Source: Podarcis tiliguerta (lineage: Eukaryota). From it: 64,000 nucleotides of DNA. The notes beneath the pieces are model-generated. The model did not search any database. It saw only the letters and a program-made list of their open reading frames with translations, and was not told the origin of the DNA. The stretch lies in NCBI GenBank assembly GCA_965153285.1, contig OZ229110.1; one strand, given 5' to 3'. Shown one piece after another: positions 1 to 64,000 of the stretch. Both the position numbers and the translations under genes were made by a program. Within the stretch, counting starts at the first letter, position 1. Each line of letters opens with the position of its first letter.

Positions 1-72
1 ATCTTTGGGAAGAAGCAAGAATCTGGTCCCATATTCCTAGCTAATAACCCAGAATACATGGCTCAAGATCAC

Positions 73-150
73 CTGAAGTGTCTGAGGGAGGCTTTTCTTC
101 AGCAGTCCTTCCAGGATCTGCAACTTGGAAGAGCAGGATAGGATCAACAT
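73..150 (-). CDS. GLYATL3-like gene copy 0, coding exon 1 only (rest lies left of the window)
   Basis: ATG at 150-148; 78-nt exon [26 protein letters not shown] ending in CAG|gtgatc; same protein sequence as exon 1 of the complete gene at 12103-12180. Confidence 0.85.
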
Positions 151-456
151 AGCTTGGGAGGCAGAGGTTGAAGCAGGTACCAGCAGAAACAGTGTGGGTT
201 GTAAGCACCTGAGAGAGAAAGAGAGAGACTAGTTCTCTGTACCTCAGTGTAATCCCCAAACTGAGATGCCTTCTTTTTCACTGAAATGATGGACTTACTT
301 AACCAACAATGGTGCAACAACTGAGTTTCTAAATGTAACAGGAATCCTTTCCTCAATAAATAGAGAATAAAACATTCTCTTATGAGCAACTGGTGTTCTA
401 CCACACTGCCATTTGCTCGCCTGTAGTCCTCCGTGTCTTCTTGTTGAGTGGTACAG

Positions 457-1129
457 TGTTACGGAAAAATCTAGGTGTGAGGATGCTTGTCAGGCAGAGC
501 CTGCGGGTCCCTGCAGAATTAAGGGAGGAGTCCAGCCACCAACCAGAACAAATAGCTAAAGACCAAAGTTTATTGCGCAACAGGTTCAAAGAGGAATTTT
601 GAACCCCGAGGATGGGGCGACAAGGACTTTTAAAAGTTTCTATCTTATCCCAGCATACAGTTCATTAAGCATCATCACTACATCATTGCTACATCAGAAA
701 AGGGGAGGGTTATACATGATTAACATAGGAGGAATGTGTTGGGGCAACAGGCGGATACAGGATATGTATTGGGAAGTACTACAAAGCACGTACTACAAAG
801 GGACAATAGAACTTTGATTTGCATAGCTTGCCACCTGGGCAAGTCTGGAGGAGTGCCTTTGCCCAGCAATTGACACCTATGAGTACCTTCCTGTGAGTTC
901 ATAACCCCCGCTTGAGGAATTATGGCCGGGACCGAATGGTTTCCAAGTCCTTGGCCAATGAAGTAAATTGACAGTGGAATGAAGGAAACTGGCAAAGGAG
1001 TTGATTTATATGATTTTTAAAGCTAGGTAACTTCCCTGAGCTGCCAGGTCTAAAGGATACATTTATGCATAACATTTGTAACATTTAACAACTTTAAAGA
1101 TGTGCCCCATCCCCATAATTTCCGTAACT
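457..1129 (-). mobile_element. Solo LTR-like insertion in the 5' non-coding region of GLYATL copy 0
   Basis: Termini TGTTACGGAAA...TTTCCGTAACT; 5-bp TSD TACAG (452-456, 1130-1134); the paralogous site near 12465 is empty (gttacagattctc); AATAAA on the minus strand near 570. Confidence 0.75.
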
Positions 1130-1545
1130 TACAGATTCTCTCAAGAGCCTCTGGTGTGCTGTCAAACTGCTCAGTCAGAGTCTCCTTCAGCAAGCTCTTT
1201 GTGTTGGCTGCTTTATTTCAACGAGCGGGGAGGGAATGTGTAAGTTTACCAGAATGAATGAACTATTAACAGCCATCTCCCTGATGTTCAGTGGTGCATC
1301 TACATACATTACCCTGGACTTAATGGACTATAGGCCTTTCCCTTTAGATGGCCATGTGATTTCAGTTGTGAAGCATATAATTAACATTGCTCTTCTCCCT
1401 CTGACTGCCATTTCATCCTTTACAACTGCTGTGTCAGAGCATTATGAGCACGCACAGTTCTGCATAATAAAAACACTTAAATTACAGTACCGTCCTGGCT
1501 ACAGGAATAAACTTGAGCAGACATTGCTGTCAGAGAGGGGAGAGA

Positions 1546-1555
1546 CAAGATGGCC
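1546..1555 (+). promoter_or_regulatory. YY1-like motif CAAGATGGCC at about +14 of the LINE (candidate internal promoter element)
   Basis: Same motif and position as the YY1 site of mammalian L1 5' UTRs. Confidence 0.45.
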
Positions 1556-2063
1556 ACCGTGTAAGGTTCCTCCTTCCAGTTCTCTCCGACCTCTTCTCCC
1601 GATTTGGATCTTACAACCACTGGAGTAAGTTATTTATTTTAGTTTTGCATTTTGCCTGACAAGTAATTGCTGTACTTTCCACTGATGTGATGCCAGATTT
1701 TAATTAAGTCTGACGAAGGAGGATTGCTTTGGATTGATCTGGAGATGCTGCTGCAGAAATGGCGATAAGATAAGACGCTTCTGCTGGAGTTCATTTCGAA
1801 CCCTCCCTGAAATTTGTGCTGCGGCTCCCAGCCTTTCAAGTTCTTGCTGAAGGTTACTCCAGGGTGTTGGAGCCCATGCCAGGAGTTCACATTGCCGATA
1901 ATCTGTATAGCCTGCATCACAAATCAGCTTTAACGAGCAGATAACCGTATTCTTCGGCAGCTCCCGACACACTGGTTTTTTTGCCAGCTCACATTAGGTT
2001 GTATTTCTATTTTTATTACCTTTTAATACCTTTTAGCACTGCTATTTTAAAAGACTCATAACG

Positions 2064-3869
2064 ATGGGCCAAGGCAAACGCCTAAGGGACTGTGACGAGG
2101 CTCTGCCCTCCCCAAGAGCCAAACAATCAAAAACCGACCCCCCTGTGTCTGGCAAATGGAGTGCCCCCACTGATCACTGCTATAGGGTGAAAACCCAGAA
2201 CCGTTTTCACCCTCTAATGTCACCAGAAACAACGTCAACACCAGAGGAATTACCTTTACTTTTACCCCAGATTAAAGATGTGGATGGCAAGTCCGGAGGA
2301 AGAGGGAGTGTCCTACTGGGGGCGGTGCAGGACGCTGGAGCCGAGGACTGCGCAAGACAAGAACAACATGAACATCTCCACCTTGTGGTCAGAACCCTAA
2401 ATTGCATATTCAAGAAGATTGATGTGCTATCCTCCCAGCTATGTAACCTTGAACATAAAATTGATAACCTCTGGCCAAAGCCTGAACCAACTGCAGTTAC
2501 GGGGGAAATGAAGTGCCAGAGAACCTTACCCTCAATCAAAAAAGGAAGTGGGATCCCTAAATATAAACCAAATCCCGCACTGAAACACCAAGCCTTGTCT
2601 CTGCAACCTAAGAAAATCTGCCTAAATATCGGGGTAGGGTCAGCAAGGTGGCTCACTCTGGATGGGGTCAAAAAGCATATAAGCAATCTCCTAAACATAG
2701 AAATCACACAATGCGATCTCATTGCAGTATTACCTTTGAACCAGCATCTCAGGCAACAGAAAGTGATGCTTGAGTTCTACTCTCCAAGGATCCCCTCAGC
2801 TATCATCAGGCAGAAATCACTCTTGGCTAGATACGATATCATCCCAACAAGAGTTTTTATGGATAGCATGATTCATCCCCTCCTACTTGCCGGTTATGAC
2901 ACGGAGCGGACCCTGCCGGAGAGGCCGGGAGCACCTTGGGACATCGAGCCTCCTTTTCCGGAGGATATCCATCCATTTCGAAACTGGACTTACCCCACGT
3001 CCCCAAGAGCCTTAAAGGATCCCACTGGCGCAAGTAATTCTCTGACCCCACCGGAGGAAAGAGAGCTTTTAGCCACCTTTGGCGACCTTCCACCGAGGGA
3101 ACAACAAGAAATAATTGATAGACTAGAGGCACTTAATCATCAGCTCATACACGTCCAGAAGAAGGGAAAAGCCCTGTCCACTGTTCAGGATAACCTTGCC
3201 AGCCTTTCGGAGTCGTGTTTTAAGGAAGTAGGAAGTCTTCCACATCTCAGTCCAGCTCCTAAAACCATGCCTCCCCCACTTGTGGGTAAATCCCACCGAC
3301 GCACGGTAGAACCAGGTTTTGCCACACAAGCTGGCCTCTCATCCCAACTCTTGATAAATTTTGACTCGCCCCCTCAGAGTCCACCGCCGAAGAGTGTAAC
3401 TCAGAGTGCCTCCCACCAAAACAATTCCTTACCATCTAATCCATCAATGCCGGAACTGGAGTCCTCATATTCCCCTGAGCGGCATAGACCCGTCATACAA
3501 ACGGTACCTGCACGCCGAGCATCCCCGGCACCTTTGCTGGCAGCTGGTCAGGGGAGTGTTTCACCCACATCAAAAAATGGCCCGGACTTGACTGAAGATC
3601 CGGCCGGACATATAAACCAAATGGTTTCATCGGCGACCTTTAGACCTCGCGGTGGGGCAGTCTCAGCTAATCCCGTGGTGTTTCCCACCGAAGTGTCCGC
3701 CCTTGGGTTAGCTAGCGGGAGACCCGTTCTGTCACCCCAGTCAGAATACCTCAATACCAACTTCAAGACCAGGTCCCTCCAGCAGGGGCCTGCGATGCAA
3801 AGTAAAATAACTGACTTCTTTGCGGGGCCTGCCCTGCTCCCAAAGGACTCACATCCCTCCCTGAAATGA
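2064..3869 (+). CDS. LINE ORF1 protein, 601 aa (coiled-coil segments, Pro/Ser-rich C-terminal half)
   Basis: Uninterrupted ORF directly upstream of ORF2; heptad-like stretch KKIDVLSSQLCNLEHKIDNL. Confidence 0.75.
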   Translation: MGQGKRLRDCDEALPSPRAKQSKTDPPVSGKWSAPTDHCYRVKTQNRFHPLMSPETTSTPEELPLLLPQIKDVDGKSGGRGSVLLGAVQDAGAEDCARQEQHEHLHLVVRTLNCIFKKIDVLSSQLCNLEHKIDNLWPKPEPTAVTGEMKCQRTLPSIKKGSGIPKYKPNPALKHQALSLQPKKICLNIGVGSARWLTLDGVKKHISNLLNIEITQCDLIAVLPLNQHLRQQKVMLEFYSPRIPSAIIRQKSLLARYDIIPTRVFMDSMIHPLLLAGYDTERTLPERPGAPWDIEPPFPEDIHPFRNWTYPTSPRALKDPTGASNSLTPPEERELLATFGDLPPREQQEIIDRLEALNHQLIHVQKKGKALSTVQDNLASLSESCFKEVGSLPHLSPAPKTMPPPLVGKSHRRTVEPGFATQAGLSSQLLINFDSPPQSPPPKSVTQSASHQNNSLPSNPSMPELESSYSPERHRPVIQTVPARRASPAPLLAAGQGSVSPTSKNGPDLTEDPAGHINQMVSSATFRPRGGAVSANPVVFPTEVSALGLASGRPVLSPQSEYLNTNFKTRSLQQGPAMQSKITDFFAGPALLPKDSHPSLK

Positions 3870-6800
3870 CAGCGAATCGGACTCAACAGGAACTCCCCCC
3901 CTATCAGTCCTGAGCTGGAACATTGCGGGCTGGAGAGGGAAAAAACTTGACCCAGAATTCCTGGAGTTTATTAACCCATTCCATATCATCCTGTTCCAAG
4001 AATCGTGGGAAGTAGAGAAAATTGTCCTAAATGGCTTTGAGCTTCTAGAACTTCCTGCCTGTCCCTCCCTGAAAGGAGGCCGCCCTAAAGGGGGCCTAAT
4101 AATAGGCATCTCTCTCAACCTTCATTCGAAATTTTCTCTAGTACAGGCCTTGCCCCCTTACGCCCTTACCGGGCTGATAGTGGGGGAAAAGATCTCACTC
4201 CTAGTCACAAATGTTTATCTGCCTCCTGGGGGTTCCTCTCTTGATCTGGGCTCTAAATGGGGCTCGCTAGAAGACCATTTGCTCTCATGTTATGTTAAGT
4301 TTCCCAACACCCCGGCCATAATAGGTGGCGACTTTAATGCCCGCACAGCAGCAAACTGGGATTCGCTGACCAAAGCCAAATGGTGGGTTACCCCAAACCT
4401 TGATAATTATGATCTGGAACACATCATGAGGAGAACCTCTAAAGACCACAGAGTAACTGAGGCTGGTGTACTCCTATATCAAATGGCCATCTGTTTAAAT
4501 CTGGCCCCCTTAAATGGCGCATGTCTCCCTGATATTCCAGGGGATTTCACCCATCTGAGCGTTAAGTCAAACAGCGTCCTCGATTACCTGTTGGTCTCCA
4601 GGGATCTACTTAAGTGTATTTCCACCTTTAAGATTGAGAATGTACAATCCAGTGATCATCTCCCCCTGGTAGCCAAGCTTTCCCTGAACTGGCAGCCAGA
4701 GGCTGATAGACATGCGACCCAGATGGTAACCAACGCATCTTTCCAAATAAGAGGAATCAAATGGTCGGAGACCCAGGCTCAAAGGTATCAGGAATTCTTT
4801 CAAAAAGAAATCCTTGGGCCTCATTCCAACATAGGCCCTGTCCCAGACGAGCATAGCATAGTGCTGAATCGCTTCCACCATCATACGACTGTTCTTACGG
4901 CCTTCTTCAGGTTACCACCCAACAATTCAAATCGAAACGAGTATACTCACGGTGCCCCCTGGTACAATTCTCAATGCAAACAAGCAAGATAGCGCCTTCG
5001 TGCTATATATAATGTATATAAGACCTCCAATGCATCTACTCTGCCAGCTAGCTACGCACAAGCCAAGCAAGTTTATAAACGCATGCAAAAAATTGCCAAA
5101 CGTGAGTGGCAACATAATCGTTGGCAGGCTTTGATTACTGCTTCAAAACCACACAGATCCAGGGAATTCTGGTCCTTGATTAATAGAAGGGTGAGGAAAT
5201 ACCCAAGGGCAGTCATTCCTGCACCGACATGGGAACTGTTCCTGAAGAAATGTTTCTCACAGGCAGATGCTCCCTCCGACCATCTGATGCACCTGTTTAC
5301 CCACCTACCCATTTGGCCTCCCACCGATCCTGACGAAATAGTCAAGCTAATAGCTCAGCTGAAACCGGGCAAAGCCCCTGGGCCCGATCTGATCCCTGCC
5401 GAAGCCATCAAACTACACCCAAAATGGTGGGCTGGCATCTTGGCCAAAACCTTCAACGCAATCAACGCCTCTGGTCTCATCCCCAAAATATGGAAGGAGG
5501 CCATCATAGTACCAATTCATAAAAAAGGTTCTCCAATGGAGCCGGAAAATTACCGTAACATCAGCCTCCTTTCGATTATAGGGAAAATTTATGCCAGCTT
5601 TTTGCTGACTAAACTATTGCGATGGGTAGATGAGACTAACCAGATTGGCCACGAACAAGCAGGGTTCAGAACCAAACGTTCTACAACCGATCAGGCGATA
5701 GTGCTTTATCATCTGGCACGGAAGTACTCCTCCCCTCCTCGGGGCTACCTCTGTGCGGCCTTTTTAGATCTAAAGGCAGCCTTCGACAGCGTGCCGAGAA
5801 ATATTCTCTGGGAAAAACTTGCGAAACAGGGCATTGATAGAAGACTCTTATGGCTTATAAGTCAACTCCACGAAGGTACCCTTGCCAGAGTGAGACTCAC
5901 TCCTGCGGGCGACCTCACAAACCCGATACCAATAAACAAGGGAGTGCGCCAAGGTTGTATACTGGCTCCCTGCCTATTCAACCTATTCATCAGCGACATG
6001 CGAGCACCCCTAGTCAACTCATCTCCAAGTATACATGCGCCTAGACTAGCGGATTATCGTTGCCCACTCCTCTTATATGCGGATGACGCAGTAATTCTAT
6101 CTTTTACACGTGTTGGACTAACCAGAGCTCTGAAGATCTTTGCCACTTATTGTCAACTCAACCAATTAACCATCAATTATGTCAAATCCAAGAATCTGAT
6201 TTTCTCCAGAAGCCGGAGATTATATAAATGGAAGCTTGGTGGAGCAAAAATAGAGCAAGTCCTAAAATTTCAATACCTAGGAATTATTTTTCAATACAAT
6301 CTGGGGTGGAAAGCTCAAATTCAACACCTACTTAATAAGGCCAAAACCCTGTCATATGCGCTCCTCCGATTTTTTTTCTCGGATGGAGCTTTGCATGTTC
6401 CCTCGGCCTTAAAGGTGTTCAAGGCAAAAGTGGTGGCTGTACTCGCTTATGCTGCCCCGCTTTGGGCCGTGTTGACAGATCTTGCTCCCCTTGAGACTCT
6501 GCAAAACCAATTCCTACGTCGGCTCCTAATGCTCCCTCTGTGCGTAAGCAACGCAGCCATGCGACTAGAATTGAAGATCGCATCCTTAGAAACTTGCCTG
6601 TGGAAGCATGCCTTCAATTACTGGTTATCATTGTGGCATAGATTACCAAACCATTACCTTGCCCAATGCCTATGGCGAGATGAATTCTCTAGCCTTTGGT
6701 CTAGCAGAATCCATGCCAAACTCTTGAGTTATGGAATCTCTCCCTCAGATTCCCTAAAATTAGATCAAAGCACAGCTCAAAGACTGATTCGCCAAAGACT

Positions 6801-7254
6801 GGATGACATCGACTTACAGCGAAATTACATGCTGGGGGGAGGTGTTTGTTCGCCCCAGAGCATTGGTATCACTTTAACTTACTGCGTTCCATCATACCTC
6901 TCCTCCCTTTCGACTGTTGCCCATAGACTGGCCTTCACCAAAGCGAGGTTTAACGTTTTTCCCTCCAATGCCCTGAGACATAGATTCTCAAAGGGCAAAG
7001 TCCCCGCCATGTGCGAATGTGACAAGGTGACGCCGGAGTCGCTCCAGCACATTATGTTCTCTTGCCCCCTGTTCAATGTGCTACGGGCAAACTTGCTGGG
7101 ATCAATTATACAGAAACTAGTGGGTACCCCTCCAACATTCCACCTTGCCCAAATCTTGCAGGATAAGGATTCCCATACGACCCTGAAAGTGGCTAGGTTC
7201 CTGGCTGCGGTCCTTACCCAAAAGCGACGCCAAGGAGCACTACAAGCTAATTAA
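3865..7254 (+). pseudogene. LINE ORF2 (AP endonuclease, reverse transcriptase, C-terminal CCHC) with one in-frame TAG at 4990-4992 and no in-frame start ATG
   Basis: One reading frame carrying LSWNIAG, FQESW, GGDFNAR, SVLDY, SSDHLP (APE); FLDLKAAFDSV, GVRQGCILAP, LLYADD (RT); CECD...HIMFSC. Confidence 0.9.
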
Positions 7255-7904
7255 GGTGTAGGATGCCATTCCATCTTATAGTATTTTATTGTTATAGTGG
7301 CGTTATAGCGGCTGTTTATTTCTTTTTTCTTTTTTTTCTTTTTTTCTTTTTCCCCACGTGCACAAGCTGTTATTTATGCTTTATTTTCCTGTATGGGCCC
7401 ATGGCCGTAATAAATAAATTGATTGATTGATTGCTGTCATGTTTAGGAACGCTGCTTTATCAGAGTCCCCCATCACATGGGGTATCCTACTCATATTAAA
7501 GTGAATGCAGGAATAAGCCCATGTAACTGCTACCTATATGGGTAGGATTGCCTAAGCAAAAACGTTTTAAGCAGGTCCCAGAAAGAGAACCATTATGGTG
7601 CCTCCTTAATGTCAATAGACAGGGAGTTCCAGTCAATAAATTAAAACACCAATGAATGAATATGTCAGCATCCAAAGAGATGGCATTTAAAACCTCTTAT
7701 TTTGGCATATTGGCGTGGTTTCATGACTAGCAACAAATGGAAAAAAACAGACAAGCCTGCTACCAGGACAGAAAACATTTTATTCATTGGATATATATAT
7801 TGCCTTCTTGCCAAGTTACCAAAGGTGGTTTACAACTTTAAAATATTAAACAAATTTATTTTACATCAAATATATAGTCGATTCAGGCCTACTGGGTGGT
7901 GACG

Positions 7905-8185
7905 GCCCAAACTGGAGCCAAAAGTTTTGCAGGGTTTTGCAATGCCCCATAAACAGAGCAATGGGCACTCAAACTCAGGGGTCACCCAAAAACCAAACAT
8001 CGTCTGATTCGCTCTAAACAGGGGCCAAACTTTGAGAAAAAATTGGCAGCAGTGTTTTGCAGAGAAAACACTTCATTTTGCAGCACCCCACAAACGGAGC
8101 AATAGACACTCAAAATGGGGGTCATGGGTATTCACCCAAAAACCCAACGTCGTCTGATTCAGTCCAAACCCAGCACCAAAGTTTT
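7905..8185. repeat. Two diverged direct copies of a ~130-150 bp unit
   Basis: Repeated blocks cccca(t/c)aaac(a/g)gagcaat...cactcaaa...ggggtca...cacccaaaaa...tcgtctgattc. Confidence 0.5.
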
Positions 8186-8342
8186 TAATCAACAGGAATT
8201 GAGGTAGCATTTAAATGGAAAATAGAGTAAAGGGGAATGGTTCTTGAAAGGGTGTGATAATCTCCCTCTCTCCCATTCAGAGGACTGGTAAGTGAAAGGA
8301 TTGAACAGGATCCTGGAAAACGACTGTTGCACTCTCCTCCTC

Positions 8343-11300
8343 TCACTGAGAAGCTGGAGAATGGATGCAGTAATGACACAGTTCAGATAATCTCTGGAAG
8401 CCAAGGGAGACCAGCAGTTTCTGCTGGGGGGTATTATCTAGGGCAACAAGGCCATATACAGGGAAGCCAGCTGCATGGACACGCCTGGCCTGTGCCCTCT
8501 GCACCATAGATGAGTAGCCCCTCCGGCGGTGGGATGGAAGGGTGTAGCCGTGTCTCAGTGTACCCAGAGATTCCATGATGATCCAGCTGATAGGATGACC
8601 ATTGGAGTCCAAGATGCAGGTACTGGGGAAGAATTGCACCATGTTGGCCAGATATCTCCGGCTGTGTTCACTGCCCCCAAAGTGCCACGTTTCATCCAGC
8701 AGGTCAATGTGGGAGCCATTTAAGGAGGAAAAAGTGAAGCCTGGATCTAGCCTAGGAGAGCAGAAAGATGAGCAATGAGGAGAGAGCTGAACATAAGAAG
8801 GCAGAATTATCTTCCTGGCTCATCCTCAAAGTCTCCCTAGTTCAACAGTCTTAACAAAACCACCAGCAAGCTGGCATGAAAATGATACCGATTCCCTGTT
8901 GTTTGCCCTAACACCCAGTAGTTTAAACTAATGACCAATTAGTTGTTTAGTTTCATAGATAAAAAAGAACCCCATTAAAAGTGATTGAAAATGCATCCTA
9001 TTAATCAAACACTATTATGTGGAAAAATAACAGATGGTGGGCACCAGTTTGGAAGTGATTCACACACACCCTTCAGCAGAGCATGCCTCTTCTAAGATGG
9101 TTCCTGTTACATGAAGAACTGCTCGCTCTGCTCTTGGGATTCCTTTTCTAAACTTGACCCCTGATGTAAACCTACTTTTGTGTGGTATTCTTCTTCCCTT
9201 CCTTGAGTAGGCAGTGCCACCCCCTTTGTTGCTGCCTTTGGTGCCTTGCTGTCCCAGCTACATGAAGGCAAACTAAGGAGTAAACGCCAGGATTGTCCAT
9301 ACGCATTTTGACTATGGAGATTCTCCTACTGAAGAACCACAGGTTAGCCAGTGCCTCAACCAAGAAAGAAGTAGGGAGCACAATGGACACTCACCGGGGC
9401 TCAGGCTGTTTATCTGGGTTGAGGTTCAGGTAGGTAAAGTAGGGGGTTGCAGTCAACTGGATTTCCTTGGCAGCGATAGCCTCTTTAGAGACCTCATATA
9501 TCCCATCATGGTTCCCTATACAAAGCGGTATATGTCACTAAGAGAGTGGTATTGTCAGGTAGGACAAGAAATTTTTAGCTGCACATATACTGAACTGCCA
9601 TCACTCAGGTCATCCAAGGTTCATTGCTCCCTTTCTGCCCTTGGACAATGAAAAGTCCCATTGTCCTTAGAGGCTATGGAAGGAATACATGTGCAGATGG
9701 TAAGGAAGGGTGAATCTATCAGTTTTGATTTCCCTCAGTTTCTTATTTTTTCAACCTTGTTCAATTCTCCACATTTGATGAAAATTCATCCACATTTTAA
9801 GGGCAAATTTCTTCTCTCACATAGACACAGATTGTTTTCACTAATATATGCATCTTAATGCACACTTTAGTATGTGCATCGCATTACTTGGCTGGAGAAC
9901 TGCATCACAAAATACCCTATCACTTACTCTAAGTACAGTATTGCTAAAACCCATTACAGTGGTACCTCGGGTTAAGTACTTAATTCGTTCCGGATGTCCG
10001 TTCTTAACCTGAAACTGTTCTTAACCTGAAGCACCACTTTAGCTAATGGGGCTTCCTGCTGCCGCTGCGCCGCCGGAGTACGATTTCTGTTCTCATCCCG
10101 AAGCAAAGTTCTTAACCCGAGGTACTATTTCTGGGTTAGTGGAGTCTGTAACCTGAAGCGTATGTAACCCAAGGTACCACTGTATTGTTGTCTCTCTTTA
10201 CTGTAGATATTTATTGACTGGTTTTCTTTTAAAATGTATTCTCAACTCTTTGAGGAGCTTCCTCCACAAAGTCTCCAATAAAAAACCAACTGCACTTGAA
10301 TATTTAGCTATAAAAATGCAAAATACTGGACAAATAAAGGTGTAGAGAAACAGTATACTAAACATTATAGAGGTTATCAACACAGCATTAAGAAATAAAA
10401 ATCAACCAGAATTTTAAAGAGCACAAATAGAATGGACTCATTCAGGAATGCTTGGGAGAAAACAAAAGTTTCAATAACCATCAAAAGCATATCAATGTTG
10501 GGACTTGCTTTGCTTTTAAGACGAGTAAACTTCAGAAAATTCTGGTACCACTATACTAGAAAGCCCATGCTGACATCACAGCATGCTTTACCACCAGATC
10601 TGTGTAGGGTTTATACACCACTAGTAAAACCTGGAATGTAGCTCATATGTTACTTCCCTAATGTATTGTTTTGTATTTTATTTTGCTCATATTTCTCTAT
10701 TACATTCACTTCAGTCACTTCCTCATCAAATTCATATTAAGTAACTAAACCGTGTCTCCTCATCTCGTAACTCTTCCCTTAGAAATAACAGCCTGCTACC
10801 GCAGAGAGCAAAGGTTTGGTCCCAGTTGATGGCATCTGTGTCTAGCAACAGTTTCCGGTACACATCAAGATCCCGATAAAATGCTGCATATATGTTGCTC
10901 AGGAAATCCGCATTGTCTGAAACAGCCTAAAAGAGAGACATACAATTGAACAGGTAAACATTTTCCTGATGTTGAGATGAAATGATGAAGTTTCACCTGC
11001 TCCCTTTGGCAGCTGATAATGCCAAAGGTGTGCTCCTAGACCAAAGCCAACATCCCCTTTCAGTTTGAGCCTGGCTTAGAGGAGGCCCCAGCACAGTGTT
11101 TCCTGCTGACATCCCACAAAATGTATCTTGCAAAATCCCCAAGGGCTAGTACCTCTCTCTGTGGACGAGTCAGGACCGCCTTGAAATCTGGCCAAGAATC
11201 CACAATCACCTCGTGGCCCACTGGGTTCCCGCGGTTTATGTTCATGACTGCACAATAGACCTGTCAAGAGTCATATGATGTCAGAGTTGGTGCTGCAGTT

Positions 11301-12180
11301 GAAGGAGACTGCCTGGGAGAAATGTTTGGGGTCAGAGAGAGAATTAGTGGTTTGTGTCAGGCTTGTATCTGCTGCATGCCTTGATTGGGGTGTCCTGAGT
11401 GAACACTAGGGATAGGAAAATCTGTTGATTTTTCATTTCTCTCATTTCCCCCCATTTTTCCCATCTTCAGTCCACCTCATTTCCACATTAGTGTGGATTA
11501 AATAAAAAGTCCTCATAAATATTAATGGCACTTTTTGGTGTTAATTTCACCTAATATGCACGATTATAACTAATTTACATATTTTTAGAAAGCAATTTCT
11601 CCAATACAGTGCTTTTTTATGAATCCTTTACTATATGCATTTTGTGATTGTAACTTGGATGGAGACAATAGTGCCGGCAGTGGTTGCTACGCCACTGTGT
11701 GAAGAACAACATTGCAAGATTCAGAAAAACGTAGAATGTGTTTTGTCATGTATTGTTTCAGGAAGCGCAAATTAGGTCGTGCAAACTGAATTGAATTTCT
11801 CCCTCATCCCTAGTGAGGGCATTCTACCTCCCACCTGACAAACCAAGTGTAGGAATTGACAGGGCCATTTCAGACATCACACACTCAGTTCACATCAGCT
11901 GTGCCCTCTACAAGGAGCTGCGGCCAATCTTATCTCTCTGTGCAGTGTATCTGTATAATACCCATATTTTCAAGCACCTGTTTATTGACTTAAACAAACT
12001 TATCAGACTCCAAATGTGGATCTTTCAGAAGATGCAAGATTTTGTCAGGAATTTGGTCCCATATTCCTAGCTAATAATCCAGAATATATTGCTCAGGATC
12101 ACCTGAAGTGTCTGAGGGAGGCTTTTCTTCAGCAGTCCCTCTAGGATCTGCAGCTTGGAAGAGCAGGATAGGATCAACAT
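8343..12180 (-). CDS. GLYATL3-like acyl-CoA:amino acid N-acyltransferase, copy A (280 aa); exons 12180-12103, 11260-11153, 10926-10800, 9515-9395, 8751-8343
   Basis: GT-AG exons of 78/108/127/121/409 nt join in frame; [33 protein letters not shown] (GNAT motif A) and GFPVYG motifs. Confidence 0.9.
9957..10182. mobile_element. Tc1/mariner (Tigger-like) MITE
   Basis: TIRs CAGTGGTACCT...AGGTACCACTG flanked by TA. Confidence 0.85.
11407..11813. mobile_element. Old non-autonomous DNA transposon; related pieces at about 9700-9915 and 13530-13860
   Basis: TAGGGAT...ATCCCTA termini; internal AT-rich motifs shared among the three loci. Confidence 0.45.
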
Positions 12181-14789
12181 AGCGTGGGAGACTGATGCAG
12201 GTACCAGAAGAAACAGCACCTGAGAGAGAGAGAAAGAGAGAGACCACTTCTCTGTACCTCACTGTAAGCCCCATTCTGTAAAGCTTCCTATGTGACTGAA
12301 ATTACAGATTTTTTAAAGCTCTAGGCTAACACAACTGAGCTTCTAATTGTAACAGGAATCCCTTCCCCTCCTTCCCGCTCAACAGACAGAGAAAAAATAT
12401 ATTCTCTTTTGAGCCGCTGATGATCTGTTACACTGTCACCTGCTCACCTGTGGTCCTGTTGAAAGTTACAGATTCTCTTATTAACTTCTGGTGCGTTGTC
12501 ACATTGTCAACTGCTCACTTACGGTCCTCCATGAACCAAAGCAGCAACACAAACCTACTCACTCAATGTCTTGCCCACCCAGCTAGATCTTTGGACTGCT
12601 TTGTTTCAAGGTGGAGGGAATGTGCACATTTACTAGAATGAGTGAACCATTAACATACATCTTCCCAATATTCAGTGGTGCTTCTACGTATAGTTAGACT
12701 TTGGACTTAATGGACTAGACCCCTCTCTTTAGATGGCCATGTGATGTCTGTTGCGTAAAAGCACAATTAATATTTATCTCCCCCTTCCACTGCCATTTCA
12801 CGTTTTCCAAATGCTGTGTCGGGGCAGGACATAAAGAAGAGTTTTCTACCCCTGATTAAAAATAAAATTGAATTATGACCATATGTAGTTCCACATGATG
12901 AAACCACTTAAATCACAGCACCGTCATAGCGACTGGAATAAAACTGAGCAGACACTCTGCATGTGATTAGGAACACTGCTATATTAGGGTCCCCAATCAC
13001 ATGAGGTGTCCTACTCATATTTAAGTGAATGCAAGAACAACCCAACACAGATCTTCCCTACTCAACACTGGGGAAGACATGGACTGATAGAGGAGCATGT
13101 GTCCATGGCTGTTGGGGATGAAGCTTGCATGTGCACCCTTGGTCTCCTTCCCCATCCACATATACACATATAACATTTTGCTGTTAATGGCTACTGAGCA
13201 TGGTGGCTCGGTGTGTACTACTCTAGTAGCAGAAGCAGTATTCTTCTGAACACCAGTTGCTAGGGAACATGAGTGGGAAGAGTACTGGTACTCTGAACTC
13301 ATGCCCTGCTTGTGGGCTTCTCATAGACATCTAGCTGGCCACTGTGAGAACTGGATACTGGACTAGATTTCTCTCTCTCTCTAATCCATTGGAACATCTT
13401 TTCTGTTCTTAAAGCCAAGTGTAAGAGTCCCAGTGTCTTTTTTGTTGGAAAAGTGATGGAAGTGCTTAAGGAGAAGACTTGTGTGAGAAAATAAACAAGA
13501 GTAGTTTTTTCCTGTGGAGGAAGTTGGGTTGAGGGAATCCAGATTGGGAGGTTTTGGAAATAGGTACATTAATTTTAGGAGGGTGTTCATTTTTGAACAT
13601 GGCTATTTTGTCTGAGAGGGTGAAGTTGGTATTGTTCCATTTCCTCAAGTCAATTTCCCTTCCTATAATGGATTTTTGTATATTATTTTCACTAATATCT
13701 TCATTTATTCAGAGTTATATGCACTTTTGTAAACATTGGTTGGAAAACTTCATTGCAAAAATTTGGAAAAGGGTAAATTTCAAAGGACAGCTGTGTTTCA
13801 GTTCATCTTTGGTTTTGGAAGTGCAAAATGCAGTCTGAATCAATTTTCCCTCCATCCCTGATTCTGACCAACAGTGCTCAGTCAGTCCCCTATCTTTTTT
13901 TCTTTCCTTTTGGTGGAAGAAGTGGTGACTGAATCAATCTTATTTCGCAACATGTAAATAGGCCTGTTGCAAACTTCACCTGGAGGTGTTTCCCTATTAA
14001 CTGACTATGGGCTCCAATTCACATCCAGAATTTAGTATGTGTGAATTGTTTCTTAGGTAACATTTGACAAAGCCTGTGAATTGGATGAACCAGACACACC
14101 ATTAATCTCCCCACAAGCTATATCAAAAGTTATTTCAGTCAAGGTTATTATGGTGAACTAGATGAAGTCAAAGTTGCTGGAGCAAACTGAATAAAGCTGG
14201 CAGTTCAAACTGAGTTGAGGAAGAATACAATCTCCTGCCCCCAGACTGCCTGGAGAGAGAGAGATTTGGAATCCTTGGGTACTCAGTGTTCTGGATAAAT
14301 AGAAATAGTATTTGTCACATAGGGTTATCCAGAAGCGAGTAGCTCTTCACCACTTGCCCATAACTGCATCTGTAGCTTGATTCTCAGGGAGAATTAATAG
14401 GATGTTTCAAATAAGAGCCTGAGGAGAAGCAGAGGCTTTAGCTGCCGGGTGCCACTATCAATGCCCCAACCCCACATGAATTCATACTTCCTCTGAGGTG
14501 ACCTGGAAGCCCACCCAGCCTCTCTCTCTTTTTTCCACAACAACCCTGTGAGGTACATTAAATTAAGAGACAGTAACGTGTCCAACTCTACTTAGCAAAT
14601 GAATACAGTCAGTTCTCCTTTCTTTGGATGACTGCCCCCACTCTTGCACAAGTTAAAACCCAGTGCATTTACTGCAGCCATGATTAAAGAATAACTGAGC
14701 ACTGGAGTCTTATCAATTAATATATATTTCATTAAATATTATATAATTTCATTTATTATATAACAAATTCTTATATTTCCTTATACTGC

Positions 14790-15700
14790 TCTTCCTTTAG
14801 CAAGTTCAGAGTAGCTTCCTTGGGGGAATCCCAGTGGTCTTACTTCCAGACACTGCTTTGATCCATCATTCCCATGCTCAGTTAGGTCCTTCTACAGCAA
14901 TGAGAGAGAGAGAGAAAAGGTCCGTGTAGAAGAAATGCAGATAAATCCAGTAACAGTTATTCCCATTTATCCTATCCCCCTGTTTCCTTTCTCTGTGTTC
15001 ATTTTCTTCTTCCTTCCTTCTGGCCGAGAACGTGCTGGCCTTGAAAGCTGAGAGCCGTGGGACAGACTCGTCTCCAGATGGATCATTTGCTTAAGTTGAC
15101 CGTAAAATTGTGTCTGCTCCAGTGCCGCCATAGTGGCGCTGGAGGGAGCCTAGCCCATTCCAGCTGTTTGGCACGGTGGGTGGAGAGGGCATGCAGGATG
15201 CCAAGTTAGGACTCCCTAGAGGGTAGGCATGGTTCAAATGCCTCCCTTTCAGTCTGTGGCATAAATATTGCCTCTGAGAAGAGCAACTGAAGAGGAGTCC
15301 CTGCTGCTTTGACATCATTGCCGTTTGGAGAATTCCTTCATTCATATAGTGGACGTTGTTCTGTGGTGGGAGGCAAGAACTCTGGACAGAGGCCAAGGTC
15401 TACCAGCTGGTCTCCACTTGCAGTTCTGGCCCCATTTTGTCTGCAGTCTGCTCAGGGCTTCTCCTAGAAACAGCTTCTGCAAGTTGGATGGAAGAATAAA
15501 TGCTTGTTTAGAGCACCAAGGTGGTCTAGCCCCAGTTAACATGGTAGTTGCTTTGTGCCAATTTGCTTTGCAAAACTAACCAGGATAAATAGTTCTTAAA
15601 GCCAGGCTTTATGTGGCATTCCATTCTGTTTATTTTTGAACTGTATGCGCCTTTAAAACTTGTTTGGTTTTGCAATGGATATTGGTGATAAAGTAAATTG
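14790..15700 (+). pseudogene. Orphan duplicate of POLD4 intron-3 end, last exon (15253-15277, (S)LWHKYCL*) and 3' UTR
   Basis: Collinear but diverged match to about 51850-52670; acceptor tttcag and the stop are intact; no exons 1-3 recognised upstream. Confidence 0.75.
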
Positions 15701-18700
15701 ATTAACTGCATAGTCCAGGAATGATTTACTACTGAACAGGGAGGCCAACGGGATTTTCTGGGGCCAGTATACTGTGTGGGGATTCAGCCCTCTGCTGCAC
15801 ATGCAAAAGAAGACACATATGTGAACACAATTTGCATATAGTGTATATCATATGCAGATTTGTACCCTTTTTTGCAGGTAGGTCTGAAACATATCAGGGA
15901 TCACACAGAGAAATAAGAGGTCTGATGGACAAAATATCAATAGGGGAAGCTTTCCCTATAACTAGTTCCATACCAGTAAAAGTTTGCTCTGTTTAATATC
16001 CCTCTGCAACATAGCTGGTAAAGACATGAGAGAACTGCTCTCCTCCACAGCCAGCCCCAAACCATGGAAATAAATCAAGTTTCATGAGTTGTAAACTAGT
16101 TATCTCACTGTAGGTCTTTGTCTGCTGATTTTAGGATAGCAAAACTGCATTCAGAGCAAGCTCAGCCTAGAATTGTGGATGGATGGAGTCAAAAGCGATT
16201 TAAGATTTAGGCAATTCTGTTCAGATGCTCATGACTGGATAGCAAGATTTAAATAGGGGGGAAAGCAAGCAGAGTATTAATTTGTTGTGGTTATTTATTA
16301 ATAACTACACCATTCCCCCCCCCTTTTTTTGAACAAACAGGATTTGAAATCCCTACTCAGTTCATTTCGTGCCCATGAACCAGACACTGTCTCTTAGAAA
16401 CATGTACCACCATCAAGTGAGCTAGCTCAGGACTGAGTTAATACAACTGAAGTGGTCGTCTCTGCCTGCACCTAGGGAGTACATCATCCCCCTTGACCCC
16501 AACTAGAGCTGGAGATGCAGCTTGTTATATAAACATGTGAAAATTGTGAGCTATCTGTGTCCTTTAGCTATTTCAGCAGCTAAATGTCTGCTTTGTTTAC
16601 TATTGCTGTGGATGTACTACAGAGAGGTCCAAGACCAGACGGGGAAAGAGCCAAAGCCAAATGATGGGTGTTTCTTGACCTGAAGTTGGACCAGTTTATT
16701 GAAACCCCCAAGGCAAAGGAAAGTAGTTATTATTTAAAGTTGATCCCTAGATGGCATCAAGAACACAGCTTTACTTCTCTTGTGCCTCTAACAAAACATA
16801 TTTAGGTGGTGTATTTTACTCAGTCTATGTAGGAGAAGGTACCATTGATAGGTTGTATTGAATAAATTTCCCTTCAAATTAGCCCTAATTAGTGCTGATG
16901 GTATAGATTTGAACAACTATTCCTACTCAGTTTGCTGCATTGTAAGATTGTATTTTATCAGCTCCCTTCCCCATTTCCTTTTATATGTTGGTTGTAATTG
17001 TTCTCTTTTCAGTGCAGACAGAATTAGATATATTTTGTATTGTTTATTTCTGGTTGACTTGTAACAAATGGAGTTTTCAAATGGAGTTTCAAGGCATGGT
17101 GTTCTATATTTTATTAATAATAGTTTGATTATGTGTCTTAGTTGAAAAAACCATAAACTAAACTGAGGACATTTTTTGATTTATTAGAGTTAGTGCTTGA
17201 TCATAAGAGATAATGTTGTGGGATAACCAGGCTCATATAACCAACAACACTTAGGTCTAATTAATGCATGAAGGGGTTAATACCACAAACTATCCTACCA
17301 AACTTAGCTATGTCCACTTCCTCTCACCTTGGGAGGAATTATGTAATCAAGCCTTTGTTCTCTCCCAGTCTACTTTAGAAGCTCACTGAGTGAAGAGGTT
17401 TGAACTGGTTGCTCCAGTTCAGACTGCATGGCTCTCACAAGCCACTCTTATGTTCCTATATCAGTAATTTTGGAACTTTCACCACTTTGCAACTAAGCCA
17501 AGTTTTATTGCCTGTGCAACTTTCTGAAGCACACAAATCTGACCTTTGAAGGGTTTGTAAGTAAACCACTCTTGACTTACCAAACATGGTCTTTTTCTAT
17601 GCTAGGGGAAGAGGGAAACTTTGGAAGGAACTTCAGTTTTAAAGGTCTAACTACTGTACCTATATTTCCATGCTTTACTCTGCTATGTGTTCTGTGATTT
17701 TAAATCTCTGCTGGGGTTCTCTCAATTAAGAATGAAGTTAAAGGAGATATTCCAAGAGCTTTACCTTCTTCACAGCTTGCCAGACGCCACCAAACAGAGG
17801 ATCTGGAATGAAAGTTCTAGATAATAATTTCCTGCCCAGAAGGCTACTTCCAGCACCACTCAAAGTTTAAAGTGGAGGTGGGGCAAATAAGTTGAAAACT
17901 AAGTTTCCCCCTGCTTAGGCAGCATGAAGCTACAGCATGCCATGAGTACTTGCACATGGACAGCTGAATAACAAAAACAAAACCCATAATGTAAAACAAC
18001 TTTGAAAATACAGAAGATAAAAAGGCAGAAATTGTCAGAGGCATATAGATTAGCTAATGTTTCATGAGGTGTGTGTGGAACTCACAGGCTACAGTAGCAG
18101 GTGAAAACCTTTACTCAAATTGGCCTCAGATTAACATGGCCATCTTAGCCAGGGAAAGTATACTCATGCTAGATTTAAACAAGCTTGGAACTAGCTCAAA
18201 CAATCTGGAAATGACAAACAAACTGAAGTGCTTGGAAATCTCTTTTTTCATAAAAGAAATGCTGTAAAATAAATCAGATAGTCTTGTAAAACAACACCAA
18301 TATAGGCCCAGAAAGAATTACCTTAGATATTTTGTGTTGTAGACAACTTATTTCTACTCAGAGTAGACTAGTAGAAATTCATGGACCTAAGCTAATCAGA
18401 TCTACTCATTTCAATTGGTCTACTCCAAAACTACTTCAATTGGTCTTTGAATAACATTGGATACAACCCCCATGGTAGGTAGGCATATAGATAGATAGAT
18501 AGAGTTACTGTGTAAAGCAGTATAACCTTGATCAACAGCTTATGGAGAAGTAAATTGAAAAAGTGGTAAAAGGGAACAATGTGAGATGTCTTACATCTAG
18601 TAGCACTACACAGATTGTTGTGGTTTCATCTTTTTTTGGTTTTGTTTGTCTTTGTAATGATTTGGTCCTTTAATTAAATGGTGACATATTGGCTGTATAT

Positions 18701-18749
18701 ATATTTAGGGATCCCCCTGATGACCTATGTACTGAGCAATGTTCTTGAT

Positions 18750-18880
18750 TTTCTTCCTTGGAGGCTTTTAAGGTTGGATGGCAATCTGTCATGTATGATC
18801 TAGTTTGAGATCCTTGTTATGCAGGGGGTTGGACTTGATGACCCCCAGGGTCCCTTCCCAGATACAATTTTAATATTCTG
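18750..18880 (+). mobile_element. CR1-type LINE 3' end fragment
   Basis: gcagggggttggacttgatgacccccagggtcccttcc 3'-terminal motif. Confidence 0.6.
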
Positions 18881-19536
18881 ACTCTAGAAACAAACTGTTG
18901 CCTATTGTATCAGAAGGAGACCTCCATCACACACCCCTAGTAATGCTACAATGCTTAACAAGGTATTTACCCTCTTTACGTGAGGCAAGTGAATGAATGA
19001 TTAAATGGGTGTGGTGCTTTAGTAAATAATAATATCTGCAGCATTGGGCAGGGGGCGACAGGCAACTCAACCAGCATTTGCGTCACTGATGTATGTCTGT
19101 CTCAAACGCATTGTATGTGTTTGTTGAAATTGGGCACCGTGTGGGAGAGATAACTATGACGAGCCCTGCCTACAGATGCCTCTGTAGGTTTGCTTAGATG
19201 GCGATGGCATCTAAACAAGATATATTTGTGTCCAAGGTGTTGGGCTCTGCCTGACGTTCTGTTGTACAGAATATGAGTTGGATTGTCTCAAAGAAACTTA
19301 AAAAAAGACTTAAGATTGACTTAAAAGAGACAGAAGGGAAAATGTGTTTTAGACTGACATCAGGACTAACTTTAACCTTAATTCTTATCAGGTATGAAAA
19401 GTAGCAGCAATAGCTGCTTTGCTATGTATTTCAATTTAATTTTAAATATGTCCAGAGCAGGCCACTAAATCTGGCCATGATGCTAACTAACCCTGAAGTG
19501 ATGTGCACAGTTCTGGGAGCGAAAGGTTGCAGTGTA

Positions 19537-21985
19537 TTATCTTGTGGGCTGGAGGCTTGGTGTAAAGAAAAGTGCATAATTCGTCAAGGGCAAGATGTGG
19601 AATCCTTGACGCTTCAATGTCTGTTTGCTAGGCTGGTTGTCTGCCAAAACCGTAGTATACAGGGGGAACCCAGATGCGTGCAACTTCACAGCTGTTGCCC
19701 TTGTCACAGCTGCCACACAGCCTTGACCTCGGTACTGAGGGAGGGTGTAGCCATGTGTCAAACAACCCATTTGATCAGTAAGGCACCAGGAAACCAGCTG
19801 GTCTTCTTTGTCCAGGAGGCAAGCACTAGGGAAGTTGTGGATCAGGCTGTCCAGATAGCGCAGGCTCCGATCATTGCGTCCCCAGTTTTCATTGAGCAGA
19901 GCTGAATGAGAGGAGTTTAGGCTGCCGAAGTGGAAGTGGCCACTTCTGTACCTGAAATGCAAAGAGAGGCAGTGATGGCGGTTGAGCAGACTGAAAGCAT
20001 CCCTTAGGCTTAAAAAGTATTTTGTCACTATCCCCCGGAACAAAGGAACAGGAAGTTGCAAGAGAAACTCAGGAAGTGACCCTGTGACTTTCTCCTCCTG
20101 TTTTGTGGGCGGGACTAACACAGGACATAGCAATCAGATGTGGAGCTTTGTGTTGGGTTACAATTCACTGCTTACTGATTATGAGGAGGAATGTTTTGAG
20201 AATTCTGATGAAAATAGAAGCAGAAATTGCTGGTGTTCACCTAGTCAGCCCTTTTTCAGAACAGAATACAACCCAAAGAATACTGGATATTTGCTGATGT
20301 TATTTTCAGTCCACAAGTAATATGCAATGATATTGTTAAGAGTTGCAGAGGAGAGCTGAGGCCCTCCTTTCCCCTGGACCTAGGAAGTGTTAAAATATAA
20401 GTCAGGCTAGCTTCCTGTGCTGACGTGATCACCTGGCCATTAAGAGAACAAAGGATTAAGAGGCTTGGTGTGAGATGATAAATGGGTAGGGGCCCCCTCT
20501 CTCAACTAAATTTCAAAGGATGGTTGTATTTAAGGAAAGTGCAAGCCTTTAAATGGGAACTAAATTTAATTTCTCCCCCTCTCCAGTCAACAAACTCCCA
20601 TCATTTAGATACCCCAGGGTGAGAGTGCACTCACTAACCGGCTCTGACAGTAGGCAGATGGGTCAGGATGCAAGATTGTCTGGTAGAAGTATGGCTTAAG
20701 ATTGACACGTCTGGATTCTGCAATATCTCTGAGAGCTTCATATAAACCATATTGGAGCCCTGCACACAATGAAAATGAGATGTCAACCTGGGGGTGAGCA
20801 ATTATATTTTCTAATGCTCTGTGTCTGCACCTCTCTTGCTATTGTATGATTATAGTGTTGTGTGCCAGCCAATCTTTGAGCAGTGCGAGATTCCAGGGGT
20901 TCCAGGCGATTACCCAGGGTTGGTGTTTCCTTTGCAATGAGGGACAGCAGAGACTGTGGTGTCTCTGTGGCATGTGGTTTATTTACACATATACACAACC
21001 TGAGCAGTGTTAACACCCCAAGAGGGACTTGTTTCCCCCATGGTCACAGCCTTCTATTCAAACAGAAATCAAACATTGCTCTCTCTCTCCCTCTCCCTCC
21101 CCCTCCCTCCCTCCCTCTCTCCCTCCCTCTCTCCCCCCAGCTTGCTAATGTGCTCACATCACTCTAACTCTCTGCTCTCAACTCAGCCTCTGCCCACCCA
21201 TTTTCTAACTACCCACCCATTTTCCATCTCACACAGAGCCACTTCCTTGGTACCTCTCAATGTCTCATCACCTTACCAGGAAGCTAGTTTTGCTATTCCA
21301 GGAATGGAATAAGTAGAGCGTGAGGAGCTTTACCTTGAAGCTGAAAGGCCTTTCCCCAGTCAATGGCTTCTGCATTTTCCAACAGTGTTCGCCAGGCGTC
21401 TACATCCCAGTAGAAAGCAGTATGAAAGTTGGTGTAGTAATCCTGCTTATCTTTTACCACCTGCAGAACGTGGCACAGTCATTTGGCTATTGACAGGGCG
21501 CAGGTAGCGGGGGTTGGTTGGGTCTTATTAACGACGGAGAGCAGGAGCAAGAGAAAGGCAAAGGAGGCAGGAACAGGCCCAGCGCCACCACGGAGTGCGT
21601 CTCCAGCCTCAGAAGCTATTGTCTCTTGGGCTTTTTCTCACAGGTTCAGGGGACGGGTTATGGGAGAATTCTTACCTCCTTACGTGGGCGGGTAAGGACA
21701 ACTTTAAACTCCGGCCAAGAGTCCACCACCACTTCGTGCTGAGCTGGATTTCTACGGTTGATGTGCATCACAGCTCCGTTGGCCTGCCAAGGAAAGGAGG
21801 GGAGTTAGCTAGAGGAAAAATCCATGTTGCTCCATGAGAAAATGGTAGGAATTGCCATTTGTTAAATTGATGGGGAAAGGGGACGGCAGTAGAGGAGCGA
21901 GAATTACCGGAAGAGCCTGGGGCTGGTGCCGTTGCAGCACAGTCTCCAGCAGCTTCAACTTGGAGGGGCAGGTCAGGATCTGCAT
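19537..21985 (-). CDS. GLYATL3-like N-acyltransferase, copy B (282 aa); exons 21985-21908, 21783-21676, 21460-21334, 20759-20639, 19951-19537
   Basis: Exons of 78/108/127/121/415 nt in frame; [33 protein letters not shown]. Confidence 0.9.
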
Positions 21986-23084
21986 GGCTGGCCAAAGAGG
22001 GGCTGGTGGCTACGTCAGGTTCCAGGAAAGATAACGTGGGTGGGAAGGAAGCACTTGAAGGGGACGAAACGCAGAAAGAAATGCATCGGACCCTTACACT
22101 CAGTGCTACCGGACAATCCACAAGCAGAATGACTTGCCATTTCTCATGAGATCTCTAGTACTCAAATTACTTCACTAATTATGTCCGTAGATCAGGGATA
22201 TATGGAGTTGATTCCTATTCTGGCTGAGGACACCGACAGTGGCTGCCCCTCATTCAGACAGTCCCCAACTCCCCTTTGCAGCTCGTCAAACCATTTCCTC
22301 ATTTTTCTAGCGTTGAGGCAGAGCTGAATTGGTAGGCAAGATGATTTGGGTCCCACTTATTTAGGGGGATTAGGTTGTCCCCTTCAGAGGTCCACAAAGA
22401 CAGCTGCAGTGCTTACCTGAAGGGACACGTCTGCCTTTGAGAAGAAGGTAGCAGCCTATTGCAGGGCCACTGGCATGATATGGAATGCCATCCTTGCTGA
22501 GACAATTTATCCACTTAAGCATTTTTAAAAAAAATTCCTGAAGCAATAAGCCATTAACAGGCTGGTGCCTTGGCCTTTTTCCCAGTGTCTCAACAGAGAA
22601 GGAAGTTTGGCTGCAAAATGCTTTTGCTTGACTCAGATGGTCACAAGTCCAGAGAACATGAGAGATTTGGCATATACTATGACTTATGTCCAGGCTTCCA
22701 TGCGCCCTTGGCAAGGAGCTGTATCATCAACTCTGAAGCCGCCCTGCTGGGCACTCCACCCCTCCAAGCCAGAGTCGAGGGGCGTGATATTGACGCCCCC
22801 CTGGGAGCGGGGGCCAACCTAACCAATCCCTAGAAAGCCCCTGCTTACACTTGGCCAAGTCTTCTCAACCCTGCACAGATCTACTTTGTTTCAAGTTCAG
22901 AGCAGGACAGCTAGATATTCATTCACCAGGGTCTCTTTCTCATTTCACTGCAATGTGGTAGTGGGATGAGCTCTGACAACATGCAAAAGTCAATCCAGAG
23001 TACACAGTGAGATGGTTCATACATAACTTTAAACCACAGTTAAAACTCAACTATGATTTAATGTTCACCTAAGGATGGAAGCAA

Positions 23085-23432
23085 GGGACGCAGGTGGCAC
23101 TGTGGGTTAAACCACAGAGCCTAGGACTTGCTGATCAGAAGGTCGGCGGTTCGAATCCCCACGATGGGGTGAGCTCCCATTGCTTAGTCCCTGCTCCTGC
23201 CAACCTAGCAGTTTGAAAGCATGTCAAAGTGCAAGTAGATAAATAGGAACTGCTCCGGCAGGAAGGTAAACAGTGTTTCCATGCGCTGCTCTGGTTTGCC
23301 AGAAGTTGCTTAGTCATGCTGGCCACATGACCCGGAAGCTGTACGCCGGCTCCCTTGGCCAGTAAAGCAAGATGAGCGCCACAACGCCAGTCATGACTGG
23401 GCCAGTCATGACTGGGCCTAATCCTTACCTTT
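23085..23432 (+). mobile_element. Sauria SINE
   Basis: Head GGGACGCAGGTGGCACTGTGGGTTAAACC, B-box GGTTCGAATCC, CCTTACCTTT tail; TSD TAAGGAT(G/T)GAAGCAA. Confidence 0.9.
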
Positions 23433-24392
23433 TAAGGATTGAAGCAAACCTGAGTAACAACTAGTTCTTCCTTTTGTGAGATGAGAAAGCCTTCCATAGA
23501 AGAAGGTGATTAAGCTGACCTGGTATGGGAAGAGGTGATGGGGGGGGGGCATAGCAGAGGAAGAAAAGGTTAACTCTTCTCTCTGCAGATGCGATTTCCA
23601 AAATTGCCCCTCTTCTGTTACAACTAGGTTTGGAAACAAAGCATACTACTGGCTCCAATGTAATTGTTGTGGGATGTTCTTCCTGGAAATTGCAGGAAGA
23701 TGAAAGGTTAACTCTTCCGCTGGTGTGCTCTCCACAAAGTGCGCCCCGGTATTACGTTTTAAAAAACAGAAAATGCCTTTTACAAGTGTAATTGCTGGTG
23801 GGACTGCGGGTGGGTAGGGTTTAGAGTGAGTGTGTGGCTGCAGGTGAAATGTGAGCGGTTGTCAATGACAGTTTATAAGGTTTGCAAATATGCCCATGGT
23901 CCCAAAAAAGATTGGTCACCATTGCCAACCTGTGACTTTTGGGAGAACTCAAAAACATACGCAGTATATTGTGATATTTTGGTTGGCCTAAAGGTATTTA
24001 TTTATGTATTTTTTATTAAATTTGTATACCCTGCCCTTCATCCATAGATCTCAGGGCTGCTCACAACATAAAAATACAATATAAATACACAAAATACATA
24101 ATAAAATCAAGAACAAACAAACAAAACACAAACACACAAACCAATACCCCCCCTAAGTATTCAAAATGCTAGTATTTTACTATTATATCATTAGACCATT
24201 GCTTGGCTGGTTGCTCATTCTTGATATATGGCTTAAGGTATCTTAAGTGATATTTTTTAAAAAACCTATATGTATAAGAGAGGAACAGGAAACTCCAGGA
24301 TTGGTGTAGTGATGGGTTTGTTTCTCTTTCATTCAGGGAGCTACTGAAGTCAAAGAGAGGAGATACTTTGGGACTCTCTCCTCCTCCCTTTA

Positions 24393-27300
24393 CTAAGTTG
24401 AAGAATGTATGCAGATGTGACACAATTCAGATAATCTCTGGGAGCCCATATAGTCCAGAAAATTCTGCGTTTGGACATTATTCAAGGCAGTATGGCCATA
24501 TACAGGGTACCCTGCCGCATAGATTTGCATGGACAGTGCCCTCATCACTATAGCTATGTAGCCCCTTCGGCGGTGGGATGGAAGGGTGTAGCCATGTATT
24601 AGTGCACCAAGAGGGTCCATGATGCCCCAGCTGATAGGATGACCATTGCTGTCCAGGATGCAGATACTGGGGAAGCACTTCACCATGTTGTCCAGGAACC
24701 GTCGACTTTGTTCGTTGCCTCCATGGGGCCATGTTTCATTTAGGAGGTCAACATGGGAGCTTTTCAAGGTGGAAATTGTGAAGCTGGGGTCTAGCCTGGA
24801 AGAAAAGACAGACAAGAACAAAATAGACAGAGATGTTGGAAGAGCCCAGGCACCACCTTTTTGGCTCAGATCATCTAGTCCAACACATGTTAACACTGGC
24901 CAGCAACCTGAGTAAGTCGCAAGCAGGAAACCATTTTGCTTTTGCACACATGGGCTGCTTTATGGTGTCAACATAGCCATTAATAGACAAAACATCTTTA
25001 GGAAACTTTGCTGTGCCAGCCAGGAGAAGGCAGACTTGGAAAGAGTGAATGCAAGGTTTGACCATCGTATTTTGGCTATGGAGATTCTCCAACTGGAAGC
25101 ATCACAGGTTAACCAGTGCCTCAAGCAGAAAGGAAGAAAGGGGGGAGCAAGGTGGACACTTACTGGCGCTGGGGCATTTTGTCTGGGTTAGGGTTCAGGT
25201 AGGTGAAGTGGGGAGTTGCAGTCAGATGAATTTTCTTGGCGGCAGCAGCATCTTTAGAGACGTCATATATCCCATTCTGGTTCCCTGTAGAATAGTAAAA
25301 TATTCAACAATGAAGAGAAAGATATTGTGTGTGTGATTTGAGGATAGGGCAAGAAGTTTTTCAGTGCATCAGGACCACAGTAGGGGGCAAAATGTTAAAG
25401 CCCCCTACCTGTCAGATGTGCAGGTGGATGCTCGTGAGTAACCAGGCAAGACTCTGACCTTTCTTTTTCAGGTTTTATTGGTGAAAACTATTTACAGTAC
25501 ATAAAGACACATTCTAAAAGGGTGTTGAATGTCAATAAGATCAACTAAAGCCCTGGTTAAAAAGGAACGTTTTTGCCTTGTGCCTAAAGGTGTATAATGA
25601 TGGTGCCAGCGAACTTCCCTGGGGAGAGAATTCCATAGACAAGGAGCCACTACAATGAAGGCCCGTTCTCGTGTTGCGATGTGATGCCATTGCTGATTTG
25701 TGTGAATGTCACTCATGCCTAGTTTGGGCCTAAGGTGTAGTTACACCTTCTCTGCCTCTGCAGTCCTGAACAACAAGGAGCAAGGAATACTGACCATTTC
25801 CCCATCCCGCAGTCTGTATGTGGGATAGATATGATGAAAAGGGATTGGAATAGCCATAATGAGCACATGATAATTGTGGATTGGGTTGGCTTCAGTCTAA
25901 TCCAGGGTATAGCCCTAGAAATCAAATAAAAATATATTCAAATGTTACCACACTGCTTAGCTACCTTTTATTTGCCATTTAAAAATTCACAGCCAAGGTG
26001 CGAAAAGACAGTTAGAAGGGACCACATAGGTAATCTAGTCCAACTGCCTGCAACGCAGGGATCTTTTGCCCAATATGGAGCTTTGAACTCGTGACCCTGA
26101 GATTAAGAGTTTCATGCTCTACCAACTGAGCTATCCCAAGTTTATTATCTTATTTTTTCTATGCTTGACTATTGCAGTTCTCTTCTTTCTATTTCCTCGG
26201 TGTCCTGTTCACCCAGACTTCTTAATTCAGCTGCCTGTGTGGTTCCTCCCATGTTTTGGTTTACCTACATTTCCTTTTGGTTACACTCCAGTGACTTCCT
26301 TTTCGTTAAAGGATCTCTTTGAAGTGATCACATACAGTATTTCCACTCTTTAGCTCTTTCTCTTTTCTTCTTTTGCCTTCCTCTCATTTCCACTCACTGA
26401 TATTCTTCAGCTCCTGGCTAAAACTCCACGTACTCCTTGATTTCACAATTCCAGCTTTTCTCTCTCTTGCTTCACATTTCCTCCGGAAACCATCATGGCC
26501 TCCCAATATTCACATTGCTCTTTCCTTGCAAATGTTGAAGTAGCAGGTGAAAATGCCTCCCTCTTCCCAAATCTTTAAGCACTACTTTCTCTATCCTCTT
26601 CACGTTCCTTTTGAGTCCCTCCCTCCTTCTCAATGGGCTTCCGCTTTTTGACTTCATTTCTCAACAGCACTTAAGTGTGTGAGACACTTTATCAGAGGCA
26701 TCACATCTCGTTTTCGGAAGTGTCACTTTGCCACTGCCACCACCATCCACTGGCAGAGAAGAGGCACAGGTATTGGTACTGAATTTGGGTGAGAGCTTGC
26801 TGGTGGGGGTGAGATCTCACTCCACAAGATTTCGTGCAGTTTTGACAACATCTCACTGGAAATCAGCACTGGGGCAAGCGAGGGTACCACCTTCGGGCAT
26901 CCATTGCCTCACTCCGCCTGATGGCTGTGATGGTCCTGCAATTTATATTCAGTGGAGGCTGGTCTTTCAGGGTGAATGGGGCCGGCTTCATCAAGCGCTA
27001 TCTGCCCACAGCCAGCTCCTCCCACCTGCTTTTTATTTTCATCCAATCTGGGGGGGGGGCACTTCTATCAGCTTCCTCCTCCTCAGTCTCAGTTTTGCCT
27101 CTTGTAGAAGGCAAATGCTGCCTATTATGGGTTCTGGATCCACCTATGTTGGTCTCCCTGCCTTCTGCCCTACCAGTTCCAATGAGAACCAGCAACCACA
27201 GTTTACATTAATTACAGTAATATCATTTTAAAGGGGGGAGGGGACTCTCTCATCTCATAACTTTTCCCTTAGTAAGAACTGCCTTTTACCATAGAGACGA

Positions 27301-29424
27301 AAGGTTTGCTTCCAGTTGACAGCATCTGTGTCCAGCAACAGTCTCCGGTACACATCAAGATCCCAGTAAAAGGCTGCATATATGTTTTTATACAAATCTG
27401 TATTGTCTGTATCAGCCTAAAAGAGAAAGAGATGGAACTCATTAGATAGGCTCCCTGCCATGCCCTTCTCTAACCAGTTCTTCTCAGGTTGCCAACTTTA
27501 TTCTGGTAAAATTCCTGCGCTTTTAACTGCCTCCTGACACTTTATCAGATAAAGCTTTTCCTGATGTTGAGATGAAATGATGAGTGAACTTTCACCTGTG
27601 GGTCATTCCATGTCATGTCAATGCAGTCATGTCACCCACTGTCTCAGACTTTGATGAAACTTGGTGTACACCCTTCCCTTATGGTTGAAAGAAACCCCCT
27701 TAAATTTCCCCCCTCTATCTCAAATGGTTTTTGATTTTATAGCACTTCAAAGTTTTGTGAAATCTGCATTGTCTGTCCCTCTTGAGACCCTCAGCACATG
27801 TACATTTCATTTTTTTTCTCCATAACCAATGATCAGATCTCTTTGAAATCTTACACAGAGCTCAATAAGAGGATGATGATTTCAGGAAAAAAAAAAACAC
27901 CAGCACTCAAAAGATTTTATAAATGCCTTAAAAAAATTATAAATGTATTTTGTTTGCTGGAAAAACCAAGTTTAGAAAACCTCAATTTTCAGCATGTGGA
28001 GATGATGGAACTCAAAGTTTGTGATGTTGAAAATTATTGCAAATACATGCCCTTTCTCAACAAAGAATGAAATTAATGGGTTTTTTATTCCTTGTAATGA
28101 AAATTTTACGTTTTTTGGACATCGTGGGGGGTGGAAATGGCTACTGGGTACAACTTCCCTACAATACATACCTGTAATAGAAAAAAATAATGGAAGAAAG
28201 TTGTTCAACTTAAAAATTAACATAATATTGGTTATTATAAGTTTCCCCCCAAAAGTAAAGTGCATACTTGTTTTAATTTGGGGATATTTGAATATGAAGT
28301 TGTGAAAATTGGCTATCAGGAAGTAATCCCATTGAATTTTCACAATGGATTTGCATAGATCAAACACAATTGATCAAAACCACTTAAACACTAGAAAAAC
28401 TGATCATTGGTTATGGAGAAAAAATGAAATGTACATGTGCTGAGGGTCTCAAGAGGGACAGACAGTGCAGATTTCACAAAACTTTGAAGTGCTATAAAAT
28501 TAAAACCATTTGAGATAGAGGGGGAAAATTTAAGGGGGTTTCTTTCAACCATAAGGGAAGGGTGTACACCAAGTTTCATCAAAATCCAAGACAGTGGGTG
28601 ATGAAACCCTTGTTTTTTTGCACAAAATCCCCAAAGGCTACTACCTCTGTCCGTGGACGAGTCAGGACCGCTTTGCAATCTGGCCAAGAATCCACAATCA
28701 CCTCATGGCCCACTGGGTTCCCACGGTTTATGTTCACGACTGCACCATAGACCTGTCAAAAGTCATAGGATGTCAGAGTTGGTGCTGCAGTTGAAGGAGG
28801 CAGCCTGGGAGAAATGTGTGGGGTCTGGTGTGTCAGGCTTGTTTCTGCTGCATGCCTTGAGTGGGGTGTCCTGATCTGAGCAAGCACAAGGGACAGGAGA
28901 ATCTGTTGATTTCCCTTGGTGTTGCAGCTGAAAGAAGCAGCCGGAGACAAACATTTGAGGAGAGAATCGGTGGTGTGGCCCCTAATTCAGATTTTAATCT
29001 GCTGCATGAATCCCCACTGTTAGTGACTAGCCCTTGAATTGTATTATCTTGACTGAGGACTTCCTGTTTACCAGCTGATTAACAAAATCTAGGAGCCCAC
29101 AAGGCCATGTCACATATTACACATACTTCTCACGAATCATAGCTCTCTGCTGAGCATATCAACATGATACACACATTTTCAAGCACCTGCTTGTTGAACG
29201 TAAAAACTTAAGGCATGCACCTAAAAATGAAACATATAATGATGTTCTTAGATTCAAAATGTGGAGTTTTGGAAAGATCAAGAGATGTTGACAGGAGCCT
29301 GCCCCCATTCCTAGTTCTTAACCCAGATTACAAAGCTCAAGATTACCACAACTGTCTGAGGGAGGTTTCTCTTCAGCAGCTTCTCCAGCAACTGCAACTT
29401 GGATGCACAGGATAGGATCAGCAT
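24393..29424 (-). CDS. GLYATL3-like N-acyltransferase, copy C (278 aa); exons 29424-29347, 28752-28645, 27416-27290, 25284-25164, 24795-24393
   Basis: Exons of 78/108/127/121/403 nt in frame; same motifs as copy A. Confidence 0.9.
25505..25680 (-). mobile_element. L2-type LINE 3' fragment
   Basis: Translation [19 protein letters not shown] is typical of the L2 ORF2 C-terminus. Confidence 0.65.
26010..26137 (-). mobile_element. tRNA(Lys)-derived SINE with CR1-like tail
   Basis: Minus strand GGGATAGCTCAGTTGGTAGAGCATGAAACTCTTAATCTCAGGGTC...GTTCAAA followed by GTTGGACTAGATT...GGTCCCTTC. Confidence 0.75.
27600..28620. mobile_element. Non-autonomous DNA transposon with ~200-bp inverted repeats, right end truncated, in intron 2 of GLYATL copy C
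   Basis: About 27630-27836 is the reverse complement of about 28399-28601; absent from the paralogous intron of copy C'. Confidence 0.75.
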
Positions 29425-30115
29425 AGCTTGGGAGGTGAAACCGATGGGCTGGTACCAGCAGAAACAATGCCTGTGATGAGCACCTGGGAGAGAGATCAGT
29501 TCTTTGCTGCTCACCAGAATCCCCAAACTGAGAAGTCTTTTGTCATTGAAGTGGCTTGGGCAACCCAGTCAGATGGGCAGGGTACAAATAATAAAATTAT
29601 TTTTATTATTACTTATTTAACCCCTATGTCTACACCCCAGTGTCAGATGGCAACCCCCCCCCCCCGAGCTTCTAACTGTAACAGGAAACCCTCGCCTTCC
29701 TTCCAGCTCAATTCTGATAAACAAAAACCTTCTCTTGTGAACTACAGGCAAGAAGCTCTCTTATACTGCTCACCTGCTGTCCAAAACAGCAACACGGACC
29801 TTTGCAGTTGCAGTCCTCTTTCCAGCTTGGTAACTTTAGGGACTGCTATGATTAGGAGGGGGAATTTATACTAGAATGAGTGAACCATTAACATAATCGT
29901 TCCTTGCGATTGTAGCCACAGGCCTTGTGGGCTTGGATCCCACGGATGCAGAAGAATTGGCTGTGTTCCTGGATAAGAACGAGGTGGGTTTGCTTCAAAA
30001 GATTGGGAGAGAAGTGCTAGCTGCAGCTTCTTTCACCAGGATGAGTTGAAGGAAATATTGGAGGATTTGGAAAGCAAGCAAAGTCCTAGCTAAAGAAGAA
30101 TGGCAACTTAAACTA

Positions 30116-30356
30116 CAGTAGACCCTTCAGTTACATACCGCTCTGAATATGTAATCTTCGGGTTGCAAAAGCGGCAAACTTGGAAGTGTATTCTTCCAGT
30201 TTTTGCTGCTTGCGCATGCAGAAACACTCTGCACACTGGGTGTATATGCTCTATCGTGCTTTGTGCGTCCGCACAAGCGGCGCCTCTGGTTACGGATTCT
30301 TTGGGGTCTGCACGGACCACCGAAACAAATTAAATTCGTAACCAGAGGGTCCACTG
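30116..30356. mobile_element. Tc1/mariner (Tigger-like) MITE, unit 1 only
   Basis: CAGTAGACCCT...AGGGTCCACTG flanked by TA. Confidence 0.8.
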
Positions 30357-33300
30357 TAAACAGTTAATGATCACCTGAGCAATATATGATTTACTGACAG
30401 TCCCTGTCATGCTGTTCAAATGATCCGTAAAACTGATCTTGAGTATTAGCGTGCTTGTGTGTTGGCATGAAGGTTGGACTCCGAAGAGGGTTCAGTCATT
30501 GGTTTAATCATTCTGTAACAAGTCTAACAGAACTACAGGGATTATACAAATAGTTCTGTTGTCAATTACAATTAGTGAACCATTGGGGAGGGTTTTGGTA
30601 GGGACTGGGATTGAAGTAAGTTGGTTTCCCCTCCATGGCTGCAAAACTTCCAACAACTTGCTTCTCTGATAAAGATACATTTCTCTTCCATCAGCTAGAA
30701 TTGGCAGCTAGAATTGTTTCCATAACGTATTGGAAAGCAAATCTGATACTGACACTCTAAGAATATGTCAAATTTTAAATAAATCAACTTCGGGCTAGCC
30801 AGGAAAAAAACCTGTACTTGTACCAGGTTTGAAGAATATTGGGGCTACACCCAACAATTGCGAAATGACCAGCAAATTGCAATGTTGGGCTGCCTTTTTG
30901 TCTTGGAGAAATAATTCGTTCTTATGTCTGTAGGATGTATCTAAGATATTTTGTGAGGAAATATCTTTGAATGAATTGGATGGACTTGTACTTACATATC
31001 GACATAGAATGAATTATCTTAGATATTTTGTTTGGTAAATGTATATAAATAATCTGGTTGGCCATGATGAGAACAGGATGCTGGACTTGATTGACCCGAT
31101 CCAGCAGGCTCTTATGTTGTAGTTTCTATGTGAAGCATAATTAAACTAGATATCTTTATTGATCTTCCAATTTCTGGAGGGATAAATTTTAAAACGAGGT
31201 AAAGGTGAGTAATGAGAGAATTCTTATATTTATTAGGAAAGGTCTACAGAGAGTAAACTAAATGGAAAAAACAATTGGAGAGAAAAACAATGCTTTCAAC
31301 CCATGAGGATTTCTCTGAATCTTTTTTTCTTTTTTTGCAATGTTTGAATGCAATTTCTTTTATCACTAATGGAGAATGGGGAAAAAATGCAGTATAATTT
31401 TTCATTAAAGCACCAGTTCTCACTCTTGTTCTTTTCTTTGTAAGTTGCTTTGGGTTGCCCTGTGTAAGATAAAGTGACTAACAAATTTAGTAAATAATAA
31501 TAATAATTTCAAATTTAAGGAAACATAAAAATAATAAAAGACAGCTGTATGTAAGTGTTGTTCAGTGAAATAGTCACTACATTTTCCTGTAAAATGAACT
31601 CCTGCTCCAGGCTGCACCGCTAAGTTCAAGAATTTTTAATGAACCAGAATTTGACCCACAACCCGCACTCAGGTTTTAAACACAAATTCCAAACCCTGAC
31701 ACAGGATCTTAATATCCTCACACCTTCTACTGCAACCAATAGACACTTTTTTGAAGCCTAGCAGCATGGAGGATATTTTCAATAAGTTGCATTTGACGTG
31801 TGGGTGTGGGTGTGGGTGTGCAAGTGTGTGTGGGGGTGTGGTTAACGCTTCCCAGTTGTGACTCCTGAACTCATCCTTCTCTTAATGCAATTGATTTTGG
31901 AAGAAGCCAATAGAAGCTTCCTTATCTCTGAAAGCTGTTACTCAGGTCTGCTTCCAGTCTTAGGAACCATAACTATGGTTTAAAGTTATGTGTGAACCAG
32001 TTCACTGTGTACTCTACATTGATTTATCAATACTTGCCACTGATGAAGAACCGGACAAAACATATTTGGCAATTTAAACTGTTGTTTATGCACAGCAGTT
32101 TGCAATGCTATACATTTTTCTGTTTTCCAATCAACTTTGTATTTTATTATTCTGCTCAAAAGTTATATGCTATGCACAACAATATATTGAGCAAAATTTG
32201 CAATGGGTAAACTAAAGTTCCCAGGATTCTTGGTATGTGTGAATATACTTTAAATGTTGGTGTGTCTACACAGCCTGAAATTAGGGATTTATTTAACACA
32301 GGTGCAAGAAGGTGTAACAGCTCAGTGCTCAAGATAGACCAAAAACATGGTCTTATATGAGCTACTGATGCTGCACCATGCTTTCAGCTACTCTGTTGTG
32401 GTCTTCCTGTTGATAAAAGCAGATTAGGAATGAGAAACCAAAGCTGAACACCCACCCCCTGTGTGTGTCTTGTCCAGCGTGGTCTGTCTAAGGGGTACTT
32501 TGCTTTGGGGAGCGAGGGAGGGTAGTGTCATGTATATGTTATACTAAATGGTTTATTCACTCCACAGAATTATTTCTTGGGTTGCAGCCACAGGCCCAGT
32601 GGGATGTGATCCGGATGATACAGAATAATCAGCTGATTCTCCGAATGAAAGATCCGCTTAGTAATGTTACAATGCTTAACAAGGTATTTACCCTCTTTAC
32701 GTGAGGCAAGTGAATGAATGATTAAATGGATGTGGTGCTTTAGTAAATAATAATATATCTGCAGTATTGGGCAGGGGGCGACAGGCAACTCAACCAGCAT
32801 TTGCGTCACTGATACATGTCTGTCTCAAACGCATTGTAGAAGGAGCAAGTGTGATAACTCACAAACAAGCACAAGTTCACAGCCATTTGCACAGAGCATA
32901 TATTCCCCTTCAGTTCCCTATCCTTTCTCCTCCTCTTCAGGAGTCCTGCCCCATGAGTTCCCCTGAGCATGAACAGAAAGCTCCTGTCTTGGGACTATTG
33001 TGGACTCTTGGCACCCTTCCTAGGAAAGGGGGATGAGAAGCCTTGCATTCAGCGTGTTCAAGATGTGTTACAACCGAATGAGATAAGAGTCAGTTCTGTT
33101 CTTTTAGCGAGGTCAACTGCCCTGGGAAATTGTTCTATTCAGCTACCTTTGTTACAGCAGAGAAATGAGCAGATGCATAGCTAATACCTTTTAGCTGCTG
33201 AGAAAATGATTTTGAAAAGCTTTGAGAAGCTTTGAGCCTGCTTTGGGGGGGGTGACTTCGGGCCTAGGTGGGGCACCTGTCCTCACCGCCTTCAGTATGT

Positions 33301-33675
33301 GTTTGGTGAAACTGGGCACCTCTGTGGGATGGAAAAATATGACGAGCCCTGCCTAATGGTGCCTCTGTAGGTATACTTAGATCGCGATGGCATCCAAACA
33401 AGATATATTTGTGTCCAAAGTATTGGGCTCTGACTGACATTCTGTGGTACAGAATATGAGTGGGATTGTCTCAAAGAGTCTAAAAAAGACTTAAGATTGA
33501 CTTAAAAGAGACAGAAGGGAAAATGTGTTTTAGACCAACTGAATATCCATCAGGACTAGCTTTAACTGAATTCGTATCGGGTATGAAAAGTAGCCGCAAT
33601 AGTTGCTTTGCTATGTATTTCAATTTAATTTTAAATATGTCCCGAGCAGGCTACTAAATCTGGCCATGATGTTAA

Positions 33676-35082
33676 CTAACCCTGAAGTGCACAGTTCTGG
33701 GAGCGAAAGGTTGCAGTGTGCCATCCTGTGGGCTGGAGGCTTGGTGTAAAGAAAAGCGCATACTTTCTCAAGGGCAAGATGTGGAATCCTTGACGCTCCA
33801 ATGCCTGTCTGCTAGGCTGGTTGTCTGCCAAAACCCCACCAAACAGGGGGAACCCACATGCGTGCAACTTCACAGCTGTTGCCCTTGTCACAGCTGCCAC
33901 ACAGCCTTGTCCTCGGTACTGAGGGAGGGTGTAGCCATGCGCCAAACTTCCCACTGGATCACTAAGGCACCAGGAAACCAGCTGGTCTTCTTTGTCCAGG
34001 AGGCAAGCACTAGGGAAGTTGTGGATCAGGCTGTCCAGATAGCGCAGGCTCCAATCATTGCGCCCAATACTCCAGTTTTCATTGAGCAGAGCTGAATGAG
34101 AGGAATTTAGGCTGCCGAAGTGGAAGAGGCCACTTCTGTACCTGAAATGCAAAGAGAGGCAGTGATTGTCATGAGACAAAGGTTCTTGAGAGCAGAAGAA
34201 GCAGTAAGGCCTACAAGGCCTACACAATCATTCAAGCCTAAGCCTGCTAACTGTTAACAGCAAACTGCTAAGTCACTGTGACTCGTCACTCATCTTGGGT
34301 GAAGACTCATTCTCTCTGTAAAAGTAGCCAGCCTCTCTATGGGCCCTCAGTCAGAGAGCTGTATGGATTGTGTATGGAGTAGTCTGCAGAACAGTGCTGC
34401 TGTTGTTGCCATGTAAAGCTGAGGCAGACAGAGTGGCTCCAGGACTCTAGTGAATCAGTAACTAAGACTGTGCCTCTGGGTTGGGTTACAATTCACTGCT
34501 TACTGATTATGAGGAGGAATGTTTGAGAATTCTGATGAAAATAGAAGCAGAAATTGCTGGGGTTCACCTAGTCAGCCCTTTTCCAGAACAGAAAACAGTC
34601 CAATGAATACTGAATATTTGCTGTTGTTATTTTTGGTCCACAAATAATATGCACTCACTAACCGGCTCTGACAGTAGGCAGATGGGTCAGGATGCAGGAA
34701 TGTCTGGTAGACGTATGGCTTAAGATTGACACGTCTGGACTCCGCAATCTCTCTGGCAGCTTCATATAAGCCATCTTGGTGCCCTGCACACAATGAAAAT
34801 GAGATGTCAACCTGGGGGTGAGCAATTATATTTTTTAATGCTCTGTGTCTGCACCTCTCTTGCTATTGTATGATTATAGTGTTGTGTGCCAGCCCAGTCT
34901 TTGAGCGGTGCGAGATTCCAGGGGTTCCAGGCGATTACCCAGGGTTGGTGTTTCCTTTGGAATGAGGGACAGCAGAGACTGTGGTGTCTCTGTGGCATGT
35001 GGTTTATTTACACATATACACAACCTGAGCAGTATTAACACCCCATGGTCACAGCCTTCTATTCAAACAGAAATCAAACATT

Positions 35083-35128
<46 letters not shown>

Positions 35129-35990
35129 CCCCCAGCTTGCTAATGTGCTCACATCACTCTAACTCTCTGCTCTCAACTCAGCCTTTGCCCACCCATTTTC
35201 TAACTACCCACCCATTTTCCATCTCACACAGAGCCACTTCCTTGGTACCTCTCAATGTCTCATCACCTTACCAGGAAGCTAGCTTTCTATTCCAGGAATG
35301 GAATAAGTAGAGCGTGAGGAGCTTTACCTTGAAGCTGAAAGGCCTTTCCCCAGTCAATGGCTTCTGCATTTTCCAACAGTGTTCGCCAGGCATCTACATC
35401 CCAGTAGAAAGCAGTATGAAAGTTGGAGTAGCAATCCTGCTTGTCTTTCACCACCTGCAGAACGTGGCACAGTCATTTGCCTATTGACAGGACGCAGGTA
35501 GCGGGGGTTGGTTGGGTCTTATTAACGACGGAGAGCAGGAGCAAGAGAAAGGCAAAGGAGGCAGGAACAGGCCCAGCACCACCACGGAGTGCGTCTCCAA
35601 TGGCTTTCCAGCCTCAGAAGCTACTGTCTCTTGGGCTTTTTCTCACAGGTTCAGGGGACGGGTTATGGGAGAATTCTTACCTCCTTACGTGGGCGAGTAA
35701 GGACAACTTTAAACTCCGGCCAAGAGTCCACCACTACTTCGTGCCGAGCTGGATTTCTACGGTTGATGTGCATCACAGCTCCGTTGGCCTGCCAAGGAAA
35801 GGAGGGGAGTTAGCTAGAGCAAAAATCCATGTTGCTCCATGAGAAAATGGTAGGAATTGCCATTTGTTAAATTGATGGGGAAAGGGGACGGCAGTAGAGG
35901 AGCGAGAATTACCGGAAGAGCCTGGGGCAGGTGCCGTTGCAGCACAGTCTCAAGCAGCTTCAACTTGGAGGGGCAGGTCAGGATCTGCAT
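33676..35990 (-). CDS. GLYATL3-like N-acyltransferase, copy B' (299 aa); exons 35990-35913, 35788-35681, 35454-35328, 34783-34663, 34141-33676
   Basis: Exons of 78/108/127/121/466 nt in frame; paralog of copy B. Confidence 0.9.
35084..35122. repeat. (CT)n microsatellite
   Basis: About 19 perfect CT units; the unit 1 counterpart near 21078-21138 is an imperfect C/T tract. Confidence 0.9.
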
Positions 35991-37227
35991 GGCTGGCCAA
36001 AGAGGGGCTGGTGGCTACGTCAGGTTCCAGGAAAGATAGCGTGGGTGGGAAGGAAGCACTTGAAGGGGACGAAACGCAGAAAGAAATGCATCGGACCCTT
36101 ACACTCAGTGCTACCGGACAATCCACAACCAGAATGACTAGCCATTTCTCATGAAATCTCTAGTACTCAAATTACTTCACTAATTATGTCTGTAGATCAG
36201 GGATATATGGAGTTGATTCCTGTTCTGCCTGATGGCATCGACAGTGGCTGCCCCTCATTCAGACAGTCCCCAACTCCCCTTTGCAGCTCGTCAAACCATT
36301 TCCTCATTTTTCTAGCGTTGAGGCAGAGCTGAATTGGTAGGCAAGAAGATTTGGTTCCCACTTATTTAGGGGGATTAGGTTGTCCCCTTCTGAGGTCCAC
36401 AAAGACAGCTGCAGTGCTTACCTGAAGGGACACGTCTGCCTTTGAGAAGAAGGTAGCAGCCTATTGCTGGGCCACTGGCATGATATGGAATGCCATCCTT
36501 GCTGAGACAATTTATCCACTTAAGCATTTTTTAAAAAAAAAATCCTGAAGCAATAAGCCATTAACAGACTGGTGCCTTGGCCTTTTTCCCAGTGTCTCAA
36601 CAGAGAAGGAAGTTTGGCTGCAAAATGCTTTTGCTTGACTCAGATGGTCACAAGTCCAGAGAACATGAGAGATTCGGCATATACTATGACTTATGTCCAG
36701 GCTTCCTTGCGCCCTTGGCAAGGAGCTCTATCATCAACTCTGAAGCCGCCCTGCTGGGCGCTCCACCCCTCCAAGCCATAGTCGAGGGGCATGATATTGA
36801 CGCCCCCCTGGGAGCGGGGGCCAACCTAACCAATCCCTAGGTATGCCCCTGCTTACACTTGGCCAAGTCTTCTCAACCCTACACAGATCTACTTTGTTTC
36901 AAGTTCAGAGCAGGACAGCTAGGTATTCATTCACCAGGGTCCCTTTCTCATTTCACTGCAATGTGGTAATGGGATGAGCTCTGACAACATGCAAAAGTCA
37001 GGATGTCCAACATCCCCAGTGAGGTAAAAGCTCCCTTTCAATCTGTTTCAGTAAGAATCCAAGAAAATGCACTCCAAGTTATACACCAGGGGTATATATA
37101 TATATCTTCTGTCTTGGTGCCAAATTTTGATAAGTCAATCCAGAGTACACAGTGAGCTGGTTCATACATAACTTTAAACCACAGTTAAAACTCAACTATG
37201 ATTTAATGTTCACCTAAGGATGGAAGC

Positions 37228-37437
37228 TTCGATAACACTGTCCAACCATCTCGTCCTCTCTCGTCCCCTTCTCCTTGTGCCCTCCATCTTTCCCAACATC
37301 AGGGTCTTTCCCAGGAAGTGTTCTTTTCTCATGAGGTGACCAAAGTATTGGAGGCAGTGGAAGACAGGAGTGCCTGGCGTGCTCTGGTCCATGGGGTCAC
37401 GAAGAGTCGGACATGACCAAACGACTAAACAACAACA
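37228..37437 (+). mobile_element. BovB (RTE) LINE 3' fragment with a 5' inversion
   Basis: 37228-37350 on the minus strand encodes LQYFGHLMRK...KTLMLGKMEGTRRRGR...RWLD; 37351-37437 is the forward BovB tail ending (AAC)n; TSD AAGGATGGAAGC. Confidence 0.9.
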
Positions 37438-37607
37438 AAGGATGGAAGCAGACCTGAGTAATGACCAGTCCTTCCTTTTTAGAGATGAGAAAGCCTTCTA
37501 TAGTAGGTGATTAAGCTGACCTGGTATGGGAAGAGGTGATGGGGGCATAGCTGAGGAAGAAAGGGTTAACTCTTCCCTCTCCAGGTGTGATTTTCAAAAT
37601 TGCCCCT

Positions 37608-39023
37608 TGATATAAGCAAAAAAACCTGCTCCTTTTCCCTTATGGGGTACCCAAGAACCCATATAGAGTCCTTTTGTTGGTTCTCTATTGGTAGGAGAAA
37701 ATAACAGAGACCAGAGAATATTGAGAAGTAAAGCAGCTAGTAAGCCTGATCTTTATTAACTGTTGTAACAGGGTGCTCCCCAGCACGCAGGAGAGAGAAG
37801 GAACCCAAGCCATGTGAGCAAGCCCTTATATAGACATTTTAAATGGCCCGCCCTGGAGTCCAGGACCAATCCCAGAAACATCATGCATACATCACAGAAG
37901 GGGTGTAGCCCAAGACCACCCCCCAGGTACATCATATCTACATCACAGAAAAGGCGGTCTACAACAGAAATCTGAGTGTGTTGTTTATCTCCTGTCTGGC
38001 AAGTTACCTGATTGCATTATCTGGGTTTTGTGTTTTTTTATAATATTTTTTATTAAGGTTTTTACATAAAAGGAAAAAAACAAAAGAAAAATACAAAATA
38101 CAAAACAAAAAAAAATCAATACAGAAAAAACAAATAAAAACAATTCCATTTTCATAATATTCCTTGCGTTTACTTATTTCCCAGACTTCCCCACACCTCC
38201 CCTCACTGTATTCTAGTCCAAATATTTAATCAGCAAATCCCTTCCCTCTATCTTAACTTAATCTTTATCTTAGTATCTTAATATATCTTAATCTTATCTT
38301 AATATCTTAATATGTTAAACCTTTTAATTTTACCCCTTTTAACCTTAAAATTTTCCATACTCCTTCACCACTTCGTTGCTAATAACCTTTTAACCTCCAT
38401 CCGATGTCATTCTAACATTCATTAATCTTATAATATTTCTGTAAATAGTCTTTAAATTTCTTCCAATCTTCTTCCACCGTCTCCTCTCCCTGGTCTCTGA
38501 TTCTGCCAGTCATTTTTGCCAATTCCATGTAGTCCATCACTTTCATCTGCCATTCTTCCAGAGTGGGTAGTTCTTGTGTCTTCCAATACTGCGCAATGCG
38601 TGTTCTTGCTGCTGTTGTGGCATACATAAAGAAAGTTCTATCCTTCCTTAACACCAATTGGCCGCCCATGCCCAGGAGAAAGGCCTGTGGTTTCTTCTGG
38701 AAGGTGTATTTAAACACCTTTTTCATTTCACTATAAATCATTTCCCAGAAGGTCTTAATCCTTGGGCACGTCCACCAAAGGTGAAAAAAAGTACCTTCAA
38801 TTTCTTTACTGCATTATCTGGGTTTTGGCCACTCTTTTGTTATTATAACTACTTAATTCCTGAATCTAGGTCACACGCTCACACCCTGTTCATATCTTGA
38901 ATGTGCCCTTAAGACAGGATTTGTGAGGACAGGATTTGTGAGGAAAGAGACAATGGGGAGGTTTCCCACTTTGACCTTGCAGAGATTTATTTTTTTATAT
39001 ATGTCCTTAAAATTCTTATAACT
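37608..39023 (-). mobile_element. Solo LTR-like element interrupted by an L1 fragment, unit 2 only
   Basis: TGATATAAG...CTTATAACT termini; 5-bp TSD CCCCT; empty site near 23607. Confidence 0.75.
38031..38809 (-). mobile_element. 5'-truncated L1 (ORF2 C-terminus, 3' UTR, polyA) nested in the LTR
   Basis: ORF2 end TTAARTRIAQYWKTQELPTLEEW; 18-bp TSD TGCATTATCTGGGTTTTG. Confidence 0.85.
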
Positions 39024-39413
39024 CCCCTCTTCTGTTACAACTAGATTTGGAAACAAAGCATACTACTGGCTCCAATGTAATTGTTGTGGGATGTTCTTCC
39101 TGGAAATTGCAGGAAGATGAAAGGTTAACTCTTCCGCTGGTGCGCTCTCCACAAAGAGCACCCCTGGTATTATGTTTTTTTAAAAAAACGGAAAATGCCT
39201 TTTTCAAGTGTAATTGCTGGTGGGACTGCGGGTGGGTAGGGTTGAGTGAGTGTGTGGCTGCAGTGCAAATGTGAGCAGTTGTCAATGACATTTTATAAGG
39301 TTTGCAAATATGCCCATGGTCCCAAAAAAGATTGGCCACCATTGCCAACCTGTGACTTTTGGGAGAACTCAAAAACATGCGCAATATATTGTGATATTTT
39401 GGTTGGCCTAATG

Positions 39414-40371
39414 CAGGCATAGCCAAAGTCTGCTTCAGGGTCTAATCCGGCCCACCCCTGTGGCAGTTTATTTCCTGGGGTAAAATCCTCAAAAAAGCTC
39501 AGCAACTTCCGCCCTTAAAAAAGCTCAGCAACCTCAATCCTAAAAAAAAGGTCAACAACTTTGCATATCTTTTTTTTTTATTGTCTTAAGAAAATTATAC
39601 AGACAGCAAAACGAAGAAGCCTAAATTAACATTGCCTCCTACCAATAAGAAATAATAATAACTATTACAATAATAAAAATACTAAAAATTAATTTACTTC
39701 CCCTTTTAAATTTCTATTCTGGTTACCATATATTACTATTCTATAAGAATCTATTATATCCTTTGCTGTCCCATATATTATTTTACTTCCTGAATTCAAT
39801 CTAACCCTCCCCTCCTCCCCTCTTCTTCCTGTCATAAGATTTCCTCCCCCCCCCCCAGTTGCTTTAATAAGATAGAATAACATGAAAACTGTAAAATTAT
39901 AATTACTTCTTTTGTCCTTACACGCTTAACAATTGCCTATTAAGAGTTCTGCTTTAACACCATAATTCTTCATGTATTCCCCTATGCATTCCCATTCTGT
40001 ATAACGTTTTTGTTTGGAGCAGCCCCTGAGTGATGCAGTCATTTTTGCCATCTCTGCAAACTCACAAATCTTAATTTGCCATTCTGTCAGTTGTGGTACT
40101 TTTTCTGTTTTCCTATATTTTGCCGTAAGTATTCTTGCGGCTGCAGTTATATAAAAAAATTTGTTCCTTTTGTCCTTGGGGATGTTGTTTGTTAATAGAC
40201 TCAATAAGTATGACTGCTTTTTTTGAAACAGAGCTCCTGAGGATCTCTTCATTTATCTCATTCCAAAATTGTCTTACCACCTTGCATCCCCACCATCAAC
40301 AACTTTGGTTGGCCCTTATGGCTCTTCACTTAATCAAATCTGGCCCTCTTTGAAAATTTTGGACACCGCTG
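39414..40371. mobile_element. hAT-type MITE interrupted by an L1 fragment, unit 2 only
   Basis: CAG...CTG termini; 8-bp TSD GCCTAATG; empty site near 23986. Confidence 0.8.
39564..40295 (-). mobile_element. 5'-truncated L1 of a different subfamily nested in the hAT MITE
   Basis: ITAAARILTAKY...VPQLTEWQIK; polyA at the left end; TSD TCAACAACTTTG. Confidence 0.85.
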
Positions 40372-40784
40372 GCCTAATGGTATTTATTTATGTATTATTT
40401 ATTAAATTTGTATACCCCACCCTTCATCCATAGATCTCAGGGCGGCTCACAACATAAAAATACAACATAAAAACACAAAATACATAATAAAAGCAAGAAC
40501 AAACAAAACACAAACACACAAACCAACCAACACCCCCCCCCAAAAAAAGTATTGGAAATACTAATATTTCACCATTATATCATTAGACCATTGCTTGGCT
40601 GGTTGCCCATTCTTGATATATGGCTTAAGGTACCTTATGTGAAATATTTTTTAAAATCAATATGTATAAGAGAGGGACAGCAAACTCCAGGATTGGTGTA
40701 GTGATGGGTTTGTTTCTCTTTCATTCAGAGAGCTACTGAAGTCAAAGAGAGGAGATACTTTGGGACTCTCTCCTCCTCCCTTTA

Positions 40785-43700
40785 CTAAACTGAAGAATGT
40801 ATGCAGAGATGACACAATTCAGATAATCTTTGGAAGCCCATATATTCCAGCAAATTCTGCATTTGGACATTATTCAAGGCAGCATGGCCATATACAGGGC
40901 ACCCTGCCACATGGCTTTTCATGGACAGTGCCCTCAACACTATAGCTAAGTAGCCCCTTCGGCGGTGGGATGGAAGGGTGTAGCCATGTATTTGTGCACC
41001 AAGAGGATCTGTGATGCCCCAGCTGATAGGATGGCCATTGCTGTCCAGGATGCAGATATTGGGGAAGCATTTCACTATGTTGTCCAGGTACCGTCGGCTT
41101 TGTTCGTTGCCTCCATGGTGCCATGTTTCATTTAGGATGTCAACATGGGAGCTTTTCAAGGTGGAAATTGTGAAGCTGGGATCTAGCCTGGAAGAAAAGA
41201 CAGACAAGAACAATATAGACAGAGATGTTGGAAGAGCCCAGGAACCACCTTTTTGGCTCAGATCATCTAGTCCAACACATGTTAACACTGGCCAGCAACC
41301 TGAGTAAGTCGCAAGCAGGAAACCATTTTGCTTTTGCACACATGGGCTGCTTTATGGTGTCAACATAGCCATTAATAGACAAAACATCTTTAGGAAACTT
41401 GTAGTGCCACCTTTGGTGCTTTGCTGTGCCAGCCAGGAGAAGGCAGACTTTGAAAGAGTGAATGCAAGGTTTGACCATTTTCTCCAAATGGAAGCACCAC
41501 AGGTTAAGCAGTGCCTCAAGCAGAAAGGAAGCAAGGGGGGAGCAAGGTGGACACTTACTGGCGCTGGGGCATTTTGTCTGGGTTAGGGTTCAGGTAGGTG
41601 AAGTGGGGAGTCGCAGTCAGATGAATTTTCTTGGTGGCAGCAGCATCTTTAGAGACATCATAGATCCCATTCTGGTACCCTGTAAAATAGTAAAATATTC
41701 AACAACAAAGAGAAGGATATATGTGTATGTTTTTTGAGGATAGGGCAAGAAGTTGTTCAGTGCATCAGGACCACAGTAGGAGGCAAAATGTTAAAGCCCA
41801 TCTTCCAATTTGACACCTGATATCGACATTTTAAAAGCATTCATATTATTATTATTACTATTATTATTGGGGCAAGCGAGGGTACCACCTTCGGGCATCC
41901 ATTGCCTCACTCCGCCTGATGGCTGTGATGGTCCTGCAATTTATATTCAGTGGAGGCTGGTCTTTCAGGGTGAATGGGGCCTGCTTCTTCAAGCGCTATC
42001 TGCCCACAGCCAGCTCCTCCCACCTGCTTTTTACTTTCATCCAATCTGGGGGGGGGGGCACTTCTATCAGCTTCCTCCTCCTCAGTCTCAGTTTTGCCTC
42101 TTGTAGAAGGCAAATGCAGCCTATTATGGGTTCTGGATCCACCTATGTTGGTCTCCCTGCCTTCTGCCCTACCAGTTCCAATGAGAACCAGCCACCACAG
42201 TTTGCATTAATGACAGTAATGTCATTTTAAAAGGGGGGGGGGACTCTCTCATCTCATAACTTTTCCCTTAGAAAGAATGTCTTCTACCAAAGAGACGAAA
42301 GGTTTGCTTCCAGTTGACAGCATCTGTGTCCAGCAACAGTCTCCGGTACACATCAAGATCCCAGTAAAAGGCTGCATATATGTTTTTATATAAATCAGTA
42401 TTGTCTGTATCGGCCTAAAAGAGAGCGAGATGGAACTCATTAGGTTAGCCTCCCTGCCATCTCCTTCTATAACCAGTTCTTCTCAGGTTGCCAACTTTAT
42501 TCTGGTAAAATTCCTGTGCTTTTAACTGCCTCCTGACACTTTAACAGATAAAACTTTCCCTGATGTTGAGATGAAATGATGGGTGAAGTTTGACCTGCTC
42601 TAATGCCAAAGGTGCCCTCCTAACAGGGTTGTCTTTAGCAGATGCAGCGCCAGGGTGCAAATATCCTCCCAGTGCCCCCAAATTACCACGGATGGTGGGG
42701 GCGGGGGAAGTGCGCACTGCCAGCCTTGGGGGGGGGGGCTAACTCTCCCACACGCTACTGCGGGAGAGCAATCCCCACAGAGGCTGTGTACCCGCCAGCC
42801 ATATTGATGGCGGGGCACAGCTTCCATCCCAAGCCTCTGCGGGCACAGGTGGCAGGTGTGCAGGGAAAGGGGAGGCCGCCGGCTAAACCACACAGCTCCC
42901 CCACTTGCTGGGGCGGCCCTGAGAGGCCGGTGCCCTGGTGCAATGCACCACTAAGGTGAAAGGTGGCTCTGCTTCCTAAACAAAAGCCAACATCCCCTTT
43001 CAGTTTGAGCCTGGCTTAGAGGAAGTCCGAGCACAGAACACGCAGCATTTCCTGCTGACATCCCATAAAGCACCTCCCACAAAATCCCCAAAGACTACTA
43101 CCTCTGTCCGTGGACGCGTCAGGACCACTTTGCAATCTGGCCAAGAATCCACAATCACCTCATGGCCCACTGTGTTTCCATGGTTTATGTTCATGACTGC
43201 ACCATAGACCTGTCAAAAGTCATAGGATGTCAGAATTGCTGCAGTTGAAGGAGGCAGCCTGGGAGAAATGGGTGGGGTCTGGTCAGAGAAAAAGTGGTGT
43301 GGTGTGTCAGGCTTGTATCTGCTGCATGCCTTGAGTGGGGTGTCCTGATCTGAGTGAGCACAAGGGACAGGAGAATCTGTCAATTTCCCTTGATGTTACA
43401 GCTGAACGAGGCAGCCTAAGAAAAACGTTTGAGGAGAGAATCGGTGGTGTGGCCCCAAATTCAGATGTTGATCTGCTGCATGAATCCCCACTGTTAGTGA
43501 CTAGCCCTTGAATGGTATTACCTTGACTGAGGACTTCCTGTTTACCAGCTGATTAACAAAATCTCGGAGCCCACAAGGCCATGTCACATATTACACGTAT
43601 TTCTCACGAATCCTACCTCTCTGCTGAGCATATCAACATGATACATACATTTTCAAGCACCTGCTTGTTGAACGTAAAAACTTAAGGCATGCACCTAAAA

Positions 43701-43898
43701 ATGAAACATATAATGATGTTCTTAGATTCAAAATGTGGAGTTTTGGAAAGATCAAGAGATGTTGACAGGAACCTGCCCCCATTCCTAGCTCTTAAACCAG
43801 ATTACAAAGCTCAAGATTACCGCAACTGTCTGAGGGAGGTTTCTCTTCAGCAGCTTCTCCAGCAACTGCAACTTGGATGCACAGGATAGGATCAACAT
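40785..43898 (-). CDS. GLYATL3-like N-acyltransferase, copy C' (278 aa); exons 43898-43821, 43209-43102, 42414-42288, 41679-41559, 41187-40785
   Basis: Exons of 78/108/127/121/403 nt in frame; paralog of copy C. Confidence 0.9.
42624..42971. mobile_element. hAT-type MITE in intron 2 of copy C'
   Basis: CAGGG...CTCTG termini; 8-bp TSD C(C/T)TCCTAA; empty in copy A near 11036. Confidence 0.7.
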
Positions 43899-44540
43899 AG
43901 CTTGGGAGGTGAAAGCTGATGGGCTGGTACCAGCAGAAACAAGGCCTGTGATGAGCACCTGGGAGAGAGATCAGTTCTTTGCTGCTCACCAGAATCCCCA
44001 AACTGAGAAGTCTTTTGTCATTGAAGTGGCTGGGGCAACCCAGTCAGATGGGCAGGGTACAAATAATAAAATTATTTTTATTATTACTTATTTAACCCCT
44101 ATGTCTACACCCCAGTGTCAGATGGCACAGCTCCCCCTGGGCTTCTAACTGTAACAGGAAAGCCCTCCTCTTCCTTCTAGCTCAATTCTGATGAACAAAA
44201 ACCTTCTCTTGTGAACTACAGGCAAGAAGCTCTCTTATACTGCTCACCTGCTGTCCAAAACAGCAACACAGACCTTCGCAGTTGGAATCCTCTTTCCAGC
44301 TTGGTAACTTTAGGGATTCCTTTGATTAGGAGGGGGAATTTATACTAGAGTGAGTGAACCATTAACATAACCGTCCCTTGAGATTGTAGCCACAGGCCTT
44401 GTGGAATTGGATCCCACGGATGCAGAAGAATTGTCTGTGTTCCTGAATAAAAATGAGGTGGGTTTGCTTCAAAAGATTGGGAGAGAAGTGCTAGCTGCAG
44501 CTTCTTTCACCAGGATGAGTTGAAGGAAATAATGGAGGAT

Positions 44541-44942
44541 TTGGAAAGCAGGCAAAGTCCCAGCTGAAGAAAAATGGCAACTTAAACTGATTGAATATGC
44601 GCAGCTTGCGGACCTACCATATAGAATAAGAGAACAAAAAGAACATACATTTAAAGATGATTGGAAAATGTTTATTGAATATATGGGGGAAATTATGTAC
44701 ATTTGAAAACGTGGGCAGCATTAAGATAAATCCAACAGTGCAAATAAGGTTTGATGGAAGTAATAATGGCAAACTGAATGGTTTAGTTTATATAAAATAT
44801 GCAGGGATTTATGTTATGCAAAGTAAACCATGGAAAGACAAGAAGGGTAGTCACTGATATTTTAAGGTTGTTTAAATGAATATTCTAAAATGTAAAACAG
44901 AAAATTTAATAAAACTTATACAAAAAGAAAGAAAGAAAAGAA
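44541..44942 (+). mobile_element. L1 3' fragment (partly deleted in unit 1 near 30067-30113)
   Basis: WKAGKVPAEEKWQLKLIEYAQLA...DDWKMFIEYM, followed by AATAAA and an A-rich tail. Confidence 0.75.
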
Positions 44943-46101
44943 TTGAGGAGCCATGACTCTAGTGCAGCATTGGGGAAACTCAGGCTCACAATAGTTAATG
45001 ATCTCCTTATCAGTATATGATTTACTGACAGTCCCTGTCATGCTGTTCAAATGATCTGTAAAACGGATCTTGACTATTAGCATGCTTGTGCGTTGGCATG
45101 AAGGTTGGACTCAGAAGAGGGTTCAGTCATTGGTTTAATCATTCTGTAACAAGCCCAAACGACAGGGCTTTTTAAAATAAGTCTGTTGTCAATTACATTT
45201 AGTGACCCTTTGGGGAGGGTATTGGTAGGGACTGGGATTGAAGTAAGCTGGTTTTCCCTCCGTGGCTGCAAAACTTCCAACAACTTGCATCTCTGATAGA
45301 GATACAGCTAGAATTGGCAGCTAGAATTGTTTCCATAAAGTATTGGAAAGCAAATCTGATACTGACACTCTAAGAATACGTCAAATTTTAAACAAATCAA
45401 CTTTGAGCTAGCCAGAAAAAAACTGTACTTGTACCAGGTTTGAAGAATACTGGGGCTACACCCAACAATTGCGAAATGACCAGCAAATTGCAATGTTGGG
45501 CTGCCTTTTGGTCTTCGATCGTAACAGACATCAAATGAATTGTTTCTCTATCTTAGATATTTTGTGAGGAAATATATTTGGATAAATTGGATGGACTTGT
45601 ACTTACATATTGACATAGAATGAATTATCTTAGATATTTTGTTTGGTAAATGTATATAAATAATCTGGTTGCCATGATGAGAACAGGATGCTGGACTTGA
45701 TTGACCCGATCCAGCAGGCTCTTATGTTCTAGTTTCTATGTGAAGCATAATTAAACTAGATATCTTTATTGATCTTCCAATTTCTGGAGGGATAAATTTT
45801 AAAATGTAGTAAAGGTGAATAATGAGAGAATTCTTATATTTATTAGGAAAGGTCTACAGAGAGTAAACTAAATGGAAAAAACAATTGGAGAGAAAAACAA
45901 TGCATCCAACTGATGAGGATTTCACTGATTTTTCTCTCTTTTTTTGCGATTTTTGAATGCAATTTCTTTTATCATTAATGGAGAATGGTAAAAAAAATGC
46001 AGTATAATTTTTCATTAAAGCACTAGTTCTCACTCTTGTTTTTTTCTTTGTAAGTTGCTTTGGGTTGCCCTGTGTAAGATAAAGTGACTAAGAAATTCAG
46101 A

Positions 46102-46149
<48 letters not shown>
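46102..46149. repeat. (AAT)n microsatellite
   Basis: About 16 perfect units versus about 5 in unit 1 (near 31493). Confidence 0.9.
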
Positions 46150-47299
46150 TATTTAAGGAAACATAAAAATAATAAAAGACACCTGTATGCTGTTTGTAAT
46201 TGTTGTTCTGTGAAACAGTCACTATATTTTTCTGTAGAAATGAACTCCTGCTCCAGGCTGTACCCCTAAGTCCAAGATTTTTAAATGAACCAGAATTTGA
46301 CCCACAACCCGCACTCACGTTTGAAACACAAATTCCAAACCCTGGCACAGGATCTTAAAATCCTCACACCTTCCACTGCAACCAATAGACACTTTTTTGA
46401 AGCCTAGCAGCATGGAGGAAATTTTCAATAGGTTGCAGCTAAGGTGTGTGTGGGGGGGGGGGGGTAACACTTCCCAGTTGTGACTCCTGAACTCATCCTT
46501 CTCTTAATGCAATTGATTTTGAAAGAAGCCAATAGAAGCTTCCTTATCTCTGAAAGCTGTTACTCAGGTCTGCTTCCACTCTTAGGAACCATAACTGTGG
46601 TTTAAAGTTATGTGTGAACCAGTTCACTGTGTATTCTGCATTAATTTATCAGTATTTGCAACTGTTGAAGAACCGGACAAAACATATTTGGCAATTTAAA
46701 CTGTTGTTTATGCACAGTAGTTTGCAAAGCTATGCATTCTTCTGTCTTCCAATCAACTTTGTATTTTATTATTCTGCTCAAAAGTTATATGCTATGCACA
46801 ACAATATATTGAGCAAAATTTGCAATGGGTGAACTAAACTTCCCAGGATTCTTGGTATGTGTGAATATACTTTAAATGTTGGTGTGTGTACACAGCCTGA
46901 AATTAGTGATTTATTTTCAACACAGGTGCAAGAAGGCACAGCTCCTGAGCTTATAGGAGTGCTCAGTGCTCAAGATAGACAAGAAAAACATGGACTTATA
47001 TGAGCTACTGATGCTCCACCATGCTTTCAGCTACTCAATTGTGTCTTCCTGTTGATAAAAGCAGATTAGGAATGAGAAACCGAAGCTGAACACCCACCCA
47101 CTGTTTGTGTCTTTTCCAGCTTGTTGTGTCTAAGGGGTGCTTTGCTTCGGGGAGTGAGAGATGGTAGTGTTATGTATATGTTATACTAAATGGTTCATTC
47201 ACTCCACAAAATTGTTTCTTGGGTTGCAGCCGCGGGCCCAGTGGGATGTGATCCGGATGATCCAGAGTAATTGGCCGATTCTCCGAATGAAAAAGAGGC

Positions 47300-48020
47300 G
47301 AGTCTGCTTCCATAGAACGGGAGATGAGTGCTTGCTTCAGGGGAAGCTTCTGCCGGCTGCAAGCGTCTCCCATCAGGTGGTGCTGAAGGAGATCGCGGAG
47401 GAGCAGGGATCGAGGGAGAGGACCACCGCCGCTGGAGAAGAGGAAACTGCTCTCTAGTTCGGTGATTTTGGGAAAAACTGTCTCCAGGTAAAGCATTTAT
47501 TTTCTGCTCAGGTTCCCCACTCCTTGCCTAGCGCAGCAGGCAAGTTGCTATGGCGGCGTTTCCACGTTTGGACGCCCAGCTCCTTTCTTGGTCCGTCTCC
47601 AGATCAGCGTTTTGGCCCGGACATGCCCGGCTTCCTCCGCTGTCGCCGCCTTGAACGCAAAGCGAAAGCAGCGCTGCCATTGGTCGATCCGTGCGAAAAC
47701 AACAAGCGGCTGCTCCGGGGAGACCCAGAGCGGCTCCGAGGGAGAGGGGGAATCGGGAGCGGTTAGTGCCCGCAGTCCTCGCATCGCCCCCAAGAGACAT
47801 TGCGGGGGAGCACCGACAGCCCCCGGCGCAGCTCCTGGTAAGGACGCAGCTGCTTCTAGAGATCTCGCGGAGCCGTTTTTCCGGGGTGACAGGAGGAGAG
47901 AGACCCTCCCTGCCCTTCCGCGTTTGGGCATTAGGGGAGGGAACTCAAGGGGGCGACTCGAAAAGGCTGCGGGGGGGGGGGCGTCTGGAAGGGAAGGGGC
48001 CAAAATCTGGAACGCGGCTG
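47300..48020 (+). promoter_or_regulatory. CpG island promoter and probable non-coding first exon of POLD4
   Basis: Dense CpG; inverted CCAAT (ATTGG) near 47660; donor CTG|gtaagg after 47837 and matching acceptor ctcctcag before 48616. Confidence 0.7.
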
Positions 48021-48668
48021 CTATAAAAGGAACAAGAGGGATCTATCTGTTCAGGGGGGTGAGAGGGAGGGGATCATTTTGATCCCCAGGCCTCTTGGGT
48101 GTGGGGGAGAATAACCAGTGGTTACAGCAGGAACCGGGGAATCTGTTCTCGAGGTCTGGATGAGGAGAGGGCCGAGTCGTGCATTGCTTTGATGGCTTCA
48201 GGAGGAAGCAGAGTCCAGGATGGGGACCGCAAGGGATTCTGTCGCACTTCTTGACAGAGGAATAGCCTCCTGCTCAGGGAAAGCACTTTGCCCTGCCTTG
48301 GAGTCGGGCTGAGAATTTTTCAGTGTCAACACACAGTCCTGGAAAATGCAAAGGCATTTATAGTGGAGGGTCTCTGACCATGCACAGAATATACTTCCTT
48401 CTCCTTTACATAAACTTAGGCTCTTTAATGTGTTTGGAGGCAAAGAACTTCCACATGGGAGAAGGCCATCAGCTAGGAGAGTCCAGACGCCTTTTTGCAG
48501 GGTTTTTTCTCCCAGAAATAAAGTCGTTTTGACTGGTAGCTGGTATTAGGACAGCAGGTTTGGAGATTGAAGGTCCTAGTCAGCAGCTTGTCTAACAGTC
48601 TCTGCTTCTCCTCAGCTCCTTGTTTGGAGCAACCTGTTAATGCTCTGTGAGCGTTGCCACATGGAACC

Positions 48669-51600
48669 ATGGGCAGGAAACGGCTAATCACAGACTCCTT
48701 CCAAGTGGTGAAGAAGAGGAAAAGAGACAGTAAGGAAACAAAGAAGGCTCAGAGCCCACTCCATGGTGAGTATTGCTAGGAAGGGATGCGTGAATTTCAG
48801 CAGCACCTGGTGCGACACAAAAATTCAGCACCCCTCACCTCTCTCACTTCATTCTAAATCATACTTTCAGCATTCCCTGCAGCACTCCCAAGGCTCCGTG
48901 CCCAGTGCAACCAATTTGGTCGTGCTCCCTTAAATCCTTTTTCTTCTTTGGCGATCTCTCGTAGCCGAGTAAGATTGTCTTCCAAGAACACAATCTTAAC
49001 AGTGAGTCCGTAAGCGACTGTGCGGCCAATTCTGGATCCACACATCCTTCCACAGTGGAAACATAGGCTTCTAGGTGGGAGTTGATCATGGTGAGGGTTT
49101 GCCAAATGTGTCTTCCTCTTATTGTGTTTTTCCCTTTCATCCTGAGTTCAAGCATCTTCAAAGTTCATGACACCTTTGGTAAAGGCTGTTCTCCAAGTGG
49201 AGCGCTCACAGGCCAGTGTTTCCTAATTGTCAGTTTTTATACGTTTTTAAAAATTTGCCTTGAGGGAGTCTTTAAACCTCTTTTGTTGATCACCAGCATT
49301 ACGCTTTCCATTTTAAGTTCAGAATAGAGTAGTTGCTTTGGAAGATGATAATCAGGCATCCGCACATGACCAGTCCAACATAGTTGATGCTGAAGAATCA
49401 TTGCTTCAGCACTGGTGATCTTTGCTTCTTCCAGTACACCGGCATTAGTTCACCTGTCTTCCCAAGTGATGTGTCAAATTTTTTGGAGATACTGTTACCA
49501 TTTGCCGATCGCCATGGGAGTTTTATGGGTTTGTGTTTGGTATGGGTTTTTGGAAGATGCTTGTACGTGAATTTGTTTCATGTGTGTAGTTCAGTGCACG
49601 CTGACCAAAGCACAGTCTTCGCAGTAAGGCTCTATCTTATCTGCCTTCACAGCTGATGTAACATGCCACTTGTTATCTGCCACCTGCTCTGTTGTTGAGG
49701 ACTTCTTGGATCATTCTTTGTCTAGCTCCTCCCCTTTGACCTTGCCACCTTGGGTGACCCTGTTGGGAGTACAAGACTCCCGACGGCTTCGCTCACAAGG
49801 GTCATAGGCATGTGCAAGCCCACTCACCACAAGGTGACACCTCTGCTACCAATAGGTAGATAATCTGAATGGGGGGAAAGGGTGAAAATCCAGCAGCTTT
49901 AGGTGGGGAGTAGATGGATGCCCATTGGAGTGGCCCTTGAGATTTGCAATACATCAGTTCTTGCAAACTGTTTCCCTGCACGGTCTTATTTTGGTCGTCT
50001 CCTAGGTTGTTTGTTGGATCTGCACATAACTCAATACCACAGTTATGCAAGTGAGGGTTAATCAGTAATAGGCTTGCCACTTGCTTAGCTAGCAAGTTGC
50101 TATAGTACAGTGGTGATGAACTGTTGCACAGGATTGCTGTGAAAGTGAAGTATTTGAAAAATCATTTAGCAGGAAGTAAAATTATATGAAACATATACTC
50201 CCAAAAGGTTGAGAACCCTCCACAGAAGAGGAGCATTCTCAATGAGCAATGGATTAATTATGTTAGTGTTGTTTCCTTCAGTCAGCACATGTTGTGTGTG
50301 TTCATATTTACATGAGATCGAAGTGTGGGTGAAGAGATGCCAAAAAAACACAGGCAAAGTTATACGGGTTGTAGAGCAAGCCAGAGATAACTAATGTAAT
50401 GGTGTTGGCTAAAGAATTATGTTAACCCTTTCCTGCACACTCATTTCATACAAGGGCTCTCCATAATGCAGTGATAATCATCCATTTCTCTCTGATCAGA
50501 CGCAGTGACAGTCCAGGAAGTCCAAGATGCTGCACATCCAGACCAGCTGGAGACACTAAAGCAATTTGACCTCAGCTGGCAGTACGGCCCCTGTACAGGT
50601 AAGAACTTCCAATCATGCTGCTACTACAACTGAGCCAAAGTACACATCACTGCAATGAAAGCATAGGTTTTCCCTGCCTCCCTCCATGCACAATTTTATA
50701 TATACAGTGGTGCCCCGCAAGACGAATGCCTCGGAAGACGAAAAACTCGCAAGACAAAAGAGTTTTCCGTTTTCTGAGGTGCTTCGCAAGACGGATTTCC
50801 CTATGGGCTTGCTTCGCAAGACGAAACGTCTTGCGCCTTTTTTTTTAAAACCGCCAATGCATTCCTATGGGAAACCGTCAATATGCATTGGTGCTTCGCA
50901 AGACGAAAAAACTCGCAGAACGAATTAATTTCGTCTTGTGGGGCACCACTGTACCTCCATGGGGCAGGGACCAGTCTCCCTATGCTCTATTAAAGTGTTA
51001 CATTATAATTAGTGGGAGCATACCAGGAAAAGGGGACTCCTAGTTAATTCTCAAATTCATCTAGCGGCAATAGACTTGCAAGGAAGGTGGTTGAAGATCG
51101 CTGGTGTTGAAGAGGCTACTTTGACCTTTTTCCCCCTGACAGGAATCACCCGTTTACAGCGCTGGGAGAGGGCAGAGTTACTGGGTCTCAACCCCCCTGT
51201 TATGGTGCGGGAATTGCTAGAGAAGCACAACAAGGATCCCCTCGTTACATACAGGTTAGTATGGAAAAGCTGCTCTGTCCTTCTCAGGCACTGGATGGAA
51301 GCATCTATTCTAGGGTAATGAGATCTGGAAGAGGAAGACTATTGAGGTTGGGCTTGGTGGTGCAAGGCCATGGCAGTGCTAAGCAGGTCACATGATAATT
51401 TGGCTAAGCTCTGGGCATCTTTTATTCACAACTGTATGAATGAGGAGTAACTCTATTGCAAGAGGAAATACACAAAAAGAACTGGGCAAATGGAAGTATG
51501 AGCTCAGCAAAGGTCAAGTAAAATCCATAACTCACCTATTGGGGATTAGAATAGGAAAGGGATCAGTAGCCAAGAACAAGCAGTTCTCCTTTATTTGCAG

Positions 51601-52320
51601 CTTCCGCCAGGGTGTTTGGTAGACTGTCCTGGCCATTTCATGGTAGGAAGTCCTAGTGGCTGAGATTGTCATGAAGCAGAGGCGCTTACGAAGTTGACAT
51701 TTGGCAGTCAGCTTGCATGTTGTGTGAGAACCTTGCCGAAGAATGAGATTTTTGCTTCACCTTTGCTGTACTTCCAACCCACAGCATTTACTATGACTCC
51801 ATTTGAAGCATTGAGCACTGAAGCCTTAGTATGTATTTACAGTTTACTTGCTTTAGGAAGCACAGAGTAGCTTACATGGGGCTTCCTTGTCTCACATCTA
51901 GACATGACTTTGGTCCATCATTCTTATGCTCACTAGAGTCTCTGAAAGCAGCTCAGGGCCCAACAAATTTTTTAAAGGGTTAAAAAGGCTTACATGTAAG
52001 AAATGTGAACACATTCAGTAGCAGGTATTCCCACTTATCCTTTCCCCCACTTCCTTCCTATGTATTCCTTTTCCTACTCGCCACCTTCTCTCTGGCCAAT
52101 GACTTCCTAGAATTGAAAGCTGAGAGCTGAGGCCTCCTCACAGATCATTTTCTTATACTGACTGTAAAACATGCACCATTGCTGCTGTTGTGCTGTCCAT
52201 GCCTGCTGTTTGGCACAGTAGGTGGAGGAGGCATGTAAGATGCAAAGTCAGGATTCTTTCAGACAGTAACCATGTTCCATATGCTTCCCTTGCAGCCTGT
52301 GGCATGGATATTGCCTCTGA
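48669..52320 (+). CDS. POLD4: DNA polymerase delta subunit 4 (p12), 110 aa; exons 48669-48765, 50500-50598, 51143-51254, 52296-52320
   Basis: MGRKRLITDSF (PIP box) ... LKQFDLSWQYGPCTGITRLQRWERA ... SLWHGYCL*; GT-AG exons of 97/99/112/25 nt; Kozak ACCATGG; AATAAA at 52673. Confidence 0.95.
48937..49840 (-). mobile_element. Internally deleted (bipartite) RTE-clade LINE in a POLD4 intron
   Basis: RTE-type 5' UTR (gtcaccttgtggtgagtgggcttgc...) joined directly to a degenerate RT C-terminus (CFHCGRMCGSRIG) and an (AAG)n tail. Confidence 0.65.
50705..50951. mobile_element. Tc1/mariner (Tigger-like) MITE
   Basis: CAGTGGTGCCC...GGGCACCACTG flanked by TA; internal CGCAAGACG repeats. Confidence 0.85.
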
Positions 52321-53699
52321 GAGGAAAATGTGATGGTATCTCAGCCTGAGAAGTCCCTGAGTTTTGACATTATTGGATAACTTTTTCATTCCTATCATGG
52401 AGATTCTGTGCTTGGATGTAACAGCCCTAAAAAGATGCCAAGGTCTACTAGCTGGTCTCCACTTATGGAGCACTTAGATGGCTGAGGTCAAATGAAGGTG
52501 AGGATTGATTTGGATCAATATGCTGTGCTGGGGAAAAGAATCCCCAAAACTGAGTGACTAGTTCTCGGAAGCCAAGCTTAGTATAGCACTGCATCCTGTT
52601 TATTTTACTGTTGTGTGCTCTTTGCAAACTTGCTTGGTTTGTTGAATTGGCTTTCAAGTTAATTGACTGAGAAATAAAACACTTGCACATCTAACAGCTA
52701 CATGTGTCAATGGGGCCACATCTGAATACTTTGTGACACATTATTCTCCCCACCCTGCTCAAGGAAGATGTACAGACTCTTCAACTCCATCACCAACAGA
52801 GAGATCTATTGCATACCTCCCTGCCTGCTGCCCAGCTGAACAGCACTATGAATCACTGAATAGTGTGCCCTCCCCCCCACAACTGAAGTGCTGTTTGGCT
52901 ATTCCTAGGCCTTAGAAGTGGGGATGGCTGGGCAGAAGTTGGTTGTGGGATGCTTTTGAAAGATGGAACTGCAAAGCCCAGCAGGTGCTTTTGCAGTTTG
53001 GCCAAAGGCTGGCAGCTGCCTACATGTATTTTCATACATGCCAGCCTTTGGAGTTGCTGAATTGTGAAAAAGGAAAACAACGCTTAAAAATTACTCAAAT
53101 GTATTTTAGTAACATATGTGGAACATACAGAAATAGTGCTAAAATTACAAAATGATATAGAAACACAAGAAATCTCAAATGGTCCACTGAATATTTTTCA
53201 AGATAGAATTCATAATTCATGTGTGCTCTCATTCTTTTTTTAATACACGTTAATTGAAGAAATCCTACAGGACTGGAGGAAGTAAAGTGCTATCAGTAAC
53301 TACATCTAGGTGAGCAAGCACTGGAAGTCTTTTCTGCAGTAAACCTCCCATGCTGAACAGTGAAAGGGTCAGCTGTATTGTGCATTAACTTCACATAAAT
53401 GCAGAGTGGTTACCTTAAGTAAGAGGTACAGAAAAGGGACATAGAACATCCCACAGACTGAAAGCACACCTGGGCTTGAAGTAGATTTTGTATATTGAGG
53501 TGAGTCTCCCATGGGAATCAATCAGTTGCCCATTCCTTGGTTAAAGTGGCTGATGGAAAACTGCCATACTATTCCTATAGGATAATAGAATAGCTTTTTT
53601 GGTTTTGTTGCTGAAAGTTTTGGGCCTATAGCAGAATGAAGAAATAATAAATCAGTAAAAAGAAAAGAAAACCACGCACACCTAGGTCAGATCTCAACG

Positions 53700-53776
53700 A
53701 CGAGCCCCACGTTGGGTGAAAGATTCCTGCATTGCAAGGGGTTGGACTAGATGATCCTCATGGTCCCTTCCAACTC
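53700..53776 (+). mobile_element. 3' part of the tRNA(Lys)/CR1-tail SINE
   Basis: gagccccacgttggg...gggttggactagatgatcctcatggtcccttccaactct. Confidence 0.6.
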
Positions 53777-55147
53777 TTTCTCTCGTGTATTTCTGGACAC
53801 ATAAGTATTAGAGTATCTTGTACGCAAGCAGCTAGAACAATTTCCAATCATCAAAGGCTTTCATCTGGTAATGAAAGATAAAGCTATAGAGCTTACCCTT
53901 CAGGAATGAAAAGGATCTATGCACCGCCACAGTTCCTGCTAGTTTCAATGGTTGGACCTGTAAACTGGGGGAGGGTGGGGTGGGGGGATAGAGGTGTGAC
54001 ATTTGGATTCTCTGTTATCAGGTGCCAAAATGTCCAGAGCTACTTCAGATATTACTCAAAACTCTGGAAAGGGTAAAAAAGCCTAGTTTAGTCAGCTAGG
54101 CTCCTGTTCCTGTAGACATGAGCTTTATGACTAACTTGGGAGTTTGGAATGAGGTATTGCCATTTGCAGAAGGTTATGCAATCATACAGTTACAGTGGTG
54201 GAGACAGAACAGGTTGCCAGTGGTAAGGTGGTGTCTTCCCTATCACACAACCTCCTTGTGGTCAGATGTCAAGAGTTGTTGTACATTAGCTGGGAGCCTA
54301 GAACAAAGTTTGGCAAACATAGTACAGGATGTGTTGTGCATAAATAAACTCCAGATTCCATGCCAAGCTAATATGTAACTTGAGAAAAGAAACATGAGCA
54401 TACGGGATGGAGAATGGCAGGCATAGGCTATGCAGTACACTGAAGCTACAATCCTCAGAGCAAAGAGTATCATCACACCATCAAATACTGAGCTGAAATC
54501 AGATTCCACCCCCTGTAAAAATTCAGATGATCTACAGAAAATACACAGTCCTACAAAAGGTCTGAGCTAAAATGAAAGATGGGAGAAATTGATCCTCTAC
54601 ACCCCAGAGAGGGTTCATGGGTATGGTTGCATAGGTAAAATCTGCCATCAACATATACTGCATATGGGGGGGGGGGCACTTAGCCACAAACACTCAAAGC
54701 CACGAATCATACAGAGGAAGTATCGCTCCACACATTGAGAAGGCCTGCAAGAATCACTTTCACTGCCCTCTGGTGGGAAAACACAAGAAATGGAGGCCAC
54801 ACTAATTCTTATGCGGCTAATCTTTCACCCCAGTTCTGAAAGAGGCTAAAGCCATAGCTGGCATCCTACATCTGGCAATTAAATCTGCATTCTGGCTCTG
54901 TGGCTTGCCTTATCCCCCACATCCCCCACTCTACTACCTGAAGTTCTGCAAAGAGAGAGTATTAAGAGGTGTCCAGCACCAAAATGAATACTCAGAGATT
55001 CTCTGCTCTGGCAATCTAAACCCCAATACTGTCTAACATAAGCTTCTTTGTTGCATGGCAAATGAATTCCTGAGATAGAGGTCCCTGCTGCTGGCTTTCC
55101 TGGTAGTGTGTGAGGATGTCCATATAGTACTGGACCTGGTCTTCATC

Positions 55148-58100
55148 CTAGCTGTTGCTCTTGTAGTGTGGAGGGCCAGCTACCGCTTGCAGGGCCTGTT
55201 CACGCAACTGGGTTGGCCGAGTCAGTATGGATGTGATCTTGCTTAGCTGCAGGAGGGAGCCAGAGATAGCTGTGGGACAAAAAAACCAAACCAGTAACAA
55301 TGAACTCAATGCAGACACTTTCTCCTAATTCCTAGAAAGAGAATCCTTTCAAGTCTTCTGGAAGTATCAGGAATAGAAGACTTGTGAGAACAGCTGGCAT
55401 CTCCAGCTAGATTTTTTCCTAAACACCACAAAGCCAGGTAACTCCTAAGGTCACACCTGGGCCTTGCTTTAAGGCAGTGCCCAATAATCTTGCTTCAGGG
55501 CAAGGAAAGGATCATAGTGATGGGCAATTGTGTCTAGTAACTTAGCAAGGCATGAAAAGGGAATAGGGAATGTGGAGTATAATTGGTAAGCCATGGTTCC
55601 ACTCTCTTAGTTATGTGTGAATGTAAGAGTACTTCAAGCAGGAGTAGGATGGGTGAATGATACACAAGCACATGCTAGATTTCAGAGCAGAAGGTAGGCA
55701 AGGATCATTGAAAGCCATGGGGGGGAAAGAGATGGGTCAGTGAAGGGAAAGACATTTCTAGATTTCCCTGTTGATCCATACCAGGGCGCAAGATGGGCAG
55801 GGTGCAGTGCTGCTCCAACCAGCTCAACACTGAATCGCAGAATTCCTTGACGTTGCCTGTGCTCACTGTCCTGGTGTAGCTCTCAAAGAGTGGCTTAATC
55901 ACCATGCTGAACTGCAGGTTGGAAGAGGTTAAGGAGACTATGCAGCCAAGTCTCCCTGCTCCCCTTAAGCACCCAGCAGGCCACTGATGCCATGCCAAAT
56001 ACCTCCCCTTGCTTTCTTTCTTGTGCCCTAACCTGTCCCATCCCATCCCATCCCACATGCTCAGTGATGGATACAAGCCAGAAGCGCCAGTCCTGGAGGG
56101 TGCGCTTGCGCACATACTCTTCGTAGAGTTGAGAAGCCTGATCTGACTGTGGTGGCAGCACAGGAGCTCCCGTAGGTGGAAGCTGGCGCTGAAAGTCGCT
56201 GCAAGGAAGAGAAAAGCCACAACTTGTTGACAGGAGTTCCCCTCTCACCTTTTAACTTTTATCCCTGATCCAATGAAAACCCCTTAAGCCAGCTCCGCAA
56301 CTCACTCAATGGCAGTGCTCAGCTCTTTGATTTCCCCACGTAGTCTTTCAACTGTCTCCTGAGCTTGTCGGCGCTCTTGCTGCAGTCTTTCCACATGTGC
56401 CGCACTTTTCTGCAGAAGCATCGCTTTGCTGAACTGGGGAGGTGAGGGGGTGGAGTAAAGGCGTAAAATGGATTGGGAGGGCAAAGACCACAAGAATGGC
56501 TCCAGCAGGTACACAAAGCAAATTGGGGGGACTGGACAAACAGCAGAGAATATGTGCCCTTCCACCCTCTGGTACAGTGGGGGATGCGTACCTTAGTGCT
56601 GCTTTGATCAGGTCCTGTCAACACCAGAGTGGCAAGAGTGTTGAAGCCGGAGCTGATGAGCCTACGGCGGGCGTAGTCAGCCGAGGTAAGGGTTGATCTG
56701 CGACTTCCCTGCAAGAGCCAATCAAGCCATGATTTGAGACACTGCCAGGCACCTACCCCTTTGGCTATCGTCTTTGAGAAAGGATGTCTTCTCCCACAAT
56801 ACTCAAGCCAACAAGATGGGGTACAGTGGTGTGGGTATCCTTATTACCTTGGCAGTACAGCATTTGTCCACTTCCTGGGGTTTGCAGAGAGTGTTGTCCT
56901 CAGCTCTCTCCTTGGTTTTGGCACCTGAAATAATCCCAAAAATACTGGGGTAGGTGAGTTCCTCTTAAGGTGTGTATTCAATTTCTACTTTGGCACGGCA
57001 TATAGACCAATCCAGTGAAAGCGGATGAGATATTGCTAAGAAGAGAGGCCGAGTGACTTTGCACCCTCCTGAGCCAGCTTACCAGTGTCAGGGGAAGCAG
57101 CAGCAGAGGCAAGTGGAGGAGACTTCACCGTTGCCGAGAATGAGTTCGGCATATTCACAGGGGGCTTTGGGACGCCACACACCTGTGGGAGAGGAAAAGC
57201 AGGGTTGAAAGAAATAGAGAGCAGCCAAACAGAAAGATAGAAAAATACGCCGCCTGTCAACTCCAAGGAGGCAAAAAGCAGAACACAGATAGGAGGCCTC
57301 GCAGAAGGAAGGTGGCAGAGGAGAGCATCCTTACCTGCACAGAGTTCATGACTGGAGTGAGGGGCAGTGGGGCAGGACCTAGAGATGAAAGAGATGTTCT
57401 TATTTTCCCAGCCTCTATGTATTAACCCCCAATGCATGTACAAAACTTGGCTGGCTGAAGCAACATCACTCACTCCTTGTAACTACACAGCTTCAGTTTA
57501 GCTGCTCACCAGTAGACCAAGTTTTTGAATGTGGCAGAATTTATTTAATGAAAAGGAGTATGCTGCTTTATGAAATCCCACCAACCACAACTGAAAATAC
57601 AGTTCGGGCTAATGATCTCTACTTAAATGCATGGCACCCTACCCAACAGAGAGGCCAATGAGCATTCTTGCCTCAGGGATCCCTTCCAAAACATACCTAG
57701 GCCTGGTTTCCCCATAACCATTAGCGTCTCATAAAATTCCTGCATGTACCACCAGCCAATCTGACACCAACTGTTTGGTACCCACTTTGCCATCAGACAC
57801 ACGAGGTTAGGAATTCTGGACCTTTATGTTTTAAATGGGGTAGAGAGGAAAGTTTCATAGTTACAGATTCTCTTCATAATGCTTGCACATTAGAAGACTC
57901 TACAGTTCTTGACAACTTCCCCCATTCAAAAAAGCTACAAGGCACAAGAGCCTTCTTCTGAATTGGGTCAAGAAAATCTGTGCTCACTTGTAGATTTAAG
58001 AGAAATTAAAATATAACTTTAAAAAGCTAGTAAATATGCAGAGTTATATTAATGAGCTGTCATTTCACTTCTACTAATGAGTTGAAGGTTTTCTGTTTAA

Positions 58101-61100
58101 CTATGAAGCATTTGGACGAATGTTGACATTTGTAGTTTTGCTTGATTTACCTGGCTCAAATTGCTGGCTGCATCAAAACAAAAAGCTTAACTACACTCCA
58201 GAGAAGCAAGAAGGGGATCAATGCAGGAATCTGGGCATAGAGGACGTTTTCTTTCCCTTTCCAAACAGCAACTCCCAGACATCTTTACACATATGTATAG
58301 TTGCAAGTAAGATTGCCACCTTAAATCCGTCTCCAATACCTGTGGACTAACCATTTTGCTATTCTACAGACTAGTCAGTACATAGTTTTGACACACAATT
58401 TCTGCAAGGCTAAACCCTAAATCCACTGAAGGAGATACAGGCACTGTTACGTAATGCCTATCAGCTCAAGTCAGATACAGTGGTACCTTGGTTTTTGAAT
58501 GTCTCCGTTGACAAACATTTCAGTTTTTGAATGCCGGAAACCCGAAAATAAATGCTTCAGTTTTCAAACACGCTTCAGAAGTCGAACATGTCACTCGGCT
58601 CCTGTACTGAGTTTTCCATACTCCGTTCCATACTGAGTTTTCGGTTTTCGAACGTTTCAGAACTCAAACGGTCTTCTGGAATGGATTACATTCGAAAATC
58701 GAGGCACCACTGTATATCATTTTTAAATTCTGCAGTAACACAAAAAACTATCTCCCTGGACCACATTTTATTTTTCCAGTACGGAAAAATGCTTTTGCTT
58801 CCAGTGTTTCCCAAGTATGAAGCTAAACTCCAGCTTCAGATAATTATATCAAAATAAACACTAATAATGCACGCAGTTGTTTAAATTAGGGATTCCAAAA
58901 GTTGATCCTGGTGAGATTTGCTTGAGAAAACAACCACCAAAAAGAAAGGAGAATTCTGCAGTATGACTTAATACTCCAAATGGATCTAGAGAAGCATTGT
59001 AGTCTAGGTCAGCAATGCCTCAATTTCCCCTGCAGAGAGCCTGTCCTTGCAGGGACATACCAGTTGCAAGCAGGCAGGGGAGCGGAGCACCGGGAAGGGC
59101 TGGCTGCTGGCTAGAGGAGGGTGCTGGAGCAATCCGTTGCAGGTGTCTGCATTTCCCATCCTTGGGTGGAGGAGCAGAGACTGGCGCAGCAAAAGTGTCC
59201 CGAAATACAGACGGAGAATTTGTTTCTGATCCTGTGTGCGTGATGACAGAGAAGACCAAAGTGGTTTGAGGCTGCATGCGCAAGATGGGAGAGACAGGCG
59301 GCGGGCTGATCCTCAGTGGGGAGGTGGGGAAGAATGGCAGGAAGGTCTGCTGTCCATTCAAAGGTACAGGAGGCTCCACATCCAGTGAGATGGGAATGGG
59401 ATTGAGAGAGTCTCCAGGCGGTGGGAGATCCTTGGTCCCAGGGGCAATGAGAGGTGTATCTGGGTTGCACTGGTTCAAAGCACTAGCATCTGTTACTGCA
59501 GGAGCCTAAGAGGGGGGAGAAGAGAGTGCAAATCAAACACAACTCCTGAGTCTAGGCTGGAGATGGCTGCACTGAAAATCATACAAGTGGGAGAACTCCC
59601 ACTGCTCAGTTTTTTTTTGCAATGCTGAGAAAAGGCTATTGCCTTTCCAAAATCAAAATCAAGCACAGACCAGTATCTGCAATAAGCATCAGGGGCTGCA
59701 GAAGCCCAAGGAGTTAGTAAGCTATCAGATAAATTTATTATCCTTACCTGGATCATGGGCTGAGAACGACAGGAAGTGATGAATTCTGTGAAAAGAAAGC
59801 AAAGATTTAAAAGGCTGGGAGGAGATAAAGAGCAACTGGTAGAAGATAACTGGCTGGTGTGTCTGAATCAATTTAGCAAGGAATCATCAGGATTTCACTA
59901 TACAGGTAGTATGCTGGCTGTTTGGTCGTAATAATAAACATTCATTCATTCACATCCACCATACAAGCAGACATCAATTAGTGGTTTCGAAGAAAGATGA
60001 GACCTAAAATCCAGGATATGTCAACTGGTAGAGAAACTCAAGTCAAGAACAGGAGCAATCTGCAGGTGGGGACTGCTGATTTCAGAGTTATGTGACGGAG
60101 TGGCAGGAATGAGATGAAATAGGCTCTATATGTAGATGCTATACTTGCAAGTAGAAATTTTGAGATGACAAACTCGTAAGTTTAAGATTTTTCAAATTAA
60201 GAATTCATACAAGATTAATTTGCCTACTTTATTCTTCCTGTGAAAAGGGGATATACAGTGGCTCTGAAGAATTTGTCCTGGCTGATTCAGAAAATGGGAT
60301 AGGGGACAAACAATATATAAAGCACAGTATGCATGTGATTATATGGAGAATGAGTCTTCTATTAAAGCATTGGATGCCCAAAAGAGGATTTTTATGTGCA
60401 TGCTGACTGATTTAAATAATGTCTAGACTTACCAGGACGTATCATGTTTGCTCAGCAGCATTCTGCTCTGGCCTTGGGTGAACTAGAATTTCATCAATGT
60501 CAGGTTGGAAATAGTCTCCTCTCACCAGTGATAGCTTTCAGACCACTTTGGTGACCCAGACTCAGATGTTATTTACTCTTGAGGTCACAAGTTAATCTTT
60601 CAAAACTGGTGATTAACTTGTGGGCTTAAAATAATAATAACTCACGTTTCTATTTGATTTTTGGGCCTTGATGACACACTTTTCATATTTTGTTCTGTTT
60701 TCTCCCTAACAGTGAGTTTAGTAAATATGCAAGCTGCAATTCTGAGGAATCCAAGGGCTCTTTTACAGATAAGCATTGAAGGGAATTGCTGCTGATCAGG
60801 AGATCCTAGCAGCATGTACCCAGTAGCATCTATAAACAAACACATTTCTTTTAAGTGTGTACAGTATGGATACATAATTTAAACACAGTCTGAAGTGGTC
60901 TTAAGAAGCCATACAAAGTGCTTCAGAGGATGTCTTTCAGCTTTGAGATGCACCACCTTACCACTAAGTACAGCCATAAAACCTCTGCTGTTACCTTGAA
61001 TGGGGTCCAAGTCCATAAACTCCTCCCCAAAGATGGGGTGCAGTTGGGTCAGGGTGGGCTGGATCATATCCGCATTTCCCTGGTGAGCTGAAGACACAAA

Positions 61101-63094
61101 ATGAGAAATAATATCACTCGCTTGCTACTTTGTTCCATAGCAATTGTTCTCTGGTTCACAAGCAAGGGACTGGCTCTCACATGGAGATACTTCAAAAGCT
61201 CTCTCCACCCTTTAGAGGCATCTGTACCAGCCTGTGGGGACAGTGGAGAAAACTTAAAGGGTTTCTTGGCAGAAAGGGACAGATCCAGAGATAGATGGAA
61301 TGAGCACAAAGCAAGGCCTCTCACCAAGGCCACGGAGGTTGGGGCCACCATAAGGGTTGCGGCTAGAAATGAAGGTGTCCAGAAGTGCATCCAGGTCATG
61401 CAAGGGGTCGAGGTCCATGGGGCATGCATCTGTTCCATCCGTTTTCAGCTCTGCCCTTGGAACATCATCAGCTACTTCCTATCCAGAATGGGAGAGAAAG
61501 AGCTGTGAACTCCAACTTTAGGCAAACTCAAATGAGGGACTGGAATACTGAATGGCTGCAGACAACTCCCAAGCTTTTTTAATTCCACCCTTTGCCATGG
61601 GGAAAGGGGAATCTGGAGGGTGCAGTATAGGAACAAGGCATTAAAATAGCACCTGAGAAGAACCATAGACGGGTTTATCCATCTTCTTTGAAGCCTATAA
61701 CAAAATGCACAGAATGTTTAGGATTAGGCCACTGAAAGTACTACAATTACAATACTTAGCTAGAGGAAATCCATAGGTAGCTAAATAAAATCCTATCTGG
61801 CTTATTGCTGCCCTGGACACATTTGGGAGGAAGGGCTAGGTATAATGTACTATTATTATTACTACTACGGCTACAACAACAATGAACACATCAGGCCTCA
61901 GCCAAGCCATTGCAGACCACAGTAATCACACAGGGATAGCTGGGTGACCAGTGTGTGTCTTTGTGGAAATGAGAGAGAGGGCAAGAGAATGAGAGCCTTT
62001 GGCAGCTGCGGAAATGAGTCTATAGGCCAAGGCACCCATCAGAGTAAGATAGAAACATAGCCTTGCCAGTCTAGTACCAGATCACCTCATAACCACCAGA
62101 TGCAGTCTATGGTAGCCTGGCAAGAAGCATCTAGAAAATCCACCTTCTTACAATGGAGTTCCAAGGTGCTTCTGGATTGGCTACCTGATTTCCTTGGTTG
62201 ACACTAAAAAGGACTGTATGAGCTTGGGTGGAACATGTCATCTAGGGGTGAAGGGGAGCTATACGAAGTACAACACATCTTGCTGGAGAAGACACTTACC
62301 TGGGTATAGGAAAACAACCTCCATTTGTGATATTCCCTGATGACAACCCCAACTTGGCGTTTCCAGTACTTTCCTTCCATGATGACAGCCTGCCAAACAA
62401 AGGTGCAGCCAGGGGTCACATACTGAAATGCATAGTCTGTCTTCTTTGTACGTTCTTAAGTAAGAAAGGCCCAAATAACCTTTGCTCACCTCAGGCTTGC
62501 GGTGCACATCTACATCACTGCACTCTAGTGGGGTCACAAAACTGCACACTGGGTTCTGCCGCTTCTCCACATCTGCATCCAGAATGAAATAGCAGGAAAG
62601 GGGCTGTAATCTGCACTATAGCTTTAAGCAGGACCAAACAGAGAAAATACTTGCTGGCTGGCAGTCGCTCCCATTTCAGCATCCACTAAATAGGGCAGTA
62701 GAGCTGATTTAATTGCTTAAATCCATAAGCAATTAATATGTGACTTTTGCTAGCATAAAGCTTTGCAAACTTGCAATACATAATTCTGTGTGAAGCAATC
62801 TCCTTGGCTGAGGAAGTCATGGAAAACAAACATGTGCAGGGATGGAGGAAGAACCCATTTTTTGTGGATTTATACACAGAATTTGGTGGTTCCCACCTAA
62901 TCTGCCCATATCGGATCACCATTTATATGGTTGGGATGTGTTTTTTGTTGTTGTTGTTTTTTAAATATCTTTTTCCAGGCTACTTACACTGCAGATACCA
63001 GGCCCTCCAGATGGCATTATTGAGTCGAATCTTGTCACGCTGTAGCAGTTTCAGCCCTTTGAAGGTTTTCCATTTGGGAGAGACAAGTTTCTCA
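55148..63094 (-). CDS. Mondo-family bHLH-ZIP protein (MLXIP/MLXIPL-like, probable third paralog), 5' partial, ~630 aa visible; exons 63094-62988, 62572-62490, 62389-62300, 61694-61653, 61478-61325, 61087-60995, 59785-59748, 59505-59061, 57378-57335, 57182-57083, 56924-56848, 56708-56592, 56433-56306, 56198-56075, 55911-55782, 55269-55148
   Basis: KLVSPKWKTFKGLKL..RDKIRLNNAIWRAWY, PVCSFVTPL, EGKYWKR..REYHKWR, GNADMIQP, HLH-ZIP, and RTLQDWRFWLFSMVIKPLFESY...WLEQHCTLPILRP (WMC/DCD); all 16 exons join in one frame (the small middle exons are less certain). Confidence 0.9.
55912..56074 (-). other. U12-type (minor spliceosome) GT-AG intron
   Basis: 5' splice site GTATCCAT; branch site TCCTTAAC shortly before the CAG acceptor. 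Confidence 0.8.
58478..58712. mobile_element. Tc1/mariner (Tigger-like) MITE
   Basis: CAGTGGTACCT...AGGCACCACTG flanked by TA. Confidence 0.85.
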
Positions 63095-64000
63095 CTACAA
63101 ATGAGAAAGCCAAAAAACCACCTCTTGTAATACCAAGTATATCTGGCTTTCAAGGGGAAACAGGGCCAGGCAACAACCCAAAGAAGAAGGCGGCAGCTCA
63201 AAACACACTGAACAGGAGCATCTCTTTAATAAGCTTGACTATTCTATAGCCACAGTTTATTACTAATCTGTGCCAATAAAACTAAATTCTGCACTCAAAA
63301 CTATAAACTGTAAACTACTCAGATGTCTACAAATGTTCACCTTTTGTACAGATTGACCCAATATGCCTGCTTTATTCTAAACCTCTCACTGGATGTTGAT
63401 TCCTCCTCAACTTTTTAGAGCAAACTGTGAGAGAAGGAGAAAAATGAACAGGTTAGAAGTAGCATATGCTGATAAGTGTAGAACATAATTATAGACCATA
63501 TATTGGGATAAGAAGCTGTGTTGATTACAGAAGCTCTGCCCACAGAACTACATGGCTCTCTATGTATACTGCCTTCCTGTTTTTCTGATGAAGCTCCTCA
63601 ACAAAGGACAAAATCTTGCTTTTAAAAAGTATGCTATAGATACCAGCCTTGGGGTGGAATTCCATGTGGCAATTATGACAGAAGAAAAAATAGCCCTGGC
63701 TTTAGGTGGCAGATCTGGAAATACCCCCCACTCCCAGCCTTACTGTAAGGGGTTTTCCCCATTCATTATTGTTGCAGAGCCCCATCTACGAAGAGTCAGT
63801 GAGTGCTGGACAACTATTTCCAGGACAGAACCTAGGGTAATTCAATTATTCTGAAGAAATGCAGCATAATTTAAAACACATCCAGTTAAATGATTTGTGT
63901 TTTGCTATTAATAACCAATTTGTTAGTGAGTGTATCTCTCTACAACAGAAAAATATAGTATTGACTTGAGTAATCCAAATGATTAAAAACATCTTGGAAG

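Follow-up and report, generated by a model that had tools for sequence, protein, structure and literature searches.

How does a glucose-sensing Mondo protein act when the residues with which its relatives read DNA have been replaced? The question arises from a single exon on the minus strand of a 64,000-nt stretch of Podarcis tiliguerta DNA, which was analysed whole (hereafter the window) and contains zero runs of N. The exon (56592..56708) encodes the basic region, helix 1 and most of the loop of a bHLH domain. It is open in frame 1, with stops in the other two frames, and its borders are an acceptor AG and a donor GT. Its basic region is L-T-S-A-D-Y-A-R-R, where MondoA and ChREBP have H-I-S-A-E-Q-K-R-R. 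In a gap-free alignment with canonical Mondo proteins, anchored on S-A-x-x-x-R-R and on helix 1, His is replaced by Leu, Glu by Asp and Gln-Lys by Tyr-Ala, and Arg-Arg is kept; the reading in the original prediction was exact. The class-B basic region of His, Glu and Arg, with which CACGTG-type E-boxes are read, is absent, Leu and Asp standing in place of His and Glu. The Pfam HLH match of the exon itself begins only at profile position 12. The same profile matched the lizard protein P0167 at positions 12-53 only (23 bits, cut-off 20.7) and the lungfish protein P0229 across positions 1-53 (40 bits). Among PDB sequences the exon had no meaningful match, and structure searches returned no solved bHLHZ structure of Mondo or MLX.

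Gene model and transcription

The window exons were searched singly, and P0167, a database Podarcis ortholog, served as a stand-in for the full-length protein. Its residues 129-759 fall on 16 in-frame exons of the window (tblastn), all on the minus strand; the exons for residues 1-128, including MCR I-II, lie past the window end at 64000.

55148..55269, minus strand: last coding exon, with the stop codon (tblastn)
55782..55911, minus strand: DCD/WMC exon (tblastn; RNA junctions 55911-56075 and 55269-55782)
56075..56198, minus strand: end of the zipper and first part of the DCD/WMC region (tblastn; RNA junctions)
56306..56433, minus strand: helix 2 and leucine zipper (tblastn; RNA junctions 56433-56592 and 56197-56306)
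56592..56708, minus strand: bHLH exon with basic region, helix 1 and most of the loop (117 nt, phase 0/0)
56848..56924, minus strand: linker exon directly upstream of the bHLH exon (tblastn with P0167; RNA junctions; upper border uncertain by about 3 nt)
57081..57185, minus strand: linker exon (tblastn, RNA; borders approximate to a few nt)
57333..57385, minus strand: small linker exon (tblastn, RNA; borders approximate)
59059..59505, minus strand: large central proline-rich exon (tblastn; RNA junction 57376-59059; contigs end at 59507)
59750..59786, minus strand: small exon (tblastn; borders approximate)
60996..61088, minus strand: MCR V exon with the GNADMIQP... element, GRACE region (tblastn; 31/31 identical to P0167)
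61325..61478, minus strand: exon between MCR IV and MCR V (tblastn; lower border approximate)
61653..61694, minus strand: small exon following MCR IV (tblastn)
62300..62389, minus strand: second exon of MCR IV, ...EGKYWKR...REYHKWR... (tblastn; borders approximate)
62487..62570, minus strand: first exon of MCR IV (tblastn)
62989..63096, minus strand: MCR III exon with the 14-3-3/importin-binding alpha-2 helix, RDKIRLNNAIWRAWY (36/36 identical to P0167)

The exons of MCR III to V are 96-100% identical to P0167, which in turn matches the solved N-terminal region of ChREBP (5f74_B) with an E value of 7e-60. Through this ortholog the second MCR IV exon matches 5f74_B as well, and the MCR III exon matches the ChREBP peptides 4gnt and 9gcp. 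The protein has three features of a Mondo factor, an MCR module, a bHLH-zipper and a C-terminal DCD/WMC region. It is not an Id protein in the sense of an HLH factor without a basic region before helix 1, since Arg-Arg, Met, Ile and Asp precede that helix.

RNA junctions were found at both borders of the bHLH exon (56707/8 to 56847/8, and 56433 to 56592). Both appear as CT..AC on the plus strand and hence as GT..AG in the direction of the gene. Three transcript-contig runs contain them, and a stranded RNA-seq run of a close relative supports them with 7 and 2 raw reads; the stranded reads indicate an RNA transcribed from the minus strand. The helix 2/zipper and DCD/WMC exons are in frame and joined by RNA junctions, and the 3' UTR extends below 54300, RNA depth having been followed down to that position. 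That helix 2, the zipper and the WMC/DCD region are kept, in frame and with normal splice sites, was thus correctly foreseen. Eight sites of exon difference from the close relative were listed, and five of these eight are synonymous. The lizard gene is an intact and transcribed copy; its intactness had been proposed before, and the prospect that it might be unexpressed or unconstrained did not materialise.

A third Mondo clade

The glucose-sensing arm of the Myc/Max/Mlx network has been described as two Mondo paralogs plus MLX (PMC3177325, PMC4766361, PMC11900861). The lizard gene is a member of a third gnathostome Mondo paralog, which we call M3 and which is separate from both MondoA (MLXIP) and ChREBP (MLXIPL). 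This branch of the family is so far undescribed: searches of the literature gave nothing relevant on a third Mondo paralog ("MondoC" matches were author names), and RefSeq calls M3 merely "MLX-interacting protein-like". The family was found with the DCD/WMC exon 55782..55911 (minus strand) as query, which alone retrieved 214 members at E values up to 0.001; the matches of 230-300 aa were all Mondo fragments, and none was MLX.

In the gene tree the MondoA, ChREBP and M3 clades each have an SH-aLRT of 99-100, and a topology in which the lungfish M3 is constrained to join MondoA is rejected (p-AU 0.0004; 29 rows, LG+G4). M3 thus lies within the vertebrate Mondo proteins, yet is the ortholog of neither MondoA nor ChREBP. 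Its gene tree matches the species tree, and its branch lengths indicate evolution several times faster than that of MondoA. It occurs alongside canonical MondoA and ChREBP in the turtle Carettochelys, the caecilian Microcaecilia and the ostrich Struthio. A divergent ChREBP ortholog is ruled out by the canonical ChREBP of the same species, and a recent MondoA duplicate by the MondoA clade, which includes sharks and excludes M3. The gene adjoins POLD4, a neighbourhood different from those of human MLXIP and MLXIPL.

M3 is carried by a lungfish, caecilians, salamanders, tuatara, squamates, turtles, a crocodile and ratites. Protein searches did not find it in mammals, in frogs or in the majority of birds. 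Among the standard model animals, it is absent from mouse, zebrafish and, apparently, frog and chicken. Both axolotl and Anolis carry M3 and would offer tractable systems for its study. The M3 model of the king vulture is flagged as low quality and is disrupted.

The fast evolution of M3, its patchy distribution and the disrupted vulture model could all suggest a decaying or functionless copy, or an annotation or assembly artefact, in which the odd basic region would be mere drift. We give this reading very little credence and regard it as largely refuted. Open reading frames are intact in at least 38 species, ranging from amphibians to ratites, and their gene tree is close to the species tree; the mRNA is spliced, the domains are constrained, the listed differences from the close relative are mostly synonymous, and independent assemblies show identical residue states. 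An artefact of the assembly or of the individual animal, as well as chance, is ruled out by the fact that the state is common to 38 tetrapod species. Orthologs with a canonical basic region, which would have spoken against the original prediction, were not seen among these 38 species, whose M3 proteins share the non-canonical form.

Constraint on the basic region

Across the 38 tetrapod M3 proteins Asp replaces Glu in 37 (97%), Arg-Arg and Ile are present in 100% and Met in 89%, while the His position is only 63% conserved and takes five states. The substitutions are old, with Asp fixed and the His position free to vary. Within the basic region, the N-terminal half varies as much as the linker, and the C-terminal half is constrained like the helices. 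Mean major-residue frequencies are 0.80-0.83 in HLH, zipper and DCD columns (0.82 for DCD) and 0.66 in the linker. In the lungfish M3 protein P0229 both His and Glu are still present, and comparison of these states places the origin of the substitutions on the tetrapod stem, after the lungfish split, with retention ever since.

Glu is present in all tabulated motif variants of non-M3 Mondo proteins (about 300 sequences, from invertebrates to mammals). The His position varies in some MondoA proteins too, being Arg in ducks and geese and Leu in some teleosts. For this reason the His change is weak evidence on its own, and Glu to Asp is the change unique to the M3 clade.

Could Asp simply do the work of Glu? 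On such a reading Asp would be adequate within a cooperative Mondo:MLX heterotetramer, and M3 would be a third, fast-evolving activator at ChoREs. The change keeps a carboxylate, Arg-Arg is retained, the MLX loops make binding to ChoREs cooperative (PMC1761440), and DNA is still bound when one arm of a heterodimer is Glu-defective (10.64898/2026.04.01.715400). Nonetheless, we consider near-normal function improbable. Glu occurs in every other tabulated Mondo variant, which implies that Asp is not its equivalent. Asp has never reverted, though one base change would suffice and the tetrapod state is about 350 million years old. Additionally, His, Gln and Lys have been lost too, and the basic region has dropped out of the Pfam HLH alignment.

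Possible attenuation or altered specificity

The explanation that we favour, at a probability of roughly 45%, is that M3 would be a glucose-regulated attenuator of MondoA and ChREBP rather than a standard activator. M3 would pair with MLX through its conserved HLH-zipper-DCD region. Its arm would be unable to contact the CA of a CACGTG-type half-site through Glu in the canonical manner, and for this reason the binding of the M3:MLX dimer to ChoREs would be poor and would lack the normal specificity. Overall, M3 would compete with MondoA and ChREBP in a glucose-regulated manner, both for MLX and for sites, which is why M3 would attenuate and not activate in the standard way.

Several observations from related factors bear on this proposal. 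Of all DNA contacts, that of the Glu at position 9 is the strongest, and every bHLH factor that binds a CA core has this residue (PMC8431614). Once it is lost, canonical reading of the E-box CA should be abolished (PMC8431614; preprint 10.64898/2026.04.01.715400). In MAX E32K, discrimination of the E-box is lost, and Myc/Max-E32K heterodimers still bind DNA, so that a defect in a single arm does not necessarily prevent binding (10.64898/2026.04.01.715400). In hepatocytes, ChREBP with a mutated basic region blocks the response to glucose (PMC1761440). On the other side, no substitution of Glu is milder than that by Asp, and the kept Arg-Arg, Asp and GRACE/MCR V would fit a protein that works on DNA and hence favour an altered specificity.

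Given that Arg-Arg is invariant and Asp fixed, the pattern suggests that residual backbone or non-canonical contacts are still under selection, which sets M3 apart from a plain Id-type protein that has no basic region. The same two features, together with the whole of the glucose-sensing N-terminus, disfavour a pure sink. Of the dominant-negative idea in the original prediction, the expected loss of canonical Glu reading is supported and the Id-like sink is not supported as stated, with Arg-Arg, Asp and MCR V all kept; an altered specificity is at least as open as a sink.

Alternatively, M3:MLX may be a working activator in which MLX reads the CAC half-site and M3 another half-site, giving M3 its own set of glucose-responsive genes. 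We see this as a serious, if doubtful, possibility. The C-terminal half of the basic region is constrained like the helices (Asp 97%, Arg-Arg 100%, Met 89%), just where a dead DNA-binding arm should drift, and the entire N-terminal sensor, including MCR V, is kept. Moreover, among bHLH-PAS proteins, those in which position 9 is Ala or Ile bind half-sites of a non-canonical kind (PMC8431614). Against this stand the loose N-terminal half and His position, and a loss of positive charge (Gln-Lys to x-Ala/Thr/Val) that looks like decay. Asp in place of Glu is, to our knowledge, not a known recognition solution. In its fullest form the proposal would have M3:MLX read a new asymmetric element, a MLX CAC half-site joined to an M3 half-site recognised through Asp and Arg-Arg, and control a third glucose-responsive regulon from lungfish to ratites. 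This we consider unlikely; if true, a third regulon would have been lost in mammals, frogs and most birds.

Judged from its sequence, M3 is best described as a putative MLX partner that would be unable to read the canonical CAC half-site; probably, either its DNA binding is altered or it only dampens its relatives. As a conserved and expressed third ohnolog with a sugar sensor, M3 would be a built-in modulator of the Mondo-MLX network, or might provide a separate output channel. It is also a natural experiment on the role of the position-9 Glu in the Mondo:MLX dimer.

Among known systems, ChREBP and MondoA are the closest: M3 forms a sister-level clade among the vertebrate Mondo proteins and shares with them MCR I-V, the bHLH-zipper, the DCD/WMC region and the exon layout around the bHLH. 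It differs in its Asp for an otherwise invariant Glu, in the absence of His and Gln-Lys, and in its faster evolution. In the Id/Emc class, the likeness lies in the proposed role, that of an HLH partner that titrates a shared partner without reading E-boxes. Id proteins, however, are small and lack the basic region entirely, whereas M3 has 750 aa, sensor and activation-linked modules, and a basic region that is half conserved and contains the invariant Arg-Arg. The engineered dominant-negative ChREBP, in which R673A/R674G destroys the Arg-Arg pair, and dominant-negative Mlx resemble M3 in having intact dimerisation parts and an altered basic region, and both block the glucose response in hepatocytes (PMC1761440). 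Unlike that ChREBP mutant, M3 keeps Arg-Arg invariant and has changed the base-reading Glu and His. HIF-1alpha, SIM and AHR also lack the position-9 Glu and, paired with ARNT, read an asymmetric site (PMC8431614); M3 likewise lacks it and has a putative canonical partner, but belongs to another bHLH class without PAS, with Asp where these proteins have Ala or Ile. Finally, the same position-9 Glu is changed in MAX E32K, whose homodimer is the form that has lost E-box discrimination (10.64898/2026.04.01.715400). There a human somatic or germline Lys variant affects the shared partner; in M3 an anciently fixed Asp sits in the specific partner.

Gene model and transcript of the bHLH exon

On the minus strand, window:56592-56708 has a single open frame, with stops in both remaining frames, and its translation is identical to the peptide quoted in the original prediction. 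Splice signals at its two borders are AG (acceptor) and GT (donor). RNA from a close relative (~2% DNA divergence), comprising transcript-like contigs in three sets and the raw reads of a single stranded RNA-seq run, was mapped to window:54300-59600. Junctions were found at both borders (56707/8 to 56847/8 and 56433 to 56592), each reading CT..AC on the plus strand and so GT..AG in the gene's orientation, and they are backed by 7 and 2 raw reads and by contigs of at most three runs. All exons downstream also have matching RNA junctions. First mates of the stranded run lie almost all on the plus strand, which for most stranded libraries points to a minus-strand RNA. We identified 56592-56708 as a genuine exon. 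Inside a long intron, at 58550-58725, RNA and contig depth spikes, reaching 130, and loose ends are numerous; the probable cause is a repeat expressed elsewhere in the genome and outside this mRNA. The window contains no N runs.

Features of the window
2037-7251, plus strand: near-intact retroelement with three long ORFs (610, 375 and 753 aa)
8346-8819, 19540-20133, 24396-24959, 33679-34227 and 40788-41351, minus strand: glycine N-acyltransferase-like last exons (Pfam)
47500-51315, plus strand: POLD4 (Pfam PF04081 at 51013-51315)
56592-56708, minus strand: basic/helix-1 exon (open frame, AG/GT borders, RNA junctions)

POLD4, whose last exon is the PF04081 match, and the Mondo gene are arranged tail to tail, and a GC-rich stretch at ~47.5-48.1 kb could be its promoter. 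The glycine N-acyltransferase-like exons (Gly_acyl_tr_C and Gly_acyl_tr_N) form a tandem array, in which the 19.5-25 kb block is apparently repeated at 33.7-41.4 kb; if so, the repeat would represent a recent segmental duplication. By eye, the retroelement ORFs look like endonuclease and reverse transcriptase.

A third Mondo clade

The exon encoding the C-terminal MLX-dimerisation region (DCD/WMC; window:55771-55911:-) was searched by reference against a library of 1.84 billion proteins and retrieved 214 Mondo-family proteins. Heading the full-length matches were a "hypothetical protein" from Phrynocephalus, an "MLX-interacting protein, partial" from Chelonia and a king vulture model of low quality. 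The Phrynocephalus protein in turn retrieved Gnomon models carrying the name "MLX-interacting protein-like", which form a distinct group at 566 bits or more. Many squamates contribute to this group, as do the tuatara, turtles, one crocodile, the ostrich and the emu, together with three caecilians and two salamanders; true MondoA lies below a score gap, at ~470 bits. Residues 129-759 of the Podarcis raffonei protein (P0167, 759 aa) map to 16 in-frame exons from 63096 to 55148, with within-exon identity mostly 90-100%; residues 1-128 are encoded past the window end. This match places the window in a lacertid. P0167 was used as a stand-in for the full-length protein.

A 59-row tree resolved three gnathostome clades, MondoA (MLXIP), ChREBP (MLXIPL) and a third, M3 (SH-aLRT 100 each), and branching within M3 mirrors the species tree. 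A 29-row tree to which shark, chimaera and coelacanth MondoA were added agrees in topology. Placing the lungfish-type M3 (P0229) within MondoA was rejected on the latter tree by the AU test (lnL difference 45, p 0.0004); among named proteins it is closest to an "MLX-interacting protein-like" from Protopterus. M3 coexists with canonical MondoA and canonical ChREBP in Carettochelys, Microcaecilia and Struthio, and with ChREBP in the squamate Rhineura. On these sequence comparisons, M3 is a third paralog, neither a divergent MondoA nor a divergent ChREBP. The family has been described as two paralogs, without extra copies (PMC3177325, PMC4766361, PMC11900861), and our literature searches found no third.

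Mean major-residue frequency in M3 is 0.80 in the N-terminal glucose-sensing regions (MCR), 0.82-0.83 in helices 1 and 2, 0.80 in the zipper and 0.82 in the DCD; in the linker it is 0.66. Comparison of the exons with the relative's RNA listed eight differences, five synonymous and three nonsynonymous, giving a crude dN/dS of ~0.2 from very few sites; in the bHLH exon these are a synonymous Tyr codon and a Leu to Val (Val being the Podarcis state). Branch lengths of the 59-row tree indicate a rate several-fold above that of MondoA. Decay of M3 as a whole is highly improbable. Within birds, ostrich and emu retain an intact M3, and in Neognathae the gene may be in decay. The sole neognath bird match in the clade (P0025, Sarcoramphus papa) is a disrupted "LOW QUALITY" model, in which N-terminal, basic-region and DCD pieces are recognisable and the stretches between are scrambled. 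No mammal, frog or teleost protein fell in the M3 score range of the protein-library searches.

Some snake M3 models from Gnomon and GenBank (Candoia and Crotalus; P0174, P0176 and P0200) skip exactly the 117-nt basic/helix-1 exon. Its phase is 0/0, so skipping keeps the frame and yields an M3 that lacks both helix 1 and the basic region; of the junctions listed for the lacertid relative's RNA, none is of this kind.

Basic region across the family

Basic regions were aligned without gaps, anchored on S-A-x-x-x-R-R and helix 1. MondoA and ChREBP from the same species as M3 read R-R-x-x-H-I-S-A-E-Q-K-R-R-F-N-I, and M3 reads ...[T/S]-x-A-D-x-A-R-R-M-x-I.

Conservation among 38 tetrapod M3 proteins
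Asp (Glu position): 97%; exception emu, Asn
Arg-Arg: 100%
Met following Arg-Arg: 89%; Arg in lacertids
Ile: 100%
His position: Phe 63%; five states in total
Five residues preceding the His position: not above linker level

The predicted Glu to Asp change is thus present in the window and nearly fixed in tetrapod M3. Every tabulated motif variant of non-M3 Mondo proteins keeps Glu (~300 sequences, invertebrates to mammals). The predicted loss of His holds for the window exon, which has Leu, but is weaker evidence, because this position is Arg in anseriform MondoA and Leu in some teleost MondoA. Given that lungfish-type M3 has both His and Glu, the change is placed on the tetrapod stem. With the lungfish protein, the Pfam HLH alignment starts at profile position 1 and scores 40 bits; with the lizard protein (23 bits), as with the exon alone, it starts no earlier than position 12, so that the model no longer sees the lizard basic region. 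Bird MondoA basic regions are likewise not canonical: neoavian models (P0233, P0246, P0258, P0260 and ~27 others) read K-H-I-S-E-Q-K-R-R, with His-Glu spacing one residue shorter than in ostrich and all other MondoA (H-I-S-A-E), and anseriform MondoA reads K-R-I-S-S-E.

Possible function of M3

Of the base contacts, that of the position-9 Glu is the strongest, and every bHLH factor binding a CA core has this residue; bHLH-PAS proteins in which Ala or Ile takes its place recognise different half-sites (PMC8431614). MAX E32K no longer tells the E-box from scrambled DNA, and its Myc heterodimer still binds (10.64898/2026.04.01.715400). ChREBP with a mutated basic-region Arg-Arg is dominant negative in hepatocytes (PMC1761440). 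We found no solved bHLHZ structure of a Mondo protein or of MLX usable as a template. Near-normal binding of M3 to carbohydrate-response elements (ChoREs) is unlikely. Our preferred reading, tentatively held at about 45%, is that M3 would pair with MLX through its conserved HLH-zipper-DCD and be blind to the canonical half-site; M3:MLX would then be a poor ChoRE binder and a competitor of MondoA and ChREBP, both for MLX and for sites. Such competition would probably be glucose-dependent, because the sensor module is intact. After MCR IV, M3 has a non-basic stretch (62300-62389 and orthologs) in place of the KKRLRK-type cluster, part of the NLS in ChREBP and MondoA; its loss could make M3 more cytoplasmic.

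A change in half-site specificity is the main rival and somewhat less probable. It is favoured by the invariance of Arg-Arg across M3, by an Asp that has neither drifted nor reverted, and by the retained, activation-linked MCR V. These same features make the Id-like sink originally proposed a poor fit in its pure form. Id proteins are not known to carry a basic region. The engineered dominant-negative ChREBP has its Arg-Arg mutated, whereas in M3 the same pair is invariant.
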